Positions 1-64,000 of a stretch of DNA of 64,000 bases are shown one piece after another. This DNA is from Elusimicrobiota bacterium (GTDB lineage: Bacteria > Elusimicrobiota > Elusimicrobia > Elusimicrobiales > UBA9959). The stretch covers positions 2,775 to 66,774 of the forward strand of contig JACQYT010000015.1 in the NCBI GenBank assembly GCA_016208085.1, given 5' to 3'. The position numbers and the translations under genes are program-made. Numbering within the stretch: the stretch's first letter is position 1; the number at the start of each line of letters is the position of its first letter. A model generated the notes under the pieces. That model did no database searches. It was not told where the DNA came from and saw only the letters and a list, made by a program, of their open reading frames with translations.

Positions 1-1111
1 TAACTCTTTACTCTTTACGCTTCTTTCCGGCGCTATAACATCCATCAATACTTTGTATCCGTCGCACAGGAAAACTATCTTCACGGACAGTATGAATACG
101 CCGCCTTTAAGCGTTTGCGCCCAGTCGCCGGGAAATCGCGCGAAATCTTTATAGGTGGTTATTACGGGCAGATCGCCCCTTGCCGCCTCCAGCGCGGCCA
201 GTTCTTCATAGGTGAACTGATGATGATCCGGATAGCGCCAGATGTAGACGAGTTCGGCTTTAAGGCTTGCAAGGGTCGCTTCGAAAGATTTCGGGTCGCC
301 GATGCCTGAAAGCGCCGCGACGGACCTGTCCCTGAACTTTGACAGCGGCACGCGCTCATGCGTAAGCGCGTCGATGAACGTATCGGGCGAATGCATGCTT
401 TCTATGACAGGGGCCCCGGGATTTATTTTTTTTATCTCCGCGCGCAGGATTTCCAGGTTTTTTTGAGTCGCATGCTCGCAATGGGATATTATTATAGCGC
501 CGGCCCGTTTAAGGCCGGAGGGGCTTTCCCGCAGATTGCCGAGCGGCAGGAGCGAGTCGGCGTAAAAGGGGGCGGCGGCGTTTATAAGGACGATGTCGGC
601 GTCGCGGCGCAGTTTAAAGAACTGATATCCGTCGTCCAGCAGGAGTATATCGCTCCTGAATTTCTCAATGGCCGTGAGCCCGGCCCTGCGGCGGTCGGCG
701 CAAACCAGCACCGGCACGCCGGTATCTTTGAGCATATTATAAAGCATCAGGGCTTCGTCGCCGGCTTCGCCGGAGGAAAATATTCCGCCTGAATGAAGCA
801 CGGTCACTTTGTTTTTCGGAGCGCGTCTTTTGTAGCCGCGTATCAGCACGGCAGGATTTCGCCCCTGTTGTTTAAGCGCCCTGGCGGCCGCGGCCACCAT
901 GGAGGTCTTGCCGGTGCCGCCGGCCGACAGGTTGCCGAAACAGACGATCCGGGCGATCAGAGTCGCAGTCTTAAGAAGGCCGGCCGAATAAAGAGCCGCC
1001 CGTATTTTTATCGCCGCCAGATAAAATACGGCTAACAGGCCCAAAAACAGCCGGCCGGCGGCATGTTCCCTTATGCCGTTGCGGAACTCTTGGAGGCTCC
1101 ACTTTTTTTTG
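1..1111 (-). CDS. lpxK: Tetraacyldisaccharide 4'-kinase LpxK; 3' end runs off the window start
   Basis: Own translation of the minus strand from ATG 1109-1111: MVNKKKWSLQEF...VCFGNLSAGGTGKTSMV...LLLDDGYQ. P-loop GNLSAGGTGKT. Open to position 1, so absent from the ORF track. Plus-strand ORFs 358..792 and 793..1035 are antisense shadows. Confidence 0.8.
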
Positions 1112-1136
1112 TTCACCATTTTGAAAGGAATATTCC

Positions 1137-2084
1137 TTAAATTAGAATTCCGAGGCTTTCCAGATGTCTTTTTATTTTTTCAAAGACTTCGTCCGGCGCC
1201 AGGCCGGCCAGGTCGCCCTGCGCGTAGCCGTGGAGCGCCAGCGGCGGCCCCCAATTTTCCGGGCCGTTCCGCGCGCCGTAAACGGTGAAAGTGGGGGCGC
1301 CCTGGCTTACCGCTATGTGCATGGGGCTTGAAGTCGTACCCACATGCAGTTTGACCCTTTTAAAGAAGGCGGCCAGGTCCAGCAGGTCGAAATCGGCGGC
1401 CACGAGGTGAGGCCGCGCGGCGGCGGCCAGCGCTTTTTTTACACAGTTAAGCTCCCCCGGGCCCGCAAGGAATATAATCCTGGCGCCCAGTTTTTCGCTT
1501 AACGCGTCCGCAAGCGTCGCGAATTTTTCGCCGGGCCACATCCGGTGACCGCGGGGGCTGGTGATGTCGAAAGTTATTATAAGGTCCTTGGCGGGATCCA
1601 GGTTTGCGGCGGCCAAAAACGCGTCCGCTTTTGCGGCGTTTTCACCGGTGAAATTCAGGTCGAGTTTAATATCCCCGTCCCTGACGTCAAGCGGCTCCAG
1701 CAACCGAAGCCTGTTATGGACCGTGTAGCCCCGGTCGCGGTAGCGGGGCATGATATTGTAAAAGAAAAAACCGAGCGGATAGTGAAAGGCTATTCTTTGT
1801 TTTGCTCCGGACAGCCGCGTATACCAGCCCGACGGCGCGGAACGCATAAAGTCTATGACGGTGTCGAGCTTAAGCGCGCGTATCCGTTTTAAAGCCCCTT
1901 TGCCCCTTATGATTATCCCCGAAACGAGGGGATTGTTCCTCAGGATCTTTTCGGAAGGCTTTTTTGTCAGAAAAAATATCTCGGCCGAAGGGTGGCGCTT
2001 TTTAAGCGCCCGGATAAGCGGCGTGGTAAGGAGCACGTCCCCTATGCCTTTAAAGACTATCAGCAGTATCCGTTTAGGGTCCAT
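1137..2084 (-). CDS. Glycosyltransferase family 9 (LPS heptosyltransferase-like)
   Basis: ORF 1137..2147; N-terminal ILLIVFKGIGDVLLTTPLIRALKKRHP is the GT9 signature. I place the start at MDPKR (2084), because the upstream 21 codons lie in a word-repeat hairpin. Confidence 0.8.
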   Translation of the reverse strand: MDPKRILLIVFKGIGDVLLTTPLIRALKKRHPSAEIFFLTKKPSEKILRNNPLVSGIIIRGKGALKRIRALKLDTVIDFMRSAPSGWYTRLSGAKQRIAFHYPLGFFFYNIMPRYRDRGYTVHNRLRLLEPLDVRDGDIKLDLNFTGENAAKADAFLAAANLDPAKDLIITFDITSPRGHRMWPGEKFATLADALSEKLGARIIFLAGPGELNCVKKALAAAARPHLVAADFDLLDLAAFFKRVKLHVGTTSSPMHIAVSQGAPTFTVYGARNGPENWGPPLALHGYAQGDLAGLAPDEVFEKIKRHLESLGILI

Positions 2085-2086
2085 AA

Positions 2087-2191
2087 AGGGCAGGGTACAG
2101 GGTAGAGGGGTCAGGGTATAGGGTTCATTTGGGGTAAGGAGTTCCATATTTCCGCACCCTATACCCTTTACCCTAACCCCTATACCCTACC
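2087..2191 (-). repeat. Class A word hairpin (GGGTA-type G-tract arm / TACCC-type C-tract arm) in the GT9 leader
   Basis: Arms 2087-2124 and 2156-2191. Inner 12 bp are a perfect complement (agggtatagggt/accctataccct); outer words are permuted. The loop carries ATGGAACTCCTTACCCC on the gene strand. Confidence 0.7.
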
Positions 2192-2453
2192 GTATCCGGT
2201 ACCTGGGGTCGTTGTACATTTTAAACTGGCGATAGATTTTAAGCCTGGTCCTGCCGGCGATCACGCTTTTAAACAGTCCGGTGAGTTCGGCTTCCAGATC
2301 GGTTTTCTGGACGTTAAGGACGGCGAGCCTTGAACCCGCCTCGTTTTTATGCGCGGCGTCCGCGTCCGGGCGCTGGAACTGCTCGGCCATGTGGCAGATT
2401 TTAAGCTGGATTATGCTGATCTTGTCCACCAGGCTGCCGATAGTCTCAGCCAT
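2187..2453 (-). CDS. Small helical protein, paralog of the upstream gene (possibly DUF4254-like; unverified)
   Basis: ORF 2187..2498; start taken at [24 protein letters not shown] overlaps the upstream stop as ATGGCTGA. Confidence 0.55.
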
Positions 2454-2682
2454 TACTAAGCCTCCCGGAAATATCCAGGGCCTCCAGAACCGCCTCATCT
2501 ATACGTTCTATGAGGTCGTTGCGGGCCTGGTTAAGTTTGTCTATGTTGCGCTTGGCTTTGGCCACGACCAGGTCGTCTTTCAGGCGCGCTTTGTCCTCTT
2601 CGTGCCACAGCAGCACGTTCGTAAGGGAAAGTTCGCTGACTAGAGTTCCGATATTCGCCTTTTTCATTTTCAATCTCCGCAA
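2446..2682 (-). CDS. Small helical protein, paralog of 2187..2453
   Basis: ORF track [26 protein letters not shown]..., which aligns by eye with [21 protein letters not shown] of the neighbour. Confidence 0.55.
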
Positions 2683-2721
2683 TATGGCGTTTTTTTTTAA
2701 TCAGCGGACTTTGCGCGGCGA

Positions 2722-3534
2722 TTAAAAAAGCCTTGACGCGCCCCGGGTCAACTGCAAATACATGTCCAGTTCATTATCCCCGCCTCTTATGAACAGCCTG
2801 TCTATGGGTCCGGCTTCGCGTTGCCAGGGCCAGGGGGTTTTTCCCTGCCTGAAGCTGAAGTCAAAAGTATAGCCCGCTTTGAACACGCTCTCCCTTAAGG
2901 CCGGGTTGCCTGCGCCGGCGCCGTACGGATAGGCGAAAGCGCATATTTCGGTTCCCAGCGCGGCCTGAAGCTGTTTTCTGGATTCGGCGATTTCCCACGC
3001 GGCGTCCTCAAAGGGGAGCTTTTCAAGATCGGGGTGGTTCATGGTGTGGGAGCCGAGCTCTATCACGCCGCTGGAGAGCATTTTCCTGAGCATTTCCAGA
3101 TCGGCCATATTGATCCAGGGCTCGCCGGCGGGGTTATGCCACAGGTTGGCTTTTCCGATAGCGTTATACACCGCGAAAATATTGCCCCTGGCGTTCAGTT
3201 CTTTCAGGATCCTGTAAGCTTCGGCGTAATTATTCTCATAACCGTCGTCAAAAGTGATCAGGACCGCTTTTTCCGGGAGTTTTTTTCCGCCTTTATGCGC
3301 TTTCCTGAGGTCCGAAAAAAGCAGCGTGGTATAACCGTGGTTCAAAAGCCAGACGACCTGCGCGCGGAATTTTTCCGGGGTTACCCACAGGCTGCCGAGC
3401 CTGGAGCCGGCGGGGGCGCGGCCTATTTTGTGATAGACAAGGACCGGCAGGCCGGCCGCTTTTCTCCGCCACCAGGTCCAGCGGGCGCTCGCCGCCGCGG
3501 CGCCCAGAAAAACCGCCAGCTCAAGCATGCTCAT
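2722..3534 (-). CDS. Polysaccharide deacetylase (NodB homology domain)
   Basis: VLITFDDGYENNY and GSHTMNHPDL motifs; N-terminal TM helix. Confidence 0.8.
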   Translation of the reverse strand: MSMLELAVFLGAAAASARWTWWRRKAAGLPVLVYHKIGRAPAGSRLGSLWVTPEKFRAQVVWLLNHGYTTLLFSDLRKAHKGGKKLPEKAVLITFDDGYENNYAEAYRILKELNARGNIFAVYNAIGKANLWHNPAGEPWINMADLEMLRKMLSSGVIELGSHTMNHPDLEKLPFEDAAWEIAESRKQLQAALGTEICAFAYPYGAGAGNPALRESVFKAGYTFDFSFRQGKTPWPWQREAGPIDRLFIRGGDNELDMYLQLTRGASRLF

Positions 3535-5039
3535 GCTCGTTTCTCCCGCGATCTTTCAAGCAGTTCTTTCGCCGCGTCAAAGACCTTGTCCGGCGTTATC
3601 AGCCGCATGCACAGAAAATGCCCGCGGGGGCAGGAGGCGGAGCCGTGCAGCGCGCAGGGGCGGCAGGCCAGGTCCGCCTCAAGCACCGCGTTCCGTTCTC
3701 CGTAAGGGAAAAACCCCAGCTCTTTTGTGGTTGGCCCGAAGACGGCGGCGACCGGCACGCCGAAAGCCACGGCTATATGCATGGGGCCGGAATCATTGGT
3801 TATAAAAATTTTCAGCCTTTTAACGAGAGCCATCAACTCCTCTATTCCGGTTTTACCCGTCAGGTTAAGGCAGGTTCCAGGCCCGGCGGCGGCCTCTATT
3901 TGGGCGTTCCACGCGGCCTCGTCTTTTGCGCCCACCAGCAGGACGCGGGCGCCGTACGCGGCGGACAGCTTTTTTATAAGCCGGGCCCAATGCCGCGCCG
4001 GCCAGCGCTTGGTGGGCCAGACCGAGCCGGGGTTGGCGCCGATAAAAATGTCGGTCCCCGCTCCCTTCAGAGCGGCGGAGCTCTCGCGAAGCGGCGGGAA
4101 CCGGGTCTGCGCCGGGCCCGGGGTCAGCGGGAGCAGCAGGGTCAGATTACGTTCCAGGTCGTGTATCAGCCAGGAGAACGGGACCCTGTGCGTGAAAAAA
4201 AAACTCCCGGCGCTGGAGTCAAAACCGATGCGCACCGGTATCCCGGCAAGCCGGGCCAGCAGCGCGCTCCTGAACGACCGGTGCGGAACTATCGCGATGT
4301 CGAATTTTCTTCTCTTCAGTTCGCCGGCCAGCCTGCGGAACTCAGGCCAGAACGAGCCGGCCTCCCTTTTATTGTCCGTTATTATTTCGGCGGCAAGGCC
4401 GCAGGAGGCGAATAGCGCGGCCGTGTCGGGACGCGCGACCACGGTAATATCGGAGTCCGGCGCGGCTTTCCTTATTTTTGCAAGCAGCGGCAGCGTCAGG
4501 ACGCAGTCCCCCAGGAACGCGGTCTGCAGCAGGCAGATCCGCTTGCGACCTTGCGCGGAGACGGCCGGACCGGGCTCAAGGACCCAATCGCCCAGCAACG
4601 GCTCGCGGCAGACGACGGGCACGCCTATCTTCTCAAGGACCTGGAGGTACCGCTCAAGGGTGCGCTTTTCAAGCGCCGGGTTCGGCACCCTGAAATTGAC
4701 GAAGAGACGGCGCGCCAAAGAATCCTTTTTGTAGCGCGCTTTGACAGGTATTGCGGAACCCGCGCACAGCAGCAGGCTGCGGAGGTTGGCGTGGAGGTCC
4801 AGCAGGATATCGTACCGGCCGCGCTTTATCTCCCGAAGGGCTGAAAAAATCCCGGTGAAAGGCAGCGCCGCGGACACGAACGGGTTTTTCCGGACGGCGG
4901 CGGCGAACTGCGGCTTGACCAGCATGGTTATGCGCGCGGCGGGCCAGCGCTCCTTGAGATTCCTCAGAACCGGGGCCGTAAGTATGATGTCGCCCAGGGA
5001 GGACAGTCTTATTATAAGGATATCGGGAGCCGTTTCCAT
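3531..5039 (-). CDS. Glycosyltransferase family 9 with an extra N-terminal half-domain
   Basis: Two GT9 N-terminal signatures in one 502-aa ORF: ILIIRLSSLGDIILTAPVLRNLKERWP and ICLLQTAFLGDCVLTLPLLAKIRKAAP. C-terminal NDSGPMHIAVAFG. Confidence 0.8.
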   Translation of the reverse strand: METAPDILIIRLSSLGDIILTAPVLRNLKERWPAARITMLVKPQFAAAVRKNPFVSAALPFTGIFSALREIKRGRYDILLDLHANLRSLLLCAGSAIPVKARYKKDSLARRLFVNFRVPNPALEKRTLERYLQVLEKIGVPVVCREPLLGDWVLEPGPAVSAQGRKRICLLQTAFLGDCVLTLPLLAKIRKAAPDSDITVVARPDTAALFASCGLAAEIITDNKREAGSFWPEFRRLAGELKRRKFDIAIVPHRSFRSALLARLAGIPVRIGFDSSAGSFFFTHRVPFSWLIHDLERNLTLLLPLTPGPAQTRFPPLRESSAALKGAGTDIFIGANPGSVWPTKRWPARHWARLIKKLSAAYGARVLLVGAKDEAAWNAQIEAAAGPGTCLNLTGKTGIEELMALVKRLKIFITNDSGPMHIAVAFGVPVAAVFGPTTKELGFFPYGERNAVLEADLACRPCALHGSASCPRGHFLCMRLITPDKVFDAAKELLERSREKRA

Positions 5040-5040
5040 A

Positions 5041-5110
5041 AGGGCAGGGTATAGGGTAGAGGGGTTAGGGTATAGGGTAAAGGAGTTTCTTATTTCTGTA
5101 CCCTTTCCCC
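5041..5110 (-). repeat. Class A word repeat, paralogous to 2087-2191
   Basis: ccataagggcagggtatagggtagaggggttagggtatagggt directly abuts the GT9 start. It is near-identical to the sequence abutting the other GT9 start at 2084. Short C-arm at 5099-5110. Confidence 0.7.
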
Positions 5111-5259
5111 GCTATGCTGTACAGAATAAAAATTATATCATTTGTAGAACAGTAAAAAAGCAAGAGAGCCGGACAGCGAGAAAGCAAGAAAGTAAAAAAG
5201 TTTTTACTGTCACGCTCTCCGGCTGTCGCGCTGTCACGCTACGCCTGAAACGAGACTCT

Positions 5260-6669
5260 ATGAACGAAACCGCCGCCGAAGAAAAGCTGCCGCTGAAGGA
5301 AATAATGAGGATGCTCTTCAAAGCCTCCAGGGGCTTCTGGCTTGTCAATGTGGTTAATTTCGGCGACGGCATAGCCTATTTCGGCATGTTGAACCTGATG
5401 ACGCTTTTCCTGGGCCTCAAAGGCCTCGGCATGAGCGACGAGCTGACCGGCTGGAGCGTGTCGCTGTTCACGGGCCTGGTGACGCTGTTTATGTTCGGCG
5501 GGGGGTTCATTTCCGACCGCATCGGCGTAAGGCGCGCGCTCACTCTCTGCCTGGCGATGCTTCTGGGCGGCCGGCTTTTGCTGGTCCTGGCCCCCGGGCT
5601 CTCCGCCGCCGCGCCGGCAACATTCAGCCTGTTCGCAACCGAGATCAGCCTTTCGCCCTCTTTTATGCTGTGCTGGGCCGGACTGCTTGCAATGGCTTTC
5701 GGCGAAGGCGTCATACAACCCGCGCTTTACGCCGGGGTCAAGGAATATACCGATGCGCGGACCGCGACCATAAGCTACAGTCTGCTGTACGCGATAATGA
5801 ACCTGGGGATAGTAATGGAAAGCTTCGTCTCGCCCCTGATCCGCACCGACGGGCCTTTCATAAAAATCCGGGGACGGGAGATAATGGGGCTCGGGCTGGG
5901 CATACCCGGGGTCTTCTGGCTGTGCATAGCGGTAACGCTGCTGATGCTGCTGGTTCACACAGGCTTTTTTACCGCCAGAGTGGAAGCCCGCGACCGCGCG
6001 GCGGGGGACGCTCCGGTTACGGACGAAAAGCGCAGGACCCTGGCGGAAAAACTCAAGGGGCTGCCGTTCCTGGACGCCCGGTTCATGTTCTTTATCTTCG
6101 CTCTGCTGCCGGTGCGCACCCTTTTCGCGCATCAATGGCTGACCATACCCGACTACATCATGCGCTGTTTTCCGGCTTCGGTCGGGGCTAAGTACGAATG
6201 GATAACCGCTCTGAATCCCATTATCATCGTCATCTTCGTCCCGCTGATAGCCGCGCTCACGCGCAAGGTCAGCGTCGTGACCATGATGATAGCCGGCACC
6301 GCCCTCTCCGCCGCCACCACTTTTCTTCTGGTGCCCGGCCCGAACCTGACGGCCCTGCTCGCTTATGTGATCATCTTTTCGTTCGGAGAGGCCGTGTGGT
6401 CTTCCCGGTTCCTGGAATATGTGGCGGAGCTGGCGCCGGCGGGCCGGGTGGGAGCCTATATGGGCCTGGCCGGCATCCCCTGGTTCCTCGCCAAATTTAC
6501 CACCGGACTTTATTCCGGCAGGATGCTTGCCGTTTTTGTGCCGGCCTCCGGCCTCAAGGACAGCTCCACCCTGTGGCTCATCTACGCCCTTATCGCCTGC
6601 GCGACGCCGCTGACCCTGATCCTGGCCAGGCGGTGGCTGACCGCGCCGCTTTCCGCAACAAAAAGTTAA
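5260..6669 (+). CDS. MFS transporter (POT-like N-terminal motif)
   Basis: ORF 4741..6669. The first 173 codons are antisense to the GT9 gene. Real start is MNETAAEEK at 5260. Multiple TM helices; VNFGDGIAYFGM resembles the POT ExxERFxYYG box. Confidence 0.75.
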   Translation: MNETAAEEKLPLKEIMRMLFKASRGFWLVNVVNFGDGIAYFGMLNLMTLFLGLKGLGMSDELTGWSVSLFTGLVTLFMFGGGFISDRIGVRRALTLCLAMLLGGRLLLVLAPGLSAAAPATFSLFATEISLSPSFMLCWAGLLAMAFGEGVIQPALYAGVKEYTDARTATISYSLLYAIMNLGIVMESFVSPLIRTDGPFIKIRGREIMGLGLGIPGVFWLCIAVTLLMLLVHTGFFTARVEARDRAAGDAPVTDEKRRTLAEKLKGLPFLDARFMFFIFALLPVRTLFAHQWLTIPDYIMRCFPASVGAKYEWITALNPIIIVIFVPLIAALTRKVSVVTMMIAGTALSAATTFLLVPGPNLTALLAYVIIFSFGEAVWSSRFLEYVAELAPAGRVGAYMGLAGIPWFLAKFTTGLYSGRMLAVFVPASGLKDSSTLWLIYALIACATPLTLILARRWLTAPLSATKS

Positions 6670-6680
6670 CATAAAAGCTA

Positions 6681-6709
6681 TTGACAAGCAACAGTATTTA
6701 GACTATTAA
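6681..6709 (+). promoter_or_regulatory. Sigma70-like promoter TTGACA-N17-TATTAA, possibly giving a leaderless mRNA
   Basis: TTGACA at 6681-6686, 17-nt spacer, TATTAA at 6704-6709. ATG of the next gene lies at 6716, 7 nt after the -10, with no SD. Confidence 0.45.
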
Positions 6710-6715
6710 TATAGT

Positions 6716-7255
6716 ATGAGCAAACGGCGAAAGTTTGCGGTCTCCGCCATTGCCTGGGGGCTGGCTTTTTTGTCTTTTGCGGCGGTCAACGCCGTAATGA
6801 GTTCCAAACTCTACCGCATCCTCATAAGCGAGCTGGTATCAGCGGGCAACACCAGGCCCAAGACCGGCGCCGGCTACGTCCTTTTCGGCAGCACCGGGCA
6901 ACTGGGGTATGGCGCCGTTTCCGGCGGCAAATACTCCATAAACTGGGGAACCGTTAATTCCTCGCCTCCGTCCCGGGCCGATGTTTCCTCCGCGCACGCA
7001 TTCCCGAACCCATGCAGCTTTAAAGCCGGCTGCAACAGCGTCACTTTTACCGGCCTGACGCTGCAGGCTACGGTCAAGGTGTACACTATCTCCGGCGAGC
7101 TTGTGCGCACAATCGCCAAGAGCGGCAACACCGACCGCACGGAACCCTGGGACCTGAAAAATGCCGCCGGCAGACAGTTGGCAAGCGGCCTGTACCTGTA
7201 TCTTGTAGAGGGCAAAGGCGCTTTCAAAAAAGGAAAACTGGTGATAGTGCGGTGA
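6716..7255 (+). CDS. Small secreted protein with T9SS-type / FlgD-Ig-like C-terminal domain
   Basis: Signal peptide AIAWGLAFLSFAAVNA. C-terminus AFPNPCSF...VKVYTISGELVRTI...LASGLYLYLVEGKGAFKKGKLVIVR. GxYS motifs are shared with the 57655 protein. Confidence 0.75.
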   Translation: MSKRRKFAVSAIAWGLAFLSFAAVNAVMSSKLYRILISELVSAGNTRPKTGAGYVLFGSTGQLGYGAVSGGKYSINWGTVNSSPPSRADVSSAHAFPNPCSFKAGCNSVTFTGLTLQATVKVYTISGELVRTIAKSGNTDRTEPWDLKNAAGRQLASGLYLYLVEGKGAFKKGKLVIVR

Positions 7256-7307
7256 ACCCGGAAAATTTTAGAGGGGTAATCAAAATGAGGGTTAACAGGG
7301 AGACATT

Positions 7308-10300
7308 ATGAGAATATTTAAAAACCTTGCGCTGACGCTCGGCTTGCTGGGCGTTTTCAACCTTTCAGTTTCCGCCGGGGAAATAAAGCCCGGCGCGGTT
7401 TCCGGTTCAATAAACTACCAGGGCCGCCTTGAACGGGATAATGCGCCCGTTACGGGCATCGTCCACCTGACATTCAGGATTTACAACGCCGCCGAAGGGG
7501 GGACTCTGCGCTGGCCGACGCCGGCCTGTCCGAGCTCTGAAATAACGGCGACCGCCACCCAGGGCATTTTCAGCGCCTCTATAGCCCCGTGCTGGGAGGT
7601 TTTTTCCCTGGCGGAACAGTTGTATCTGGAAGTGCAGGTGGAAAGCGACGTGCTGTCTCCGAGGGAGCCCTTGAACAGCGTTGTTTACGCCATGGTGGCC
7701 AAAAAGCTCGAGGACGGCTCTTCCATTTCAGTGACCACGCTGGCCGCGTCTTACCAGGTGCTGCTGGCCACGGTTTCCGGCAATGTCGGCATAGGCAGCA
7801 TGGCCGCAGCTCCGGATAAAAAGCTGACGGTAAACGGCGGCATCAGGATTTTAAGCGACGGGTATTATTTTCCGGACGGCACGCTCCAGAACACCGCCGG
7901 CGTGGCCGGCGCGGGCAACCTTTCTAATCCTTCGGACGCCGTCGTCACCTCCGACTCGGATAATTCCGGGGGCGGCGACATCATACTGCAGATCTACAGC
8001 GCCGAGCGGGCGCGCGTGCTGGCCTCCAACGGCAACCTGGGCGTGGGCGCGGCGGCGCCGTCGGAGAGGCTTGAAGTCAACGGGAACCTCGCCAACACGG
8101 CCGGCACTTTCGCCATATATTCCCGCGACTATCTCGTGTCCCGGCCGAGGGACGCGTCCAACGCGGTCTTCAGGCTGATGCCGAGGGACGATAATTCCGC
8201 CGCTCCCAGCTCCATCTCCGCGCTGGAACTTTACACGCTGACGGACACTTCCACGGGGACGCCGGTCAATTATACGCGCGGCGTTATGATTATGACCGCC
8301 AACGGCCTGGAATTTTACCAGGAAAAAGGCGGCGCCGGCTCCGAGCTGCCGATACTTTTCAAGACCGGCGGCGCGGAGCGCATGAGGATCGTCACCGGCG
8401 GCAACGTCAGCGTAGGCGGGCTGCCCAACCCCACCGATAATTTCCAGGCGGCGGGCGATATTTCGGCCAACACGGGCGTGCGCGGCGCGCGGGTGTCCAT
8501 AGGCGATTATTCCACCTGGACCAACCTGCCCAACGAGATCCGTTCCGAAGCCGGCTACCATCTTCTTCTCCAGCAGACGAATAGTTACAATGTGGGCATC
8601 GGCACCGACAGCCCAAAAGAGAAGCTGCATGTGCGCGGCAGCGTGATGGCCGACTACGGCATAAGCGCCGCCACCGCGGCTTTTTCGGATGCGGTGACCG
8701 TGGGCGCCAATTTCACCGCCAACTCCGGCCAGGGCAGCGTAGTGAAACTTTCCTCCACGGTGATATACGGCACGCTGACGGTGTACGGCGCCGTGGGTTC
8801 CGATAAGGGCTGGCCCGCTTACCTGGCGTCCACCCAGACTTTCACGGGGCAGAACACCTTCGCCAGACAGGTGGCGGCTTTAAGCGATCTTACCGTCGCC
8901 AACCGCCTGGGCGTCGGCGCGGCGGGCTTTAGCTTCGCGCCTTCGGAGTATCTGCAGGTAGGCGACGGCCTGGTCGCCAACGACGACGCCCAGGCGTATC
9001 TGATGTCCGGCGCCGGGACAGGTAATTCCAAAATATATTTTTACCGCGGACCGACGGAGGCGGCGCGCCTTGAGACCCAGAACGGCAGTAACCTCGCTCT
9101 CGTGGCGGGCAACACCAAGTCGCTGGTGGACTCGACCTACTACAGGATCTACAACAGCGTGTTCTGGGTCTCCACCGGCACCAACAACGCCACGCCTGCT
9201 ATATTCGTAAGCTCGTGGATGGGCAACGTAGGCGTCGGGACCGCGGTGCTTGACCCCAACTGGAAGCTTACCGTCAGCGGGAACATTAGGATCTCAGGGC
9301 CCGCTTCCAACGGCATTATTTTTGCCGACGGCACCACGCTGACCAGCGCCAATCTCGGCGGCATTTCGGCGGGCGCCATCTCGCATAATGAGGACGCTAT
9401 AGTGCAGTCGGACGCCGATCTAAACGGTTCCGGCAGCGTCGTGCTGCGCGCGGGCGCGCTGGACGGGCTGGCGCTGAACACGGGCGGCAACGTGGGCGTA
9501 GGCACGCTGTACCCGGTTGCGCGGCTCAATGTAAGGGGCGGGGACCTGGTGCTGGGCACGCCCTACAATCCTTACGCTTCCGACAGCAAGGAAGATCTGA
9601 TATTGGGCGGCAATTTGGTGGTGGACGGCAGCATAGAGCAGCGCGCGGCTTCAATGGCCATTTTCAGCGGGCTGACCGTCACCAATAATGTCTATCTTTC
9701 CACGGTCGCGGCCGCCAGGACCGGCATAGGCACGGACAACCCGCAATATAAGCTGGACGTCGTCGGCGACGTCAACCTGTCCGGCGCGTTAATGAGCGGC
9801 GGTACGCAGAGAATGTCGGCTACCGGCGTTTTATCCAACACGACCTGGAACGGCGCCACGATAACGGTCCCTTACGGCGGGACGGGCGTAACCTCGCTTA
9901 CTTCCGGCGGCATCCTTTACGGCAACGGAACCGCGGCGATTGCGCCCACGGCCGTGCTCGCCAACGGGCAGCTGCTCATCGGCGACGGTTCCGGCGCCCC
10001 TACGCTGGCCACGCTTACCCCGACCGCCAACCAGGTGAACGTCACCAACGCCGCGGGCGCCATAACCCTTTCCCTGCCGCAGGATATAAATAGCGGGGCC
10101 AGCCCGGCATTCGCGGGGCTGACCGTTGGTTCGCTCACCGGCGTCATTAAAGGAGCTACTGGAGTCTTAAGCGCCATGACCGGCACGACAAACCAAATCA
10201 CCCGCTGGTCTGACGCCGATACAATCGGCGCAAGTTCAATTCTAACGGATGACAGCGCCAGGTTCACCGTCTCGGCCCCTGCCGACCTTACCGGCTCCAT

Positions 10301-11333
10301 AACAACCGCTTCCAGCGGCACTTTCAGGTTAACCGGCGCAAACCAATACAGCATAGAAACAAGCTCCGGCATAAAAGTCAACAACGGCTTAGTGGCTACC
10401 CCTGCTTTCAGGATGACCACCGGGGCAAACGCTGATTATGTGCTTGTTTCCGACGGCAGCGGTAATGCCAAATGGTCGGCGGACACAGCCGGCGCCGCAA
10501 CTTATATTCAGGCTACTGTTGCAAGCAACGATTATATCAGAGTTAAGGGCGGAGGATCAAGTAATGCGGGTTGGCTGGAAATAGCCACCGGCGATGACGG
10601 GACGGAGCCGATATATGTAAGGCAGTATAACACAGTTCCATCCATTGTCAACGAAGCCGTATTATTGGATGGCTCCGGAAACACTTCCTTTCCCGGCACC
10701 GTCACCGCCCCTACCTTCAGCGGCAACGCGACTTCAGTGGATGGTTTTAGCGTCAACACAGCCTACAATGATTTTACCGGCAGTGAAATTCCGGTGCGCC
10801 ACGCCAGCGGCTACCTATACAGCAACTGGTTTAATATGGTCGCCAATGTCGAGACCACCAACCCCGAGTATCTGGTGGGGGAATGGGGCGGGGATAAATT
10901 TCTGCGCTACGTAACCCCCGCCAATGTCACCGTCGGCAATGTCAGCGGCATCGTGGCGGTCGCCAACGGCGGCACCGGGGCAACTACCCTGACCGGTGTG
11001 GTGCGCGGCAACGGTACCAGCGCTTTTACCGCTTCCGCCATAGTCGATGCGGACGTGCCGGACACCATCACGCTCACCGACATTACCCAGATTACCAACC
11101 GCGCCATAAGTGACACCTCCGGCACGCTGGCGGTCGGCCGCGGCGGCACAGGGCAGTCGACGTTAACATCCGGTTACGTATTGGTTGGAAACGGCACTAC
11201 CGCCGTAAACCTGGTCGCCGGCCTGACAGTTGCGGCCTTTCAGGTCGTGGGCTCCACAATAAGTTCAACTTGTTATGATTTGACTTTTACCAATGGCGTT
11301 CTCACCGGAAAAACCACAGTAACTTGTAATTAG
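7308..11333 (+). CDS. 1341-aa secreted fibre protein (tail-fibre-like repeats and C-terminus)
   Basis: Signal peptide; INYQGRL N-terminal module. Eight copies of the G-N-V/L-G-I/V-G-T...KL-V-G motif. C-terminus has WLEIATGDDGTEPIYVRQY and GGTGATTLTG / GGTGQSTLTSG motifs typical of phage tail fibres. RBS agggaga before the ATG. Confidence 0.85.
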   Translation: MRIFKNLALTLGLLGVFNLSVSAGEIKPGAVSGSINYQGRLERDNAPVTGIVHLTFRIYNAAEGGTLRWPTPACPSSEITATATQGIFSASIAPCWEVFSLAEQLYLEVQVESDVLSPREPLNSVVYAMVAKKLEDGSSISVTTLAASYQVLLATVSGNVGIGSMAAAPDKKLTVNGGIRILSDGYYFPDGTLQNTAGVAGAGNLSNPSDAVVTSDSDNSGGGDIILQIYSAERARVLASNGNLGVGAAAPSERLEVNGNLANTAGTFAIYSRDYLVSRPRDASNAVFRLMPRDDNSAAPSSISALELYTLTDTSTGTPVNYTRGVMIMTANGLEFYQEKGGAGSELPILFKTGGAERMRIVTGGNVSVGGLPNPTDNFQAAGDISANTGVRGARVSIGDYSTWTNLPNEIRSEAGYHLLLQQTNSYNVGIGTDSPKEKLHVRGSVMADYGISAATAAFSDAVTVGANFTANSGQGSVVKLSSTVIYGTLTVYGAVGSDKGWPAYLASTQTFTGQNTFARQVAALSDLTVANRLGVGAAGFSFAPSEYLQVGDGLVANDDAQAYLMSGAGTGNSKIYFYRGPTEAARLETQNGSNLALVAGNTKSLVDSTYYRIYNSVFWVSTGTNNATPAIFVSSWMGNVGVGTAVLDPNWKLTVSGNIRISGPASNGIIFADGTTLTSANLGGISAGAISHNEDAIVQSDADLNGSGSVVLRAGALDGLALNTGGNVGVGTLYPVARLNVRGGDLVLGTPYNPYASDSKEDLILGGNLVVDGSIEQRAASMAIFSGLTVTNNVYLSTVAAARTGIGTDNPQYKLDVVGDVNLSGALMSGGTQRMSATGVLSNTTWNGATITVPYGGTGVTSLTSGGILYGNGTAAIAPTAVLANGQLLIGDGSGAPTLATLTPTANQVNVTNAAGAITLSLPQDINSGASPAFAGLTVGSLTGVIKGATGVLSAMTGTTNQITRWSDADTIGASSILTDDSARFTVSAPADLTGSITTASSGTFRLTGANQYSIETSSGIKVNNGLVATPAFRMTTGANADYVLVSDGSGNAKWSADTAGAATYIQATVASNDYIRVKGGGSSNAGWLEIATGDDGTEPIYVRQYNTVPSIVNEAVLLDGSGNTSFPGTVTAPTFSGNATSVDGFSVNTAYNDFTGSEIPVRHASGYLYSNWFNMVANVETTNPEYLVGEWGGDKFLRYVTPANVTVGNVSGIVAVANGGTGATTLTGVVRGNGTSAFTASAIVDADVPDTITLTDITQITNRAISDTSGTLAVGRGGTGQSTLTSGYVLVGNGTTAVNLVAGLTVAAFQVVGSTISSTCYDLTFTNGVLTGKTTVTCN

Positions 11334-11384
11334 GGGGTATAGGGGGTGTATAGGGGACGTTTCTCAATATCTCAATAACTTTGT

Positions 11385-11450
11385 ATGGAAACAAAATTCA
11401 GGAAAATTAGGGAAAATAGTAGGAAAATAGAGACAGACACCATTTATTAA
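11385..11450 (+). pseudogene. 5' stub of a RAYT (REP-associated tyrosine transposase) gene
   Basis: ATG GAA ACA AAA TTC AGG (METKFRK). The same 19 nt (tggaaacaaaattcaggaa) recur at 11791; the reading frame collapses after 21 codons. Confidence 0.45.
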
Positions 11451-11509
11451 TCTGGAAGAGGGTTACGATAAACCATTGGAGTTGACGATTCCGCTGGAGG
11501 TGGTCCAGG

Positions 11510-11689
11510 ATGAATAATAGCCGTTATCCAAAATCATTGGAAGAGGTATGGCGGTGGAAAGAAGCCGTGCATAGAGACATGAAAAACATGCCGCATATAA
11601 CGCGGAATATTTCTGCCCGTGCGAAAGCGGTCACGGAGCGGTTGAATCTGCGAAGGGTTTCATCTTCTTTTAATTCCGCGTCAAAATAA
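11510..11689 (+). CDS. 59-aa hypothetical protein (below the ORF-track cutoff)
   Basis: Own translation MNNSRYPKSLEEVWRWKEAVHRDMKNM...; GGAGGTGG RBS 8 nt upstream; AT-rich accessory patch. Confidence 0.3.
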   Translation: MNNSRYPKSLEEVWRWKEAVHRDMKNMPHITRNISARAKAVTERLNLRRVSSSFNSASK

Positions 11690-11790
11690 AGAATTGACGA
11701 GTTGAAGACAATTCTTATCCGGCATAAGCGGGAATTAAGAAACCGATTGTAACTACTGATATGAACGAGCCTGTCAAGTCCCCCAATCAT

Positions 11791-12011
11791 TTGGAAACAA
11801 AATTCAGGAAGAGTATCAGGCTGAAAAATTACGATTATTCCGTATTACAAAAATTGTAGCGGGCGGATTACCATCCGCCTTGAAAACGCCGCATAGCAAT
11901 GCGGCCGCAACAGATAAGGGAATATGGCAATGGAATTATTACGAACATGTGATACGAAATGAAAAAGCGTTATCAAAAATTGAATCGGGATGAGTTGGAT
12001 AATTGCGAATA
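11791..12011 (+). pseudogene. Decayed RAYT / IS200-like Y1 transposase remnant
   Basis: Frame A reads (M)ETKFRKSIRLKNYDYS, a typical RAYT N-terminus. A second frame reads GIWQWNYYEHVIRNEKAL, a typical RAYT C-terminal box. The catalytic core is missing and the frames are broken. Confidence 0.55.
11855..11912. repeat. REP element (TGTAGCGG family) inside the RAYT remnant
   Basis: tgtagcgggcggattaccatccgcc...gccgcatagcaatgcggccgcaaca; two inner hairpins closed by an outer stem. Confidence 0.7.
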
Positions 12012-12054
12012 ACCGGTGCAGCGGGCGGATTTTCGCCTTAGAGGAGACAAAAAT

Positions 12055-12408
12055 ATGGGTCATACATGGATTGATGTGCATATATCAAACACTGATAAAA
12101 CCAAGGCTAAAGGCGTGAAAGGATTGATAGACGCCGGCGCTACTTTGACTACCATACCAAGAGTTCTTGCTGATGAATTAGGCATTCAAACGTTTATGAG
12201 GGAACAAGTTGAAACCGGCGCGGGGAATATTGAAATAGACAAGGGCAGGATTATTATCACTATCGGCAGGAAAGAGGATATTCAAACAATCTGGATATCC
12301 GATATCATAGACAAAGTTTTAATAGGCCGCGTTACATTAGAGATGCTGGGCATTAAAGTGAATCCGGTAATCGACAAGATTGAGGAAACAACTTTAATGT
12401 TGTATTGA
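12055..12408 (+). CDS. Retropepsin-like (clan AA) aspartic protease
   Basis: GLIDAGATLTTIP contains the D-[TSA]-G active-site motif. Length about 117 aa. GAGGAG RBS before ATG 12055 (the ORF track starts at GTG 12016). Confidence 0.65.
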   Translation: MGHTWIDVHISNTDKTKAKGVKGLIDAGATLTTIPRVLADELGIQTFMREQVETGAGNIEIDKGRIIITIGRKEDIQTIWISDIIDKVLIGRVTLEMLGIKVNPVIDKIEETTLMLY

Positions 12409-12418
12409 GAAAATACCA

Positions 12419-13222
12419 TCACTTGCCGGAACCGGACGGGGCGGCCCATTTTTTCCAGGTTTTTTCGAACTGCTCCGCGCTCCCGAAGCCGTATGCGCTG
12501 AATAAGGCGCGCTCAACATCTTCCCCATCCCTCAATTGCCGGCAGAATTTTTCAAATTTAAACGGAGAATTAGCCTTTTTAAGAAAGCGGACGACGCTGT
12601 GAGCCTGAGAATAAAAATCCTGCACGGAATCGGGATCGGGAATTTTCTTCAGCTTTAAGAAAACCGCCGCAGGCAGCGGTTCGTTCACGTGAGGCCGGTA
12701 CGAAGACTTCACACGGCCAGCCGTCTCCTCCACCATCATTTCAGCCAGGCCTTCGTTCAGCCAGAGGGGGATGCGAGCGGGAGCCCGTTTAAAGAAACTC
12801 GCAAAATACAGGTGCGTCAGTTCATGGGCGACGGTTCGCGGGCAGAAAGGCTCATAGACGGCCAGGGACCATTGCGCGCCGCGCCGGCCGCAGTTATAAA
12901 CTATTCCGCCGGACCATGCCGGAGGCTTGAACCGGCCTTCAAGATAGCTGTTCCGGTCCTTATAAAGATAAACCTCCACCTTTTCCGTGTCCATCCACGA
13001 ACTTAAGGTCCACAATTCCTTGCGCAAACAGCGGAAGATCTTTTCCATCTCCGCGCCGATCCACTTAGCGGACCTGGTATTTTCCTGATGGATCAGGAAA
13101 TGGGACGTCCACCGGGTGTTCCAGCCGCTTTCCCCCGCGACCAGCAGGGCGGGGAGCAAAGCTAACCCGAAAAATGCGATTGGCCGGGGCAAGAAGGGGA
13201 TTTTTTTGCCGCATTTTTTCAT
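12419..13222 (-). CDS. Peptidase MA-like zinc metallopeptidase (HExxH)
   Basis: VAHELTHLYF plus WLNEGLAEMM. Start taken at MKKCGKKIPFL (signal/TM), to avoid overlap with waaA. Confidence 0.7.
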   Translation of the reverse strand: MKKCGKKIPFLPRPIAFFGLALLPALLVAGESGWNTRWTSHFLIHQENTRSAKWIGAEMEKIFRCLRKELWTLSSWMDTEKVEVYLYKDRNSYLEGRFKPPAWSGGIVYNCGRRGAQWSLAVYEPFCPRTVAHELTHLYFASFFKRAPARIPLWLNEGLAEMMVEETAGRVKSSYRPHVNEPLPAAVFLKLKKIPDPDSVQDFYSQAHSVVRFLKKANSPFKFEKFCRQLRDGEDVERALFSAYGFGSAEQFEKTWKKWAAPSGSGK

Positions 13223-13278
13223 CCGACATCCGCCTAAGGCGGACGGTTTTAACTGTAGCTTTTGGGCTGATAAACCCA

Positions 13279-14622
13279 TTATTTGAGCCATTTTTCTATT
13301 ATTGCTATCGTTTTTGCTGTGGCGCCCTGGAGGTTTTCAAGGGCTTTTCTGGCGTTGCCGCCGGCGGCCTTCCTGAGATCGGCGTCTTTCAGCAGGACCT
13401 CCAGCCTGGCGCGCAGTTCCTCTCCGTCTTCAACCATGAAGCCGCCCCGGACTTTTAAAAGCATTTCGGCGGCTTCCCTGGCGCTCTGCACATGCGGCCC
13501 GAACAGGACAGGTTTTGAGAAAGAAGCCGGCTCAAGCAGGTTGTGACCGCCCACGTTGACCAGCGTCCCGCCCACAAAAACGGCGGCGGAAAGAGGATAG
13601 AAATTTATAAGCCGGCCTATTTCATCTACCAGCAGGCAGTCGGGGCTGCCCCCACCCTTGCCCTCCCCCGCAAGGGGGGAGGAATATTGTGACATCCCTG
13701 CTTCGCTCCAGACTATAAAGGGGATGTTTTTAAGGGTGAGCAGCGCCCGCGCCTCCCCGGCCCGCTCGGGGTGGCGGGGGACAAGGACCAGTTTTAAGCC
13801 GGGAGCGGTTTCTTTGAGCGCCAGGTAGGAGTCCAGTATCGCTTCTTCTTCGCCCCGGTGCGTGCTGGCCGCGGTCCAGATAGTTTTTCCGGTCCAGGAT
13901 ATTTTTTCCAGAAAGGCGTTTATCCCTTCAAGCTTGTCCGGATTGGCGTCCGGCAGGTCGTATTTTATGTTTCCGGTGCAGACGACCTTTGAGCCGTCTT
14001 TCAGGAGTCCGGCGTAGTTGGCGGCGTCCGGGACGCTGGCCGCGAGGATCTTTTCCACGCCCGAGAATATTTTGGCCGTCAGCGGAGACAGTGCCCTGTA
14101 GAGGACGAGCGTTTTTTGCGACAGGCGCCCGTTTATTATGCAGATCTTGACGCCTGCCGCGGCCGCGCACACGAGCAGATTGGGCCAGAGCTCCGTTTCG
14201 GCTATCAGCAGAACCTTCGGCCCGGCCCTGTTTATGAACCGTTTCATGAACGGATAAAAATCAAGCGGCAGGAGCCTGGCGTGCGGGGTGAGTTTAAGCG
14301 CCTCCGTGCGGCCGGCCCGGGTGGAGGTGGTTATCATAATGGGAACCGCCGGGAATTTTTGCTTTATGATTTCCGCCAGTTTTTTAACGGCTTTCGCCTC
14401 TCCCACGGACGCCGCGTGAAGCCAGATCGGCTGCCGCGGCAGAGCCGCCCCGGAAAATGCGAACCTTTCGCCCAGCTCGGAAAGAAAACTTTTCAGCAAG
14501 TTCCGGCGCGGCGAAAAAAAGAAAAAAAGAAGATAAAAAACGGCTATAAACGGGGCCAGCAGATTGTAAAGAAAAAAAAGAATCGTTCCCATAAAAATTT
14601 TCGCGGCAAAAATTTTTACCAT
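13279..14622 (-). CDS. waaA: 3-deoxy-D-manno-octulosonic acid transferase (WaaA/KdtA)
   Basis: IWLHAASVGEAKAV and LLVDEIGRL motifs. The first 10 codons (MVKIFAAKIF) are encoded by a palindromic element, so the start may be M11 at 14592. Confidence 0.85.
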   Translation of the reverse strand: MVKIFAAKIFMGTILFFLYNLLAPFIAVFYLLFFFFSPRRNLLKSFLSELGERFAFSGAALPRQPIWLHAASVGEAKAVKKLAEIIKQKFPAVPIMITTSTRAGRTEALKLTPHARLLPLDFYPFMKRFINRAGPKVLLIAETELWPNLLVCAAAAGVKICIINGRLSQKTLVLYRALSPLTAKIFSGVEKILAASVPDAANYAGLLKDGSKVVCTGNIKYDLPDANPDKLEGINAFLEKISWTGKTIWTAASTHRGEEEAILDSYLALKETAPGLKLVLVPRHPERAGEARALLTLKNIPFIVWSEAGMSQYSSPLAGEGKGGGSPDCLLVDEIGRLINFYPLSAAVFVGGTLVNVGGHNLLEPASFSKPVLFGPHVQSAREAAEMLLKVRGGFMVEDGEELRARLEVLLKDADLRKAAGGNARKALENLQGATAKTIAIIEKWLK

Positions 14623-14693
14623 ACCCCGTTGCAGCGGCGGATGTAAATCCGCCTGAAGGGCGATTCACATCGCCCGCTACAGGGCGGGGTAAC
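14593..14693 (-). repeat. Partial composite element X (copy 4) with a REP in its CCCCG/CGGGG stem
   Basis: aaaaattttcgcggcaaaaatttttaccataccccg [REP 14629-14682] ggcggggtaac. Same frame as copies at 38040-38068 and 57510-57531. Confidence 0.65.
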
Positions 14694-14704
14694 GGAGTTA
14701 GCCT

Positions 14705-15499
14705 TCATCCTTTCTCCAGTAGCTCTTCGGCTTTCAGGCCGGTTTCATTCAGGACTTTTTCAAGCTCTGCCGCGCTTTCTTCAAGGCCGGCCGCCTGCGG
14801 GAGATAAAACGGCGCCGAATAGGCGACGACGGCCCTGCCGAACGGAAGAGGTATCTGAAACCGGTCCCAGGAGCGGGTCAGGATTTTATTGGACAGGGCG
14901 CCGGCGATGGCTATTATAGGCAGCCCCGTTTTCCGGGCCAGATAAACCGCGCCTTTCTGCACTTTGCGGGCCGGGCCCTTCGGACCGTCCGGCGTGATTG
15001 CCAGCGTTTGGCCGTCACGGGCGCATTGGATAAGCTGGATCAGGGAACGCAATCCGCCGGAACTGGTGGAGCCGCGCACCAGGACATAATTGAAACGCTC
15101 AAGCATCTGCGCCGCATATTCCCCGTCCCCGCTTTTGCTTGCCAGCGCGGTTATGCCCCGGCCGCGGTGGGCGTAAATGAGGAAGGCCTGCTGACAGTGC
15201 CAGATGACGTATATGACCTGCCCCGCCCTTTGGCCCGTTCGGAAAAAGGGCGGGGCCTGCCCAACGTCCGCAGGCTCGTTCGCGCCTTGAGGCGGGGGGA
15301 GGGTCCCAGCGGGCGGAGGGAGGGGCGCGCCGTAGAACTTGATGGAAGTGGTAAACCCCACCAGCCTCAGATAGAAACACCCGGCCAGGGCCGCCAGGCG
15401 GTGAATAAACCCGAAAAATTTAGTTGAATTTTCCGGGAAGGCTAAAGGATTAGGGATAAAGGCTAAGGGGCGAAAAAACCGTTGTATCTTTTCCTTCAT
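14705..15499 (-). CDS. DUF374-type lysophospholipid acyltransferase family protein
   Basis: LAITPDGPKGPARKV motif; sits next to waaA as is usual for DUF374. N-terminus MKEKIQRFFRPLAFIPNPLAF is encoded by a class B element. Confidence 0.7.
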   Translation of the reverse strand: MKEKIQRFFRPLAFIPNPLAFPENSTKFFGFIHRLAALAGCFYLRLVGFTTSIKFYGAPLPPPAGTLPPPQGANEPADVGQAPPFFRTGQRAGQVIYVIWHCQQAFLIYAHRGRGITALASKSGDGEYAAQMLERFNYVLVRGSTSSGGLRSLIQLIQCARDGQTLAITPDGPKGPARKVQKGAVYLARKTGLPIIAIAGALSNKILTRSWDRFQIPLPFGRAVVAYSAPFYLPQAAGLEESAAELEKVLNETGLKAEELLEKG

Positions 15500-15519
15500 C
15501 CTTTATCCTTTAGCCTTTC
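15435..15519 (-). repeat. Class B word hairpin (AAGGATAAAGGCT family) carrying the start codon of 14705..15499
   Basis: Arms 15435-15470 and 15489-15519. On the gene strand: gaaaggctaaaggataaaggATGaaggaaaag...ccttagcctttatccctaatcctttagcc. Confidence 0.75.
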
Positions 15520-16138
15520 AATTTCCGGGAGCGGCGGAGAGTTTCTTCTTTTTCCGGGACAGCCAGGGGAGGGCGAAAAGCAGAGAATATTTAGGGCTGA
15601 GCGTTCCGTTTTCAAATCCGACTCCGATTTTATCGGCCTGAAGCCTGGCCAACGCCGCCGCTGCGGTCCCAGGGTTCGCGGCGGACGGCCGGCCTTCAGT
15701 CTCCGGTTGGGGGCAGGCGAACAGGTACGCGGCGTCTCCGGGTTCAAAACTTTCCATGCCGCTTTCCTGCGAGATAAGCTCGGTTATCACTTTAAGGCCC
15801 GTGTCGCCGAACACCAGCGCGGCCGTTTCCGCCAGTCTCAAAAGGTCAGGTTCCTTAATACCCCCGAGCTTGTCCGCGAAGGGAGCGCCTAAAGTGAGCG
15901 CGCCCAGGGTGAGCGACCCGCCTTCAAGGGGTCCCGGCCCTTTGGCCAGCGGGTCCTTCGGATCCAGGAAGTCAAAAACAACGGCGGGCTCTATGGCGGC
16001 GGCCAGGGAGGCGATATATTCCCTGGCGCTTTCCTGCGCGGCCAGCCCCAGGGCGAACAGATCTATTTTGCGCTTTTTGGCCTTGCGCAGGATGTCGTAG
16101 GTGTAGACAGGTATTTTAAATTTTTTTATCTTTCGCAT
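15518..16138 (-). CDS. Hypothetical protein
   Basis: 206-aa ORF with no motif I recognise; the plus-strand overlaps look like shadows. Confidence 0.5.
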   Translation of the reverse strand: MRKIKKFKIPVYTYDILRKAKKRKIDLFALGLAAQESAREYIASLAAAIEPAVVFDFLDPKDPLAKGPGPLEGGSLTLGALTLGAPFADKLGGIKEPDLLRLAETAALVFGDTGLKVITELISQESGMESFEPGDAAYLFACPQPETEGRPSAANPGTAAAALARLQADKIGVGFENGTLSPKYSLLFALPWLSRKKKKLSAAPGN

Positions 16139-16256
16139 ATTTCCGTTTCTTTCCTGTATCGGCGAGGCTAAATCTCACCGGCGTTCACTGGTAAACCATA
16201 TAGCTATAGTCGTTTGACAGGCGAACGGTTACCCGAAAATTGCGGCAATTTTCGGG

Positions 16257-17147
16257 TTACTTCCTCCGTCTCTCCCACTGGTACACCAGCGGGGTGGCTA
16301 TGGCGATGGTGGAATAAGTCCCGCAAATACTGCCCACCAGCATGGCGAACGCGAAGTTGTTGATGACGTCGCCGCCGAATATGAAAAGCGTCAGCACCAC
16401 GCCGAGGACCGTAGCGTTGGTGATAAGGGTCCGGGAGAGCGTTTCGTTGACGCTGACGTTGACCAGCTCGCCGAGGAGCATTTTGGGAAACTTTTTTATA
16501 TTCTCGCGCATCCGGTCGAAGATGACTATCGTGTCGTTGATGGAGTAACCGGCGATGGTTAAAAGCGCCGCCACTACCACCAGGTCCACTTCCCGGTTGG
16601 TTATTGACATGGCGCCGAAAGTTACCCACACGTCATGCAGCAGCGCGATAACGCCCGCCGCGCCCCAGACGGGGTTAGAGAACCGAAACGCGACGTAAAT
16701 GATGATGCCGAACAGGGAAAGTATTATGGCGAACAGGGCTTTTTTGCTCAGGTCCCTGCCGACCACCGGCCCGACATAATCCCTTTTTTCTTCCGAAAAA
16801 GTATTGCCCCGGGTATTGGCCTTAAGACCCTGGAGGAGCTTATCGGCTGTCTCATTGACGTTTTCCTGCTTGCCTTTGACCTTTAAGGCGAAGGCATTGC
16901 GGCCGGTAAAGGTCTGAATGCCGGCTTCTATATTGGCGGACTTTACGGCTTGCCTGACCTGGGCGATGGTTATGGGCTTGTCGAACTTCACCTGGAGAAG
17001 CGTTCCGCCGGTGAAATCAAGGCCGAGGTTCGCGCCTTTGACCGCCACGGAAGCGGCGCCCAGGGCTAGGGCCAAGCCTGAAATGGCGAAAAATATATGC
17101 CGCCTGGCTATGAAATTGATGTTTGTCTTTCCGATGAGGATGATCAT
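16257..17147 (-). CDS. secF: Protein translocase subunit SecF
   Basis: Six-TM SecF pattern: NFIARRHIFFAISGLAL...FDRMRENIKK. Confidence 0.9.
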   Translation of the reverse strand: MIILIGKTNINFIARRHIFFAISGLALALGAASVAVKGANLGLDFTGGTLLQVKFDKPITIAQVRQAVKSANIEAGIQTFTGRNAFALKVKGKQENVNETADKLLQGLKANTRGNTFSEEKRDYVGPVVGRDLSKKALFAIILSLFGIIIYVAFRFSNPVWGAAGVIALLHDVWVTFGAMSITNREVDLVVVAALLTIAGYSINDTIVIFDRMRENIKKFPKMLLGELVNVSVNETLSRTLITNATVLGVVLTLFIFGGDVINNFAFAMLVGSICGTYSTIAIATPLVYQWERRRK

Positions 17148-18577
17148 ATGCTGAGCTCCTTGGGATTGGAAGTGAGCCAGAATTCATAAACAGCCCTGGT
17201 CACGAATACCGAAGTGAACATACCGCACAACAAACCTATGGTCAGAGTGACTGCAAAGCCTTTAACGGGCCCGGAACCGAACTGAAAAAGAAAGATGGCG
17301 GCTATCCAGGTGGTCACGTTGGAGTCCAGAATGGCGCTCCAGGCCTTGTCGTAGGCGGTAGGGATGATCAGCGGGATAGGCTTGGACAACGCCATTTCTT
17401 CGCGCATCCTTTCAAGGATAAGGACGTTCGCGTCTATGGCCATCGCAAGGCTGAGTATCATGCCGGCAATGCCGGGCAGCGTAAGTGTGGCCGAGAAATA
17501 GCTCATGGCCGCTATCAGCAGTATGACGTTGAGACCGATGGCCAGATTGGCGACAAAGCCGCCGGCTTTGTAATACACGACCATGAAAAGCACAACAGCC
17601 AGAAAGCCTATGACGGAAGCGGTCAGGCCTTTTTTGATGGAGTCTTCGCCCAGGTCAGGGCCGACGACCCTTTTTTCTATTATCTTCACCGGGGCCGGCA
17701 GGGCGCCCGCGCGCAGCACGATCGCCAGGTTCCGGGCAGTCTCTATGGTGAAAGAGCCTTCTATGACGCCGGAGCCGCCGCCTATCCTGGATTTTATGAC
17801 CGGGGCGGAGTGCACCACGTCGTCAAGCACTATGGCGAGGTATTTGCCGACGTTATCGCCGGTAAAGCTCTCAAAGATTTTGCCGCCCTCTTTATTGAAG
17901 GTGAACGCGATGTTGGGAGTGCCGAACTGGCTGTCGGTCTCAACCCTGGCGTTTTCAAGATAGGCGCCGGTGACGGGGACGGTGGATTCCAGGACATAAT
18001 ATTTCGTCCGGGCGCCGTCTTCTTCGCTGGCCGCCCTGAACAGCAGCGCGCCTTTCGGCATCAGTTTGGCTATTTCCGGGCTAAGCGCACCGCCTTTGGC
18101 GAAAGGGGATTCGTTAAGTTCGGCGACCCTGGCCAGCGCTTTCTCCGCTTCGGGACTGGTGTTTACCAGCCGAAATTCAAGCAGCGCGGTCCTGCCTATA
18201 AGGTCTTCCGCTTCTTCGGTATTGGAGATGCCGGGCAGGTCCACGGAGATCCAGCGTTCGCCCTGCCTGGAGATGGGGGTTTCGCCCACGCCGTACTGGT
18301 CTATGCGGTTGCGGATGATCTCTATGGCGCGGACAAGGGCGTCGGCTAAATTCGTTTTCTTATCAAGTTTCTCAACATCCAGTTCCAGCAGCATGTGGGT
18401 GCCGCCCCGCAGATCCAGGCCCAGATTGAGTATTCTCCTGGGGCGCATTTTGATGGCTTCAAGCTTGCCTCTTTCCTCCGCCGGCTTCGTGTACCATTCT
18501 ACGGTGGGATACAGCAGCCAGATCGAAAGTATCAGCAGGCCCAGCACAAGGCCTAATTTCCAGTGTAAGACGTTCAT
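17144..18577 (-). CDS. secD: Protein translocase subunit SecD
   Basis: LGLDLRGGTHMLLELD, SVIGFLAVVLFMVVYYK, ANVLILERMREE; 4-nt overlap with secF. Confidence 0.9.
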   Translation of the reverse strand: MNVLHWKLGLVLGLLILSIWLLYPTVEWYTKPAEERGKLEAIKMRPRRILNLGLDLRGGTHMLLELDVEKLDKKTNLADALVRAIEIIRNRIDQYGVGETPISRQGERWISVDLPGISNTEEAEDLIGRTALLEFRLVNTSPEAEKALARVAELNESPFAKGGALSPEIAKLMPKGALLFRAASEEDGARTKYYVLESTVPVTGAYLENARVETDSQFGTPNIAFTFNKEGGKIFESFTGDNVGKYLAIVLDDVVHSAPVIKSRIGGGSGVIEGSFTIETARNLAIVLRAGALPAPVKIIEKRVVGPDLGEDSIKKGLTASVIGFLAVVLFMVVYYKAGGFVANLAIGLNVILLIAAMSYFSATLTLPGIAGMILSLAMAIDANVLILERMREEMALSKPIPLIIPTAYDKAWSAILDSNVTTWIAAIFLFQFGSGPVKGFAVTLTIGLLCGMFTSVFVTRAVYEFWLTSNPKELSI

Positions 18578-18591
18578 AGCTCTCCTGCTCC

Positions 18592-18861
18592 CTATTTCTG
18601 GTTTACAAGGCCGGCGACGGCCGACCTGATAACGGTGACTTTAACGTTTTTGGCGATCTCCACTTCCATGTCGTCTTCCCTGATGCCGGTTATGAGCCCG
18701 ACAATCCCGCCGTTAGTGAGGATTTTGTCGCCGGTTTTGAGGCTTTTAAGCATGGCGTTTCTTTCTTTCATCTGTTTCTGCTGCGGCCGGATCAGCAGGA
18801 AATAAAATATGCCCATTATTATAATCAGCGGCACGAATTGCATTAAAGCGTTCTGGCTCAT
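18592..18861 (-). CDS. yajC: Preprotein translocase subunit YajC
   Basis: MSQNALMQFVPLIIIMGIFYFLLIRPQQKQMKE...GDKILTNGGIVG; AAAGGAG RBS before ATG 18861. Confidence 0.85.
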   Translation of the reverse strand: MSQNALMQFVPLIIIMGIFYFLLIRPQQKQMKERNAMLKSLKTGDKILTNGGIVGLITGIREDDMEVEIAKNVKVTVIRSAVAGLVNQK

Positions 18862-19017
18862 TGCAGCTCCTTTACCCAAAAATCGCAACAAGCGATTTTT
18901 GGGTCATCGTTCGTCTGTTTATAGACTTCGGCCAATAGACTCTACCGGTAAACGCCTGTGAAATTTTCCATCGCCGGTCAGGACTGCTTAATATTCTAAC
19001 AAATTTTTTTAACCTGC

Positions 19018-19073
19018 TGTAGCGGCGGATGTAAATCCGCGCAAAATGAGGGCGATTTGCATCGCCCGCTACA
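19018..19073. repeat. REP element (TGTAGCGG family)
   Basis: tgtagcggcggatgtaaatccgc...gggcgatttgcatcgcccgctaca. Confidence 0.75.
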
Positions 19074-19084
19074 TATTTTTCGGC

Positions 19085-20304
<1,220 letters not shown>

Positions 20305-21357
20305 CTACAGTATCAGCATCGCGTCGCCATAAGAGTAAAACCGGTATTTATTTTCAACGGCCCGGGTGTATGCGTCAAAAAGCAGTTCCCGGCCGGCGAA
20401 AGCGGCCGTCATGTAAAGCGGGGCGGAAGAGGGCACATGAAGATTGGTGCAGAAAGCGTCCGCCGCCCTGAACCTGTAGCCGGGATAGATAAAAAGCTCC
20501 GCTTTTGCCGCGCCGGGAAAAACCCTCCCGTCTTCGCCGGCGAAGGTTTCAAGCGCGCGCATCGAGGAGGTGCCGACGGCGATTATCCTTGAACCGTTCT
20601 TTTTTGCCGCGTTGATGACCGCCGCCGTTTCCCCGGGCACGCAGCAATCCTCGCTCAGCATCACATGGCGTTTGGGGTTGCCGTTTCTGACGGGTTTAAA
20701 CGTCCCCCAGCCTATATGAAGCGTCACATAAACCGCCTTGACGCCGTTGGCCTGGAGCCTTTCCAGCAAGCCGGGGGTGAAATGAAAACCCGCGGTGGGC
20801 GCCGCGATGGAGCCCGGTTCGCCGGCGAATATCGTCTGATACCCCCGCTCATCCTCGCCCGTCGCGGGGCTTAAGCCGGCTTTTTTCCTGGCCCTCAAAA
20901 TATACCACGGAAGCGGGACCTCGGCGTTTTTTTCAAGGTAGACGGGGTCCAGCGCCGCCGAAAATTCAAAAAGAAAACTGCCGTCCGGCTCCCGGCGCAG
21001 GCATTGGGCCGGGACGCCGCCGCGGCAGACAAGTTTTTCTCCCGGCCGGACCTTGCGGGCCAGGGCTTTCCAGGTCTTCAGCCCCGGCTCCGCCGGTTTC
21101 ATCAGCAACAGGTCCACTTTTGCGCCGGTCGGCCGCGCGGTCGGAAGCCGGGCTTTCCAAACCCTGCTCCGGTTAAGGACCAGGACGTCGGAAGGCGCCA
21201 GGAATTCCGGCAGGTCCCTGAAGGCTTTATGCGTTATCGTCCCGCTTTTCCGGTCCAGGACCATAAGCCGCGAGGAGTCGCGCGGCTCGGCCGGTTTTGC
21301 GGCTATAAGCGGTTCAATAGCGAGGGTTAAGAATTCTGGTAAGCTGTGGCCGGTCAT
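20305..21357 (-). CDS. queA: S-adenosylmethionine:tRNA ribosyltransferase-isomerase
   Basis: PRDSSRLMVL, GSIAAPTAGFHFT, IAVGTSSMRALE. Confidence 0.9.
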   Translation of the reverse strand: MTGHSLPEFLTLAIEPLIAAKPAEPRDSSRLMVLDRKSGTITHKAFRDLPEFLAPSDVLVLNRSRVWKARLPTARPTGAKVDLLLMKPAEPGLKTWKALARKVRPGEKLVCRGGVPAQCLRREPDGSFLFEFSAALDPVYLEKNAEVPLPWYILRARKKAGLSPATGEDERGYQTIFAGEPGSIAAPTAGFHFTPGLLERLQANGVKAVYVTLHIGWGTFKPVRNGNPKRHVMLSEDCCVPGETAAVINAAKKNGSRIIAVGTSSMRALETFAGEDGRVFPGAAKAELFIYPGYRFRAADAFCTNLHVPSSAPLYMTAAFAGRELLFDAYTRAVENKYRFYSYGDAMLIL

Positions 21358-21362
21358 TTTTT

Positions 21363-22550
21363 TTATTTTACATCGTCAATCGTAACGCCCGGATAATAGT
21401 GTTTGAGTATCCTTTTATAGTTTTTGCCGTTCAGAGCCATCTGTCTGGCGCCGTCCTGGCACATGCCCACGCCGTGCCCCCAGCCTTTGCCCTTAAACTC
21501 ATAGCCGCCTCTCAAGCGCGCCACGCGGGTGATGAAAGTGCTTCTTATGTCGGAGGCGCCGAAATGCCTGCGCAGCGCGGAAGCCGCGACCGTAACGGAG
21601 CCGGCGTCGGTCGCAAACCGGAAAGCCCGCGTCCGGCCGGAGCGGTCTTTTTTATGTATCCGCGCGCCCTTAATCTTGAGCGCCGTGGAACCGTTTTTCT
21701 GTATAAACGCCAGCAGGTCCCCGGCCGCGACGTAGAAATTCCAGCGATAATGCGGCGAATTGGAGCAGAAAGGGTCTCTGATGCCGGCCAGGGGTTTAAT
21801 GCTGTCTCCGCTCCACGCGGCGCCGGCGCTTGCCGTATGCCCGCCGCAGCAGGCGTGAAAGAAAGCGGTTATCAGTTTCCCTTTATAGGCGAGCACCGAA
21901 CCCCTGGTGGAATTCACGGCTTTAATGATCTTTGAGTTTACGAGGGAAGCTCCGTTATAGACCTGCATCTCCGCGCCGTCCGTGAGGTCGTAATCTTTTT
22001 TCGGATTTATGTTCTTAAGGGCGTAGGTGCGCGACGCGATTGCCTGGGCCTTAAGCGCTTCAAGGGGCCAATCCGGGCTCATCTCCACTCCCAGCACTCC
22101 GTAGAGATAATCCTCTACGGAAAGCTGTTCTATGACCTCCAGCTTTTCGTCCGCCGCGGTTTTAATGAAGAGCTCGCCTTTATAGAATCGGCCGTTGAGG
22201 TTCACTTTCCCGCCGCCGTCGGGGGGCATAAGCTTTACGGGCGACTCAAGCGTAGCGCCCGCAAGCGCAAGCCGTGAAGGGCTGATATACTTTATCTCGT
22301 ATGAAGACCTTTCAAGCAGCATGTATTTCTGACCGGTCCTGACTTCTATCGCATACACCCTGCTTGAGGTCTTGAGCGTGAAGCGCGGCGTATTCCTGGC
22401 GATGGCCACCCTTATGACGGCGCCGTTCCCGTCGCCGGAATCCGCAGCCGCGCCATGGAGGAAAAACAGTAAAAGAAGCAGGGATAAAGGATTAAGGATA
22501 AAGGCTAAAGGGCGGAAAAAATCTTTTTGTTTTCGTGTTTTTTCCTTCAT
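21363..22550 (-). CDS. SpoIID/LytB domain protein
   Basis: FFHACCGGHTASAGAAW and GHGVGMCQDGA. The signal peptide is partly encoded by a class B element. Confidence 0.8.
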   Translation of the reverse strand: MKEKTRKQKDFFRPLAFILNPLSLLLLLFFLHGAAADSGDGNGAVIRVAIARNTPRFTLKTSSRVYAIEVRTGQKYMLLERSSYEIKYISPSRLALAGATLESPVKLMPPDGGGKVNLNGRFYKGELFIKTAADEKLEVIEQLSVEDYLYGVLGVEMSPDWPLEALKAQAIASRTYALKNINPKKDYDLTDGAEMQVYNGASLVNSKIIKAVNSTRGSVLAYKGKLITAFFHACCGGHTASAGAAWSGDSIKPLAGIRDPFCSNSPHYRWNFYVAAGDLLAFIQKNGSTALKIKGARIHKKDRSGRTRAFRFATDAGSVTVAASALRRHFGASDIRSTFITRVARLRGGYEFKGKGWGHGVGMCQDGARQMALNGKNYKRILKHYYPGVTIDDVK

Positions 22551-22570
22551 CCCTTAGCCTTTAGCCTTCC
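22481..22570 (-). repeat. Class B word hairpin containing the ruvB stop and the SpoIID-like start
   Basis: Arms 22481-22512 and 22538-22570. ruvB TAA at 22561-22563 and ATG at 22548-22550 both lie inside the purine arm. Confidence 0.75.
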
Positions 22571-23580
22571 GACGGGGGCGGCTTCAGCCCGAGGTGCAGG
22601 CAGGCTTTCGGGGTCAGCGTCCTGCCCCGGGCGGTGCGCTGAAGAAAGCCGCTCTGCATGAGGTAAGGCTCTATTACGTCGGTAAGGGTGTCTATCTCTT
22701 CGCTGACGCTTACGGCGAGCGTTTCCAGGCCCACCGGCCCGCCGCCGAATTTCTCGGCAATGGTCAGCAAAAGCCTGCGGTCAAGCTTATCAAGGCCTTC
22801 CGGGTCTATTTCAAGGGAATCCATGGCGTTGACCGTAACCTCCCGCGTAATGACGCCGTCGGCACGCACCTGCGCAAAGTCGCGGACCCGCTTAAGGAGG
22901 CGGTTAGCTATCCGGGGCGTGCCGCGGGAGCGCCTGGCTATATGGCTTAAGCCCTCCGGCCTGGTTTCGGCTTTAAGTATCCGGGCGGACCGTGCCAGTA
23001 TTTTTTCTATATCGGCCTGCGAGTAAAAGCCGAGGTCAAACACTATTCCGAAGCGGTCCCTTAACGGCCCGGTCAGGAGTCCGCTTCTGGTGGTGGCGCC
23101 CACCAGCGTAAAACGCGGCACCGCCAGTTTAAGCGTGGTGGCGCCGGGCCCGGCGCCGGTGCTTATAAAGAACAAAAAGTCCTCCATTACCGGGTATAAG
23201 GCCTCTTCCACCGCGGCGTTAAGGCGGTGTATCTCGTCTATAAAAAGGATGTCGCCTTCGGCCAGTTCCGTGGTGAGCATGGCGGCCAGGTCGCCGGGCT
23301 TGGTCAGAACCGGCCCCGAAGTGATCTTAATGTTTACGCCCATTTCCACGGCCAGGATATGCGCAAGCGTGGTTTTTCCCAGGCCGGGGGGGGAATAGAA
23401 AAGGCAGTGGTCAAGCGGTTCCTTTCTGCCTTTAGCCGCGTCTATAAAAACGCGCAGGTTGTCTTTGAGTTTGTCCTGTCCCACGAATTCTCCGAGATCC
23501 CTGGGCCTCAGGCGCAGGTCCGCGTATTTAAGCTCTTCGTCCGTGGGCTTTGAAGATAAAAACTCGTTATTCGGGGCCAT
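22561..23580 (-). CDS. ruvB: Holliday junction helicase RuvB
   Basis: Walker [22 protein letters not shown]. Confidence 0.95.
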
Positions 23581-23610
23581 ATTCGTTAGTCTAAAGTCTA
23601 TACTTCTGTT

Positions 23611-24228
23611 CTATTTCGGCGACAGTCTTTTCAGCGTCCTTTTTAACAATTGTTCCGCGTTCTCCGGCCCATGAGGGGCTTCAGTCCCGGCCGCGTCAAG
23701 CGCCGCTTTGGCCTCTCCCGCCTTAAACCCGAGCGTGGCGAGCGCGCTCAGCACCTGGGCGTAAGCGCCGGACTTCCATGAGCGGCGGATATTTTCGTCG
23801 CCGGAAGTTTCAAAATCAGGCATCTTGTACTTCAGCGCCGCGATCAGCTTTTCCGCCGTTTTTGCCGTAAAGCCGAAGATGGTGACCAAAAGCTTGAGAT
23901 CGTTCTTTATGACGGCCTGCTTGAAGTCGGGCAGGGATTTAAGGGCCTTAGCCAGGTAGTCGAGGGCCTTTTTCGCGCCGGTATTGGGCACGGCTTCCCG
24001 GAAAAGCTCGAACAGGTTTTTTTCCTCGGCGCTCAAAAACCCGTAAAGAGCGGTGCCGCCGTACATGCTGACGGATTCCGCTATAAATGCCGCCGTCTCG
24101 GTTCCCTGGTCGCCCATGGAGTTAAGAGACTCGGCGCAGAAAAACACTTCATACCCGATGCCGCCGGCCTCTATGACCGCGCGGTCTTCCGTTTTAGCGA
24201 TCAGTTTTCCTTTGATGTAAGCGATCAT
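23611..24228 (-). CDS. ruvA: Holliday junction DNA-binding protein RuvA
   Basis: MIAYIKGKL...GIGYEV start pattern and typical length. Confidence 0.9.
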   Translation of the reverse strand: MIAYIKGKLIAKTEDRAVIEAGGIGYEVFFCAESLNSMGDQGTETAAFIAESVSMYGGTALYGFLSAEEKNLFELFREAVPNTGAKKALDYLAKALKSLPDFKQAVIKNDLKLLVTIFGFTAKTAEKLIAALKYKMPDFETSGDENIRRSWKSGAYAQVLSALATLGFKAGEAKAALDAAGTEAPHGPENAEQLLKRTLKRLSPK

Positions 24229-24251
24229 AAAAATTTTTGCAGCAAAAATTT

Positions 24252-24773
24252 TTAATCAACTGCAATTCCCTTTTTTCCGGCGTTTGCTACAGCCGCCTTA
24301 AAGGGGCCCAGCCTCAGGTGGCAGATGGCGGCGGCCATGGCGTCGGCTACGTCGTCCGGCTTTGGCGTTTCTTTCAGGTTCAGGATCAATTGCACTACCC
24401 GCTGCATCTGCCTTTTGTCCGCGTTGCCGTTGCCGCTCAAATTCGCTTTTATGGTCTTCGGGTTATAGGAATTTACCGCCAGCCCCGTTTTTTCGCAGGC
24501 GAGCAGTATCACTCCCCTGGCGTGGGTGGTATTGGCCTGGGTGTCCGCGCGCTTGGAAAAGAAGGCTTCCTCTATGGAGGCCGCGTCGGGAGCCGAACGT
24601 CTTATCTCCGCCGTGACGGCGTCGAATATTTCAAGAAGTCTTTTCCCCAGGCCCGTCCCTTTTTCAGTATGAATCAAACCCGCAGAGGCAAGTTTAAGAG
24701 GGCCGCCTCCGGTTTTTTCAACGACAGCCCAGCCGGTTCTGTCAAGCCCGGGGTCTATGCCGAAAATCTTCAT
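24252..24773 (-). CDS. ruvC: Crossover junction endodeoxyribonuclease RuvC
   Basis: MKIFGIDPGLDRTGWAV..., PDDVADAMAAAICH. Confidence 0.9.
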   Translation of the reverse strand: MKIFGIDPGLDRTGWAVVEKTGGGPLKLASAGLIHTEKGTGLGKRLLEIFDAVTAEIRRSAPDAASIEEAFFSKRADTQANTTHARGVILLACEKTGLAVNSYNPKTIKANLSGNGNADKRQMQRVVQLILNLKETPKPDDVADAMAAAICHLRLGPFKAAVANAGKKGIAVD

Positions 24774-24780
24774 ACGTGGA

Positions 24781-24874
24781 TAGTCTAGAGTCTAAAGTCG
24801 AGAGTCTAGAGTGTAGAGTTTAAAGCACATTTCTCTTTGATCTTTAGACTTTAGACTCTCCACTTTAGACTTTA
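24781..24874 (-). repeat. Class C word hairpin (TAGACTTTAGACT family) between yebC and ruvC
   Basis: Arms 24781-24823 and 24841-24874. The yebC TAA is the first triplet of one arm. The loop holds an ATG opening a 12-codon mini-ORF. Confidence 0.65.
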
Positions 24875-25624
24875 CTCCAGCTTGGCCAGAATAGAATCCG
24901 GAATGTTGAAGTTGGAGTGCACTTTCTGCACGTCTTCGTGGTCTTCCAGGGCGGTCATCAGGTTTACGACAGCTTGAGCCTTGTCTTCGCCCACGTTGAC
25001 CTCGTTCTCGGCCAGCATCGCGAGTTCCGCCTGGACAATCGGGATCTTACGCTCCTGGAGTTTTTTCCTGACGGTTTCAAAATCCGCGGGAGCGGTGATG
25101 ATCTCATACTCATCGGAGCCGTCCGGCGACTTAAAATCCTCGGCTCCGGCATCAAGGGCAAGCGTCATCAGCTCATCTTCCCTGTCGCCGGCTTTTTTGA
25201 CGGTAATATAGCCTTTCGGTTTGAACATCCAGGCCACGCAGCCGGTGCCGCCCAGGTTCCCGCCGGTGACCTCAAAGATCTTGCGTATTTCGCTGAATAC
25301 CCTGTTCCTGTTATCGGTGGTGACTTCCACCAGGACCGCGATGCCGCCGGGACCGTAGCCCTCGTACATTATCTCCTCATAGCTCACGCCGGGTAACTGG
25401 CCCGTGCCGCGCATGATGGCGCGCTTCACGTTGTCCACGGGCATATTGGCGTCCCTGGCGTCTTCCATGGCCTTGCGCAGGCGCGGATTCTCTTCCGGCT
25501 TGCCGCCGCCTGTTTTGGCGGCTACGGTTATTTCTTTTATGATTTTGGTGAATACTTTGCCTTTTTTCGCGTCGGTAACGGCTTTTTTGTGCTTTATTCC
25601 TGCCCAGTGAGAATGTCCACCCAT
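24872..25624 (-). CDS. yebC: YebC/PmpR family transcriptional regulator
   Basis: MGGHSHWAGIKHKKAVTDAKKGKVFTK; start at M39 of ORF 24872..25738. Confidence 0.9.
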   Translation of the reverse strand: MGGHSHWAGIKHKKAVTDAKKGKVFTKIIKEITVAAKTGGGKPEENPRLRKAMEDARDANMPVDNVKRAIMRGTGQLPGVSYEEIMYEGYGPGGIAVLVEVTTDNRNRVFSEIRKIFEVTGGNLGGTGCVAWMFKPKGYITVKKAGDREDELMTLALDAGAEDFKSPDGSDEYEIITAPADFETVRKKLQERKIPIVQAELAMLAENEVNVGEDKAQAVVNLMTALEDHEDVQKVHSNFNIPDSILAKLE

Positions 25625-25713
25625 AGTCGCTCCTTGTAATATCCGCCCGAATTTGCCCGGCCGGACGCATACGGGAACTGAACTTAAATTAGGCCCCCTT
25701 CGGGGGCAACTTT

Positions 25714-25765
25714 TGTAGCGGTGCGATTTATCGCACAAATTCGTCGCATGAATGCGACCGCTACA
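25714..25765. repeat. REP element (TGTAGCGG family, divergent inner hairpins)
   Basis: tgtagcggtgcgatttatcgcac...gtcgcatgaatgcgaccgctaca. Confidence 0.7.
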
Positions 25766-25878
25766 GCAAACATTGAAATTCCTAAGCCTTAAATTCTATA
25801 ATAATGCAAGCTCTTTCACAAGAAAGAGTTATCTGTACTATCTCGCTTTCACGCTTTCTTGCTATCTTGCTGTTGTTT

Positions 25879-25952
25879 GCCCCCTTAGCTCAACCGGATA
25901 GAGCGGCTGCCTTCGGAGCAGTAGGTTGCAGGTTCGACTCCTGCAGGGGGCA
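25879..25952 (+). tRNA. tRNA-Arg (anticodon TCG)
   Basis: Hand-folded cloverleaf. Acceptor GCCCCCT/AGGGGGC; D arm GCTC...GAGC; anticodon stem GCTGC/GCAGT with loop CTTCGGA; T arm GCAGG-TTCGACT-CCTGC; discriminator A. No encoded CCA. Confidence 0.85.
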
Positions 25953-26013
25953 CGCAACATTTATGTAATTAATCCTTAATGTTACTGAAAAATCTATATT
26001 AGATGCTATATCC

Positions 26014-27120
26014 ATGCAGACGAACGCGCTAGCTGTGGTTCTTTTTATGGCAGGGCGCCTTGGCGCCCAGGAACTATCCAATCATGACCTGGGGCGCAAG
26101 GCGCTTGAAACAGCGGTGACGTATACCAAAAGCGCGGATTCCGATGTCCGAACTATGGCGGCCGAGGTCCTGGGCCAGACAGGCAATAAGTCCGCCGCGG
26201 GTCTCCTGAAAAAACTGCTCGCGGATCCGGACAAGCATACGCGCATCGCGGCGGCCGAGTCGCTGTGGAAACTGGGAGACACGGGCGGCTTTCAGGCCAT
26301 TTACGCCATTATCAACGATGTGCCGGCGCAGGGCCCCGTGGGAAACACCGCGCTGGTCGAGCTTAAAATAATTTCCCAGAACAAAATACGCGAGCATGCT
26401 ATAGAGGCGTACGCGCGGATAAAAGGGGAAAAAGCTTCGGAGCTTCTTTTCAAGCTTAAGAACGATACTTACGGTTCCATCCGGGATGTGGCAGCCAGGG
26501 AACTTTCCGGGCTTGGTTACTCCGACGAGATGGCGCAGTTCCTGGACGCGCTGGAAAGCGACGACGAAGCGATAAGGTATGCGAGCGTAAAAGTGTTCGC
26601 TAAGATCTGCAATTCCGACGCCGTGGAACCGCTTGGCGCCCTGCTTATGAAGGAGATGTCCAGCCGCGTCAGAATTGCGGCGCTTGACGCCCTGAAATGC
26701 ATGAGCGCCAGGAAGAATGCGCTGCCCCAACTGCTGAAGCTCGCGGATGACGCGAACCCCTCCATCCAATTCAAAGCGGTAGGGGTTTTAAGCGCCATAC
26801 GGGATAAAAAGGCTTTTGAAAAATTGGCGGGAATATACGGCGCGACGACCGACTTGAATCTGAAAGTCGCGACGCTCAAAGGGCTTATGAGCGGAGGCCG
26901 GGCGCCGGACAAGGACCTGCTTGACCTCGCTTTCGCCTCCGCCAATCCGGACGTTAAAACGGAAGCCCTTAAAGTGCTGGAAAACATGGCTGAAGCCGAG
27001 GTTAAGCCATACCTGCGGGATGCTTTAAGCGATTCCAGCGTCAATGTGAGACTGGCCGCGGCCCAGCAGATCCTGAAACGGTTCGCCAAGCAACAGGCGC
27101 AAAGCAGCGGCGCAAAGTGA
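26014..27120 (+). CDS. HEAT-repeat protein (PBS-lyase-type repeats)
   Basis: Repeated D..VR..AA..LG...A...L..LL.D units throughout the 368-aa ORF. Confidence 0.7.
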   Translation: MQTNALAVVLFMAGRLGAQELSNHDLGRKALETAVTYTKSADSDVRTMAAEVLGQTGNKSAAGLLKKLLADPDKHTRIAAAESLWKLGDTGGFQAIYAIINDVPAQGPVGNTALVELKIISQNKIREHAIEAYARIKGEKASELLFKLKNDTYGSIRDVAARELSGLGYSDEMAQFLDALESDDEAIRYASVKVFAKICNSDAVEPLGALLMKEMSSRVRIAALDALKCMSARKNALPQLLKLADDANPSIQFKAVGVLSAIRDKKAFEKLAGIYGATTDLNLKVATLKGLMSGGRAPDKDLLDLAFASANPDVKTEALKVLENMAEAEVKPYLRDALSDSSVNVRLAAAQQILKRFAKQQAQSSGAK

Positions 27121-27197
27121 CAGGGAAAAGGCTGAAGGATAAGCTTAAGGCTGAAGGGCATGAGGAGAAAAGAAAAGTATTTAAGGTGAATACTTTT

Positions 27198-30100
27198 ATG
27201 AAGACTTTAAAGGCGGATAACTTGTCTATTGCGCAGCGGCCGGCCGCGTCCTTGCAGATTTTAAATATAAAAAAACCGCTTTGGGTCCTGCTCTTTGTTT
27301 TTGCCTCTACCCTCTACCCTCTCCCCTCTGCCTTCTCCCCTGCTTTTGCGGCCGGGCCGCGCAATAAAAACGCGCGCAGAATCTCGCCGCTGTCCGATTC
27401 GCTCCGGAAAGTCGGCAAAACCCCCGATCGCGCCGCCCGGGAAGCTTTCCGTAAATTCGTTTCAAAAACAGGCAATTCGCCCTGGCGCGTGCGCTATAGC
27501 CCGAAAACCGCCCTGCCCGAAGCCGTGGTGGGCGGCAAAACCGGCAAATATCCGGGCGGACCCCAGGCCGCGGCCCTGGCTTTCTTAAACGACAATAAGG
27601 ACCTGTTCAAAGTGGACGTCTCCCAGCTCAAGCCGGCGTTCTCCAGGACCTTTCTGGGCGTGACCCACCTGCAGTATTCCCAGTTCTACAATTCCATACC
27701 TGTTGAGTTCGCTTATGTCAGGGTCCACGTTACCGCCTCCGGCGAAGTGACAGGCTGCCAGTCTAAATTTGAGCCGGATATAAATATCGCCGTACTGCCG
27801 TCCATTCCGGCTGATTACGCCGCCGGGATCGCTTCAGGCGACTCCGGCTTTAAGGCCAGGGCGCATAAACCGGAATTGGTCATATTTCCGGATGCCGACG
27901 CGGGCGGCGCCTTGAAACTGGCCTGGAAACTAAAGGTCAGGGCTGCGGATGCGGCCAGCGGCGTCTGGATCTATTACGTGGACGCCTCAAACGGCGGCAT
28001 TCTTTTTAAATATAACGACCTGCGCTATGTCTGCTCGGATAACACAAAATCCACCGGCACAGTTTCCGGCACGGTCTATGACATTTCGCCCTGGCCTGTC
28101 GGCGTAAGCAATAACGCCCCCTATTGGACCAAGCCGGTCTTAAGGCCCATAACCGATCAGTATGTCTGGATAGGAAGCTATCTAGACAAGACCATCACCA
28201 GGCCCCTGAACGCGACGAGCGCCGAATATTGCGGCGATCTGATCGGCAAGACCGGCAAGGCGTTCGCCTCGCTTAAAGGCCCTTATTTCGCCGTTACCAA
28301 TTTCAGGGGCCAGAGCGCTCATTTCGACAACGGCGGCGGAGTCTGGAAGGAGAGCCCTGTATCAAAACAAAGCCCGCATCCGTATGAAAATTCCTATACG
28401 TATCCTCCCTATACCGTGACTATTCCCGATACCTGGACGGCCGACGGAGATACTTTTGCCAAGGCGATGCCGCGCTTCGCCGCTTCCGTCTCCGACCCGT
28501 TCCAGGTGGGGGCTATGGATATTGAAGGCACGATAACCGACTGGGATGTGCTTACCATCAAGAACGCGGCGGGCAATATAGCGGGAAACTATACAGGTAA
28601 AAGAACCAAGCCGTTTTACGGCGCGGCGGTTGAAAGCCCTGAATACAGCGTTAATCTCAAAACCGATGAAACCGGCGTCTATAACGGCTTTTCCATAGAC
28701 AGCTCAAGATACCTGGTACTGACCGATAATCCGCCCGGCGAAAACAATCTCACCGGCTCAATCGTCTGGTCCACCACGACCGCGGGGATCAATATGGACA
28801 CGAGCGCAGGCGTGGAAAACGCGCTGGACGAAGTAAACGCTTTCTACCATTTAACCAAAGCCCGCGATTATTTCGGCACTGTCAATAAAGACCCGAATAA
28901 CGGCGGCGCCGCGGCGGCCGACCTTTTAAAACAGGTGCCAGTGATGGTGCACGCGCACGGCACCGCGGACAATCTCTGCGCGCCCGGCAGCGCCGGCGGC
29001 GGGGATTGCGTCGGCGGGATGATGAACGCCTGGTACGACGCGGAAGGCGACAACCTCGTCTTCGGCGACGGCCCTATGGACGAATACGGCAATTACCGCT
29101 CTTTCGCGCTGGACGGCACCATCGTCCGCCATGAATACACCCACCTGGCAGTCAACCGAATCTATCCTGTCATCAATTTCGGGGAATTCGGGGCTATTTC
29201 CGAGGCGCTGGCGGATTATTTTTCCCTCGCGTCTTTCCGGGCCGGCGGAGCCGATCTGGATATTATCGGTAATTTCCTCGGCTCCGGATACCGCGATTTA
29301 TCAGGCGGCGCAGGCATAAAGAAAATGCCGGGGGATTGGACGGGAGAAGTGCACGACGACAGCCTGATCCTGTCCCAGGCCTTATGGAGGCTGAAAAACA
29401 GCACGCCGACGACCACCACGGACCTCGGGAACTTCTCCGCTTCAATCTATTTTCCGAATATGCCCCGGTCCGACGTGTTCGTTTATACCGCGCTGTTCTA
29501 TTTTCCGGATAATTTCGCCAATTTCTATGACGCCATGATCGAGGCCTGCAAACAGCTGCCCGGCAGCGGCTGCGACGCGGCCATGCAGAACAAGATAACC
29601 CTCGCTTTTTCGTCGCATGCCATAGCGGGCATACAGGCCGGGGGCGACGCCTTCGAGGGGAACAACGGCCCCGAATGGGCCACGGATATAAGCACGCTGT
29701 CTTCTCTTTCAGCCACCATTGCTCCCGTCGGAGACCTGGATTATTATTCAATACCGCTTGCGGCCGGAAATTTCACCGCCCGCCTGGACCTGCCCGCGAG
29801 CAGCGCTTACCTCTACCAGGCCTACTCCCTGTTCCTTTTTGATAATTTACGCAATTACATAACGCAATACGAGCCCGTGATCTACGGAGGCGGCGCCTGC
29901 CGCGATACCGGCCCCTGCTATACGGAGGCGGCCGGCGTTACGCTCAACTATAATGTCGCCGCGGCGGGCCGCTATTACCTGGTGGTCGCGGGTTCTCTTA
30001 ATCAATGGGGCGGCAATTCCCAGGCCAGCTCCCAGGTTCCGTACAGGCTGAACCTTTCCTATACGCCCAAAGGTTCCGCGAACGCGGCGATAGCCGCCGC

Positions 30101-30764
30101 CGTTTACGATAACGACACGATAAGTTTTACCGTGCCGTATCTTAAAGCCGCGATGGAGCTTCACCCGTCTTCCACGACCCCGGACATCCCGCCGGGGGTG
30201 GAAACGGTGTTTCAATACGCCCAGCTGCGCGATCATAACTACGTTCCGCTGGCCCTGGCCAGGACGGATACCGGCAGTTATCTTGAAGTGGACCTCAGCA
30301 GCCTGAGATACGACGATAAGGTTGATAACCGCGAGGTACTCAAAGGCAGCGTAAGACTTAAACCGGGTTTTGCCAGCCGCTATCCGGGAGTGGGAACGGT
30401 CTATCTTGAGATATTCGGCCGCAATCATATGGGCAGGGTCATGTCAATGGGCGTTTCTAACGCCATAAATCTTTCCACTAATAAATCCGCCGCGACGGCT
30501 TACAATAACATCATAACGGGCGCCGGCTCACGGGCGATAATAAAATACGACGTGCTGACGGCAGGAACCCTGTCCATAAAAATATATACCGCTGCCGGCA
30601 CGCTGGTAAAAACAGTTTATGACGGCCCCGTGCCGGCGGGCAAAGGCACCGTAGACTGGGATGGAACCAACAGCAAAGGCTCCAAAGCGGCCAGCGGCAT
30701 CTATTTCCTGAAGGTATCCGGCGCGGGCCTCAATACGGTGGATAAGATAGCGGTGGTTAGGTAG
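27198..30764 (+). CDS. Secreted thermolysin-like (M4-type) zinc metalloprotease with propeptide, PPC-like domain and T9SS-type CTD
   Basis: HEYTHL...GAISEALADYF aligns with thermolysin HELTH...GAINEAISDIF. FTP/PepSY-like N-terminal region; DLDYYSIPLAAGNFTARL PPC-like. C-terminus LSIKIYTAAGTLVKTV...ASGIYFLKV...KIAVVR. Start taken at MKTLKADN (27198) within ORF 27117..30764. Confidence 0.8.
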   Translation: MKTLKADNLSIAQRPAASLQILNIKKPLWVLLFVFASTLYPLPSAFSPAFAAGPRNKNARRISPLSDSLRKVGKTPDRAAREAFRKFVSKTGNSPWRVRYSPKTALPEAVVGGKTGKYPGGPQAAALAFLNDNKDLFKVDVSQLKPAFSRTFLGVTHLQYSQFYNSIPVEFAYVRVHVTASGEVTGCQSKFEPDINIAVLPSIPADYAAGIASGDSGFKARAHKPELVIFPDADAGGALKLAWKLKVRAADAASGVWIYYVDASNGGILFKYNDLRYVCSDNTKSTGTVSGTVYDISPWPVGVSNNAPYWTKPVLRPITDQYVWIGSYLDKTITRPLNATSAEYCGDLIGKTGKAFASLKGPYFAVTNFRGQSAHFDNGGGVWKESPVSKQSPHPYENSYTYPPYTVTIPDTWTADGDTFAKAMPRFAASVSDPFQVGAMDIEGTITDWDVLTIKNAAGNIAGNYTGKRTKPFYGAAVESPEYSVNLKTDETGVYNGFSIDSSRYLVLTDNPPGENNLTGSIVWSTTTAGINMDTSAGVENALDEVNAFYHLTKARDYFGTVNKDPNNGGAAAADLLKQVPVMVHAHGTADNLCAPGSAGGGDCVGGMMNAWYDAEGDNLVFGDGPMDEYGNYRSFALDGTIVRHEYTHLAVNRIYPVINFGEFGAISEALADYFSLASFRAGGADLDIIGNFLGSGYRDLSGGAGIKKMPGDWTGEVHDDSLILSQALWRLKNSTPTTTTDLGNFSASIYFPNMPRSDVFVYTALFYFPDNFANFYDAMIEACKQLPGSGCDAAMQNKITLAFSSHAIAGIQAGGDAFEGNNGPEWATDISTLSSLSATIAPVGDLDYYSIPLAAGNFTARLDLPASSAYLYQAYSLFLFDNLRNYITQYEPVIYGGGACRDTGPCYTEAAGVTLNYNVAAAGRYYLVVAGSLNQWGGNSQASSQVPYRLNLSYTPKGSANAAIAAAVYDNDTISFTVPYLKAAMELHPSSTTPDIPPGVETVFQYAQLRDHNYVPLALARTDTGSYLEVDLSSLRYDDKVDNREVLKGSVRLKPGFASRYPGVGTVYLEIFGRNHMGRVMSMGVSNAINLSTNKSAATAYNNIITGAGSRAIIKYDVLTAGTLSIKIYTAAGTLVKTVYDGPVPAGKGTVDWDGTNSKGSKAASGIYFLKVSGAGLNTVDKIAVVR

Positions 30765-30906
30765 GGTAGAAGGGAAAAGGTAGAGGGGAGAGGAAGAAAG
30801 AGTTGGCGGATTTATGCATATTTCCAATTATAAAAGGGAACATATTCTTGTCCCGGCATTTCTGCTGGTTTTTACCCTCTCCTTTCTAACCTCTACCCTC
30901 TACCCT
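30762..30906 (+). repeat. Class A word hairpin spanning the protease stop and the PorV-like start
   Basis: G-arm 30762-30797 begins with the TAG stop. The loop holds ATG 30814. C-arm 30873-30906 encodes FTLSFLTSTLYP of the signal peptide. Confidence 0.7.
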
Positions 30907-31998
30907 GTCTTCGCGGGCGGGCCCGGTTCCGCCGGCGTCCAGGTTTTAAAGACCGATATCGGCCCCAGGGCCATGGGCATGGGCGGCGCTTTTGTGCCGG
31001 CGGCGGACGATATTTATTCCGTGACTTATAACCCGGCCGGCCTGGGCCGGCTTTATCTTCCCGAAATTTCGGCGATGTATCTTTCCGGCTTTTCCGACGC
31101 AAAGCTCCAATTTCTGGGTTATGGCATGCCGCTGCCGATCAACGGCCTGATCGGTCTTGACAAGCCCGGCGTGGCCGTTTCGGCCATACTCTCGCAGAGC
31201 GGTAATTTTACGCACCGCCGCATAAATGACGACGGCTCCATTTCGTCCAGGAGCATGGACGCCGAAGGCACAAAAGTATTTGCTTTGAGCTACGGCGAAA
31301 GGGTATATTCAGCGGAGATGAAGATAGAGGGTTATGAAGCCAGGATCGATCAATTCCTGGGCCTCTCGGCCAAGTACGTAAAATCCGAACTGCTGGGAAC
31401 CTACCCCGCTTCGGCCCTGGCTTTCGACGCGGGCTGGCTGCTGGTGGAGCCCGGGCTCGGTCTTACGTGCGGCGCTTCTCTTTCAAATTACGGGGGCAGT
31501 ATAAAATATCTGGAAGAATCCTATCCCCTGCCGTCCATAATGCGGCTGGGCCTGTCCTGGCAGCGGCCCACCATAATGGACCAGTCCGTCCTGCTGGCCC
31601 TAGAATATGACTTCTATACGAACGAGGGAATCAAAAGTTTCAAGGGCGGACTTGAATATCATTTCCAAAAGTTACTCAACGCGCGTTTCGGTTATAAAGC
31701 CGTGGACGATAATAAAGGCCTGACCCTGGGCGTCGGCGTGCGCCACGAGGGCTTCGCGCTGGATTTTGCCATGTCACTTGCCAATGAAGTCTTCAATTCC
31801 TCACAGGCGTCCTTCAGCTATAAATTCGCGGGCTGGCGCATCAGGGAATATAAAAAGTCCGTACAGTACCGCGATCAGGAAGAAAATAAGCCGCCGCCCA
31901 AAAAAGTGGACAAACCCGCCAAAAAAGAACCGGCCCGGCCGAAAAAACCGCAGGAACCCGGTCAGAAGAAAGATTCCGATTTCTTCATGCTTTATTAA
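30814..31998 (+). CDS. PorV/PorQ-like outer-membrane beta-barrel with Lys/Pro-rich C-terminal tail
   Basis: N-terminal GPRAMGMGGAFVPAADDIYSVTYNPAGLG pattern; alternating beta-strand sequence; tail KPPPKKVDKPAKKEPARPKKPQEPGQKK. Confidence 0.6.
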   Translation: MHISNYKREHILVPAFLLVFTLSFLTSTLYPVFAGGPGSAGVQVLKTDIGPRAMGMGGAFVPAADDIYSVTYNPAGLGRLYLPEISAMYLSGFSDAKLQFLGYGMPLPINGLIGLDKPGVAVSAILSQSGNFTHRRINDDGSISSRSMDAEGTKVFALSYGERVYSAEMKIEGYEARIDQFLGLSAKYVKSELLGTYPASALAFDAGWLLVEPGLGLTCGASLSNYGGSIKYLEESYPLPSIMRLGLSWQRPTIMDQSVLLALEYDFYTNEGIKSFKGGLEYHFQKLLNARFGYKAVDDNKGLTLGVGVRHEGFALDFAMSLANEVFNSSQASFSYKFAGWRIREYKKSVQYRDQEENKPPPKKVDKPAKKEPARPKKPQEPGQKKDSDFFMLY

Positions 31999-32087
31999 AA
32001 ATTTTTGCGGCAAAAATTTTTAATATACCCCCCTCATCTCCCTGCCTGCCGGCAGGCAGGGCAGGCGGCGCGGGACGCGAGAAAAGT

Positions 32088-32209
32088 AAGCATTCAGTGA
32101 ACCCATTGTCATTCCCGCAATTCGTAGGCGGGAATCTATAAAATTGATTGGATTCCTGCCAAAAGATCGCAGGAATGACAAGCACGAATGACGGGTTTAC
32201 TGAATATTT
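32088..32209. repeat. Y-shaped palindromic element (outer stem plus two ATTCC(C/T)GC hairpins)
   Basis: Outer arms aagcattcagtgaacccattgtc / gacgggtttactgaatattt. Inner hairpins attcccgc-aattcgtag-gcgggaat and attcctgc-caaaagatc-gcaggaat. Confidence 0.65.
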
Positions 32210-32262
32210 AGCGAGAAAACCCCGCGCCAGGTACATAAAATGTTGCCCCGGCAACGTTTTAT

Positions 32263-32292
32263 TTGACAGGTAAAATGTATTATTTATAGAAT
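32263..32292 (+). promoter_or_regulatory. Sigma70-like promoter TTGACA-N18-TAGAAT
   Basis: TTGACA at 32263-32268, TAGAAT at 32287-32292, about 68 nt upstream of ATG 32360, which has an AGGGAGG RBS. Confidence 0.5.
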
Positions 32293-32359
32293 AAGAGCAG
32301 CATTCCCCGGGGACGGATCGGCATCCGCGCCGGGGGGGACAACCAGGGAGGCAATAATT

Positions 32360-32809
32360 ATGAAAAAAACGATGGCGATACTGGCTTTCGCGATACTGGC
32401 GTGCGGCTGCGCTTCTTCGCCCAATAAAAGCGTGGTTTCAAAAGATGGAGAAATAGAAAGGGAATGGGTCGAGGAAGGCATCACCAAAACCGCGATCTTC
32501 GCCCGCGGCATAGGCGCCGCCGATCAGACGCTGGAAAATAAGACCCAGCGCATGGCCACTTCCAAAAACGCCGCTATAGTCGGCGCCCAGTACAATATGC
32601 TGTCTTTTGTTAAAGGCGTCAGCCTTGAGGGCGGCATAACGGTTGAGAAAGCCATAGAGACCGATTCGGTGCTCGCCACCAAAATAGACGGCATTATCAA
32701 AGGCGCGCTGGTGGTTCGGACCAACTGGACCCCGGACGACGGCTGCGTGGTGATCTTAAAGCTTCCCAAACAGGTTCTTAAAGACTCCGGCGTAAAGATA
32801 CAGGAATAG
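32360..32809 (+). CDS. LPP20-family lipoprotein
   Basis: Lipobox ILACGC; ARGIGAADQT...RMATSKNAAIVGAQYNMLSFVKG pattern. Confidence 0.65.
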   Translation: MKKTMAILAFAILACGCASSPNKSVVSKDGEIEREWVEEGITKTAIFARGIGAADQTLENKTQRMATSKNAAIVGAQYNMLSFVKGVSLEGGITVEKAIETDSVLATKIDGIIKGALVVRTNWTPDDGCVVILKLPKQVLKDSGVKIQE

Positions 32810-32832
32810 CGCCGGCGCAAAAGGCCCTCATA

Positions 32833-33906
32833 ATGAAAAGATATACGCATATCTTGTGCGTCGGTTTTTTTGCCCTCCTTGTCGGCGGGTGCTCGGGCGC
32901 CCGCAGGTCCGCCCTTAACAGCGCGTACGAAACCGAGGTGGTGGAGGCGGAAGGCCAGGCCCCGATAGTCAACGGCGACGCGCAAGGGGCGAAGAAGACG
33001 GCGCTCCACGAGGCGATGAAGAGCGCCCTGGGGCTGGTGGTCGGCATCTACGTCTCGCAGGAGGCCATGGTTTCAAAGGCCGTCCTGATAGACGATACCA
33101 TCACTTCGCAGACCGAAGGCTACATCGAGAAATACGAAACGCTAAAAGAAGAAAAGACCGGAGATTCCTACAAGATCAGGATACGGGCGCACGTGCGCAA
33201 AGAGGATATCTCCGCCAAGCTCAAAAACCTTGAAAGCGAACCGCAAAAACTGGGGAACCCCGTTATCGGCTTTGAGATAAAGGAGGTCGTAGACGGGAAA
33301 ACCCAGGAAACCGATTACGCGGAACTGGAACTTAAAAACACGTTTACGAACGCCGGGTTTATGACAGGCGAAAAAGAGAAAGCCGACGTCCTTATAAAAG
33401 GCCTGGTCAAATCCGATTTCAACACCAAGGAAGGCCTGGGCGGTTTTATCTCATACAGGGCGGGGCTGTCGGTGGACGCCGTTAAGCAGGGTTCGGGTGA
33501 AACGCTTGCCGCGCTGCAGGAAACAACCGGCGGCATAGATCTGAACGAATCGGCCGCCGCCAGGGCCGCCATCATTAACGCGGCCAGAAGGGCCGGCGAG
33601 GAGCTGAAAGAGAGGGTGCTTAAGGGTCTGCGGGAAAAATCAGTGGTAAGGCTTTCTCTTTCAAAAGTGGACGGCATGAACCAGTTGAGCGATTTTTTAA
33701 AGTCCCTCAGGAACATCCCGATGGTGCGGGACTGCTGGCTGAGGTCTTTGACGGGGAATACGGCCGCCATAGACGTGGGGCTGCGCAAAGGGAACGCGTC
33801 GGATCTCTCCCAGTTGCTGATGAAGAACGCGCGGTTCCCAGTGAAGATAAACAGGACCTCGTCATACGACCTTGAAGCCGAACTTGAAGCGGCTGCAGGG
33901 AAATAA
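32833..33906 (+). CDS. Lipoprotein with FlgT-N/LPP20-like N-terminal domain
   Basis: Lipobox LLVGGCSG; AEGQAPIVNGDAQGAKKTALHEAMKSALGLVVG pattern. Confidence 0.5.
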   Translation: MKRYTHILCVGFFALLVGGCSGARRSALNSAYETEVVEAEGQAPIVNGDAQGAKKTALHEAMKSALGLVVGIYVSQEAMVSKAVLIDDTITSQTEGYIEKYETLKEEKTGDSYKIRIRAHVRKEDISAKLKNLESEPQKLGNPVIGFEIKEVVDGKTQETDYAELELKNTFTNAGFMTGEKEKADVLIKGLVKSDFNTKEGLGGFISYRAGLSVDAVKQGSGETLAALQETTGGIDLNESAAARAAIINAARRAGEELKERVLKGLREKSVVRLSLSKVDGMNQLSDFLKSLRNIPMVRDCWLRSLTGNTAAIDVGLRKGNASDLSQLLMKNARFPVKINRTSSYDLEAELEAAAGK

Positions 33907-33908
33907 AA

Positions 33909-33987
33909 CAGTTGATAATTTGATAAGTGGGAACGGCAGTTGACAAATAGAAAAGTTGCGGCACTTATCAACCAGTCAACTTATAAC
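33909..33987. repeat. Class D hairpin (GTTGATAAGT family), copy 1
   Basis: gttgataatttgataagtg ... cacttatcaaccagtcaac, between convergent stops. About 85% identical to the reverse complement of 35700-35775. Confidence 0.7.
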
Positions 33988-33992
33988 TTCCC

Positions 33993-34730
33993 TTACTTTT
34001 TATCGCGCTTTTCAAGCCTGTCTTTTATCCGCTTTTCACGGGCCCTTAATTTTTTATCCTGCTCGTTAAGAAAATCGTCTATATAGCCTTCCCGGGCCGC
34101 CAATTTCCGGCGAAGCGTGTCGGCGTATTTCTGAAGCTTGACATAACGCCGCTGTTCCGCCTGCATAAACTTTGAAAAACGTCCGCTTACTTTCACTTCG
34201 GCGTCGGCGCCCACCAGCGCCTCTTTTCCGGGATTCAGGCTTGTTTCCTTTCCGGCCGCCGTTACGTCCAGCGCGCCCTCAAAAAGGCCTATATTGGAAA
34301 TGTCCGATGAGACCACGATGGTAAAGCTTGTCCCGCGCACCGCGCACACGGCCCGCGGAGTTTTCACTTCAAGTCTGGAAATTTTTTCCTTCAGCTTGGG
34401 GATCAGCCACATTATTTTGCCCTTTATCAGATTGAAGACGTAATTGCGCCCGTCTTTTTCAAGCTTCAGCGTTTCCACCACGGTTTCGGAATTACTATCA
34501 AGGTCGATCAAGGTGCCGTCCCCGGCGAGGATTTTACAGAAACCTTTCGCCCCGGTCTTTACGCGCGAGCCTTCTTTAAGCGGCGCCGGTTTAGCCAGGG
34601 TCTGCCAGACGGCGGAACCCGGCTCAAGCAGGAGCACCGGGCCTTTGTATTCATAGACGCATGCCGTTTCCGCCCGGCATAAACCCGTCAAAAACCCCGT
34701 CAGCATAAGCGCGGCCAGAATTCTTTTCAT
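33993..34730 (-). CDS. FecR-domain protein (secreted)
   Basis: Start at MKRILAALMLTGFLTGLCRA with a GGAGGC RBS; FecR-like LKEGSRVKTGAKGFCKILAGDGTLIDLDSNSETVV; basic coiled C-terminus. Confidence 0.65.
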   Translation of the reverse strand: MKRILAALMLTGFLTGLCRAETACVYEYKGPVLLLEPGSAVWQTLAKPAPLKEGSRVKTGAKGFCKILAGDGTLIDLDSNSETVVETLKLEKDGRNYVFNLIKGKIMWLIPKLKEKISRLEVKTPRAVCAVRGTSFTIVVSSDISNIGLFEGALDVTAAGKETSLNPGKEALVGADAEVKVSGRFSKFMQAEQRRYVKLQKYADTLRRKLAAREGYIDDFLNEQDKKLRAREKRIKDRLEKRDKK

Positions 34731-34839
34731 TTTGCCTCCAGAAATTAGCAATCCTTTTTTAACAATTAAAATATACAATATATGAAGCGCTAATAAAAAC
34801 GGCACCAGCAGGCGGTCAAATTTCCTGGGAGAAGAATCC

Positions 34840-35694
34840 GTGAACTTTTTCAGATTACGCATAACAAATACGCTGCTGGTCCTGCTTATAGGCCTCATCC
34901 TCGGCTATCTCATAAAAGATCGCCTGGGCACGAAGGAAGCGGATCGTTATATCCCCATATATCCCCGCGGCCATATTGCGGCTAAACCGGCCCCGGACGA
35001 TAGTTTTGAAACCCTGGCCGCAAAAGATCCGGCGGCCGGCGACCGCTGGATGTCCGCTTCAACCGGGAGCCGGGCGGTTTCACCCCGGGCGAAAACCAGG
35101 GAGACCGCGGAGGATTTCGTTCTGCCGGTCAAGCCCGGGCCCGAAGCGGATTATGATATTACCTATAGCCGAAGCGATTTTCAGACCAGCGCCGGATTCA
35201 CGGGACCGTCTCAGGCCTATGGCGGCGCCGTATCAGGGCCTATGGCCTTCGGACGGCCAAAAACCTCCGGCCTGCAACCCTCCACAGGGGCCGCCCCGCA
35301 AACCCCCGGGGCCGCGGACGGGCCGCCGGCCAGGGCCGCCGACGCGGAAAATAAAGACGACGTAGTCAAAAACGCTGAAGAGGGTTTCTTTAAAAATCCG
35401 GAGCGCTACGCCGCGCAGGACCTTGAGCTGGAACTCCAGATGATCCTGGCCAGAAAAACGCAGAACGGCTGGCTGCTTAATTTTGTGCACGCCCGCGGCG
35501 GGAAAAACGTGGACTATGTCTATATGGAAGACGATTTCCTACTGGGCGAAAAACCGGAGCTTAAGATCGGCTACTTTTACAATGTCACGTTCAAATGCGC
35601 GAAAGGAGACTTAAGCGCCGGCAATAAACTGCTTGGGATAAATCCGAGCGGCAAGAAAGCCGCCTGGGCCACCGGAGTGAGCGCGATAGAATAA
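34840..35694 (+). CDS. Membrane-anchored Pro/Ala-rich hypothetical protein
   Basis: GTG start after GGGAGAAG; TM LLVLLIGLILGYLI; low-complexity middle; folded-looking C-terminal about 90 aa. Confidence 0.5.
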   Translation: MNFFRLRITNTLLVLLIGLILGYLIKDRLGTKEADRYIPIYPRGHIAAKPAPDDSFETLAAKDPAAGDRWMSASTGSRAVSPRAKTRETAEDFVLPVKPGPEADYDITYSRSDFQTSAGFTGPSQAYGGAVSGPMAFGRPKTSGLQPSTGAAPQTPGAADGPPARAADAENKDDVVKNAEEGFFKNPERYAAQDLELELQMILARKTQNGWLLNFVHARGGKNVDYVYMEDDFLLGEKPELKIGYFYNVTFKCAKGDLSAGNKLLGINPSGKKAAWATGVSAIE

Positions 35695-35699
35695 AAAAA

Positions 35700-35806
35700 G
35701 TTGATAAGTTGAAAAGTTATTAGTTGATAAGTACCGCAACTTTCTTACTTATCAATTGCCGTTCCTCACTTGTCAACCTATCAACTGCTGTTTCTTACTT
35801 GTCAAC
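35700..35806. repeat. Class D hairpin, copy 2 (inverted relative to copy 1)
   Basis: gttgataagttgaaaagttattagttgataagta ... tacttatcaattg ... cttgtcaac. Confidence 0.7.
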
Positions 35807-35814
35807 TATTTTCT

Positions 35815-36693
35815 ATGTCTTATTTCTTCATCATAAACCCCTGCGCCGGTAAGGACAGCGCCGCTCAGGTGCCGGAACTTATACATGATTTTTTTAAGGG
35901 GCGGCGACTCCGTTATGAGCTGGCCTTTACCGAGCGGCGCGGCCATGCCGGCGAACTTTCGAGAAGAGCCGTCATAAACGGGTTCTCCCATATAGTCGCA
36001 GCCGGCGGAGACGGGACCATATGCGAGGCTGCCGAATCTTTGATAGGCAAGACCCAGGCGCTGGGGATACTGCCCATCGGTTCAGGCAACGGCTTAGCCA
36101 GGAACCTCTATATCCCGCTGAAAATAGAGGAAGCCCTGAACGGGGTGCTCCAATGGCGTCCGCGAAAAATAGACGCGGGGCTGGCGAACGGTAAACCGTT
36201 TTTCTGCGCGGCGGGCGTGGGCCTTGACGCCGAGGTGGCCCGGATCTTCAATAACCGCACCGGCGGCCGCAGAGGTATCTTGCCGTATGTCTATCACTGC
36301 GCGGTCACATTCCTGACATACAGGCCCAGGGCCGTGGTGATCGCCATGAACGGTCACCGCTATGAATTTTCGCCCATGGTAACCGCTGTCCTGAACGGAC
36401 GCCAATACGGCGGCGGGGCCACGATCGCGCCTGACGCCTATATAGACGACGGCATCCTGAGCGTCGTGGTCGTGAAAAAAGCCGGTATTTTACGGACCTT
36501 GCGCGCCGTACCGGATCTTTTTAACGGCAAGCTGCCCAGGAACAAAGACCTGGTCGCAAATTTCACCGCCCGCACTATCGAACTCACCTGCCCGGCCGGC
36601 TCCCCGTATCATCTGGACGGGGAAGATTTTGAGAGCGACGGAAACCTGAAGTTTTCGGTCCTGCGCCAGGTCCTCAATGTCCACGCGCCATGA
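35815..36693 (+). CDS. Diacylglycerol kinase-family lipid kinase (YegS/BmrU-like)
   Basis: FFIINPCAGK, GGDGTICEAA, GSGNGLARNL. Confidence 0.8.
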   Translation: MSYFFIINPCAGKDSAAQVPELIHDFFKGRRLRYELAFTERRGHAGELSRRAVINGFSHIVAAGGDGTICEAAESLIGKTQALGILPIGSGNGLARNLYIPLKIEEALNGVLQWRPRKIDAGLANGKPFFCAAGVGLDAEVARIFNNRTGGRRGILPYVYHCAVTFLTYRPRAVVIAMNGHRYEFSPMVTAVLNGRQYGGGATIAPDAYIDDGILSVVVVKKAGILRTLRAVPDLFNGKLPRNKDLVANFTARTIELTCPAGSPYHLDGEDFESDGNLKFSVLRQVLNVHAP

Positions 36694-37745
36694 CTCTTCT
36701 TGAACAATTGCGCAAATATTCCGCGCCGGCCCTGCTGGCTGAAAAATTGTCCGGGGGCGCGTGCCGGTGCCTTGCCTGCGCCCATAAATGCGTTATAGCC
36801 GATAAAAGCTCGGGCAGATGTAAAGCGCGCTTTAATGACGGGGGGGCCTTAAAGGCGCCCTGGGGCTATATCGCCGGCTCAGGGCTTGACCCGATAGAAA
36901 AAAAACCGTTCTTCCATGTCCTGCCCGGCGCCCTGACTTTTTCGTTCGGGATGCTCGGCTGCAATTTTAAGTGCGATTTCTGCCAGAATTATTTAACTTC
37001 CCAGGCCCTGCGGGACCCCGGCTGTCCGGCCGATATCCAGGAAATTTCCGCCGGGGAGCTTGTCGCGGCCGCCCGGTCCGCCGGCGTAAAGCTGCTGGTT
37101 TCCACGTACAATGAGCCGCTGATAACTTCCGAATGGGCCGCCGAGATATTCGCCGGGGCGAAAGCGGCGGGGATGCGCTGCGCCTATGTTTCCAACGGCT
37201 ATGCTTCGCAAGAAGCCCTGGAATACCTGCGGCCGCTGGTGGACTTCTACAAAGTGGACCTGAAAACCTTCAACCCGGAGAATTACCTGAAAACGGCGGG
37301 GGGAAAACTGGAGCATGTCCTTAACTCCATAAAGAAAATACATGAGCTGGGTTTCTGGCTTGAAATAGTGACCCTGCTGATCCCCGGGTTTAACGATTCG
37401 CCGGCGGAACTTGCCGCGCTGGCCTCTTTCCTCGCCGGAATCTCAAAGGATATTCCCTGGCACATAACGGCCTTCCACCCTGATTACCGCATGACGGACC
37501 GGGAGGCCACGCCTCCCGGAACGCTGGCGAAGGCCAGGGAGACGGGCCTGAGGAAAGGACTGAAATACGTCTATACCGGCAATATCCCCGGCCGCGGTTT
37601 CGAGGACACTTGCTGTCCGGCCTGCGGCAGGACGCTGGTGCGGCGGCGCGGCTTTACAGCGCTGGAAAACGCGATCAGGGTATCCGAGCGCGGCGCGGGG
37701 GACTGTCCCGGCTGCTGCGCGGAGATCGCCGGCGTCTGGTCTTAA
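36690..37745 (+). CDS. AmmeMemoRadiSam system radical SAM enzyme
   Basis: GCNFKCDFCQNY radical SAM box plus N-terminal CRCLACAHKC...GRC cluster; ATGA overlap with the kinase gene. Confidence 0.8.
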   Translation: MTLLEQLRKYSAPALLAEKLSGGACRCLACAHKCVIADKSSGRCKARFNDGGALKAPWGYIAGSGLDPIEKKPFFHVLPGALTFSFGMLGCNFKCDFCQNYLTSQALRDPGCPADIQEISAGELVAAARSAGVKLLVSTYNEPLITSEWAAEIFAGAKAAGMRCAYVSNGYASQEALEYLRPLVDFYKVDLKTFNPENYLKTAGGKLEHVLNSIKKIHELGFWLEIVTLLIPGFNDSPAELAALASFLAGISKDIPWHITAFHPDYRMTDREATPPGTLAKARETGLRKGLKYVYTGNIPGRGFEDTCCPACGRTLVRRRGFTALENAIRVSERGAGDCPGCCAEIAGVWS

Positions 37746-37788
37746 AAATGTATAATCTTTAAGTGAAAGTTCAGGGGCATGACAATAG

Positions 37789-38068
37789 AAATAAAATGTT
37801 GTCCGACAACATTTTATCCTACCCGGCACGGGGTTTTCTTCAACACCTTGCCGGGGTGGAGCGAAGCGACACAATTCAACTGTATCCAACAGGATGAGGG
37901 GAAAATTTCTTTCCCCCTCAAACTCCTCCTTGCCCCAAGGTTACCCCGCCCGAAGAAAGGCTAAAGGATAAAGGCTGAAGGATGAAGGAAAAACAAAGAG
38001 ATTATTCCGGCCTTTAGCCTTTATCCCTGATCCTTTATCCTTTCTTTAGGGCGGGGTATGGTAAAAAT
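37789..38068 (+). repeat. Composite modular element X, copy 1
   Basis: 280 bp shared with 57190-57531. Modules: aaaatgttgtc-cga-caacatttt hairpin; cccggcacggggttttcttca; gaggggaaa-atttc-tttccccctc; and a CCCCGCCC/GGGCGGGG stem enclosing a class B hairpin. Confidence 0.8.
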
Positions 38069-38127
38069 AATTTTCAAATTTATATGTCTTTCTAATCACC
38101 GCGGCGGCAGTTATAACCGCGGTTCTT

Positions 38128-39369
38128 TTGGGCGCGCGGGCCGTTATGGCCGGGATGGCGCGCCCCATGGCAAAAGTCTCAGCAAGCGTAAAGCGCTTTA
38201 TAACGTCCGACTACAAGCTTGAATCCGTTCTCCCCAAAGAAGGCTGGCGGGAGTCTGAAGACCTTATCTCCGCGTTTAACCGGCTGACGCTTGAGCTCAG
38301 CGCTTACCATGCTTTTCACCTGAGCCAGATAGTGGAAGAGCGGGCGAAGGCCGAGGCTCTTGTAGAGACGATCCCGGACGGAGTTTTGCTTGTTGACGAC
38401 CGCGGCCGGCTTATTTATTCCAACAAAGTGGCCCTTAAAATGCTGGGGATCCCTAAACCGGACACCTCTATCGCGCTGCCCGGTTCGGTATCACGGGAAG
38501 CGTTCCAGGTAGTCTTAAAAGATATTCTAACCTCGCAGGAGGACTTCCTTAAGGCGGAGGTGGCGGTTCCGCATCCGGACGAAACCTATGCAATTGTCAG
38601 GAATTTCAGGGTTATTTCACGGCGATTCCCGCTTGCCACGCTCAAAGCGCCGGGCCGCGTTCTGATAATCCGGGATGTCACCGTGGAAAAGGAAATCGAG
38701 AGCGCCAGGGAGACGTTTTTCCACATGATAACCCACGATATGAGGGTGCCCCTTACCAGCATACACGGCTACGCCAGTCTCCTTGCCAGGTTCGTGTCCG
38801 CTTCTCCGGAAGCCGACAAGTGTCTGCGGGCCATACTGCGCTCCTCCGTGCGGCTGAAAGGAATGATAGAGGACATCCTTAATACGATAAAACTCGAGCG
38901 CGGGGCGCTCAAACTGCGGCTGGACACTGTTGACGCCGGCGTCTTGTGCGCGCAGGTGTTTGAAATCCATGAGCCCCTGGCGGCGCTGAAAAGCATAAAA
39001 TTTTCCGCCGTCCCGCCGCCGTCAAAGATAGAGTTCCAGGGGGACAGTTTACTGCTTGAAAGGATAATTACGAATCTGGTGGGCAACGCGCTCAAGTTTA
39101 CCCCTCGCGGGGGCGTTGTTACGGTTCACTGCCGGCAGGAGCCCGGAGAAGTTGTTTTTTTTATAGAGGATACCGGCCCCGGCATTCCGGAAGATAAGCA
39201 GAAGGAAATTTTCGCGAAATATACCCAGCTGGAGGAACATAAGTACTTGGGCTTCGGCCTGGGCCTGGCTATGTGTAGAATGGCGGTTGAACTGCATAAG
39301 GGCCGCATCTGGGTGCAGTCAAGCGAGGGGAAAGGCAGCAAGTTTATCTTCAGCATTCCGACAAAATAG
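38128..39369 (+). CDS. Sensor histidine kinase (HAMP-PAS-HisKA-HATPase); 5' end unresolved
   Basis: H-box FFHMITHDMRVPLTSIHGY; N/G boxes LVGNALKFTP, DTGPGIP, GFGLGLAMC. An in-frame TM helix without a start codon lies at 38083-38127. Confidence 0.8.
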   Translation: MGARAVMAGMARPMAKVSASVKRFITSDYKLESVLPKEGWRESEDLISAFNRLTLELSAYHAFHLSQIVEERAKAEALVETIPDGVLLVDDRGRLIYSNKVALKMLGIPKPDTSIALPGSVSREAFQVVLKDILTSQEDFLKAEVAVPHPDETYAIVRNFRVISRRFPLATLKAPGRVLIIRDVTVEKEIESARETFFHMITHDMRVPLTSIHGYASLLARFVSASPEADKCLRAILRSSVRLKGMIEDILNTIKLERGALKLRLDTVDAGVLCAQVFEIHEPLAALKSIKFSAVPPPSKIEFQGDSLLLERIITNLVGNALKFTPRGGVVTVHCRQEPGEVVFFIEDTGPGIPEDKQKEIFAKYTQLEEHKYLGFGLGLAMCRMAVELHKGRIWVQSSEGKGSKFIFSIPTK

Positions 39370-39454
39370 CCAGTGTAGCGTCCCATAAACAGCTTTACAA
39401 TAGCTTATGGCAAAAAAACTATTTTATAGCCGCAAAGCGAAGCTTTGCCCGGAA

Positions 39455-40363
39455 CTACACTCCTGTTTTCCTGAGGAAGGCGACGCTGTTCTGCCAATCT
39501 TCGGTCACTTTGACCGTCAATTGGAGCTTGACCGGCCGGCCCAGGAATTTACCTATCGCAGCCTGGGCGTTCCCGCGCAAGATCCTTATCTGCCGGCCGC
39601 CTTTGCCGATAATTATCGGCTTCTGACTTTTTTTCGCCACATGCACGACGGCCATAACATAATCCGGCAGGCCGGGCGTTTCCCGGAAAACCTCTATCTC
39701 CACGGCTGAAGCGTAGGGCAGCTCTTCCGCGTAAAGGTTGAAGAGCTGCTCGCGTATGATCTCGGCGGCGTAGAAACGTTCCCAGCGGTCGGTAAGCTGG
39801 TCCTGGGGGTAATAAGGCGGGTGGAGGGGCAAAGCCGCGAGCAGCTCTTTTTTCAGCTCTCCGACGCCGGTCCCCGCCAGAGCTGAAATGAAGAAAGTTT
39901 TTTTAACAGTCAGCAGCGAGCTGAAAACCCCGGCCGTCTTCCCGGGACCGGGCGAATCTTTCGCGGCCAGGTCTATCTTGTTTATTACAAGGTAGAGCGG
40001 AACCTGGAGATTTCTGAAGCGCTCAAAAAAAAACATTTTTTCCGGCGGGGGAAACCCCGGTTCCGCCAGCAGCAGCACCAGGTCGCTTTCTTCCGTGGCG
40101 GCTCTTTTTATGGCGTTGGACATGCTTTTTTCAAAAAGCGTGCGCGGCTCCAGTAGCCCCGGCGTGTCCACGAACACCGCCTGGCGTCCGGGAGCGTTCA
40201 AGATGCCCAGGATATTGTTCCGCGTGGTCTGTGGTTTGGGGGAGATGATGGAGAGCCGTGTTCCGCAAAGCGCGTTTAACAGAGTGGATTTGCCGGTGTT
40301 GGGCAGGCCCGTGATAGCCGCAAAGCCCGCCCGGAAAAGATCGTAGCCGGTTACCTGCGTCAT
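39455..40363 (-). CDS. era: GTPase Era
   Basis: GLPNTGKSTLLNAL, DTPG, NKID, C-terminal KH domain. Confidence 0.9.
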   Translation of the reverse strand: MTQVTGYDLFRAGFAAITGLPNTGKSTLLNALCGTRLSIISPKPQTTRNNILGILNAPGRQAVFVDTPGLLEPRTLFEKSMSNAIKRAATEESDLVLLLAEPGFPPPEKMFFFERFRNLQVPLYLVINKIDLAAKDSPGPGKTAGVFSSLLTVKKTFFISALAGTGVGELKKELLAALPLHPPYYPQDQLTDRWERFYAAEIIREQLFNLYAEELPYASAVEIEVFRETPGLPDYVMAVVHVAKKSQKPIIIGKGGRQIRILRGNAQAAIGKFLGRPVKLQLTVKVTEDWQNSVAFLRKTGV

Positions 40364-40809
40364 CTGGAGCCGAGCGGGTTGGCCCAGAGCGGGAGCTGCG
40401 TGGCCTTCTCAATTTTGCGGACCTTCAGGTCGCCGGTAAGCTCCTGGATGAACACCTCCAGGCTGAAAACCCTGGTGCCGGCCATCAGGTGGCCCCCGTA
40501 GGCTTTCCCTTCCAGATCGCCGAGCATGAGATGGGCGTGGACCATGGGTTTGTCGTCGAACAGGCTGACGTTGCCGGAAAGCGATAATACCTCAAGTTCC
40601 TTTTCTAGATTTATCTTCATATATTTTTTCGCCTTCTGGTCATAGACGCCGAAGGTGGCCCGTTCAACCGACCCTATGGCGGTTATCAGGCCGCAGCGGA
40701 CCTGGTGATGATGACAGAAATACTGCACGGCCTGCAGCAGGTCTTCGCCTTTTTGAATGCTGAACATGAAAGTCCGGCCGGTTAGATAGGGTTTTTCCTG
40801 GATCTGCAT
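40360..40809 (-). CDS. PPC/DUF296 domain DNA-binding protein
   Basis: ITAIGSVERATFGVYD...HAHLMLGDLEGKAYGGHL pattern. Confidence 0.7.
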   Translation of the reverse strand: MQIQEKPYLTGRTFMFSIQKGEDLLQAVQYFCHHHQVRCGLITAIGSVERATFGVYDQKAKKYMKINLEKELEVLSLSGNVSLFDDKPMVHAHLMLGDLEGKAYGGHLMAGTRVFSLEVFIQELTGDLKVRKIEKATQLPLWANPLGSR

Positions 40810-40829
40810 TATAGGGTGACCTCCATATT

Positions 40830-40925
40830 AAGGATATAAGGATTAGGGATAAAGGCTAAAGGACGGAACAATCTCTTTGTTTTCCTGTGTTTTTTCCTTC
40901 ATCCTTCAGCCTTTATCCTTTAGCC
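40830..40925 (-). repeat. Class B word hairpin encoding the C-terminus of 40906..41229 and a 19-codon mini-ORF
   Basis: On the gene strand: gaaaaggctaaaggataaaggcTGAaggATGaaggaaaaaacacag...ccctaa. Confidence 0.7.
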
Positions 40926-41229
40926 TTTTCTCCATATATTGCGCATAATCTTTTACGGCGTCAAACTGGGCGCGCTCGTCAAGGCCGGCTTCTTTAAGCG
41001 CCTCCGCAGCCTTGCCGCTGCCCGGGTAGCGGCCGTTTTTAAACGGGTGAAGCGTCCGGGCGATGCCCTCCGCGGACCTGACCCAGTAATACATGGTGGG
41101 CAGGGTAAAATCGGGTACCCTGTACTGGCTGCTCATTATGACGTCCGAGACATCGTAATAACCGGCCCGGCGCTGGTTCAAAGCGAATCTGGCGGGCTTT
41201 ACGCCGTTAAAAAGGGTCTGGTTTCCCAT
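40906..41229 (-). CDS. Hypothetical protein
   Basis: 107-aa ORF; the last seven codons KRLKDKG lie in the class B element. Confidence 0.5.
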   Translation of the reverse strand: MGNQTLFNGVKPARFALNQRRAGYYDVSDVIMSSQYRVPDFTLPTMYYWVRSAEGIARTLHPFKNGRYPGSGKAAEALKEAGLDERAQFDAVKDYAQYMEKRLKDKG

Positions 41230-41337
41230 AAGCGGTTATATAATTTTATCAAATTATGAGGGGATATCGGCCCGCTCGGTTTTTTTAATAACGGCAAAAG
41301 TATTATAATGATTTTAATCTGTCTGAACGGAGGCAAT

Positions 41338-42330
41338 ATGGCTCAAACGTTTGCGACTGTGTCTTATAAGGAACTGGGCTTCGTGAACACTAAAGAAATG
41401 TTCGCCAGGGCCAACAAGGGAGGCTACGCGGTGCCGGCCTACAATTTCAACAACATGGAACAACTGCAGGCCATTTTGACCGCCTGCGTCAAGAGCCGCT
41501 CGCCGGTGATCCTCCAGATCTCCAAAGGCGCCAGGGAATATGCCAACCCCACCCTGCTGAGGTGGCTGGGCCGCGGCGGCATTGAAATGATGAAAGAGAT
41601 GACGGATAAACCCATCCCGGTCGCCCTGCACCTGGACCACGGCGATTCTTTTGAATTGTGCAAATCCTGCATAGAAAACGGTTTTTCCTCCGTCATGTAT
41701 GACGGTTCCAGCCTCCCCTACGAAGAAAATCTCCGGATCACAAAACAGGTCGTGGAATACGCCCATCAGTTTGAGGTGACGGTGGAGGGCGAACTGGGAC
41801 GGCTGGCCGGAATAGAGGATGAGGTCTCTTCCGAAAAATCCCACTACACCGACCCGAACGTCGTCGAGGATTTTGTGAAACGCACCCAGGTGGACTCCCT
41901 GGCCATCTCTATCGGCACCAGCCACGGCGCCTTCAAGTTTAAGGTTAAACCCGGCGAGGCCGTGCCCGGCTTGAGGTTTGACATTCTTGAAGAAGTGGAA
42001 AAGCGCATACCAGGCTTCCCGATAGTCCTGCATGGGGCCTCCTCGGTGCTTGACGGCTATCTCGCCATGATCAATAAGTACGGCGGGAAGATGGAAGGCG
42101 CGGTGGGCGTTCCGGCCGAGCAACTGCGCCGCGCCGCCAAGTCCGCCGTCTGCAAGATAAACATAGACTCCGACGGCAGGCTGGTCATGACCGCCGTTAT
42201 CCGGAAAGTGTTCGGCGAAAAACCGGGCGAGTTCGACCCGCGCAAATACCTGGGCCCCGCCCGCGACGAACTGGTAAAGATGTACATGGACAAGAACCAG
42301 ACCGTGCTCGGCAGCGCGAACAGGGTGTAA
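41338..42330 (+). CDS. fba: Class II fructose-1,6-bisphosphate aldolase
   Basis: GGAGG RBS before ATG 41338; GGYAVPAYNFNNMEQLQAIL, PVALHLDHG, IGTSHGAFKF. Confidence 0.9.
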   Translation: MAQTFATVSYKELGFVNTKEMFARANKGGYAVPAYNFNNMEQLQAILTACVKSRSPVILQISKGAREYANPTLLRWLGRGGIEMMKEMTDKPIPVALHLDHGDSFELCKSCIENGFSSVMYDGSSLPYEENLRITKQVVEYAHQFEVTVEGELGRLAGIEDEVSSEKSHYTDPNVVEDFVKRTQVDSLAISIGTSHGAFKFKVKPGEAVPGLRFDILEEVEKRIPGFPIVLHGASSVLDGYLAMINKYGGKMEGAVGVPAEQLRRAAKSAVCKINIDSDGRLVMTAVIRKVFGEKPGEFDPRKYLGPARDELVKMYMDKNQTVLGSANRV

Positions 42331-42333
42331 AAA

Positions 42334-42407
42334 CAGGGTATAGGGGTTAGGGTAGAGGGTAGAGTTATAAGGAACTCCTTACCCTAAACCCTCTACCCTA
42401 TACCCTT
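42334..42407 (+). repeat. Class A word hairpin after fba
   Basis: G-arm cagggtataggggttagggtagagggtagag; loop ttataaggaactcc; C-arm ttaccctaaaccctctaccctataccctt. Confidence 0.7.
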
Positions 42408-42521
42408 AACGTTGAGGTTATCAATTTTATCAACGTTAAAAACATAACAATCATCGGCGCCGGGGCATCGGGTCTGGCGGCCGCGTGCGCCGCGGCCGGA
42501 GCGGGCGAGCGCGTCACGCTG

Positions 42522-43730
42522 GTGGAAAAAAACCAGGCGCCGGGCAGGAAAATACTTTCCACCGGCGCTGGCAAATGCAATCTTTCCAACGCAAAAATAA
42601 ACGCCGGGCATTATCACGGAGGGGCGCCGGGCTTCGCGGCCCGGACTTTAAAGGCCCTGCCGCCGGCGCATGTCCTTGATTTTTTCGGGGAACTGGGACT
42701 TCTTTTGAGCGCTGAAGCGGACGGCAGGATCTTCCCGCGCTCCAGGAAAGCGGCCGACGTGGTGAACGTGCTGGGCAACCGGCTGAAGGAAAAAGGCGCG
42801 GAGCTGCTGCTGCTCACTTGCGCGCAGAGCGTTAAAAAAAATCTTTCCGGCTTTGAGATAACCGTCCGCCGGGTTCCGCCCAAATGGGATAAAAAAGCCG
42901 CGCCGGGGCCTCTCAGAACCATTACAGCGGACGCGGTCATACTGGCGGCCGGCGGCCCGGCTCATCCGCAGATAGGCGGCTCGGCTCTCGGCTTGGACCT
43001 GGCCCGCTCCCTGGGGCATACCGTAAAAAACCCGAAGCCCGTGATAACGCCGCTTAAAATAAAGGAAAAAACTGTCCGGGAACTTGACGGAATAAGACTG
43101 GAAGCCGGGCTGTCCGTTTATTCCGGCGGCAGGCTGATAGGCAGCAAGCGGGGGGAACTGCTCTTTACCGATTACGGCGTTTCCGGCCCGCCGGTCCTTT
43201 CCTTAAGCAGGGCGGCCTTAACCGGGGTTGAAACCTCCGCTGTGACCTGCCATATAGATCTGTTCCCCGATTATTCCCGGGAAGCGATTTTTTCCCTGCT
43301 GGCGAAAAGGCGGGACGCCGGCCCGGAGCGTCCCTGGAAGGATTTTCTCTGCGGCCTGGCCGAGGAACGAACGATCAATTTATTGTCGTCCTCGCTTAAA
43401 ATAGAGCCTGCCGCCCCGGCGGGTTCGGTCAAAGACCCGCTTCTGGCCGAGTTTGGGGGGCTTTTAAAGGACTGGAGCCTGGAAGTCTCCGGCTCATTGG
43501 GTTTTGAGGACGCCATGGCCGCCGCCGGGGGAATTGATACGGCCGAGATCCGCCCCGAGACTTTTGAGTCGCGGATTGTTAAAAAGCTTTTCATCACAGG
43601 CGAACTTCTTGATATCAACGGCGACTGCGGCGGCTACAACCTGCATTTCGCCTGGACATCCGGCCTCCTTGCCGGCGCCGCCGCGGCAAAAACAATGTCT
43701 TTCCCTTCTTCCTTCAGCCCTCAGCCTTAA
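42522..43730 (+). CDS. HI0933/BaiN-like FAD-dependent oxidoreductase; true start upstream of the ORF-track GTG
   Basis: The Rossmann motif ITIIGAGASGLAAACAAAG lies in frame at 42444-42500, upstream of GTG 42522. The frame is open from 42363, but has no ATG/GTG/TTG before 42522. Confidence 0.7.
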   Translation: MEKNQAPGRKILSTGAGKCNLSNAKINAGHYHGGAPGFAARTLKALPPAHVLDFFGELGLLLSAEADGRIFPRSRKAADVVNVLGNRLKEKGAELLLLTCAQSVKKNLSGFEITVRRVPPKWDKKAAPGPLRTITADAVILAAGGPAHPQIGGSALGLDLARSLGHTVKNPKPVITPLKIKEKTVRELDGIRLEAGLSVYSGGRLIGSKRGELLFTDYGVSGPPVLSLSRAALTGVETSAVTCHIDLFPDYSREAIFSLLAKRRDAGPERPWKDFLCGLAEERTINLLSSSLKIEPAAPAGSVKDPLLAEFGGLLKDWSLEVSGSLGFEDAMAAAGGIDTAEIRPETFESRIVKKLFITGELLDINGDCGGYNLHFAWTSGLLAGAAAAKTMSFPSSFSPQP

Positions 43731-43817
43731 GTCTTCAGCCTTGACCAGCGTCAAAGCGGAAAATCAAGGCATATGTTATAGTATAGCTGTCTGGAAGCGC
43801 TAACCGGAGGGGAACAG

Positions 43818-44399
43818 ATGAAAACGGTAAGTATATTATTATTGTTAGTATGCGCCCAATCCATATGGGCTTTCGATTTTGAACAGCTGAGGCGGACCGC
43901 CTCTTTTGATAATTCCGCCCTCGGCCTTAACGCCTCCTCGGGAGAGCTGAACCTGGCGGCCCCGGAACCCGCCGCCCGGCAAGACGACGGTTTTATCTGG
44001 AGACGCGACTTCTGCTGGACCCGGGGAAAAGAGCTGAACGCCGACCGCATGGGCATGCCCGTCACGTTCTGCATAACTTCAATGGAGCTCACCGGCGGCA
44101 TTAACGAAAACCCGAAGCTTAAACTGCAGGGCTCCGCGCTGAGCGGCACTTTCAACCTCAAAATCGGCCCGCCGGGCGACGGGCTCTTCAAGGCCACGGC
44201 GGTTATTTTTGAGCGTATGCCCATGATCCAAGTCTGCGCCCCCGCGGAAGGCGCATACATAGAGTTTATCATCCTCATAGATGAGCGCGGCAAGATCGTT
44301 TCCGATCCCCAGACAAAATCCTTTTACGGCACGACGCCCGACACCTGCTCTTCCGCGTGGAACTACCGCGAGATAAAATATGAGATGAAAAGCGAATAA
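43818..44399 (+). CDS. Secreted hypothetical protein
   Basis: GGAGGGG RBS; signal peptide MKTVSILLLLVCAQSIWA. Confidence 0.6.
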   Translation: MKTVSILLLLVCAQSIWAFDFEQLRRTASFDNSALGLNASSGELNLAAPEPAARQDDGFIWRRDFCWTRGKELNADRMGMPVTFCITSMELTGGINENPKLKLQGSALSGTFNLKIGPPGDGLFKATAVIFERMPMIQVCAPAEGAYIEFIILIDERGKIVSDPQTKSFYGTTPDTCSSAWNYREIKYEMKSE

Positions 44400-44405
44400 T
44401 CCCGC

Positions 44406-44756
44406 ATGGTTACCAAGAGGAAACTGGGCGGCCAGAAACGAAAAACGCTGCTGAATATGGCGGCCTACTGCTATCGCAACCGATCACGGATGCGCTATCA
44501 TGAATATCTCGCCCAAGGCTTGCCGATTGCCGGCGGTTCCGTGGAGGGTGCCTGCAAGAACCTGATCAATGACCGGATGGAACGCTCCGGGATGAGGTGG
44601 ACTCCGCCCATGGCGGAGGCGATGGTCAAAATGAGGGCCGTCTACCTGTCGGGGGACTTCGACAAATACTGGGACTACCATGTCGAGCGATATCTTCGGA
44701 CGACCGCTAATATTGGGCGTATCGAGCGCTATTGCGAAATATTTACCGCACGATGA
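44406..44756 (+). pseudogene. C-terminal fragment of a DDE transposase
   Basis: GLPIAGGSVEGACKNLINDRMERSGMRWTPPMAEAMVKMRAVYLSGDFDKYWDYH resembles the C-terminal box of ISKra4-type transposases from memory. No catalytic region is present. Confidence 0.5.
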
Positions 44757-45655
44757 CCATGCCGGCGGCTGTAACCCAGTCCATGAATCTTTTCCAAAGT
44801 TATCCATTGTCAAAAGACACTTGGGCTTTTCCGTAACATCGGCTAGAAACAATCTGCCGTCTCTTTTCCAGAAACTGTAGTGATTCCCGTCCGGGGAATA
44901 AGCCGGGAACATACCCTTAAAAGTGGAAGCTTCACGCCGGCCGGCTGAGTCAATTTGATAAGCGATGTCGGTGTGAAAACCCCAGACCAAAATATTTCCG
45001 CTGGGCAGGAGTGCAAGTTTTACGATGTCCGGTTCCGGAAGCATCTTTTTGATTCTACCGGTATGTAAATCTGCTATCATGATATTCCGTTTCCGCCAGC
45101 AATAAAATAAACCAGCCCGCGTGTCGGCTAGGTCGGATGAGCCTGACTCGTGGAAATTAATAATTATCCGGCACGCATTATCGTTGAATGAATAAGCCAG
45201 CAGTGAATATTTGACCTTAAAATTGGGGCTTTTTCCTGTTTTTTTAGCACATTCAGAATGGTGTCCCATGGAGGGGAATATTTTTCGCGGATAAAATATA
45301 AGATATCTTCATTTTCGTTCAGCCAGAATTGCCCCGCTCTGAATAAATCACTGTCCAAAGCAACCAGCACCTTCTCCTTTTTTGCCGTCAGATTATACCC
45401 AACAATTCCCTGCTCTCGCCAGTATATCAATTTCCGTTTTCTGTGGGCCACAATGGCGGCGCCCCTCCGCTGGTGCATAATCGGAGTGGAAGGAAGAAGA
45501 ATTAGTTTCCGGCTTTTTGAGAGATACCACCGGATAAAGATGGGGCCTGGCCCGGATTTTTGGACCAGCAGTTCTCCGCCATTGCCAGCTTTGTGGCGCG
45601 TCTCCCAGCCGCGTTCCAGTTTAAAACCCAACGCCCCGGGATTAGTTCTTGTCAT
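44700..45655 (-). pseudogene. TolB-like beta-propeller gene, frameshifted and 3'-truncated
   Basis: ORFs 45164..45655 and 44484..45269 overlap in different frames. PAYSPDGNHYSFW and PPAWSSCGKYFAIAL blades. The reading frame runs into the transposase fragment. Confidence 0.5.
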
Positions 45656-46077
45656 AGGTCATATTTACAAAACGGGACATGGTAACCATCGTAATAAGAA
45701 CAGGGAGCTATTTCAAGATAAGCTTTTACGGACGTTATAAAATATCCAATAACGGTTTCCCAATCCCGGACTGCTTTATCAAAAATATTGACATCATTCT
45801 TTAGGGCTGCATAACGCTGCTTTAGCTTAGCGACATTGGCGTTATGCTGATCTATCGCCACGAGCAATGCGTCATGCTCTTTAATAAGGCGGTCATACTC
45901 TTTAGCGCAATCTGGATTGGTCTGCGGCCCGTTTTTGCAATTTTGTTTGTATGCAGCTAAATCTTTATTATATTTATCAGTTCGAACTATCAGTTTCTTA
46001 TAGTTTTCATCAGATGCCGTCCCATCAAGATATAACTGGTGGTCTTTGGGGTCAATTATATCTGCTGTAGCAAGCAA
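45652..46077 (-). CDS. Hypothetical coiled-coil protein (low-GC island)
   Basis: 141-aa ORF with a TTG start; Lys/Asn/Asp-rich and AT-rich codons, unlike the backbone. Confidence 0.45.
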   Translation of the reverse strand: MLATADIIDPKDHQLYLDGTASDENYKKLIVRTDKYNKDLAAYKQNCKNGPQTNPDCAKEYDRLIKEHDALLVAIDQHNANVAKLKQRYAALKNDVNIFDKAVRDWETVIGYFITSVKAYLEIAPCSYYDGYHVPFCKYDL

Positions 46078-46084
46078 TTGTACC

Positions 46085-46315
46085 CTATCTGCCTTTATTG
46101 CCTCCCATTCCCCCAGTAGATAATACGCTGTTTTTTACGACACTGCCGTCAATTCTGGACAATGGAACATATAGTTGGGTAGAATCCATCTCCTGGGCGG
46201 CTTTCAAGAATTCTGTCAGATTTGGTCCCTGATCAAAATTGGGATTGTACTTTTGCGCATAAGTCCCAATCGAGAATGACGTTAAGATTGCCACAACAAG
46301 CATTACACGTTTCAT
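46085..46315 (-). CDS. Small secreted hypothetical protein (low-GC island)
   Basis: Signal peptide MKRVMLVVAILTSFSIGTYA. Confidence 0.45.
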   Translation of the reverse strand: MKRVMLVVAILTSFSIGTYAQKYNPNFDQGPNLTEFLKAAQEMDSTQLYVPLSRIDGSVVKNSVLSTGGMGGNKGR

Positions 46316-46609
46316 TATTTCCTCCGCACTGTTATTTGCTCACTACGTTAACTATTCCGCTTACTTTGATACCCTATTTTAAACCACGAATCCCCTCCCA
46401 ATCTGGATTTTCTAAAACAGATGGCGAATCAATCTCCAGTAAAATTGGTTCCATTTTGCCGGTTGCACTTTTATCCGCCGGCAAAATTTTATCATCATTC
46501 GATGGCTTTGTAACTATTTCAAGCGTTTCCGTCCAAATATAGTGGATGCTCCCCGGCCAAATCCCCCCAAAGACCCATGATTAATGTCAACCCGCCGACA
46601 ATTCAGAAA

Positions 46610-47237
46610 TCAATAAAGCGGCCAAGCCGGGTCTGGACGGCCCCTATACGGCCAGGCCAGTCCCGGCTTGGCTTTCCTTATGGCTATTGCTGTTTCCGCC
46701 GCCGGCCGGTGGCGACATAATGTTAACAGAAAATACCACTGCGGCGGCCGCGCAAGCGGACGCCGGAGTGGTGTTTTTCCGGTCGTGGCCACCGGCATTA
46801 ATGCTGTTGAACATTATAAGGAACAGGCCCGCGCCGCGAGTGAATTTTTCCCGGGAAAATTTACTGGCGAGCGCGGGCAAGTCTGTAACAAATCAAACTC
46901 AACTCTTTGCAGTGGGCGAGGGCGGAAATATCCTGCTTTGTACGGCGGAACCGAAACCCGCGACCGACAGGGCGCGGGAAGGGGGTGAGGCCATGACAGA
47001 CAATGCCGTTTCCGCTGGAGCGGAGCGAGCCCGGAGCCGGCCCACCAATGGGGCGGCGTGAGGGCGAGCACGCGGACCCTTCTGCGGAAGCATGGGTGGC
47101 CGCGCGGCGTGGCCGACCGTGCGGCATCTCGCGGATAAGGAACTCATTCGACTCCGTCAGGGTGTTCATCGAAGTAACGGCGAACTTCGACCAACAGCCC
47201 CCACCGCGGGATTTTTATTTATCGCCGCTCAGTCTCC
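46610..47237. other. Unassigned GC-rich, non-coding, helix-rich region (candidate structured RNA or decayed element)
   Basis: Only short overlapping Arg/Pro/Gly-rich ORFs in all six frames. At least seven local helices were found by eye (see finding). Confidence 0.35.
46621..46672 (-). terminator. Long GC hairpin followed by a U-rich tract (either strand)
   Basis: gccaagccggg-t-ctgg...ccag-t-cccggcttggc. The minus-strand tail is CUUUAUUGAUUU; the plus-strand tail is UUUCCUUAUGG. Confidence 0.4.
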
Positions 47238-47269
47238 TAGTATACGCGGCGATAAATTCTGAGCGGGTT

Positions 47270-48410
47270 TCATGATTGAACCAATTCTATATGTCCAGCG
47301 AACTTTTCCCGCATCTTGGCGGAGGTGTAACTCCACCGAATTGGTCTTGGGTTTTTATTGCGATCAGCCAAATGCCGCAGTATCGTTGTTTTCATCTCGT
47401 CGATGTTTTCAAAATGTCGCGGAGTCAAAACTTTTCGTTGCAATGGCGAGAATACAATTTCTACTTGATCAAGCCATGACGAGTTTTTGGGCAACCAGTG
47501 AATTTGGACGGCGAAGGGCAGCCTTAAGCTTTCTATCCAGCTTTCAATCTGTTTGGGAGCGTGCGTAGGCCCATTGTCCAGGATAAAATGCAAGACACGG
47601 ATGTTTTTGGTCCAGAGACTGGAAAAGATCATGTTAAGAAAGTCCTGGAAGTCAACGAAACGCTTGCGCTCAAAAAAACGGGCCATCGTTTCTCCCGTAT
47701 GAACCAGAAGCCCTGCGAAAAGATTGGCAATACCAAGTCTCTTGTAGCGGCACCTGCGCTTCAAGGTTTTACCTGGACCGGCAGGAATAATTCCGCCGGT
47801 GACGCGCAAAGCCTGAATGCAGGTCTTTTCATCCGCGCAGACGAGAATTTCCCGGCGTTACGCCAATGCCTGGGCCTGCTCGTAAAGATCGAGTACGACG
47901 GTGGCTCTTTCCAGAAACAAAGGGGCGGTCGGCTTCTGCCACGAGCGGTGCTGCCAAGGCTTGATTTTATCCTGGCGCAACCACTCACGTATGGTTGAAG
48001 GACTTATGGTAGAGACAATGCCTTTTTCGACGGCAAGTTCAGCTAAATCCGGTGAAGACCAGCGAGATAACGGTTTATCAAAATCTTTAGGCAGCGTGCA
48101 CGCCAAAGCCGTGATTTGGGCTCTTTGGGCTGAGGGAAAAAAAACGCGGCGCTCCGGATCGCGGCGCTTCTTGAAGAACTGGTCCATTCCGGCACGCCTT
48201 GCGGCATCGGCGCACAGTAACCACGGAACAACCGGCTTTTCGGGCAATGGCAACATTGTCCCAATCAGGGTGTTCATAGGCCAGGACCAGAACTTTGGCG
48301 CGTACCACTTGGTAATGCGGCGCTTTGCGCAACCGGGTTGTATGTTGAAGTTGGGCATACTCCTGTGCTGTCAATCGAATAGGATGTTCGGGCTTGGGTC
48401 CACGAGCCAT
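47270..48410 (-). pseudogene. IS630-family DDE transposase, disrupted
   Basis: Three ORFs: 48087..48410 (HTH), 47858..48358, and 47270..47809 (DDE: FILDNGPTHAPK...HWLPKNSSWLDQVE). Frame change at the A8 run 48137-48144. In-frame TAA at 47858-47860, just before REILVCADEKTCIQAL. Confidence 0.8.
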
Positions 48411-48576
48411 TGGTTGATTCCTCCTTGGCTTTTTCCTGGACCCATTGTAGCATTTGCAAAATCATGACTCAAAAACTTCAGCACTAACCAGATTTGATCC
48501 ACTTCTGCTAATCAGAAGTGACCCAGGTGTAAGCGTTGACGCGCGTCAACAAAAATTCTCACTATGGGTATTGACT

Positions 48577-48712
48577 AAAAATTTTTGCCGCAAAAATTTT
48601 TACTATGCCCCGACCTTTGGTCGGGGAAACCTTGGGATAAGGGGGAGTTTGAGGGGGAAAGTAATTTCCCCCTCATCTCCGGCACGGGGATGAAGAAAAC
48701 CCCGTGCCGGGG
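48577..48712 (-). repeat. Composite element X, copy 3 (short form) inside the IS630 5' region
   Basis: The reverse complement aligns module by module with 37820-38068, but the CCCCG/CGGGG stem holds only accaaaggt. Confidence 0.7.
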
Positions 48713-48903
48713 CCACCAGGGGCAGTTGCGACACCTGTGCCTCAGGGTATAGAAGAAGGATGCCATAAAGCAAAATCTTCTGTTTGTCAGTGGAAATTGG
48801 GTGGGTCATTTTTCGTTAGCAAACCCGGGTCACTTTTCGTTAGCGCTGAAGCTCAAAAACCCGCTCAGAATTTATCGCCGCGCATACTAGTCCTATAAGC
48901 CGG

Positions 48904-49536
48904 TTATCCATGCTTCACCATGATGGACTCGATCATCTTTGCCACATGTTCGCAGGTGTCAAGCGTGCCCTCGGCCACTTCATATATCTCTTTCCATTTG
49001 ATGACCATGATGGGGTCCTTTTCGATCTCAAAAAGGCGGCTGATGGCTTTTGCCCTTATAATGTCGCCTAGATTTTCCAGGCGGTTGATCTCTATGCAGT
49101 GGTCCAGCACCCGGCGCTGGCGCTTGGCGTCGTGCAGATGCTTCACGGCGTTTAAAAGCGCGATGACCGACTGGTCTATGGTTTCTATGAATTGCGTGAA
49201 ATATTCGTCGCGCGGGTCCAGTTTGTAAAGCCTCATGCGGTTTGAAATGGCGTTTATCAGGTCCAGCACGTCGTCCAGGGTATTGGCAAGGGCGTAAATA
49301 TCTTCGCGGTCCAGCGGCGTTATAAAAGTGCGGTTCAACATGTCCACTATTTCATGGGAAAGCGTATCGCCTTCATGTTCAAAATCCCTCACTTTTTTCA
49401 CCACTTCCTCATCAATGGCGCCCTTTTTCACGGCGTCTTTAAAATATTCTATCGCTTTGACGGTATTTTCCGCCTGCAGAGTCAGGTAATCGAAAAACTT
49501 GACCTCTTTGGGAATCAGGTTGAAAGCCATTAGCAC
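48904..49536 (-). CDS. DUF47 (PhoU-like, TIGR00153-type) protein
   Basis: FFDYLTLQAENTVKA...HEGDTLSHEIVDMLNRTFITPLDREDIYALANTLDDVLD. Confidence 0.8.
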   Translation of the reverse strand: MLMAFNLIPKEVKFFDYLTLQAENTVKAIEYFKDAVKKGAIDEEVVKKVRDFEHEGDTLSHEIVDMLNRTFITPLDREDIYALANTLDDVLDLINAISNRMRLYKLDPRDEYFTQFIETIDQSVIALLNAVKHLHDAKRQRRVLDHCIEINRLENLGDIIRAKAISRLFEIEKDPIMVIKWKEIYEVAEGTLDTCEHVAKMIESIMVKHG

Positions 49537-49627
49537 GCTCCTTTGAATGTCCGGGCTGTTTTAGAATATAATTGATTATAGGATTTTAAAAACGCGCGGT
49601 CAAAACCGGCGAAATGAGGAGGCGGTA

Positions 49628-50860
49628 ATGGATTTTAAAAAAGCGCTTTACAAAAGGCTGAAAAAATACGCCCGGGTGGACACCAAAAGCGACGAGGCGG
49701 CGCATACCTGCCCGTCGTCAAAGGGGCAACTGGTCCTGGGCAGAATGCTCGCCGCCGAACTTGAAACCATAGGCGTAAAAAAAGTGAAGCTGGATAAATA
49801 CGGCTATGTGACCGGGACGATAGCGGCAACCGCGAAAGGAAAAACGTCCGTGATCGGCTTCCTGGCGCACATGGACACCTCGCCTGAAGCGAGCGGCAAA
49901 AACGTAAAGCCGCGGCTCCACAAAAATTACGCCGGCGGAAATATTTATATCAGCAAAAGAATGGGAGTTGTTTTGACGCCCGGGGGCTGTCCCGAACTTT
50001 TAGAATGCAAAGGGCAGGATATAGTCACCGCTTCGGGCGACACCTTGCTGGGCGCGGACGATAAAGCGGGCCTCGCCATAATAATGACCGCGGCCGAACA
50101 CCTGGTACGACATCCGGAAATAAAACACGGCGCGATAAAAATCGCCTTCACGCCGGACGAAGAAGTAGGGCAGGGCGTCAAATATTTTAATGTCAAAAAA
50201 TTCGGGGCGGATATCGCCTACACCTTCGACGGCGACATGGCGGGAACCATCGAGGAGGAGACTTTCAACGCGGACGGCGTAAAAATACATATTAAAGGCA
50301 AAAGCGTCCACCCCGGTACGGCCAAGGACGCGCTGGCCAATGCCGCGCGCATCGCCGCCGACATAGTGGCCTCCTGGCCGGAAAACCGGCTGCCGGAAAC
50401 CACGGAAAAGCGGGACGGTTTTGTAATGTTCACGGACATAAAGGCTGAAATAGAAAAGGCCGAGATCACCGGCATAGCGCGGGAGCACGACCTTGGAAAG
50501 CTTAAAAAGCTTGAAAAACATCTTGAGGCCATCGTGGCGGAAAAGCGCGTCAAATATCCGCTGGCCGAAATAAAGCTTGAATTTAGGGAGCAGTACCGCA
50601 ACATGGGTGTTGTGCTGGCGAAGCGCCCCGAGGTAATGGCAAACCTTATCGCGGCGGTAAAAAAAGCGGAGCTTGTTCCGCGCATAAAGCCGGTCAGGGG
50701 GGGGACGGACGGCGCGCGACTGTCGTTCCTGGGCCTACCGACGCCGAACGTTTTCACCGGCGGCTATAATTACCACGGCCGCTACGAGTGGGCCTCGCTG
50801 GATGGAATGAATAAATCCGCGGAAGTTCTGCTGAACCTCGTCCAGGAATGGGCGAAATAA
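49628..50860 (+). CDS. pepT: Peptidase T (tripeptide aminopeptidase, M20B)
   Basis: YARVDTKSDE, GFLAHMDTSPE, LGADDKAGLAIIM, GGTDGARLSF. Confidence 0.9.
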   Translation: MDFKKALYKRLKKYARVDTKSDEAAHTCPSSKGQLVLGRMLAAELETIGVKKVKLDKYGYVTGTIAATAKGKTSVIGFLAHMDTSPEASGKNVKPRLHKNYAGGNIYISKRMGVVLTPGGCPELLECKGQDIVTASGDTLLGADDKAGLAIIMTAAEHLVRHPEIKHGAIKIAFTPDEEVGQGVKYFNVKKFGADIAYTFDGDMAGTIEEETFNADGVKIHIKGKSVHPGTAKDALANAARIAADIVASWPENRLPETTEKRDGFVMFTDIKAEIEKAEITGIAREHDLGKLKKLEKHLEAIVAEKRVKYPLAEIKLEFREQYRNMGVVLAKRPEVMANLIAAVKKAELVPRIKPVRGGTDGARLSFLGLPTPNVFTGGYNYHGRYEWASLDGMNKSAEVLLNLVQEWAK

Positions 50861-50895
50861 ATTATTAATAAAGTATTATTTCTGTAACAAAATAG

Positions 50896-50904
50896 TGGTA
50901 TGCT
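50896..50904 (+). promoter_or_regulatory. Extended -10 promoter element TGGTATGCT
   Basis: Part of a duplicated upstream block, agtattatttctgtaacaaaatagtggtatgct, paralogous to 53536-53568. Confidence 0.4.
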
Positions 50905-50931
50905 TTTATGTCGGAACGCTGGATAGCCCGA

Positions 50932-53551
50932 ATGGCAAACTATCTTATCCTTTTACACGACAGGACGCTGGGTCCGGTTACGGCCGCCGAAGCCGTGGGC
51001 CTGCGCGGCTTCACGCTGGAAACCCCCGTAAAATATTCCGACTCCGCCTCGGCGGACTGGAGCGCGGCCGGCTGGATGCCGGAGTTAGCCGCCGCCTTCA
51101 ACCGCATAAACGAAATAAACCGGGAAGGGGAAAACCTTAAAGACTCCTTTGAGGCCATGCGCGGCGGCTGGGAGCGCGAGAGGGATCTCCTGCTCGCAAG
51201 CTGGAAAGAGGAGGCGGACTCTTTCAAGGCAACGCTTGCCGCGCTAAAATCCTCCGCGGAAGAGGTCGGCAAACTGGTAAGGGAGCACCAGGTACGGTTT
51301 TCCGAGGTCCGGCTCATGGAGGAGCGGGCCGCGGCGCACCTGAAGGAGCCCCGCAGGCTTGCCGAGGAGTATAAGCGGGAGCTGGAAAAGAAATTTGAAG
51401 GCGCTTTTTCCCAATTGAGCCTCCTGCGGGACAGCAGGCTCCAAGACTGGGCGGCCCAGCTGCGCGCGCGGCTGGACGGGCAAACTGAAAAGCTGGACGA
51501 GCAAGTTTCCGCCGAAAAGGAAAAGCAGAAGCAGCTGCTCCTGGCGTGGACCGAAGGATTTCTCCAATCGCTGAAAAAAACGCTTTCCCCGGGGCAGGGT
51601 CCGCCCGGCGGCGGCGTCCCCGGAGCCGGAGAACCGCCATCCGGCGACGCGCAAAAGCTCCTTGCCGGCGTGGATGGCCTGATCCGGGAACTAAGGGGGA
51701 AGGCCGGAGCCGAACTGGAAAAAAAGCTGGAGCGCGACATTCCTTCCGTCTACGCCGACCTCCGCCGGCGCGTCGAAGAAGAAACGGCCGCCATGATCCG
51801 GGAGTTCACCTCAATGGCCGCCGCGGAACTGGCGGACGGCCGCCGCGCCCTTTCAAGCGAACTGAAACCGGCGTGGGAGAAGCTTTCGTGTGCGGCGTCG
51901 GCCGAAATCGACGAAAGCCTGCGCGAGTTCAGGAGAACGCAGCAGGCCGCGCTTGACGAGGAAGTCCGCAAATTCCGCCAGTCCCTCGCTGGCAGGGTGA
52001 ACTCCGCCGGGGCGGAGGCCGGCAAAGCCATGGACGCCGAAACCGCCGATTTACGGGGGGAAATCTCGCTGCGGCTCGGGAAGTACTCCGCCGCGATGGA
52101 CGGGCTGCTGCGGGAAATGAGGGAACGGGCCGGGGCCGCTCTGGAGAAAAAACTGGACGGCGAAATTTCCTCCGTCTACGCCGACATCCGCAAGCGCTTC
52201 GACGAAGAGACCGCCGGCATGCTAAAGGGGTTCGCGGACCGCTCGGCCGGGGAATTGGAACCCCGGTGGGAAAAATTTTCGGCCCTGGCGGCAGCCGAAT
52301 TTGAGGGCAGCCTGCGGAAATTCCGGGAAGCCCTCGCCGAAAAACTGGACGCCGCCGGGGCGGAGACCGCCAAAGCGCTGGAAGCCGCCGCGCTGGAAGC
52401 CGGCAAAGCGGCGGAGGGGGAAACCGCCAATCTGCGCGGAGAACTGGCGCGGGAAGCGCAGGATTTCTCCGTCACAGCGGACAGGATGGTCCGGGAGCTG
52501 CGGGAGAAGATCGCGACGGAACTGGAAAAAAGACTGGAACGCGAGATTCCCGCCGCCTGCGCCGACTTCAACAGAAGCCTTGAAAAAGAGGCGGCCGACA
52601 GGCTCAGACAGTTCACGGAGCTGGCGGCCGGGGAACTGGAGGCCGGGCGCCGCGCCGTATTGAGCGGGCTGGAGCCCATGTGGGAAAAGTTTTCGTCCGC
52701 GATGACTGCCGAACTGGACGACAGCTTGCGGGATTTTAATCGGAAGAAGCAGGGCGCGCTTGACGACGAAGTCCGGAAATTCAGGGACGCGCTCGCCCGC
52801 GAGCTGGACGCCGCCGCCCTGGAAGCCGGCAAAACGGCGGAGGGGGAAACCGCCAATCTGCGCGGGAAACTGACGCTGGAGGAGAAAAAGTTTGCCTCCG
52901 CCGGCCAATCGCTTACGCGCGGGCACGGCGGCCGGCAAGGCGCTGGAAGCCGAAACCGCGGAACTGCGCGGGAAACTGACGCTTGAGATGAAAAAGTTTG
53001 CCGCCGCCGCTGCGGCGGCCGTGAGCGCCATTGAAACCGAATGCGCCGATCTGCGCGGGGAGCTGGCGCTTGAGATGAAAAAGTTCTCCGCGATACGGGC
53101 GGAATTTGATGAAAGCCTGCGCGAATTCAAGAGAAAAAGAGAGGAGAATTTCAGCAAGGTCCTGTCGGAGCAGGCCGCGGAGTCCGAATTCCTGAGCCGG
53201 GAAGCCCGCGAAAAGATGGAGAGCGTTTCCGCCGAATTCTTGAACCGGATAGCGGAGATGAAGGCGTGGCTTGAGCGCACCGCCGGAGAGCTGGATAAGG
53301 CGCGCGAAGCAACTACCGCAGCCCAGGCGAAGCTGCTTGCGGCGGCTGCGGGGGAAAAAGAAGTTCCGGCTCCGGACGGACAGTTGGGAGAGCGCCTGCT
53401 GGAGCTGGAGCGCAGGATCTCCAAAGAAATGCTGGACAGAAAGCTCGGCGCGGTCACGTGGCCCTTATCGCCGCGCTGCTGTCTCTTCTTTCATTTCTGG
53501 CAAGATGATCCCGATGCCCGGAATAGTCGGAAAAAAGTATTATTTTTGTAA
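50932..53551 (+). CDS. GYF-like N-terminal domain + coiled-coil repeat protein, reading frame broken near 52895-52935
   Basis: ORFs 50908..52986 and 52892..53551 are consecutive parts. Start moved to MANYLILLHDRTLGP (50932) by homology with MENYFILLNGRPFGP of the paralog. Three repeat units of about 130 aa. Confidence 0.6.
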
Positions 53552-53559
53552 CATGATAG

Positions 53560-53568
53560 TGGTATACT
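53560..53568 (+). promoter_or_regulatory. Extended -10 promoter element TGGTATACT
   Basis: TG-n-TATACT, 20 nt upstream of ATG 53588; no SD in the short leader. Confidence 0.45.
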
Positions 53569-53587
53569 TTTTAGCAAGCAAACCGCA

Positions 53588-54970
53588 ATGGAAAATTATT
53601 TTATACTTCTGAACGGCAGGCCTTTTGGCCCGCTCAAGGCGGCCGAAGCGGCCGCTTTGAGCGGCTTCGGCCCGGAAACACCCGTGAAGAACGCCGGCTC
53701 CGCGTCCGCCGGCTGGATCGCGGCCGGCGCCGTGCCGGAGTTGGCCTCAATTCTCAACTGCACCCTTACTCCCGCGCCCGGGGCGGCCGCGGCTGAAACC
53801 GGGCCGGAAACGGCGCGTGAGGGCGCAGCGCTTAACGCCGCCGACGAAGCCCTGAAACAGTGGCTGGACGACGCCCGCCGGAAAATAGACGATTTTTTCC
53901 CGGCCCTGCGCGAAAGTTGGGAAAGGGAGAAGGAGAAAGCCGCGGCCAGGCTGGAAAAAAAGCTGGACGGCGAAATTTCCTCCGTCTACGCCGAGATCCG
54001 CAAGCGCGTTGAAAAAGCGGCGGCCGGCAGGATAAAGGAATTCGCCGACATGGCGGCCGCGGAACTGGCGGCCGGGCGCCGCGCCGTGTTCAAGGAACTG
54101 CAACCCCTGTGGGAAAAACTTTCAGCCGAGACGGCGGCTGAATTCGACGACAGCCTGCGCAAATTCAGGGAATTCAACAGGAAGAAACAGCGCGAGATAG
54201 ATACGGAAGTCCGCAAACACATGGAATCGCTCACCCGCCTCAATACCGCCGGAGCAGAAACCATCAAAGCCATGGAAGCCGAAAACGAAAACATGCGCCG
54301 GACGCTCTCTATTAAAGCGCAGCAATTTTCCGATAGTCTGGACGAGCTGATACTGAAACTGCGGGAGCAGGCCGCCGACGAACTGGAAAAAAAGCTGGGG
54401 AGCGAAATTATTCCCGTCTCCGGCTACGCCGAGATCCGCAAGCGCGTTGAAAAAGCGGCGGCCGGCAGGATAAAGGAATTCGCCGACATGGCGGCCGCGG
54501 AACTGGCGGCCGGACGAAGCGCCATGCTGAAGGGACTGGAGGCCGGCTGGGAAAGTCTTTCGTCCAGGATGACGGCTGAATTCGACGGGAGCCTGCGCGA
54601 ATTCAAGAGAAGAGGAGAGGAGAATTTCAGCAAGGTTCTGTCGGAGCAGGCCGCGGAGTCCGAATTCCTGAGCCGGGAAGCCCGCGAAAAGATGGGGAGC
54701 GTTTCCGCCGAATTTCTGAACCGGATAACGGAGATGAAGGCGTGGCTTGAGCGCACCGCCGGAGAGCTGGACAAGGCGCGCGAAGCCGTCGCCGCCGCAG
54801 CCCAGGCGAAGCTGCTTGCGGCGGCTGCGGGGGAAAAAGAAGTTCCGGCTCCGGACGGACAGTTGGGAGAGCGCCTGCTGGAGCTGGAGCGCAGGATCTC
54901 CAAAGAAATGCTGGACAGAAAGCTCGGCGCGGTCACGCTGGCCCCCTTTACAGCGAAAGCTATTCTCTGA
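53588..54970 (+). CDS. GYF-like N-terminal domain + coiled-coil repeat protein (paralog)
   Basis: 460-aa ORF; two repeat units. The last 345 nt are about 95% identical to 53114-53457. Confidence 0.7.
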   Translation: MENYFILLNGRPFGPLKAAEAAALSGFGPETPVKNAGSASAGWIAAGAVPELASILNCTLTPAPGAAAAETGPETAREGAALNAADEALKQWLDDARRKIDDFFPALRESWEREKEKAAARLEKKLDGEISSVYAEIRKRVEKAAAGRIKEFADMAAAELAAGRRAVFKELQPLWEKLSAETAAEFDDSLRKFREFNRKKQREIDTEVRKHMESLTRLNTAGAETIKAMEAENENMRRTLSIKAQQFSDSLDELILKLREQAADELEKKLGSEIIPVSGYAEIRKRVEKAAAGRIKEFADMAAAELAAGRSAMLKGLEAGWESLSSRMTAEFDGSLREFKRRGEENFSKVLSEQAAESEFLSREAREKMGSVSAEFLNRITEMKAWLERTAGELDKAREAVAAAAQAKLLAAAAGEKEVPAPDGQLGERLLELERRISKEMLDRKLGAVTLAPFTAKAIL

Positions 54971-55042
54971 AAGACAACTTTACTCTCATAGCGGCCCTTA
55001 TCGCCGTGTTCCTTTCAATCCTGTCGCTTCTGGCCAGGTAAA

Positions 55043-56506
55043 ATGCGGATAAAAAACAAACTTATACTGCAAAGCGTCGTTCTGCTGGGGTCCGCCCTGG
55101 GGGGCGCGGATATATTTTTTTATATTTCCGAGCGAAACCACCTGCTGGCCGAGGAGGCTTCGGCCCAGGGCGCGGCGGCCATGAAGTTCTCCAACGTGTC
55201 GGCGGAGTGCATATTGTCCGGGAACGACTTCTTTCTGCTGAATTACACCAAAGCGGCAATGGAGAGATCCCCGGGCCTGCTCTGGGCGGCCGTCCTGGAC
55301 CCCGGCGGGAAATACTTGTTCCATTCAGACCTGACGCGGGGGGACGCCGGGCTTATCGGGAAAAGCGCCTTCGGGAGCTGGGCGGACTATGCCGTGAAGG
55401 CTTCAAGCGCTTCATTCAGGGACACTGAATCCGGCGCCGGGAAAGCGCGGCTGTGGTTTTACCCTGTCGCCTCCCAAAAGAAAATCCTGGCCGTCGCCGT
55501 TCTCGCCTATGACCGGACAATGCTGGAGCATAAGCTGTCCGCGATCCTTTCCGCCGGCCATAAGAGGTTCCTGTGGATAGCGGCCGCCGTGCTGCTGCTT
55601 GGGATAACGGCGTCCGTGTTCCTGGCGGTTTACTTCACGCTGCCGGTGCGAAAGCTCTCGGAAGGCGCCGCGGCCATCGGCGAGGGCAACTGGGATTTCA
55701 GGATAGAGCTGGGCCGCAGGAACGATGAACTGGGGCTGCTGGCAGGGGAATTCAACGAGATGGCGGCCAGGCTCAAAGAGCTGGACGAGCTTAAGAACGG
55801 GCTCATCCACCACGTCTCGCACGAAATACGCAATCCCCTCGGCGCCATAGACGGCTATCTGAAGCTCTTTTCAAGATCTTGCGCGGGTATGAGCCGGGAG
55901 CAGGAAGACTACGTGAGGATAATGCGCTCAAATCTGGCCCGCCTTAACTCCCTGGTGGACGATATACTGCTGCTGGCCGCGCTGGAAGCTGGCCGGATCC
56001 GCTATGATTTCCGGCCTTGCCCGCTTTCGGAGACCGTCCGTTCCGTGGCGGAGCTTTTCGCGGCCAGCACGCTGGAGAAAAATATAACGCTGGATTGGGA
56101 CGTGCCGAAAGATCTGACGGTCAGAATGGACCCGGAAAGGATACGGCAGGTGCTGGTCAACCTCACGGCGAACGCCGTCAAATACACGCCCGGAGGCGGG
56201 GGTATAAGGCTGGGCGCCCAGGCATGGAACGAGCTGTCGCAGGTGAGGGTCTTCGTGATGGACACGGGACCGGGCATACCGCCTGAAAAAATACAAACCC
56301 TTTTTCGGAAGTTATCCAGGGCCGACGATGTGCGGACCCGGGGAAAAGTAAAGGGGACCGGCCTGGGGCTTTATATCTCCAGGCAGATAGTGGAAGCGCA
56401 CGGGGGCGCCATCTGGGCGGAGTCCGCGCCGGGTGAGGGAAGCGTATTCTCTTTCACCCTGCCCGCCGCCGCGCCGGAGCCGCCGGAGGCTGCACTGGAT
56501 GCCTAA
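55043..56506 (+). CDS. Sensor histidine kinase (periplasmic sensor, HAMP, HisKA, HATPase)
   Basis: Two TM helices, HAMP LPVRKLSEGAAAIGEGNWDF, H-box HHVSHEIRNPLGAIDGY, DTGPGIP, GTGLGLYIS. Confidence 0.85.
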   Translation: MRIKNKLILQSVVLLGSALGGADIFFYISERNHLLAEEASAQGAAAMKFSNVSAECILSGNDFFLLNYTKAAMERSPGLLWAAVLDPGGKYLFHSDLTRGDAGLIGKSAFGSWADYAVKASSASFRDTESGAGKARLWFYPVASQKKILAVAVLAYDRTMLEHKLSAILSAGHKRFLWIAAAVLLLGITASVFLAVYFTLPVRKLSEGAAAIGEGNWDFRIELGRRNDELGLLAGEFNEMAARLKELDELKNGLIHHVSHEIRNPLGAIDGYLKLFSRSCAGMSREQEDYVRIMRSNLARLNSLVDDILLLAALEAGRIRYDFRPCPLSETVRSVAELFAASTLEKNITLDWDVPKDLTVRMDPERIRQVLVNLTANAVKYTPGGGGIRLGAQAWNELSQVRVFVMDTGPGIPPEKIQTLFRKLSRADDVRTRGKVKGTGLGLYISRQIVEAHGGAIWAESAPGEGSVFSFTLPAAAPEPPEAALDA

Positions 56507-57179
56507 CGTACTGCTTTGCCTGCGCGGCGCGGCGGAAGCCGCGTCCCTTGCCGCGGGGCTGGCCGCCAGGGGGCTGACCGTGTCCCGCGTGGCGACCGGA
56601 GAGCAGGCTTTGGAATCGGCGTTCGCCTCAAACCGCGATTTTGTGGCCGTTGAAACCGATCTTCCGGGCATAAACGGCTTTGAAGTATGCCGGGTCCTTA
56701 AAAGAGACCTGCGGACCGCCGCTGTCCCCGTTGTGCTTATAGGCACCTCCACCGGCCGCGCGGAAATACTGGCCGGGTTTGAAGCGGGGGCTTGCGAATT
56801 CCTGACCAGGCCGCTGGATCCCCAGCTTTTTGCCGCCAAGGTGGAAGCGCTGCTGCGGCACTTATGGGAATCGCTGCCGGCCTTGAAGCTTGCCGTGGGA
56901 CCGATAACGATGGACACCGCCGACCACATGGTGGAAGTTAAAGGTTCGCCGGTGCGCCTGACCGGCAAGGAATTCGCGCTGCTTGAGCTTTTCCTGCGAC
57001 GTCCCGGCAAACTTCTCAATTCGGATTTCATCCTGGGCATGGTCTGGGGCGGCGACAGGCGGGGGGGGTCCCACACCCTCACGGTCCACGTACAGCGCCT
57101 GCGCCAAAAGCTGGGCCCCGGCGCCTGCCGGCTCCTGGAGACCATCCACGGCCTCGGCTACCGGTTGAACCCCAAATAG
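56499..57179 (+). CDS. OmpR-family response regulator with atypical receiver domain
   Basis: Winged-helix C-terminus LTGKEFALLELFLRRPGKLL...VHVQRLRQKLG...HGLGYRL. ATGCCTAA overlap with the kinase stop. Confidence 0.85.
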   Translation: MPNVLLCLRGAAEAASLAAGLAARGLTVSRVATGEQALESAFASNRDFVAVETDLPGINGFEVCRVLKRDLRTAAVPVVLIGTSTGRAEILAGFEAGACEFLTRPLDPQLFAAKVEALLRHLWESLPALKLAVGPITMDTADHMVEVKGSPVRLTGKEFALLELFLRRPGKLLNSDFILGMVWGGDRRGGSHTLTVHVQRLRQKLGPGACRLLETIHGLGYRLNPK

Positions 57180-57189
57180 CGAATTACAC

Positions 57190-57531
57190 AAATAAAATGT
57201 TGTCCGACAACATTTTATCTTACCCGGCACGGGGTTTTCTTCAACACCTTGCCGGGGTGGAGCGAAGCGACACAATTCAACTGTATCCAACAGGATGAGG
57301 GGGAAATTTCTTTCCCCCTCAAGGCTATGCCGGTAATTGTAGCGGGCGATGTGAATCGCCCTTCAAGCGGATTTACATCCGCCGCTACATTTTTGCCCCA
57401 AGGTTACCCCGCCCGAAGAAAGGCTAAAGGATAAAGGCTGAAGGATGAAGGAAAAACAAAGAGATTATTCCGGCCTTTAGCCTTTATCCCTGATCCTTTA
57501 TCCTTTCTTTAGGGCGGGGTATGGTAAAAAT
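57190..57531 (+). repeat. Composite modular element X, copy 2 (with nested REP)
   Basis: Same as 37789-38068, except that 8 nt (actcctcc) are replaced by about 72 nt containing REP 57338-57389. Confidence 0.8.
57338..57389. repeat. REP element (TGTAGCGG family) nested in element X
   Basis: tgtagcgggcgatgtgaatcgccc ttcaa gcggatttacatccgccgctaca. Confidence 0.8.
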
Positions 57532-57654
57532 TTTTAATCAAGAACGAATTACGCGAATGTATTCGCGACATTCGTGTTTATAATTTGTTTACCTTTTGTT
57601 GAGGACTTTGTTACCGGCGGCGCTGTATACTATCAATAACTGATAAGGAATACA

Positions 57655-59064
57655 ATGCCACCGGTAATTATGCTTTTGTTGTTAATCACACAACTCGTTC
57701 TGAGCGGAATAGCGGCTGCCGCCGTTTCCCAGGGCGGCGAATATTCCCTTTACCCCCGGATATTTTCTAACGGCGCGGCAATTGACAGGACTTCGGGAGA
57801 ATACTCCGCCTCCTTCGCCATAGCCCAGCAGAATCCGACAGGCGAGCCTGCCGAAGACGAATATTCGGCCGCGCTGGGTTTCTACAGCGGGCTCGGAAGC
57901 GGAGCGCCTCCGCAGATACTGAACCTGGGCAGCGCAATCGCCGGTGCGCTGGGGCCTGAGGTTTCCGGCTTCAAGCTTGGAGTCCCCCGGTTGTCCACCG
58001 TTTCACTGCAGTTCGACGAAGATATGCTGAGCGAGTCTTTTGCCTCCGCCATTAAGCTTACCGCGATACGGGACAGGAACGGCCGGCAGATAATTTCGGA
58101 ACTGCCGGCCGGCTATTCCTACGATCCGCAAAACAGGACGCTGGAGATCTGGCCCATAAGCGGGTCATGGAGCGGAAATACCTTCCACGAACTCACCATC
58201 TCAACTTCGGTCATCGACTACCAGGGGCTTTCCCTGGCGCAGGCCCTGGAGTTCCGTTTTGTGACGATGCTTGAAGCCGGCCAGGATAACACCGTGGTTT
58301 CCCCCGACGGCGCGGCCAGGATAATCCTGCCCGCGGGAGCGCTCCAAAAAGACGCTTACCTGGTATTCAACAGTTCGCCGTCGGAAAGTCCGCGCCGGGT
58401 GGACCCGGGGAAGCTCCAGGCGGCCACCGCGAAGCTCCAGAGCAGCAGGGGGAAATTCTATCTGCCCTACGCTTTCAACGAAATAAACGCCTACGATGCC
58501 CAAAACAGCCTTCTCTCCGGCAATTTTGCCAAACCCGGCCGTTTAACGCTTTTCTATCCGGATGCGGATTCGGACGGCCTTGTGGATTCGGCTGCGACGC
58601 CGATAAAGCAGAAGAACAGTTCGCTTTACTGGCTTGACGAACCAAGCGCTATGTGGGTGAAGCTGCCGGATTCCGGCGTGAACGCCGTCGACAGGCAGGT
58701 CACGGCAAGCGTGCCTCATTTTACGGTCTTTGCGGCAGTCGGCAGCGCGGAGTTTTCGGCACAGGACGCGTTCGCCTACCCGGTGCCTTTCCGCCCGCAC
58801 GGGCCTAACGCCGGCACGGGGGCGGGGCAAACCGGCGCCGAGTCCTCCGGCATCACTTTTATGAATCTCCCTTCGGAGGCTGAAATTTCCGTTTTCAACG
58901 CCAGGGGCGAGCTGGTCTGGAAAGGCCGGGACTCCGACGGGGACGGCAAGCATGTCTGGAACGTGAAGAACGACGACGGGTTTGCGGCCGCAAGCGGCGT
59001 TTATTTTTACGTTGTCCGCAGCGCGCGGGATTCAAAGACCGGTAAGCTGGTGATAATAAGATAG
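57655..59064 (+). CDS. Secreted Ig-like (SbsA/Big_5-type) protein with T9SS-type CTD
   Basis: Signal peptide; GEYS repeats; VSLQFDEDMLSESFASAIKL Ig-like domain. C-terminus AYPVPFRP...ISVFNARGELVWKG...ASGVYFYVV...GKLVIIR. Confidence 0.75.
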   Translation: MPPVIMLLLLITQLVLSGIAAAAVSQGGEYSLYPRIFSNGAAIDRTSGEYSASFAIAQQNPTGEPAEDEYSAALGFYSGLGSGAPPQILNLGSAIAGALGPEVSGFKLGVPRLSTVSLQFDEDMLSESFASAIKLTAIRDRNGRQIISELPAGYSYDPQNRTLEIWPISGSWSGNTFHELTISTSVIDYQGLSLAQALEFRFVTMLEAGQDNTVVSPDGAARIILPAGALQKDAYLVFNSSPSESPRRVDPGKLQAATAKLQSSRGKFYLPYAFNEINAYDAQNSLLSGNFAKPGRLTLFYPDADSDGLVDSAATPIKQKNSSLYWLDEPSAMWVKLPDSGVNAVDRQVTASVPHFTVFAAVGSAEFSAQDAFAYPVPFRPHGPNAGTGAGQTGAESSGITFMNLPSEAEISVFNARGELVWKGRDSDGDGKHVWNVKNDDGFAAASGVYFYVVRSARDSKTGKLVIIR

Positions 59065-59262
59065 GGTAGAGGGTAGAGGGTTTAGGGTAGAGGGTTTAGG
59101 GTAGAGGGGGGAAAAGACGGACGAAGATTAGAGCAGACGAAGAAAAATTGTAAAGCGGAACAGGGCGAATTTTATGAATACTTTAACGCATAACAGAAAC
59201 CGCGCTTTTATCCCGGCATTTCTGTTTGCCTGCACCCTATCCCCTATCCCCTCTACCCTAAC
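59062..59262 (+). repeat. Class A word hairpin spanning the CTD-protein stop and the PorV-like start
   Basis: Seven GGG tracts at 59064-59110, starting in the TAG stop. The loop holds ATG 59174. C-arm 59233-59262 encodes CTLSPIPSTLTP. Confidence 0.7.
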
Positions 59263-60313
59263 CCCTGTTTTCGCCGGCAGTTCCGCCGGGGCCACGGCAA
59301 TGAGCTTTCTGCGCATGGACCCCGCCGCCCACCAGACCGGCATGGGGGGGGTGGGAGTGGGGCTTTTTGAGAATCTTCAGAACATGTCCTACAACCCCGC
59401 CCTGCTCGGGATGCTGAAGCACAACGAGCTGGTCTTCTCGCACGCCAACTGGCTGGTTGATTCCAGGTTCCAGGACGTGGCGTTCGCTTTCGCCACCCGC
59501 TCTAAAGGCACTTTCGGCGTGAGATATAAAACTTTCAGCTACGGCTCAATAGATTCCTACGACGCCGCGGGCGGGAAGCTGGCTTCTTTCAAGGCGCGCG
59601 ATTCCCTTATTTCCGCAAGCTGGGGCGCGCAGCTTGAGCGCGTGCACGGCATCTGCGCCGGGATAACGATACGCCAGGCGACGCAGGACCTGTCTTTCGT
59701 TTCCGCCGGCGCCGTCATGGCCGACGCCGGTTTTTCCATGCTCCCTTTCAAAGAGCGGCTCAACGGAGCTTTTTCCTTCGGCGCGGCGGCTAAAAACCTG
59801 GGGCAAGAAGTAAAGTTTGACCGGGAAAGCGAATACTTGCCGTCCACGCTGGATTTCGGCTTCGGCTGGACGGGGTTGCTGGAAAGGCTGTCCGCCGGGG
59901 TGGACGTTCACATGCCGAAAGCGCAGGGTATCTATTACAGCGCCGGCGCCCAGTACAGGGCGGCCGACATGCTGGACCTGCGGGCCGGCTTTGAAACCGG
60001 CCAGGAACAGGGCTCGGGTCTGCGCCTGGGAGCGGGCGTCAACTTCGGAGCCTGGCAGCTGGATTACGCCTGGCTCCCGTTCGGACTTCTCGGCGACACC
60101 CACCACGCGAGCCTGCTGTACAGATTCGGGGGGCCGGCCGAATCCGCTTATGCGGCGGGTCTGAAGGCGCTGCGCAAGACGAGGTACGCCGAGGCGGTGC
60201 TTTATTTCGCAACGGCGCTTGAAGAGGACCCGACGATGGACAAAGCGGCGCTGAAACTGAAAGCTGCGCACAAACTGCTTCAGGAACAAAAGGAGCTGAA
60301 AGAGGCGCCATGA
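59174..60313 (+). CDS. PorV/PorQ-like outer-membrane beta-barrel with C-terminal TPR-like helix pair
   Basis: Paralog of 30814..31998 (IPAFLF...PVFAG signal peptide, HQTGMGGVGVG...YNPALLG). C-terminus AGLKALRKTRYAEAVLYFATALEEDP. Confidence 0.6.
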   Translation: MNTLTHNRNRAFIPAFLFACTLSPIPSTLTPVFAGSSAGATAMSFLRMDPAAHQTGMGGVGVGLFENLQNMSYNPALLGMLKHNELVFSHANWLVDSRFQDVAFAFATRSKGTFGVRYKTFSYGSIDSYDAAGGKLASFKARDSLISASWGAQLERVHGICAGITIRQATQDLSFVSAGAVMADAGFSMLPFKERLNGAFSFGAAAKNLGQEVKFDRESEYLPSTLDFGFGWTGLLERLSAGVDVHMPKAQGIYYSAGAQYRAADMLDLRAGFETGQEQGSGLRLGAGVNFGAWQLDYAWLPFGLLGDTHHASLLYRFGGPAESAYAAGLKALRKTRYAEAVLYFATALEEDPTMDKAALKLKAAHKLLQEQKELKEAP

Positions 60314-61707
60314 AACACACAACGCTCGGACTGATCCTTTTGGCCGCCTTTTTGCCGGCCGCCGCCGGCGGAACCCCGTGGACGGCGCAATCCCTCGAAT
60401 CAGGGCTGGAGACGGGCGACAAGCTTGCGGACACGGGCCATGAGCACGAAGCCCTGTCGGTTTTTCTGGATGTCCTGAAATCCAGCCCCGGAGATAAACG
60501 GGCGCTTACGGCTATGAAAGAACTGGCCGCGCGCGCGGCCGCGGCCGCCGGCGCAAAATCCACGGCGGCCCTGGATAACGCGCGGCTTTACAACGCGCTG
60601 GACGACGCGGGGGTTGAAATGCTGAACGAAGTCCGGGAGCCGGAACTGCGGCTGGGCTTCGCGAGGGCCAGGCGGCTCTTCAACGACGGACAGCTTTTGC
60701 TGGCGTACGATGTGTTCCTGTTGCTTGAAAGCCGCAAGCCTTCCCAGGACTGGCTCAAGGACGAGATCAGGCGCTATCTCCGGGAAAGACTGCCCCGGGA
60801 AATAGAGCGCGCACGGGTGAGAGGTTTTTACGGGATAAACGCGGACCTTTATTGCCTAAACGCTTTAACGGCGTTGAGCAGAAGCGACTGGGAAGGAGTC
60901 TACAGGAATCTTGGACTGTGGCTGAACATTTCCGTGCCCGGAAAACCCGAGCAGGGCGCAAAACTGGAAAAAGAGGCGAAATTTCTGCTGGCGCGCATGA
61001 AAAGCAGGATCTCCCTGTCCCAAATCGAAGAAAGAGGGGTCTCCTGGCTTGTGGACGCGCGGCAAAGTTTTTTAAAGCAGGATTACGACGGCGCCGTAAA
61101 CATGCTGGAGGCGTTCATACCGGTTGCGGGCGGGGTGGAACTTTCCGCGAGGGCCTGGGAACAGCTTGGAGCCGCTTATGATTTCAACGAGCTTCTGGAC
61201 GGCATCGCCAAGACTGAAACCGCCCTCAGCCGGGGGCAATACGCCGAGGCCTCGGTTTTAATAGCGAACGCCCTGGAGCGGTACCCGGGCAGCAGAAAAA
61301 TGGCGGAACTTAAAAGCGCGCTGTTCGAAAAAATCCGGCCGCCCGCGGAACGGGGCGTAATGGCGCGCGTTCCGGCCGCGGAGGCCCCGTGGGCCGAAAC
61401 TCCGGAAGCTTCCCGGACCAACGCCGCCCAGTCGCCGGCCCGGATTTCCGCGGGCGCAGGCCCGAAACGGGTCCGGCCGTCGCGCAGCCAGGAGGAAGTT
61501 CCCGCTCCCGACGCCGGCGTAAAGCTCCCCACCGGGGAGGAAAAAGCAGCGGCCGATTCCTATTATCTCCAGGGGATTTCCGCTTACGCCACGGGCGATT
61601 TTGCCAAAGCCGTGAGCAGTTGGAACGCGGCGCTTAAGCTTGTGCCGGACCATCAGAAGAGTCTTAAGGCCCTTGAGCGCCTCGCGACGGAAACGAAAGG
61701 GCGCTAA
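60310..61707 (+). CDS. Secreted TPR-repeat protein
   Basis: ATGA overlap with the upstream gene; signal peptide; TPR-like DSYYLQGISAYATGDFAKAVSSWNAALKLVPDH. Confidence 0.6.
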   Translation: MKHTTLGLILLAAFLPAAAGGTPWTAQSLESGLETGDKLADTGHEHEALSVFLDVLKSSPGDKRALTAMKELAARAAAAAGAKSTAALDNARLYNALDDAGVEMLNEVREPELRLGFARARRLFNDGQLLLAYDVFLLLESRKPSQDWLKDEIRRYLRERLPREIERARVRGFYGINADLYCLNALTALSRSDWEGVYRNLGLWLNISVPGKPEQGAKLEKEAKFLLARMKSRISLSQIEERGVSWLVDARQSFLKQDYDGAVNMLEAFIPVAGGVELSARAWEQLGAAYDFNELLDGIAKTETALSRGQYAEASVLIANALERYPGSRKMAELKSALFEKIRPPAERGVMARVPAAEAPWAETPEASRTNAAQSPARISAGAGPKRVRPSRSQEEVPAPDAGVKLPTGEEKAAADSYYLQGISAYATGDFAKAVSSWNAALKLVPDHQKSLKALERLATETKGR

Positions 61708-61720
61708 GAGGAGACCGGAT

Positions 61721-62095
61721 ATGCCCAGAATACTGGCGGTTGAAGACGAAAAGGACCAGTTGAACATGCTGAAGGTTTTTTTCAAAGGGGAGGGCTGGGA
61801 TTTCACGGGGGCCGCTACCGGCGCCATTGCCCTGGAAGAGGCCGCCGCCAGGCCCGACGTGATACTGCTGGATGTGAATTTGCCAGACATCAATGGTTTT
61901 GAACTCTGCAAGGCCCTAAAGGAAAATCCCGCCACCTCCGGCATCCCCGTGGCGCTGATAAGCGGAGATGCAAGGGATAAAGAAAGAATAATGAAGGGCC
62001 TGGGGGTGGGAAGCGCGATCTACCTGCTCAAACCGGTGGACCTGGACGTTCTGAAGGCGAAGCTGGAGGCCGTGCTCAGGATGGGAAAGCTGTAG
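61721..62095 (+). CDS. Single-domain CheY-like response regulator (canonical residues)
   Basis: GAGGAG RBS; ILAVEDEKD, VILLDVNLPDINGFE, ALISGDA, LLKPV. Confidence 0.85.
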   Translation: MPRILAVEDEKDQLNMLKVFFKGEGWDFTGAATGAIALEEAAARPDVILLDVNLPDINGFELCKALKENPATSGIPVALISGDARDKERIMKGLGVGSAIYLLKPVDLDVLKAKLEAVLRMGKL

Positions 62096-62170
62096 CGGGC
62101 GGATTGCCATCCGCTCCTTGCAGCGGCGGATGTAAATCCGCCTGAAGGGCGATTCACATCGCCCGCTACA
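62091..62170. repeat. REP element, 1.5-unit copy supplying the response-regulator stop codon
   Basis: tgTAGcgggcggattgccatccgc...gcagcggcggatgtaaatccgcc...gggcgattcacatcgcccgctaca. Confidence 0.8.
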
Positions 62171-62200
62171 TGATGAATTGACATACAAGGCGGAGGGGTT

Positions 62201-64000
62201 ATGAATATTTTTACGGAAATTTTGCAGCGGCGCGCGGCAAGCCGGCGCGGCGGATTGTATGCCGTTGTTTTCGCGCTCTCTCTGCTTTTTTCATTCTTTG
62301 CCGCTGAGATCTCCAGCGCCGCCGTTCCCGCAAAGCTTAACTACCAGGGAATGTTAAAGGCCAATAATGTTCCTTTCCGCGGCGTTAAAACCATGAAGGT
62401 CAGGATAACCAGCTCCGACGGTTCGGCCGAGTACTGGAACTCCGGCGATATGAGCGTTGAGGTTTCAACCGGGCTCTTCTCTATTACGCTGGATGTTCCG
62501 GCTATGAACTGGGGCGCGGTCGTCCCCTATTTTGAGCTTTCCATCGGCACCACGACCCTGCTGCCCAGGGAACCCGTCACTTCTTCAATCTACGCCCTGT
62601 GGTCCTCCACCGCCGAACATGTGGTGGACGGCGCGATAACCAATTCAAAAATGTCCGGGGGAGCTTTTCCCGCCATCACAGCCATCGGCGCGCTTACCGC
62701 AAATATGGATTTCGGCGGGTTCAAAGGCGTGAATCTCGCGCTGCCGACCAGCCCCGGCGATGCCGCAAGCAAGACGTACGTAGACGACGCTATCGGCGAC
62801 GCGGGCGCCGCCGTGCTGGCGGCCACGCAAACCTTCACGGGAGTCAATACTTTCGCGGGCTGGAGCGTTTTCAGCGGCGCGCAGTTCGGGTCCGCCGCCA
62901 TGAGCACCTTCACCGCCGCCGGCGCTCTTAACCTCGCCTCCGGCCAGACCGTGCTGTTGGGCCGCGCGCCCTCCTCCGACCTGGAAGCGGCCACCAGGCT
63001 TTATGTGGACCAGGTCAGCATCGGCACCACCACCATTGCCGACGACCTGGCGACAGAGGTCGCCGATCGGACCAATGCCGACAACGCTTTAACAGCGGCG
63101 GTGAATTTAAAAGCGGTCTATCTGGACGTTAAGAACGATACCACCACCATAGCCGGCAATCTGGCGGGGGAAATGACCAATCGGATCAGCGCCGACAGCG
63201 GACTAAGCGGCCGGCTGGATACCGTCGCCAGCGACACCACGACCCTGAATAATTCAGCCGTGCATCTGGCCGGCGCGGAGAACATCGCCGGCGTAAAGAC
63301 CTTCACCTCTTCGCAGACTATAACCTCGGCGGCCGGCATTTCGGCGCCGGCGCTGACCCTGGCGGCCAATGTCGCCTTGTCGTCCGGCGCCGCGGCCGGC
63401 AACGGCGGCGGGATAGCGGTTTCAACCAATGTATACATAATCGGTTTTGCGTCCGCGACCAAATACTACGGCGACGGTTCCGGCCTGACAGGCATAAGCG
63501 CGGGCGTTGGGCACCGCCGCCAACCTCGGCATCGGAACCACTGCACCGGGAGCCAAACTGGATATCGCGGGCGTAGCAAGGATAACCACGGCCGACAACC
63601 CTCCGACATCCGGCGCCGGTTTAGAGTTCCAATACAATGCAAGCATAGGAGATATCTCGTCCCGCGACAGGGATATTCCAACTCTTAAAGCCTTAAGACT
63701 AAGAGGAGACAAAATTATACTGGAACCCACCGGCAATATCGGCATCGGGATGACGACCCCGGCAGCCAAACTGGATATTGCGGGCGCCTCAAGGATAACC
63801 GCTTCCGACAATACTCCCGCAACAGGCGCCGGCCTGGAGCTTCTATACGATTCATCTACCGGCGGGGATATCGCGGCCCGCGATAGAGAAAGCGCAGTTT
63901 TTAGGGATTTAAAATTGAGGGGGGATAAAATAATTCTGATCCCCACAAGCAATGTCGGCATCGGGACGACCAATCCCCAAGCGAAATTGGATGTTACAGG
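62201..64000 (+). CDS. Second fibre protein (paralog of 7308..11333); frame broken at about 63498-63512; continues past the window end
   Basis: Signal peptide; LNYQGMLKANN...PREPVTSSIYAL module. After the shift, the other frame reads TAANLGIGTTAPGAKLDIAG...GNIGIGMTTPAAKLDIAG...SNVGIGTTNPQAKLDVT with no stop up to 64000. Confidence 0.75.

Follow-up and report, generated by a model that had tools for sequence, protein, structure and literature searches.

The two genes at the centre of this analysis, from an Elusimicrobiota bacterium, encode a small secreted protein that bears a type-A sorting domain of T9SS at its C-terminus (the C-terminal domain, CTD) and, directly downstream, a long fibre of the superfamily defined by the mosaic adhesive trimers (MAT fibres) of Bdellovibrio bacteriovorus. 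To the proposal that the small protein holds this fibre on the outer membrane, as an adaptor docked on a PorQ/PorV-like barrel, we give an even chance of being right. The stretch of DNA analysed, referred to here as the window, comprises 64,000 nt of assembly GCA_016208085.1 (contig JACQYT010000015.1, positions 2,775 to 66,774 of the forward strand). Both ORFs were found as an earlier note on this DNA had described them, with lengths of 179 and 1341 aa (Table 1). An MFS transporter gene precedes the pair, as the note also stated; it occupies this position in ~10 of ~50 related loci and is an optional member. The downstream flank is AT-rich as claimed (GC 0.41 in the spacer 11334-12420 vs 0.56 for the whole window), but the "RAYT graveyard" seen there by the note came down to a single RAYT remnant and a REP-like 23-mer. 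No RNA runs carrying the locus sequence were found, and the sequence was present only in groundwater metagenome DNA.

Table 1. Features of the window discussed in the text, with positions counted from the first nucleotide of the window.
Feature	Position	Strand	Remarks
Two-domain heptosyltransferase (Glyco_transf_9, hepT)	3531..5039	-	Conserved upstream neighbour, divergent; synteny
MFS transporter gene, between hepT and small-protein gene	5239..6669	+	MFS_1, 57.5 bits
Small secreted CTD protein (putative adaptor), 179 aa	6716..7255	+	ORF confirmed
Fibre protein, 1341 aa	7308..11333	+	ORF confirmed; starts 52 nt 3' of small-protein gene
Fibre N-terminal domain, residues ~31-140	7398..7727	+	INYQGRLE...LSPREPL...AKKLEDG
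Fibre conserved shaft, residues ~150-830	7755..9800	+	Eight GNVGIGT..P..KL.V.G units
Fibre variable C-terminal tip, residues ~900-1341	10005..11330	+	Phage long-tail-fibre-like module, GGTG motifs, two-cysteine terminal knob
AT-rich insertion, fibre gene to waaA	11334..12418	none	Absent from most related loci
REP-like 23-mer inside AT-rich insertion	11856..11878		
RAYT C-terminal remnant inside AT-rich insertion	11880..11993		
Retropepsin-like ORF inside AT-rich insertion	12016..12408		
Kdo transferase WaaA (Glycos_transf_N)	13279..14622	-	Conserved downstream neighbour, convergent; synteny
Second CTD protein, 469 aa	57655..59064	+	Big_5 middle domain, CTD end TGKLVIIR; head of second cassette
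PorV/PorQ-family outer-membrane barrel gene, second cassette	59174..60313	+	NF033709, 139.4 bits vs cut-off 90
Second fibre gene	62201..64000	+	Same N-domain, NIGIGTT..AKLD repeats; runs off window end

The small protein is Sec-exported and carries a T9SS type-A CTD that is closest to the CTDs of PorZ and PorU. Its signal peptide (residues ~1-27) is followed by a conserved N-part (~28-87) with GG.Y[ST][LV] motifs and by the CTD (88-179), which ends in KGKLVIVR. TIGR04183 matched residues 96-177 of 179 with 29.7 bits (cut-off 23), and Pfam Por_Secre_tail (PF18962) scored 17.7, below its gathering threshold of 27. The PorZ and PorU models matched in the CTD only, and the small-protein family profile aligned to the PorZ sequence with E 1.6e-6. 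In the AF2 model, residues 85-179 (pLDDT >90) are predicted to adopt an Ig-like beta-sandwich fold like that of solved CTDs. The best Foldseek matches of this domain were PorZ (5m11, E 5.7e-7), PorU (6za2, E 1.5e-5) and the NucA CTD (8glk_D, in the SprA complex, where it sits on PorV), and the mirolase CTD was among the further ones. Residues 33-79 are strongly conserved in the family yet were modelled with pLDDT <50, a combination that typifies segments folding on a partner. All 74 family members are of 124-212 aa, and several of them carry the NCBI name 'T9SS type A sorting domain-containing protein'. As a further candidate, the CPR Pam pilus tip pilin PamT (NF058579) was dismissed as noise, with 13-20 bits for three CTD proteins vs the 240 needed. 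Reports of T9SS are confined to Bacteroidetes/Chlorobi relatives (PMC5562754); we found no literature linking it to Elusimicrobia. No T9SS components beyond the PorV/PorQ family were seen in the window and in ~20-kb stretches from relatives.

Family-profile searches and the predicted structure place the fibre in the MAT superfamily. A single-sequence PDB search gave no match, and the MAT fibres were reached only by the family profile, which matched Bd2133 (E 1.1e-14), Bd1334 (1.8e-9), Bd3182 (1.5e-4) and nothing else among PDB sequences; the alignment placed the GNVGIGT units on the beta-helix units of all three. Using the fibre model, the top 11 Foldseek matches in the PDB were all Bdellovibrio MAT fibres. 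Two hallmarks of MAT fibres were found, namely a predicted beta-helix shaft with the capping-loop motif (V-G-G/N-pi-x-x-P-x-x-x-L) and a variable tip on a constant body. The monomer model has a low-confidence shaft (mean pLDDT 59.8), as expected for the obligate trimer that the fibre presumably forms. A strict pattern was matched by six GNVGIGT..KL.V.G motifs, whereas shuffled sequence gave a mean of 0.0005, and two looser ones complete the eight repeats counted in the earlier note (at residues 157, 241, 363, 426, 531, 638, 726 and 803). The family comprises ~95 full-length homologues, and all of those with an organism name are from Elusimicrobia. The shaft is common to 84-101 of 103 homologues and residues 50-900 to ~95 of the 103, with the alignment extending past residue 1050 in only ~20. 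Pfam and NCBIfam returned no domain for the whole fibre and 37 homologues; as none of the 37 has a Peptidase_S74 domain, the fibre is of the non-S74 type.

The variable tip resembles phage proteins, in line with the tail-fibre-like motifs that had been noticed at this end. By tblastn, residues 971-1168 matched long/L-shaped tail fibres of T4-like phages of Klebsiella and E. coli (~40% identity over 94 aa, E ~2e-5), and residues 609-837 matched the distal tail fibre of Thermus phage phiFa (E 3e-10). Several classes of terminal knob occur in the family. BLAST clustering of the tips was uninformative, as short modules common to them connect all of them. The most likely ligand of the tip is a glycan or protein on the surface of other cells or of particles.

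The base of the fibre is formed by an N-domain that directly follows the signal peptide and was modelled as a beta-sandwich followed by a helix (AF2 pLDDT 81-94). The same INYQG...PREPL module opens the 62201 protein, as had been proposed, with 30% identity over 126 aa (E 2e-11). The domain is among the commonest N-terminal domains of bacterial surface proteins and had no match in the Pfam copy searched; its profile matched 92,506 representative proteins, nearly all with the domain right after the signal peptide. The top representative matches are all named 'hypothetical', and a protein homologue search with the profile returned short fragments only, with uninformative taxonomy. Bdello_MAT_N (NCBIfam NF053851) was the sole family matched consistently, by 17 of 22 N-domain family members (best E 4e-12). 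The N-domain of the window fibre itself scored 13.1 bits (E 0.063) against a cut-off of 60 bits; because it falls far below this value while its relatives match, its link to the Bdellovibrio MAT N-domain is transitive. No gene for a small CTD protein was found near the N-domain fibres of other phyla (loci L060-L066, L075 and L076).

The pairing of the two genes is strict. Wherever an Elusimicrobia locus extends far enough upstream, the small-protein gene lies directly 5' of the fibre gene, with an intergenic gap of at most ~60 nt and with overlapping genes in some loci. The pair occupies the same chromosomal position, from the heptosyltransferase gene to waaA, in ~50 Elusimicrobia species, and all syntenic loci are flanked by LPS-core (hepT, waaA, lpxK and kdsB), SecDF, Tgt, QueA and RuvAB genes. 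Judged by sequence distances, inheritance of the pair is vertical: the mean distances of small protein and fibre are 0.34-0.375 vs 0.33 for hepT, and the distances of the pair track those of hepT and waaA with r 0.62-0.78. That the two genes are mere neighbours, the small protein being an independent minor surface protein that does not physically interact with the fibre and stays adjacent only through shared transcription, seems quite unlikely to us. The weak co-evolution signal speaks for this reading; the mirror-tree partial correlation between small protein and fibre (0.26-0.45) is not above the within-protein values (0.25 and 0.43), and co-evolution is thus not demonstrated. However, the adjacency persists over sequence divergences of 30-70% and in no fewer than three different genomic contexts, the window contains a second, non-orthologous pairing of a CTD protein with a fibre, and the conserved, non-folding N-part needs a partner.

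The same flanks, LPS-core and housekeeping genes in ~50 genomes, bear out the note's view that the locus is not a prophage. Although local similarity to phage tail fibres and 164 BFVD structural matches at E < 1e-3 could be taken to mean that the fibre derives from a phage, as a remnant of a prophage, tailocin or the like, with the small ORF as a tail-fibre assembly chaperone, we consider this highly improbable. No phage structural genes were found within 10 kb of the pair in ~50 syntenic loci, an IMG/VR scan gave only three weak partial matches, and a PHROGs search gave one weak match (E 0.0019). The matches to phage tail fibres described above included no full-length one. The distances that point to vertical inheritance also argue against a phage origin. 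Tail-fibre chaperones are cytoplasmic, and their genes normally follow that of the fibre; the small protein, by contrast, is exported, encoded upstream and equipped with a T9SS CTD.

A CTD protein paired with an INYQG N-domain fibre proved to be a real, recurring arrangement, and it repeatedly includes a gene for a PorV/PorQ-family barrel. The second cassette of the window has the order 57655 CTD protein, 59174 barrel, TPR gene and 62201 fibre; the 62201 ORF seems to stop at 63688 only because an assembly collapse lost 122 nt at 63509/63510, which gives the appearance of a frameshift. CTD protein, barrel gene and N-domain fibre occur together in three independent contexts: this cassette (57655-62201), locus L052, in which the barrel gene (110 bits) is divergent from the small protein-fibre pair, and locus L074, which has, in this order, a small-protein homologue (hhalign E 2e-33, full length), a barrel (168.6 bits, at 6791..7825 of that locus) and a 975-aa N-domain fibre. 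The pairs of L052 and L074 lie outside any LPS context and adjoin the PorV/PorQ gene. A fourth CTD protein-then-barrel pair, at 27117/30814 with the barrel at 30814..31998, is without a fibre. Around the main LPS-locus pair, no PorV/PorQ gene was found within 8-10 kb in ~50 genomes. A metagenome scan with the PorV/PorQ-like protein returned one 1.4-kb contig, and exact look-ups of the second-cassette proteins returned short contigs only, or nothing. Neither the PorV/PorQ-family genes nor the relationship to Bdellovibrio MAT fibres had been mentioned in the earlier note.

That note had regarded the pair as a minimal version of the 57655 cassette, with the small protein equal to the 57655 protein minus its Ig-like middle. 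The similarity of the two CTDs is clear, as the note had expected (BLASTP, 32% identity over 106 aa, E 1e-12; hhalign of the small-protein family against the 57655 protein, E 6e-18; both alignments within the CTD only). The N-parts do not align in hhalign, and the idea of one protein with its Ig domain removed was rejected for this reason. The GxYS likeness held as a motif, since three of the four occurrences of G.Y[ST][LVIA] in 17,083 residues of window proteins fall in the N-termini of the small protein and the 57655 protein, but not as an N-terminal alignment. CTD and short motif are all that the two proteins have in common, and the small protein forms its own tightly conserved family. Rather than a reduced cassette, the 6716-7308 pair is, on the evidence of its homologues and their distances, the vertically inherited, phylum-wide form.

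The fibre runs from a Sec signal peptide through a conserved ~110-aa base domain and a shaft of beta-helix units, marked by the GNVGIGT..KL.V.G loops, to a swappable tip of phage tail-fibre-like modules. In the mechanism that we propose, the conserved N-part of the small protein, unfolded alone, would fold onto the base domain, and its CTD would be kept and docked on a PorQ/PorV-family barrel, as PorZ is on PorQ. In PorZ and PorU, the CTD is retained, and PorQ and PorV, respectively, serve as their anchors (PMC5562754). The adaptor would thus tie the N-terminal end of the fibre to the outer membrane and leave the C-terminal tip free. Conservation covers the small protein and fibre residues 50-900 but not the tip, and for this reason the adaptor has to act at the constant fibre end. 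A more specific version is put forward tentatively: a dedicated, detachable CTD adaptor of ~180 aa, whose CTD plugs into the PorQ/PorV-like barrel while its N-part clamps a trimeric fibre base.

The CTD might instead be cut off, the small protein being T9SS cargo whose ~60-aa N-part is joined covalently to anionic LPS by a PorU-like sortase and, so linked, offers the fibre base a docking peptide. This is unlikely in our view: the small protein does bear a type-A CTD, for which cleavage and A-LPS attachment are the usual fate (PMC5562754), and its locus lies inside an LPS-core neighbourhood in ~50 genomes, but the CTD is most like the uncleaved ones of PorZ and PorU, and the L052 and L074 pairs stand beside a PorV/PorQ gene in a non-LPS setting. 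No PorU-like sortase was seen within the window and the small visible genome parts of relatives.

Another reading, to which we also assign little probability, concerns the putative route across the outer membrane. The small protein would be an export or assembly helper that binds the fibre base in the periplasm, gives the C-terminal sorting signal in trans and is then released; with the functional tip at its C-terminus, the fibre has no room for such a signal of its own. Besides its Sec signal, the fibre is without a CTD, an autotransporter barrel or another recognisable outer-membrane export signal, the small protein pairs with the conserved fibre end, and T9SS transports folded proteins, all of which would suit a helper. 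On the other hand, we know of no precedent for piggy-back export through T9SS, and anchoring explains the repeated association with PorQ-like barrels at least equally well.

Anchoring by an adaptor bears directly on the MAT fibres (Bd2133, Bd1334, Bd3182 and Bd2439 of B. bacteriovorus), for which the surface element bound by the N-domain was stated as unknown by their discoverers (PMC10769870). The first description of these fibres dates from 2024 only, and how they attach to the cell was left there as a question. In the present case, a fibre of this kind belongs to the core genome of an uncultured phylum as a single copy; since one small partner gene accompanies it without exception, that partner is a concrete candidate for the missing MAT anchor, and the small CTD protein may fix such fibres to the cell. 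If so, it would be the first identified anchor for N-domain fibres, which number more than 90,000 representative clusters. Our findings also extend T9SS-type sorting domains and PorV/PorQ barrels to Elusimicrobia, which are not among the lineages with known T9SS; if the proposal is true, CTD and PorV/PorQ sorting modules would work outside Bacteroidota-related phyla, possibly without a full T9SS.

Compared with the MAT fibres of Bdellovibrio, the Elusimicrobia fibre shares a signal peptide, a beta-rich N-domain of ~110-130 aa, a long beta-helix shaft with V-G-x-G..P...L-type loops, a variable C-terminal tip related to phage receptor-binding proteins and a length of ~1000-1400 aa. It differs in coming from another phylum and from an organism that is, as far as known, not a predator, in having a single conserved copy in the core genome, at a fixed locus, instead of 21 paralogues, in being without the S74 chaperone-protease domain, in an N-domain that, in the window, scores far below the Bdello_MAT_N cut-off, and in the small CTD protein that always precedes it. 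Phage long tail fibres (T4 gp34/gp37-like, T5 pb1 and the distal fibre of Thermus phage phiFa) have local sequence modules and the predicted shaft architecture in common with it; unlike them, it has no virion genes nearby, and it has a Sec signal peptide, a cellular base domain and, by its distances, chromosomal vertical inheritance. The small protein is likest to the PorZ-PorQ and PorU-PorV systems of Porphyromonas gingivalis, which have the closest CTDs in sequence and predicted fold; genes of their barrel family adjoin CTD-protein genes here. It has a ~60-aa N-part instead of the PorZ beta-propeller or PorU sortase body, its host is outside the Bacteroidota-related phyla, and the rest of T9SS was not seen in the window or the ~20-kb relative stretches. 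In Bacteroidota type-B CTD cargo such as SprB-SprF, a filament or adhesin gene adjoins the gene for its own PorP/SprF-like outer-membrane anchor. The gene logic of a surface filament encoded with its own anchor is the same here, whereas the CTD is of type A and sits on a separate small protein, and the barrel is of the PorV/PorQ and not the PorP/SprF family.

The small-protein and fibre genes, 52 nt apart in the window, form a real, conserved two-gene unit. Full-length homologues of the fibre (~95, at 37–65% identity) come from Elusimicrobia MAGs wherever the source is named, and every one is annotated as hypothetical; the window sequence itself was found only in groundwater metagenome DNA. 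One genome per species was scanned for the locus, which returned 57 loci, ~50 of them in Elusimicrobia, and gene order was read in every locus with sufficient upstream sequence. This order is a heptosyltransferase gene (hepT, − strand), an optional MFS transporter gene (~10 loci), the small-protein gene, the fibre gene and waaA (− strand); the small-protein and fibre genes overlap slightly or lie no more than ~60 nt apart. The outer neighbours are lpxK, kdsB, secDF, tgt, queA and ruvAB. The locus is thus a core chromosomal position with no prophage, in line with the non-prophage setting claimed in an earlier note, and a phage remnant, excluded by this synteny, is hardly conceivable. For both the small protein and the fibre base domain, the mean pairwise distance (0.34–0.375) is close to that of hepT (0.33), and the distances correlate with those of hepT and waaA (r = 0.62–0.78); the pair is therefore a conserved, vertically inherited form. 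The fibre has as its strict partner a small exported protein bearing a PorZ/PorU-like C-terminal domain (CTD); the earlier note had recognized the pairing in the window. It is quite improbable that adjacency is all that links the two genes.

The MFS transporter gene reported upstream of the pair is present. Of ~50 syntenic loci, ~10 have it between hepT and the small-protein gene and the others lack it, a presence/absence polymorphism at one fixed site. Downstream, what had been described as an AT-rich RAYT graveyard is indeed a spacer of low GC content (0.41), with its RAYT content reduced to one C-terminal remnant, GIWQWNYYEHVIRNEKALSKI, accompanied by a REP-like element. This REP-like 23-mer, GTAGCGGGCGGATTNCCATCCGC, has two copies in the window against a chance expectation of none, the first adjoining the RAYT remnant and the second 87 nt 5′ of the second fibre gene. 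Bases 62122–62170 have many-fold greater depth in metagenome contigs, so the short element there is multi-copy. The Peptidase_MA_2 gene between the fibre gene and waaA has a counterpart there in only one related locus, that of the closest relative.

Features of the small-protein–fibre locus and of related genes in the window
Feature	Position	Strand	Remarks
MFS transporter gene	5239-6669		between hepT and small-protein gene
Small-protein (putative adaptor) gene	6716..7255	+	179-aa ORF
Fibre gene	7308..11333	+	1341-aa ORF
Fibre N-domain (profile)	7398-7727
REP-like 23-mer, first copy	11856-11878
RAYT C-terminal remnant	11880-11993		downstream of fibre gene
Retropepsin-like aspartyl protease ORF	12016..12408		between fibre gene and waaA
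Peptidase_MA_2 protein	12419..13291	−	between fibre gene and waaA
1215-aa secreted protein	27117..30764		fungalysin/thermolysin propeptide motif; C-terminal FlgD_ig/CTD domain
PorV/PorQ-family barrel gene	30814..31998		104 bits; directly after 1215-aa CTD protein
Repetitive proteins	50908-54970		692 aa and 460 aa
Duplicate ORF	52892..53551		C-terminus of 460-aa protein
57655 protein	57655..59064		469 aa
PorV/PorQ-family gene	59174..60313		139 bits; after 57655 protein; then TPR gene, 62201 fibre
REP-like 23-mer, second copy	62092-62114
62201 fibre	62201..>64000		~60-aa NIGIGTT..AKLD repeats; exits window end

The small protein is one of 74 members of a tight family, none shorter than 124 or longer than 212 aa. 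It matches TIGR04183 with 29.7 bits (cut-off 23) and the PorZ and PorU models through their CTDs; Pfam Por_Secre_tail stayed below threshold. In an AlphaFold2 model computed from 51 sequences, residues 85–179 form a β-sandwich (pLDDT above 90). The closest solved structures are PorZ (E = 5.7e-7) and PorU (E = 1.5e-5), followed among the top matches by the NucA CTD bound in the SprA complex and the mirolase CTD; the family profile also matches the PorZ sequence (E = 1.6e-6). Residues 33–79 are modelled with pLDDT below 50, yet are among the best-conserved parts of the family. Some family members carry the NCBI label 'T9SS type A sorting domain-containing protein'. The small protein could conceivably provide a sorting signal in trans for export, a role that we regard as unlikely.

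The modules that the earlier note saw in both cassettes are indeed common to them. The small protein and the 57655 protein align in their C-terminal parts (BLASTP, 32% identity over 106 aa, E = 1e-12; hhalign with the small-protein family, E = 6e-18), and the N terminus of the fibre aligns with that of the 62201 fibre (30% identity over 126 aa, E = 2e-11). The proposal that the pair is a minimal version of the second cassette is not supported: the N-parts of the two CTD proteins gave no alignment with hhalign (family versus protein), and removing the middle of the 57655 protein would not give the small one. Their N-terminal likeness is confined to a short motif, G.Y[ST][LVIA]; of its four occurrences in the 17,083 residues of window proteins, three fall within the first 80 residues of these two. 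A K-x-x-[VI]-[VI]-R tail ends three window proteins, namely these two and the 1215-aa secreted protein. The NCBIfam model CPR_pilus_PamT gives weak but consistently placed matches (13–20 bits, cut-off 240) to the small protein, the 57655 protein and the CTD protein of a divergent locus, L052 (4978–5517). PamT has been proposed as the tip pilin of the Pam pilus, newly described in CPR; the paper on that pilus also reports that a tail-fibre-like gene and one for an MFS transporter lie close to the pam operon. The likeness is probably non-specific, odd as the parallel in surroundings is.

The fibre is a MAT-superfamily fibre, related to the mosaic adhesive trimer fibres of Bdellovibrio; its body is constant and its tip variable. 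Pfam returned no family match for it or for 36 homologues. A profile of 37 family members matched only four sequences in the PDB, all of them MAT fibres (Bd2133, E = 1.1e-14; two constructs of Bd1334, 1.8e-9 and 5.3e-6; Bd3182, 1.5e-4), and the alignments are located on ERMRI..GNVGIGT..P..KL.V.G units. A strict pattern finds six GNVGIGT..KL.V.G units in the fibre (shuffle mean 0.0005); two looser ones bring the total to the eight repeats counted before. An AlphaFold2 monomer model of residues 1–1200 is confident only in the N-domain (residues 31–125, pLDDT 81–94) and patchily along the shaft. In a Foldseek search of the PDB with this model, MAT fibres take all of the first 11 places, with T4 gp34 lower in the list. 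Residues 50–900 are common to 84–101 of 103 homologues and those beyond 1050 to only ~20, so the tip is variable; terminal knobs in the family are small, cysteine-containing and of several classes. The phage-like tail noted earlier is real. Residues 609–837 resemble the distal tail fibre of Thermus phage phiFa (E = 3e-10, sequence) and residues 971–1168 T4-like long or L-shaped tail fibres (~40% identity over 94 aa, E ~2e-5), and the model has 164 matches with E below 1e-3 among predicted viral structures, mostly cyanophage tail-fibre-like and S74-domain proteins. The sequence search gave no full-length phage-protein match.

The fibre N-domain is far more widespread. Its profile matched 92,506 representative proteins at E ≤ 1e-3 (59,979 at E ≤ 1e-10), almost always starting 20–45 residues in, directly behind a signal peptide. 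Hosts include Planctomycetota, Verrucomicrobia including Akkermansia muciniphila, and Aquimonas; the fibres are otherwise dissimilar, with very different C-terminal parts, and those of other phyla had no such adaptor nearby in the loci examined. The domain was unmatched in the Pfam copy searched. NF053851, the NCBIfam model of the Bdellovibrio MAT N-domain, gives only 13 bits with the window fibre, matches 17 of 22 members of the N-domain alignment (best E = 4e-12) and is the sole family matched consistently by them. With the family profile matching MAT fibres and these N-domain relatives matching NF053851, the fibre is a distant member of the superfamily in its shaft and, by way of the relatives, probably in its base; these are the features by which the MAT family is defined (PMC10769870). 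Two Akkermansia/Verrucomicrobia N-domain fibres (L061, 7911–9878; L064, 7938–9779) share a conserved C-terminal block, ...GSVV.IDE..PGKLK.S...D..VAGIISGAGGV.PG...LVLVLVTLQ, without a Pfam match.

CTD-protein/fibre pairs recur beside PorV/PorQ-family barrel genes. Two such genes in the window exceed the NCBIfam cut-off, each directly behind a CTD-protein gene. In this genome, a CTD protein followed by its own barrel seems to be the general order. The most divergent of the fibre loci, L052, has a PorV/PorQ gene (110 bits) divergently adjoining the pair; at L074, a 177-aa adaptor homologue (hhalign E = 2e-33, full length including the N-part) and a PorV/PorQ gene (168.6 bits) come ahead of a different, 975-aa fibre with the N-domain. 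These are independent cases from related genomes; no barrel gene lies close to the main locus. The P. gingivalis proteins PorZ and PorU retain their CTDs, and PorQ and PorV hold them at the surface (PMC5562754). It is about an even chance that the small protein is likewise an adaptor fixing the fibre to the outer membrane through a PorQ/PorV-like barrel. The adaptor CTD would dock onto the barrel and its N-part, predicted not to fold alone, would bind the fibre base domain, so that the tip of the anchored fibre would point outward. Cleavage of the CTD and joining of the N-part to LPS would fit the LPS gene neighbourhood of the main locus and misfits L074 and L052, the latter set beside dxs/ispA rather than LPS genes; we consider it doubtful.

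The 62201 ORF has an apparent frameshift and ends at 63688. In contigs of each of the four groundwater runs, a further 122 bases stand between 63509 and 63510 and put the ORF back in frame as one long fibre; the frameshift is an assembly collapse. The 50908–54970 stretch may likewise be a repeat region that has collapsed or shifted. It encodes two long, highly repetitive, alanine/glutamate-rich proteins with long near-identical segments in common, the 460-aa one with a sub-threshold N-terminal GYF_2 match and a C-terminus duplicated in a separate ORF.

MAT fibres are already known, and the surface element bound by their N-domain was stated not to be known (PMC10769870). The adaptor reading offers a testable answer to the anchoring of such fibres. 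Compared with the known MAT fibres, what is new in this distant member is its obligatory CTD protein, the putative adaptor, and the link to PorV/PorQ barrels.

Follow-up and report, generated by a model that had tools for sequence, protein, structure and literature searches.

A dispersed palindromic repeat with heptamer arms in Elusimicrobia, probably mobile and occasionally co-opted as a gene start

Introduction

The Correia elements of Neisseria are MITEs of about 100-150 nt that have terminal inverted repeats, lie at gene junctions, are co-transcribed with neighbours and can donate expression signals. The Rickettsia palindromic elements (RPE) of Ogata et al. 2000 are reportedly translated inside otherwise conserved proteins. 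Mobilisation of the IS200/IS605 type is not known to make a target duplication. Among the other repeats described in bacteria, REPINs are non-autonomous mobile DNA (PMC3116915). For STRR hairpins, such as that between hupS and hupL, a role in the stability of transcripts or in translational coupling has been suggested (PMC2670836). Direct repeats of the heptamer TAACTGA in marine Beggiatoaceae and Cyanobacteria have been suggested to affect translation (PMC4679880).

Here, we analyzed a 64-kb stretch of DNA from an uncultured groundwater Elusimicrobiota bacterium (hereafter the window), in which a hairpin repeat of about 90-110 nt is present in five copies (c15, c22, c37, c40 and c57). Like the cyanobacterial STRR, it is intergenic, is built of tandem 7-nt units and can form hairpins between co-transcribed genes. 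On the other hand, its host belongs to the Elusimicrobia, its unit is (A/G)AAGG(C/A)T and not the STRR consensus, and its arrays are dispersed and inverted around a conserved non-repetitive loop, with presence/absence polymorphism and one putative target-site duplication. With REP, REPIN and BIME sequences it shares the nature of a high-copy extragenic palindrome that forms a long hairpin, often straight after a stop, and that joins other small hairpins to form mosaic clusters. However, its arms are heptamer arrays instead of REPs of 20-25 nt, the GTAG/CTAC ends are absent, an 8-bp duplication occurs once, and the lineage is not known to have a RAYT gene. Correia-type MITEs match it in size, terminal inverted repeats, location at gene junctions, co-transcription with neighbours and the ability to donate expression signals, although the repeats described here are internally heptameric, with a putative target duplication in one copy, and only non-autonomous copies are known.

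The RPE are also palindromic repeats that lie in protein-coding genes and contribute residues to the translated protein, but they are internal in-frame insertions of unrelated sequence, whereas the heptamer element replaces gene ends. The TAACTGA repeats are likewise stop-containing heptamer arrays near gene ends and starts, but they are direct, do not form hairpins and mostly end 1 nt before a start, whereas those of the window are inverted and the family is mostly found at gene 3' ends. Thermometers and riboregulators that mask the SD (hsp17, ROSE, fourU) resemble two of the copies in enclosing SD-like words and an AUG in a hairpin. Nevertheless, the heptamer hairpin is several-fold more stable, has no constant 5'-UTR position, lacks covariation and forms equally well on either strand.

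Results

Repeat architecture and recurrence

The five copies were all located at the positions and on the strands given in the original prediction. Their arms are degenerate tandem heptamers, hence the likeness to STRR arrays, and enclose a semi-conserved loop. The arm 16-mer CCTTTAGCCTTTATCC, searched with up to two mismatches, matched 18 times in the window, each time within one of the five copies, while 0.09 matches were expected by chance (100 shuffles). The arms (26-38 nt) form terminal inverted repeats with a complementarity of 71-89%, in agreement with an alignment of 26 copies, in which the arms start with (G/A)AAGG and the GTAG/CTAC end motif is absent. Ends of the GTAG/CTAC type are borne by another small element of the window (GTAGCGG..CCGCTAC). 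TRF reported period 7 at every copy of the repeat and at about ten further sites; no other tandem repeats are as common in the window as those of period 7, and it holds several distinct heptamer-hairpin families. Besides, a solo two-heptamer remnant, GAAAGGATGAAGGCTAA (14697-14716, minus strand), contains the stop TGA of a DUF374 gene (14707-14705). No match to the element was obtained in Rfam, the sole model above the gathering threshold in the window being a tRNA (25879-25952).

The purine arm holds stops in all three frames within about 21 nt, because every heptamer contains TAA or TGA and a period of 7 equals 1 modulo 3. An ORF entering the element therefore loses just a few codons. The ATG of the element is a mere heptamer junction (..GGAT/GAAGG..), and the G variant of one heptamer gives AAGG-N7-ATG followed by an open frame across the pyrimidine arm.

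Two probable captures of gene starts

Copy c22 (22481-22570, minus strand) consists of a purine arm (approximately 22570-22538), a loop (approximately 22537-22513) and a pyrimidine arm (22512-22481). The placement of the ruvB stop in the purine arm, previously proposed, was borne out, as TAA (22561-22563, minus strand) lies in the first heptamer, GAAGGCTAA, and ends the ruvB ORF (22561-23580). The next gene codes for a SpoIID/LytB-like protein of 395 aa (PF08486; 21363-22550, minus strand) and starts at an ATG of the element (22550-22548). Copy c22 encodes this start codon and the first approximately 23 codons, its pyrimidine arm being read as FFRPLAFILNPLSL. No further in-frame ATG, GTG or TTG was found ahead of the mature part of SpoIID/LytB, and the SpoIID homologues, of about 378 aa and with the N-terminus M[LI]R..., do not have the element-derived extension. 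The locus of the closest relative (L122) is syntenic with the window and approximately 87% identical. Its ruvB/spoIID site is without the element and shows a plain TAATG overlap, and ruvB ends in ...PHPQEKLF vs. ...PPPSEG in the window. The c22 event was a replacement and not a simple insertion, with about 35 nt lost and about 95 nt gained.

Copy c15 (15437-15519, minus strand) bears the start codon (15499-15497) of a DUF374/lysophospholipid-acyltransferase-like gene (264 aa, PF04028; 14705-15499, minus strand), opening the ORF as MKEKIQRFFRPLAFIPNPLAF. The stop TGA of an upstream 206-aa ORF (15520-15518, minus strand) is situated at the 5' edge of the copy, so that in c15, and also in c40 (see below), the preceding gene ends in or at the purine arm, as it does in c22. 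The copy is followed by a mini-hairpin, CCCGGAAAATTCAACTAAATTTTTCGGG (15409-15436, minus strand; translated as PENSTKFFG), of a flank type found after 12 of 28 family copies, and the two together encode the first approximately 31 residues of the DUF374 protein. Homologues without the element begin about 9 aa ahead of the HRLAA motif. The c15 orthologue in L122 (17450-17541) and c15 differ by one whole heptamer. Identity between the two genomes is 95% in the part of the gene that stems from the element vs. approximately 84% in the surrounding alignment block, which hints at a constraint (coding, structure or conversion) that a selfish-DNA reading alone does not explain. A 9-bp repeat flanking c15 was rejected as a target duplication, because the motif occurs three times locally and the reconstructed empty site yields no sensible DUF374 start.

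Judged from sequence, both captures look real, considering that neither gene has another canonical start and that their homologues lack the extension. This supports the earlier claims that the two AUGs are genuine gene starts and that the pyrimidine arm is translated in both proteins. We propose that the two insertions overwrote the 5' end of the downstream gene and that the ATG of the element was co-opted as its start. The ruvB/spoIID capture would have occurred within the lineage of the window, and the DUF374 capture in the common ancestor of this lineage and its closest relative. An upstream stop lies 10-18 nt ahead of the captured AUG, and initiation would most likely proceed by termination-reinitiation coupling. 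With the stop placed in the 5' arm at this distance, the terminating ribosome would already have melted the hairpin.

Copies c40, c37 and c57

Copy c40 (40829-40929, minus strand) contains in its purine arm the stop TGA (40908-40906) of an upstream 107-aa ORF. Its ATG (40902-40900) opens a 19-codon ORF and nothing longer, and the gene 3' of it, with a PCC domain, has a GGAGG of its own ahead of its start at 40809. The copy is flanked by an 8-bp direct repeat, ATATGGAG (left 40930-40937, right 40821-40828; minus strand), a putative target-site duplication. The longest word shared by the two flanks is 8 nt long, for which a permutation null gave a probability (8 or more) of 0.01. In silico deletion of c40 and one ATATGGAG restored a reading frame ending in ...YMEVTL and a TAATG overlap with the ATG at 40809. 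In the 28 copies searched for target duplications, a convincing one was found in c40 alone, and c22, c37 and c57 have none.

In copy c37 (37941-38058, plus strand), which is intergenic, the heptamer hairpin (37956-38047) is placed inside an outer palindrome, TTACCCCGCCC/GGGCGGGGTA. Its ATG (37982-37984) opens an 11-codon ORF and its predicted fold has an energy of -63.5 kcal/mol. Copy c57 (57404-57521, plus strand) is identical to c37, which implies recent copying, and each of them is nested in a composite repeat of about 290 nt, 99% identical between the two sites.

The family in other genomes

The family was detected in at least three Elusimicrobia genomes, i.e., that of the window, JAHJSU01/Ga0180009 and GWA2_56_46. 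Approximately 30-38 unique copies were sampled, of which about 32 were used for the counts of position relative to genes and 26 for the alignment. An exact 20-mer was found at 43 metagenome loci, and the 26-copy alignment revealed a non-repetitive, semi-conserved loop common to unlinked loci. Orthologous presence/absence, a hallmark of MITEs, was also observed, with c22 missing in L122 and two tRNA-adjacent copies of L122 (6309 and approximately 6680) missing from the window. These results agree with the proposal that the element is recurrent and apparently mobile. Other small elements are nested within copies of the relatives; one of these has terminal inverted repeats of 13 bp and a duplication of 8 bp.

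Logan contigs end at the element, with a depth of arm words approximately 40-50 times that of the flanks, and no empty allele was seen in the Logan contigs of DNA sequencing runs. A permissive contig search with GGMTAAAGGMTAAAGG gave at least 120 loci from many phyla, including a related Elusimicrobia MAG; among the matches listed, arrays of AAAGGCT/AAAGGAT occur across many phyla and are mostly simple tandem arrays. A scan of viral contigs for the element gave no matches.

The element ATG, its peptide and hairpin folding

All five copies of the window have the ATG, while in the alignment it is kept in 13 of the 26 copies, with ATA, ATT or CTG in the remaining ones. It opens a real gene in two of about 32 unique copies (c15 and c22). 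A 112-codon ORF that runs from the element ATG at another locus (L162) was discarded as a gene since it crosses a consensus promoter (TTGACT-N17-TATAAT). When the 35-aa N-terminus of the DUF374 protein was compared exhaustively with 1.84 billion protein representatives by HMMER, no protein family containing the element peptide was revealed, the matches being one 46-aa ORF and one unrelated repeat protein. In a word-index protein search, a synthetic 58-aa element peptide also recovered one 46-aa ORF and missed the proteins of the window itself.

Predicted folding energies of the five window hairpins range from -34 to -63 kcal/mol, with z-scores between -2.9 and -7.5 vs. shuffles. The hairpins of c15 and c22 (-34 to -39 kcal/mol) enclose both the SD-like AAGG words and the AUG, so that the original prediction was correct in placing them within a stable hairpin of the free mRNA. 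Sense and antisense strands folded equally well (mean of -36.7 vs. -37.4 kcal/mol, p = 0.48), and no compensatory changes were present at any of the 20 consensus pairs of the copy alignment. No strand-specific or covarying structure was found. Besides, many genes of the window have no obvious SD.

Discussion

The element is probably a dispersed, non-autonomous palindrome of the MITE/REP kind, with STRR-like heptamer arms, which is occasionally co-opted by the genes next to it. Within a single Elusimicrobia lineage, such a repeat would spread and turn over in the short gaps between genes. Its survival at gene junctions might be explained by the rapid stop in all frames together with an occasional usable start. 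As points against mobility, judging by the sequences, a clean target duplication is present in only one copy, and the ruvB/spoIID event appears to be a replacement.

Relative to genes, the copies are mainly associated with 3' ends. About 22 of 32 copies, i.e., about two thirds, have a gene stop in or at an arm; sense-strand stops fall inside the 5' arm of 19 of 32 copies, and antisense stops inside the 3' arm of 9 of 31. Some copies are located between convergent genes, a gap that copies such as L145 fill exactly. As a gene end, the element has provided new N-termini to two genes and new C-terminal tails to at least three. This distribution and the very stable folds would fit an RNA hairpin that is retained for a function at 3' ends or between cistrons, comparable to REP elements. 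It would act by stabilizing the mRNA upstream of it, by pausing or terminating transcription, or by tuning expression ratios across gene junctions, in line with the role in transcript stability or translational coupling suggested for STRR hairpins (PMC2670836). We regard this role as possible, though rather unlikely, because the stem is not regularly followed by a U-tract, folding is strand-symmetric, covariation was not seen, and the orthologous junctions of the closest relative work without the element. A role of this type would be compatible with transposition-driven spread and could coexist with a mobile repeat of the MITE/REP kind.

The arms, being tandem heptamers, can grow in place by slippage, and transposition may therefore be unnecessary for part of the pattern. 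A purely in-place origin, in which palindromes grow locally by heptamer slippage and intra-palindrome template switching and never move between loci, would account for the prevalence of period-7 arrays and the diversity of heptamer-hairpin families in the window, the one-heptamer difference between the c15 orthologues, the mostly simple AAAGGCT/AAAGGAT arrays among the matches listed from many phyla, and the nesting of hairpins in differing outer palindromes. We consider it improbable, however, as at least 26 unlinked loci in three genomes share both the non-repetitive loop (…AAAAACACTGGAAAACAAAGAGATTATTCCGCC…) and a common succession of heptamer variants, c40 is flanked by its putative 8-bp target duplication, and the identity of c37 and c57 points to copying.

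We assign a similarly low probability to the hairpins being selectively retained operon junction cassettes, that is, mobile stop-restart adaptors that shape gene boundaries in the phylum. If this were true, each cassette, with its stops in all frames, weak SD, AUG and open frame, would allow genes to be re-joined with translational coupling, and would repeatedly donate C-terminal tails and N-terminal segments, such as the charged n-region of a signal peptide.

The original prediction regarded the family as a dedicated translational gate, which would mask the SD and the AUG so that temperature, a factor or upstream translation controls downstream initiation. The enclosed AAGG words and AUGs of c15 and c22, the dependence of both captured genes on these starts and the ATG retained in all five window copies speak for it, but the census, with two gene starts among about 32 sampled copies, largely refutes it, and we find such a gate very improbable given that the ATG is missing from half of the aligned copies, that gene 3' ends are the site of most copies and gaps between convergent genes that of some, both strands fold equally without compensatory changes, the hairpins (-28 to -63 kcal/mol) are far more stable than tunable SD-masking ones, many genes here lack an SD, and the element peptide does not recur among protein representatives. 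An RNA thermometer was rejected on account of the too high hairpin stability, and a CsrA sponge based on the repeated GGA words was dropped, as these are base-paired.

The finding does not reveal a new regulatory principle. For genome analysis, it warns that starts, stops and small ORFs annotated within such elements are mostly by-products of the repeat, and that the repeats break short-read assemblies. With this family, the Elusimicrobia, an uncultured phylum, join the few bacteria in which structured repeats based on heptamers predominate in the DNA between genes. Overall, the ruvB/spoIID and DUF374 junctions represent two well-controlled cases, each with an empty or outgroup state, in which a repeat appears to have rewritten the end of one protein and the beginning of the following one, the downstream gene nevertheless staying intact.

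A dispersed family of heptamer-armed hairpins

The c22 copy of the element, read on its sense (minus) strand at window positions 22570-22481, has the form GGAAGGCTAAAGGCTAAGGGATGAAGGAAAAAA - loop - CCCTTTAGCCTTTATCCTTAATCCTTTATCCC. Four more copies were predicted and all are confirmed, c15 (15435-15519) and c40 (40830-40925) on the minus strand, c37 (37944-38056) and c57 (57407-57519) on the plus strand. Both arms consist of heptamers in tandem, (A/G)AAGG(C/A)T or the complement, with a period of 7 at every window copy (TRF), and the SD-like words are an intrinsic part of this unit. Allowing up to two mismatches, the 16-mer CCTTTAGCCTTTATCC has 18 matches in the window against 0.09 expected, every one inside the five copies. 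The RNA folding energies of the window copies range from -34 to -63 kcal/mol, well below those of shuffled controls. The c37 and c57 copies are intergenic, identical to each other and contained in a composite repeat of ~290 nt (99% identical). The composite repeat, located at about 37785-38075 and at about 57215-57535, opens with the hairpin AAAATGTTGTCCGACAACATTTT, carries a 62-nt extra insert in the c57 version and has no Rfam match; the genes downstream of its two copies encode a histidine kinase and a secreted Big_5/CHU_C protein.

The census started from a metagenome scan with a 20-mer comprising the loop end and arm, which gave 43 loci, mostly of the JAHJSU population, with some on contigs of Elusimicrobia GWA2_56_46; about 30-38 unique copies were analysable after duplicate removal. 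The 26 copies of typical length align end to end, including the non-repetitive loop (...AAAAACACTGGAAAACAAAGAGATTATTCCGCC...), and thus share descent rather than having originated independently. Logan contigs end at the element, and the depth of arm words is ~40-50x that of the flanks, consistent with tens of copies. On direct reading, the consensus purine arm contains stops in all three frames within 21 nt (GAA GGC TAA / AAG GCT AAA GGA TAA / AGG CTA AAG GAT AAA GGC TGA). In 18 of 31 copies, and also in c22, the 5' arm contains or adjoins the end of a sense-strand ORF of 150 codons or more; an antisense ORF terminates in the 3' arm in 9/31. Several copies span precisely the space between two convergent genes.

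In 29 copies, the sense (mean -36.7 kcal/mol) and antisense (mean -37.4 kcal/mol) RNAs were equally stable (Wilcoxon p = 0.48). There were no compensatory changes in the 20 RNAalifold consensus pairs, the variable heptamer positions falling in mismatches, and the element has no Rfam match. These results mark the elements as a family of DNA palindromes and not as a regulatory RNA tied to one strand.

Insertion history and probable mobility

The window DNA is present in groundwater metagenome runs, and the proteins most similar to its SpoIID come from Elusimicrobia MAGs. GCA_018829985.1 (JAHJSU01), the closest relative, has an 84% identical SpoIID; from it we compared a 21-kb syntenic block (L122; ~87% DNA identity) with the gene order yebC-ruvC-ruvA-ruvB-spoIID-queA-tgt-yajC-secDF-orf-DUF374-kdtA. 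Its ruvB/spoIID junction is a TAATG overlap without the element, RuvB ending in ...PHPQEKLF* and SpoIID beginning with MLRFLVSVLL.... Since SpoIID homologues are, in addition, nearly all ~378 aa long with an N-terminus of the type M[LIK]R/K..., the state in the window is derived. A stretch of ~35 nt, comprising the final ruvB codons and the initial six of spoIID, was swapped for the 95-nt element, so that RuvB now ends in ...PPPSEG* and SpoIID is 17 aa longer.

At the DUF374 site, L122 holds an orthologous copy (17450-17541) that differs from c15 by five substitutions and one whole heptamer, the latter implying that slippage acts too. More distant DUF374 homologues are without the element and start ~9 residues ahead of the conserved HRLAA motif; this insertion is therefore older and common to both lineages. 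Two L122 copies beside a tRNA gene are absent from the window. The spacer downstream of the tRNA gene at window positions 25879-25952 (flanks 25620-26080) is wholly different in the two genomes, with different repeat elements in each.

An exact direct repeat of 8 bp, ATATGGAG, lies on either side of c40 (40937-40930 and 40828-40821; P(8 or more) = 0.01, permutation null). In silico removal of c40 and one repeat restores ...YMEVTL* and a TAATG overlap with the ATG of the next gene, a junction of the same type as the empty ruvB/spoIID site. The left junction of the relative's c40 ortholog (L155) is identical. The flanking repeat of c15 is ambiguous as a target duplication, and none is visible at c22, c37 or c57.

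Nested in the first heptamer of the c40 ortholog is a 113-nt MITE (L155 3635-3747) whose 13-bp terminal repeats are perfect (GTAACTACTCAGG) and which has an 8-bp duplication of its own (GAGAAAAG); a related sequence was found downstream of the copy at locus L162. Other copies in the relative carry further small inserts in one arm (L130, L146 and L161) or in the loop (L051 1855-1900, L139, L153), one type being a ~40-nt hairpin, CCCGCCAAACAG..GGCGGGTCCGCC..GGCGG, and another a 47-nt sequence beginning with CCGTCTGATGAGCATAGCTCC. Mini-hairpins (CCGAAAATTGC..GCAATTTTCGG, CCCGAAAAATTCA..GAATTTTTCGGG, CCCGTCCGCCT..AGGCGGACGGG) flank many copies, which are therefore BIME-like mosaics. A lone palindrome directly after secF (16228-16260; GTTACCCGAAAATTGC/GCAATTTTCGGGTAAC) is the same mini-hairpin as the one found beside most heptamer hairpins of the related genome.

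Sister families and known systems

Sister families with the same architecture are present in the window. A second family with AGGGTAT/AGGGTAG arms and a conserved AAGGAACTCCTT loop occurs at 2076-2204, 42335-42406, and 59063-59108 with 59235-59266, and also at L051 3028-3120. Its 42335 copy begins 5 nt past the stop of fba, the array at 59063 starts on the stop codon for a 469-aa secreted protein, and the first ATG of a glycosyltransferase-9 ORF (2147, minus) lies within the loop of the 2076-2204 copy. A third hairpin, with TAGAGTC/TAAAGTC arms that are 83% complementary (24776-24874), occupies the entire gap from the yebC stop to the ruvC start; alignment suggests its conservation in L122. 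Directly downstream of tgt, a CTAGTGT-type hairpin (19085-19123) has a perfect 17-bp stem, CTAGTGTAGTGTCCCGT/ACGGGACACTACACTAG.

A small element found at 14690-14625 (minus), 57311-57372 and 25715-25770 has an outer stem GTAGCGG..CCGCTRC around two inner hairpins, with REP-like ends (GTAG/CTAC). Its 14690-14625 copy occupies the loop of an outer palindrome, TTACCCCGCCC..(G)GGCGGGGTATGGTAAAAAT; the same outer palindrome encloses the heptamer hairpin of c37 and c57, and at 14690-14625 it gives the kdtA ORF its first ATG (14622). Among the genome-contig matches listed, AAAGGNT-type arrays occur as hairpins at L007, L011, L012, L041, L058, L060 and L068, the MAGs with such hairpins belonging to Chloroflexota, Terriglobia, Thermoanaerobaculia, Gemmatimonadales, Cyanobacteria and Desulfuromonas; most other listed matches are simple tandem arrays.

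In its arms the element is closest to the STRR heptamers of cyanobacteria, which make hairpins between genes transcribed together (PMC2670836), and in its behavior to REP/REPIN/BIME and MITEs (PMC3116915). It is no demonstrable member of the STRR, REP/REPIN/BIME, MITE or RPE families: it has no GTAG ends and no known RAYT or parent IS, and belongs to another phylum with another unit. For the translated element, we take the Rickettsia RPEs to be the closest likeness. To our knowledge, and from a literature search, heptamer-armed dispersed hairpins are undescribed for Elusimicrobia.

Gene starts and the translational gate

The original prediction regarded the element as a translational gate, a hairpin masking initiation at its own AUG. 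Its recurrent cassette and its two captured starts hold, but the gate does not: the sampled family shows no enrichment at gene starts, the outcome that the prediction itself had named as refuting it. The element ATG, formed at the two-heptamer junction ...GGAT|GAAGG..., is present in 13 of the 26 aligned copies, the remainder having ATA, ATT, CTA or CTG. ATG-bearing copies open ORFs of 3-36 codons, except c15 and its ortholog, c22, and L162; the 112-codon ORF of L162 was rejected as spurious, since it crosses a TTGACT-N17-TATAAT promoter. At 12 further copies, a same-strand gene starts 30-200 nt downstream with its own start codon. The c40 purine arm contains the stop of a 107-aa upstream ORF (40908-40906, minus), the c40 ATG opens 19 codons only, and the following gene (PCC domain) starts at 40809 with its own GGAGG ahead. 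No protein family with the element peptide emerged from exhaustive protein searches. The element ATG is a by-product of the heptamer, and a polymorphic one.

Many well-supported window genes (ruvB, ruvA, queA, fba and others) have no recognisable Shine-Dalgarno in the 30 nt upstream, and other heptamer repeats occur in several upstream regions (TAGACTT before ruvB, ACAGNGG before tgt).

The c22 ATG (22550, minus) opens a SpoIID/LytB ORF of 395 aa and is the sole in-frame ATG/GTG/TTG from the ruvB stop to the mature region (AADSGDG...). In the predicted N-terminus, MKEKTRKQKDFFRPLAFILNPLSLLLLLFFLHGAAA|DSG, a charged n-region is accompanied by a hydrophobic core and an AXA site; the remainder of the protein is intact, with a PF08486 match and 84% identity to the ortholog. 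The c15 ATG (15499, minus) opens a DUF374 ORF of 264 aa, and no other canonical start precedes the conserved N-terminal helix; the frame has stayed open across 93 nt in both genomes. The element ATGs are thus most likely the starts of both proteins, as predicted from these frames. Residues about 74-110 of DUF374 (14705-15499) form a Pro/Ala/Gly-rich insertion of ~35 residues (PLPPPAGTLPPPQGANEPADVGQAPPFFRTGQRAG), missing in most homologues and variable among the three closest.

At both sites the stop of the upstream gene falls within the 5' arm or against it: the ruvB stop (22563-22561, minus) lies within the first heptamer of c22, 10 nt before the AUG, and that of a 206-aa ORF (15520-15518, minus) adjoins c15, 18 nt before it. 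The ancestral ruvB/spoIID junction was a coupled TAATG. On naked mRNA the hairpin would mask initiation; a terminating upstream ribosome would already have it open, and we infer translational coupling at both captured starts.

Follow-up and report, generated by a model that had tools for sequence, protein, structure and literature searches.

The junction between a secreted protease gene (the cargo) and the downstream gene of an outer-membrane barrel harbors a long hairpin composed of two imperfect heptamer arrays, which according to the predicted folds is real and better than chance. With moderate confidence, we propose that this junction (junction 1) is one site of a family of word-built hairpins in groundwater Elusimicrobia, and that it may act as an REP-like or hmw-like intercistronic hairpin that tunes the expression of cargo versus barrel. 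Coordinates below refer to the window, the whole stretch of 64,000 nucleotides that was analysed.

The cargo gene (27198..30764, plus strand), assigned by its ORF and Pfam matches, encodes a secreted zinc metalloprotease of 1188 residues, with ATG 27198 as the likely start and TAG 30762-30764 as the stop in the ORF analysis. The protein has an HEYTH motif at residue 645, terminates in ...DKIAVVR, and matches the Pfam families FTP (propeptide motif) and FlgD_ig. Its C-terminal domain is FlgD_ig/T9SS-like: it passed FlgD_ig with 42 bits against a cut-off of 27, and with 18.4 bits did not reach the cut-off of 23 set for TIGR04183 (T9SS type A sorting domain). The barrel gene (30814-31998, plus strand) encodes a PorV/PorQ-family outer-membrane protein of 394 residues, which clears NCBIfam NF033709 (PorV/PorQ) with 104.4 bits against a curated cut-off of 90. 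Its signal peptide (30814-30915) consists of 34 codons and reads MHISNYKREHILVPAFLLVFTLSFLTSTLYPVFA followed by GGPGS, with the cleavage predicted between VFA and GG. A sigma-70/terminator scan of the intergenic stretch between the two genes gave no convincing promoter or terminator.

The hairpin, delineated on the plus strand by an inverted-repeat finder, consists of three segments: the 5' arm (30763-30793), an interior of 82 nt (30794..30875) and the 3' arm (30876-30906), after which VFA and the predicted cleavage site follow. The two arms are 31 nt each with a complementarity of 77%, and both are imperfect arrays of about five words from the heptamer family GGGTAGA/GGGTATA. The purine/G-rich 5' arm (GGGTAGA-type words) begins at the cargo stop codon, and its words are rich in stop codons. 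The interior contains an SD-like GGCGG (30805-30809) and the barrel ATG (30814), in addition to leader codons 1-20 that encode the n-region and the start of the h-region. The C-rich 3' arm, with words ending in CCCT, is read as signal-peptide residues 21-31 (TLSFLTSTLYP). The initial annotation had described a G-tract arm starting at the protease TAG, a C-tract arm within the signal-peptide codons of the barrel, the RBS region and ATG 30814 in the loop, and arms of permuted word order that pair imperfectly, all of which agree with this architecture; its distance of about 75 nt is corrected to 82 nt. The C/T-rich words are read as Leu, Ser, Pro, Thr and Tyr, and fit into the back half of the signal peptide, which tolerates sequence change.

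The minimum-free-energy fold of 30740-30930 pairs the two arms, as had been anticipated, with an energy of -72 kcal/mol compared to a shuffle mean of -59.2 kcal/mol (z -2.9), and only one of 200 shuffles equals the native energy. The z-score is -3.3 for the junction from stop codon to mature start and -2.25 in a wider context of 281 nt, and the isolated arm duplex has a predicted energy of -45.8 kcal/mol. RNAduplex over stretches of 95 x 80 nt was non-discriminating, with shuffles also reaching -40 to -75 kcal/mol, and the matching of arms was scored by local complementarity instead. A search against Rfam returned only sub-threshold plant miRNA-precursor look-alikes, which are generic long hairpins.

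We compared 62 orthologous barrel-1 junctions, in which WIN denotes that of the window and L-numbers denote the orthologs. The expectation that orthologous junctions carry complementary arms holds for those with arrays, even where the words differ. About two thirds of the set have no arms, only a plain spacer of at most 30 nt and an ordinary signal peptide. Thus, the coupling of cargo and barrel is independent of the hairpin, which is a lineage-specific add-on rather than a core link between the genes. Arrays are found in 14 junctions, eight of which fold from the stop codon to the mature start with z-scores of -2.7 to -6.7. The vocabularies are species-specific (GGGTAGA in WIN, GGGGCTA/GGGGATA in L001, CCGGTAA in L006, CAGTGG in L012 and GAAGAGT in L080), and each 5' arm nevertheless matches its own 3' arm. 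Compared to WIN, the sister species L001 has complementary changes in both arms (CTACCCT/AGGGTAG versus ATCCCCT/AGGGGAT). As related species changed their words in both arms together, the pairing has been kept. The summed complementarity of the cognate arms is 210, against 119 +/- 15.6 for random pairings, and none of 20000 random pairings reaches 210.

Across species, the two arms exchange their entire vocabulary in concert, whereas the register of the 3' arm and the leader length of 102 nt (34 residues) are identical in 13 junctions. The nucleic-acid word therefore dictates the residues in the back half of the signal peptide (TLSPLPSTLTP, LATGYWLPVTG and CAVHYPLPT), so that a structural constraint overrides the peptide sequence where the hairpin arm sits within its codons. 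The comparison shows that words turn over mainly by slippage in the unconstrained 5' arm, and that the 3' arm follows via substitution or frame-preserving steps of 21 nt, with the register and the 34-residue length staying fixed. The same pattern recurs at the barrel-2 junction with two further vocabularies, TAGGTAG/CTACCTA in L093 (z -4.9) and GGAAGGCTAC/GCCTTC in L095 (z -7.8). Altogether, the pairing of the arms is either maintained or repeatedly regenerated.

Mismatches on the sense strand comprise 25 G.U versus 11 A.C (p 0.03), a small excess from junctions that are not independent, which transcription-linked C-to-T bias could also yield; it may hint weakly at selection on the RNA. Three species, L002, L004 and L082, have a 5' arm of GTG words that does not match their 3' arm of CCC words, and their folds are no better than shuffles (z -1.9 to +0.1); the arrays nevertheless persist in all three, indicating that pairing is not strongly constrained everywhere. 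The junction of L090 keeps a long 5' arm with a 3' arm of only 13 nt.

The hairpin is not a device of this locus alone: junction 1 is one of nine heptamer-word sites in the window. The word GGGTAGAGGG, at no more than one mismatch, occurs 28 times in the 64 kb compared to 3.3 expected, and the nine sites include compact intergenic hairpins and the second cargo/barrel junction. The latter (59062..59270, plus strand, fold z -2.86) is a second copy of the whole architecture: its G-array (59064-59111) begins with the cargo-2 stop codon (gene 57655-59064), the ATG of barrel 2 (59174) lies in the loop, and a C-array (59235-59265) lies in the signal-peptide codons. Of the compact members, one is intergenic (42333..42405) and has a loop of 17 nt (TTATAAGGAACTCCTTA) between a G-array and a C-array; another (2093..2192) is located immediately upstream of the position at which the minus-strand gene 1137-2147 probably starts, and a third (5043..5113), with a long G-array and a short C-arm, lies by the start of the minus-strand gene 3531-5039. 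The ATG at 2147, in the loop of the compact element, was rejected as the true start of its gene, whose product appears to begin at an internal MDPKRILLIVFKGIGDV.

Single arrays also occur. A C-array without a good upstream partner (27299..27345, plus strand) lies in the cargo's own signal peptide (ASTLYPLPSAFSP), as also seen in L001, and a lone G-array without a partner arm (11333..11356, plus strand) overlaps the last stop-codon base of a fibre gene of 1341 residues. A hairpin at the cargo's own start was rejected, the fold of 27115-27360 having a z-score of +1.09. Similarly, CCCTTTACCC at 57746 was rejected as a leader array of cargo 2, which has an ordinary signal peptide. Across four metagenome runs, the arm-family 31-mers attain a depth of 300-700, compared to 8-15 for the genome, i.e. 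20-60-fold, to which other organisms may contribute, and the other arm-family copies in these runs carry the compact loop TAAGGAGTTC. The copies share words rather than a single consensus, and orthologous sites use unrelated vocabularies.

The closest known counterpart is the hairpin that controls hmw1A of H. influenzae, formed by a heptamer arm and a G-rich arm and cleaved by RNase III (PMC12721329). Both are long imperfect mRNA hairpins formed, at junction 1 according to the predicted folds, by the pairing of C/T-rich heptamers with a G-rich arm, and both precede a gene of a cargo/barrel-type locus for surface secretion. However, they differ in several respects. The hmw array comprises at least 11 perfect copies of ATCTTTC in the 5' arm of the 5'-UTR, and their number varies in populations, whereas junction 1 has about five imperfect words, opens with its G-rich arm, has its C-rich arm in signal-peptide codons, and places the start codon between the two. 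Moreover, cleavage by RNase III is demonstrated for hmw, whereas the junction-1 hairpin is known from sequence and predicted folds. It is not a perfect tandem repeat of varying copy number: only two neighbouring words are identical, and no length variant was seen at the level of contigs in four metagenome samples.

The hairpin also resembles the REP/BIME elements of enterobacteria, palindromic repeats dispersed in many copies at gene junctions, in its stable stem right after the stop codon of the upstream gene, and the nine word sites in the window may reflect a similar dispersal. An REP element can act as a stabiliser of the upstream mRNA and as an attenuator (REP325, bioRxiv 10.64898/2026.03.23.713779), and protection of the upstream message with damped downstream expression is a plausible role here as well. 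Compared to REP elements, which are extragenic, share a conserved stretch of about 35 nt and depend on RAYT transposases for their mobility, the Elusimicrobia hairpins consist of variable heptamer words whose vocabulary differs from site to site. The copies share no consensus beyond these words, and the junction-1 copy has a coding arm, the whole of 30876-30906 lying within the signal peptide.

In the proposed intercistronic role, the stem of about 30 bp on the cargo-barrel transcript would shield the 3' end of the cargo message, and ribosomes starting on the barrel would meet a strong stem at codons 17-31 that they have to unwind; the two effects combined would set the ratio of cargo to barrel expression. 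A ribosome terminating on the cargo would open the base of the stem and thereby ease barrel translation. The stem may also be a substrate of RNase III. If it tunes the ratio of protease to barrel, then a locus for surface secretion in an uncultured phylum would provide, after hmw of H. influenzae, a second and independent case of control by a heptamer hairpin. The cyanobacterial STRR heptanucleotide arrays, reportedly described by Mazel et al. in 1990, are similar short arrays of tandem 7-nt words, dispersed in the genome and mostly located between genes, though in another phylum and with other words. They are not known to form inverted pairs around a start codon or to extend into the codons of a signal peptide.

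Counted against a function are the patchy distribution of the hairpin on the protein tree, the orthologs that manage without it, the partnerless C-arrays in cargo signal peptides, and the short 3' arm of L090. These observations fit a different explanation, which we regard as possible but clearly less probable than the intercistronic role, namely that the arrays are self-propagating, expanded by slippage and kept palindromic by hairpin-templated template switching, without a selected effect, and that they survive only in the two tolerant stretches, the spacer and the latter part of the signal peptide. Decayed or one-armed versions (the L002 group, L090, L014 and L056) and word hairpins of the same type at many unrelated intergenic sites are in line with such neutral passengers. 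The mutational mechanism would be quasipalindrome correction, an established route (PMC7202029), in which template switching could keep the arms complementary without any function. On the other hand, two junction families have retained the architecture through six or more vocabularies without a change in register or leader length; the changes between the sister species WIN and L001 are compensatory transversions; G.U mismatches exceed A.C on the sense strand; and a stem of about -46 kcal/mol within the first 31 codons is unlikely to be neutral for expression. The hairpins provide a concrete system for asking whether families of such repeats retain their palindromic form by selection or by templated mutation.

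A rather improbable reading, which is compatible with the intercistronic hairpin, is that the hairpin frames a portable secretion leader. The 5' arm of purine words, the translation start, the conserved 'MNTLKHNRKRAF..AFLFAF' leader and the 3' arm of pyrimidine words would be moved or converted as a block among genes of secreted and outer-membrane proteins, replacing their 5' ends, and the complementarity of the arms would be preserved by selection on the RNA, perhaps for processing by RNase III as in hmw. The leader DNA of barrel 2 in WIN is 82-87% identical to the barrel-1 leaders of L087, L088 and L012, whereas the mature proteins share only 25%; the closest barrel-2 ortholog, L093, is 86% identical and shares neither the leader nor the vocabulary at all. 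A leader profile also matches the start of the L001 cargo protease, with an E-value of 1.5e-13. In addition, L003, the sister of L086, has neither the arms nor this leader, and L090, L014 and L015 have arms and are nested among armless species. However, the mean identity of leader DNA among the barrel-1 orthologs (0.69) is close to that of the mature part (0.70), neither a transposase nor a target duplication was seen, and recombination through conserved flanks could produce the same pattern. As complementary strands encode residues of opposite hydropathy, such a hairpin could by its own pairing encode both parts of a signal peptide, the charged n-region and the hydrophobic h-region. The junction of L095 suggests this arrangement, as both of its arms may be translated.

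The coupling put forward in the initial annotation, in which the hairpin hides the RBS and start of the barrel until translation of the cargo or read-through of its stop opens it, appears unlikely. In the window, GGCGG and AUG are mostly paired (probabilities of being unpaired 0.19 and 0.07, respectively), and the stem starts exactly at the stop codon. Nevertheless, both SD and AUG lie in the loop, outside the conserved stem, and their local pairing is not conserved: the probability that AUG is unpaired ranges from 0.05 to 0.72 among the orthologs, and the consensus interior leaves AUG and SD open and has only a 6-bp helix downstream of AUG. Sequestration of the start in a conserved helix is not a property of the orthologs, most of which have no hairpin and only the short spacer. 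Likewise, read-through of the TAG is of no relevance, as it meets the next in-frame stop after 22 codons, out of the barrel frame.

We consider it very unlikely that junction 1 is a contingency locus, at which the barrel would be turned on and off by 7-nt slippage within its signal peptide or by an inversion of the stretch between the arms. The C/T-rich words recall the CTCTT coding repeats of Neisseria opa (PMC3960869), which are also short, pyrimidine-rich, not a multiple of three, and located in signal-peptide codons of outer-membrane proteins, and the difference between L090 and its leader relatives is exactly 21 nt, i.e. three words. However, the opa repeats form perfect, hypervariable tracts of many copies that work by frameshifting (PMC3960869), whereas junction 1 has imperfect words with only two perfect tandem copies, a complementary upstream partner, and a leader of exactly 102 nt in 13 species. 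One identical form was found in four metagenome samples, with no indels or strand-switch joints in the Logan contigs, at which level rare length or inversion variants are invisible. Arms that are only 77% alike are also poor substrates for recombination.

The alternative raised in the initial annotation that the G-rich arm folds as a G-quadruplex, which would block ribosomes or polymerase, is the most improbable reading: a G4 was discussed for the G-rich arm of hmw as well, where structure mattered more than G-richness (PMC12721329), and locus 2 and several compact copies have at least four G3 runs, but 30762-30800 contains only three G3+ runs against the four of the canonical motif, and arms of CCGGTAA, CAGTGG, GAAGAGT, TAGGTAG and GGAAGGCTAC cannot form a G4 and yet keep a complementary partner, so that G-richness is not conserved among orthologous 5' arms. 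A role of the purine arm as a conserved SD or standby site was rejected as well, since non-purine vocabularies exist. In these genomes, the arrays account for signal peptides of odd, low-complexity composition and for start codons that are annotated spuriously.

The window derives from an uncultured groundwater Elusimicrobia bacterium, and four metagenome runs from groundwater contain the stretch; the barrel protein has relatives in Elusimicrobia MAGs only. The cargo gene (ORF 27117-30764, plus strand; likeliest start ATG 27198, stop TAG 30762-30764) specifies a secreted zinc metalloprotease of 1188 aa that carries an FTP motif, has HEYTH at residue 645 and closes with a FlgD_ig-type domain terminating in DKIAVVR. 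The barrel gene starts on the same strand at ATG 30814, 49 bases past the cargo stop, and encodes a 394-aa PorV/PorQ-family protein (104 bits against NF033709, cut-off 90), whose 34-residue signal peptide, MHISNYKREHILVPAFLLVFTLSFLTSTLYPVFA, precedes GGPGS, the conserved beginning of the mature protein. The order of protease, barrel, 148-aa protein, 352-aa FlgT_N/LipL46-like protein and divergent FecR gene is common to the window (32360-34898) and the relatives' loci L088/L089 (L088:4375-6816).

RNA folding and the orthologous junctions show a stable, evolutionarily maintained stem, predicted to run from the cargo stop codon to barrel codons 21-31, with the barrel initiation region in its interior. 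The 5' arm (30763-30793) and the 3' arm (30876-30906), each of 31 nt on the plus strand, lie where the initial annotation had placed the arms of a start-codon hairpin; they are 77% complementary and 82 nt apart. The minimum-energy fold of 30740-30930 pairs them, at -72 kcal/mol (z -2.9; equalled by one of 200 shuffles). The 281-nt context gave a z of -2.25, and the duplex of the two arms alone -45.8 kcal/mol. Rfam search of the hairpin region retrieved no family.

Each arm consists of 7-nt words (GGGTAGA, GGGTATA, GGGTTTA and their complements) in an imperfect array. Allowing at most one mismatch, GGGTAGAGGG occurs 28 times at nine sites of the window, compared to 3.3 expected. The word family includes compact intergenic hairpins of G-array, short loop and C-array (2093-2192, 5043-5113 and 42333-42405), a lone G-array after a fibre-gene stop codon (11333-11356) and a C-array in the cargo's own signal peptide (27299-27345). 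Moreover, the second cargo/barrel junction has a layout identical to that of locus 1: a G-array (59064-59111) begins at the cargo 2 stop codon, a C-array (59235-59265) lies within the signal-peptide codons of barrel 2, a paralogue 25% identical to barrel 1, and ATG 59174 of barrel 2 sits in the loop between them (fold z -2.86). Depth in the four metagenomes rises to 300-700 for 31-mers of the arm family, compared to 8-15 for this genome, and further copies there carry the compact loop TAAGGAGTTC.

We collected 62 distinct junctions with an orthologous protease (C-terminus DK[IV]xKIAV[VI]R*) and barrel. The spacer is at most 30 nt in 39 of them (median 21.5 nt), which have no arrays and the usual Ala-rich signal peptides; complementarity between upstream region and leader in these short-spacer junctions is not above that of shuffles. 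Arrays are found in 14 junctions, and in eight of these the outer stem forms and beats shuffles in the RNA from stop codon to mature start, with z of -3.3 for the window's own junction and -6.7, -4.7, -4.5, -5.7, -4.1, -2.7 and -4.1 for the relatives' loci L001, L086, L087, L088, L006, L012 and L080, respectively. As the initial annotation required, complementary arms recur at array-bearing junctions: the words vary between species, and the two arms match within each. The vocabulary is GGGTAGA/TCTACCC in the window, L086, L087 and L088, GGGGCTA-GGGGATA/ATCCCCT-GGCCCCT in L001, CCGGTAA/GGTTACC in L006, CAGTGG/CCACTG in L012 and GAAGAGTAAAG/CTTTACTCTTC in L080. Complementary changes in both arms separate sister species (CTACCCT with AGGGTAG in the window, ATCCCCT with AGGGGAT in L001). 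In 13 junctions the leader is exactly 102 nt long with the 3'-arm words in one register. The residues that the 3' arm encodes are dictated by the word (TLSPLPSTLTP, FILATGYWLPVTGYA, FILCAVHYPLPTAYA). The frame is preserved when the length changes, the 27-residue leader of L090 being shorter by 21 nt, or three words.

Barrel 2 orthologues follow the same matched-arm rule with further vocabularies: TAGGTAG/CTACCTA in L093 (protein 86% identical; z -4.9) and GGAAGGCTAC/GCCTTC in L095 (z -7.8); the fold is weak in L094 (z -0.7), and in L096 the spacer is a plain 25 nt. When 5' arms were set against 3' arms in a 10 x 10 matrix, cognate pairs summed to 210, compared to 119 +/- 15.6 for random pairings (0 of 20000 reached 210), and every non-GGG vocabulary matched its own partner best.

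Several side observations concern individual junctions. At all array-bearing junctions, the 5'-arm words (for example window 30762-30796; L006:5932-5985; L012:5937-5985) contain TAG, TAA or TGA in several frames, and the 3'-arm complements of such stop-rich words read as Leu or Ser codons, suited to a signal peptide. Besides CAGTGG at its junction, L012 has a compact hairpin of the GGGTAGA class and, also close by, a GTCACAA/CTTGTGA pair (9004-9092, 11058-11240), so that multiple vocabularies with matched arms coexist in one genome. In L095 (1501-1670) the cargo stop and an ATG overlap (ATGA), and the purine arm shares the barrel's frame (MKVREGYGRLGKAMESYGRLRKVMESS...). A charged n-region may be encoded by the 5' arm and a hydrophobic h-region by the 3' arm, in which case both arms could be translated into one signal peptide. 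The 170-nt spacer of L032 (3620-3793) holds a hairpin of another word (CAGAATTC/GAATTCTG) entirely upstream of the ATG, with an ordinary signal peptide. At L015:1-35, a public MAG contig joins an Illumina adapter (acactctttccctacacgacgctcttccgatct) to the barrel leader, an assembly artefact.

A scan between cargo and barrel found neither a convincing sigma-70 promoter nor a convincing intrinsic terminator, and co-transcription is assumed. On such a transcript, we infer that the stem acts like other intercistronic palindromes. It would block 3'-to-5' decay and favour the cargo message, while barrel-initiating ribosomes would have to melt a ~30-bp stem early in elongation, damping barrel output. 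During termination on the cargo, the ribosome would cover the 5' arm's first dozen nucleotides, loosening the stem and allowing some coupling; an imperfect stem of 30 bp could plausibly be cut by RNase III as well. Among systems studied by experiment, the nearest is the hmw1A 5'-UTR of H. influenzae, where a hairpin forms between ten ATCTTTC heptamers and a G-rich arm; that hairpin is cut by RNase III, and expression depends on structure, not G-richness (PMC12721329). In E. coli, the intercistronic palindrome REP325 serves as stabiliser and attenuator (bioRxiv 10.64898/2026.03.23.713779). The locus 1 hairpin resembles such known systems and stands out for how clearly the words of its two arms, one of which is coding, have changed in concert.

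The chief alternative invokes templated mutation in quasipalindromes (PMC7202029), which together with slippage would keep the arms complementary without a selected role. Several points weaken the case for a function. On the barrel tree the hairpin has a patchy distribution, being absent from L003, the sister of L086, and the arrays of L090, L014 and L015 lie inside clades without arrays. In L002, L004 and L082, GTG words as in L012 are found in the 5' arm and CCC words still in the 3' arm, giving one mismatch per word and a fold not better than shuffles; this resembles an intermediate stage, with the freely slipping 5' arm the first to change, and such out-of-step arms persist in three species. 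The cargo signal-peptide C-arrays of the window and L001 also lack a good partner. Among arm mismatches on the sense strand, G.U outnumbers A.C (25 vs 11, p 0.03, the junctions being related), beside 45 others. Phase variation is unlikely, given the imperfect words, the constant length of the leader and the presence of a single identical form in all four samples (contigs only). The initial annotation, right about the arms, is upheld only in part in its interpretation. Start masking is not conserved: the sole consensus interior helix (6-bp ACAGAA/UUCUGU) lies downstream of the AUG, whose predicted accessibility ranges between 0.05 and 0.72. The CCGGTAA and CAGTGG arms rule out that the purine arm serves as a conserved SD or standby site. 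The proposed G-quadruplex fails, with only three G3+ runs in the locus 1 arm and complementarity, not G-richness, kept across species.

The segment enclosed by the arms looks like a module. In barrel 2, the start-plus-leader (MNTLTHNRNRAFIPAFLFAC..., 59152-59239) shares 82-87% DNA identity with the barrel-1 leaders of L087, L088 and L012, against only 25% identity between the mature barrels. The leader of L093 (195-330), the nearest barrel-2 orthologue, is unrelated, and a leader profile also matches the cargo protease start in L001. These observations suggest that the whole hairpin-framed start-plus-leader can be exchanged between secreted-protein genes as a block, recombination through conserved flanks being the alternative. 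The L001 protease leader (2437-2540), MNTVKCNRKRAFILTCLFAFTLSPIPSTLYPVFA, is of the same type as the barrels' leaders; a C-array is present there, and the upstream arm is degenerate (tagtggctgagtagttacgg).

In addition, loops of compact class-A hairpins (window 2126-2160 and 5078-5105; metagenome contigs) have in common TAAGGAGTT...(C/T)ATTTC(T/C)G(C/T)ACCCT, the 3' part of which is similar to barrel leaders right before the C-array (GGCATTTCTG[TTTGCCTG]CACCCT); compact elements may stem from leader hairpins, or the reverse. The annotated ATG 2147 of the minus-strand gene 1137-2147 sits in a compact hairpin's loop. Its product looks like a glycosyltransferase-type protein with the true start at an internal MDPKRILLIVFKGIGDV, and the longer start is probably spurious.
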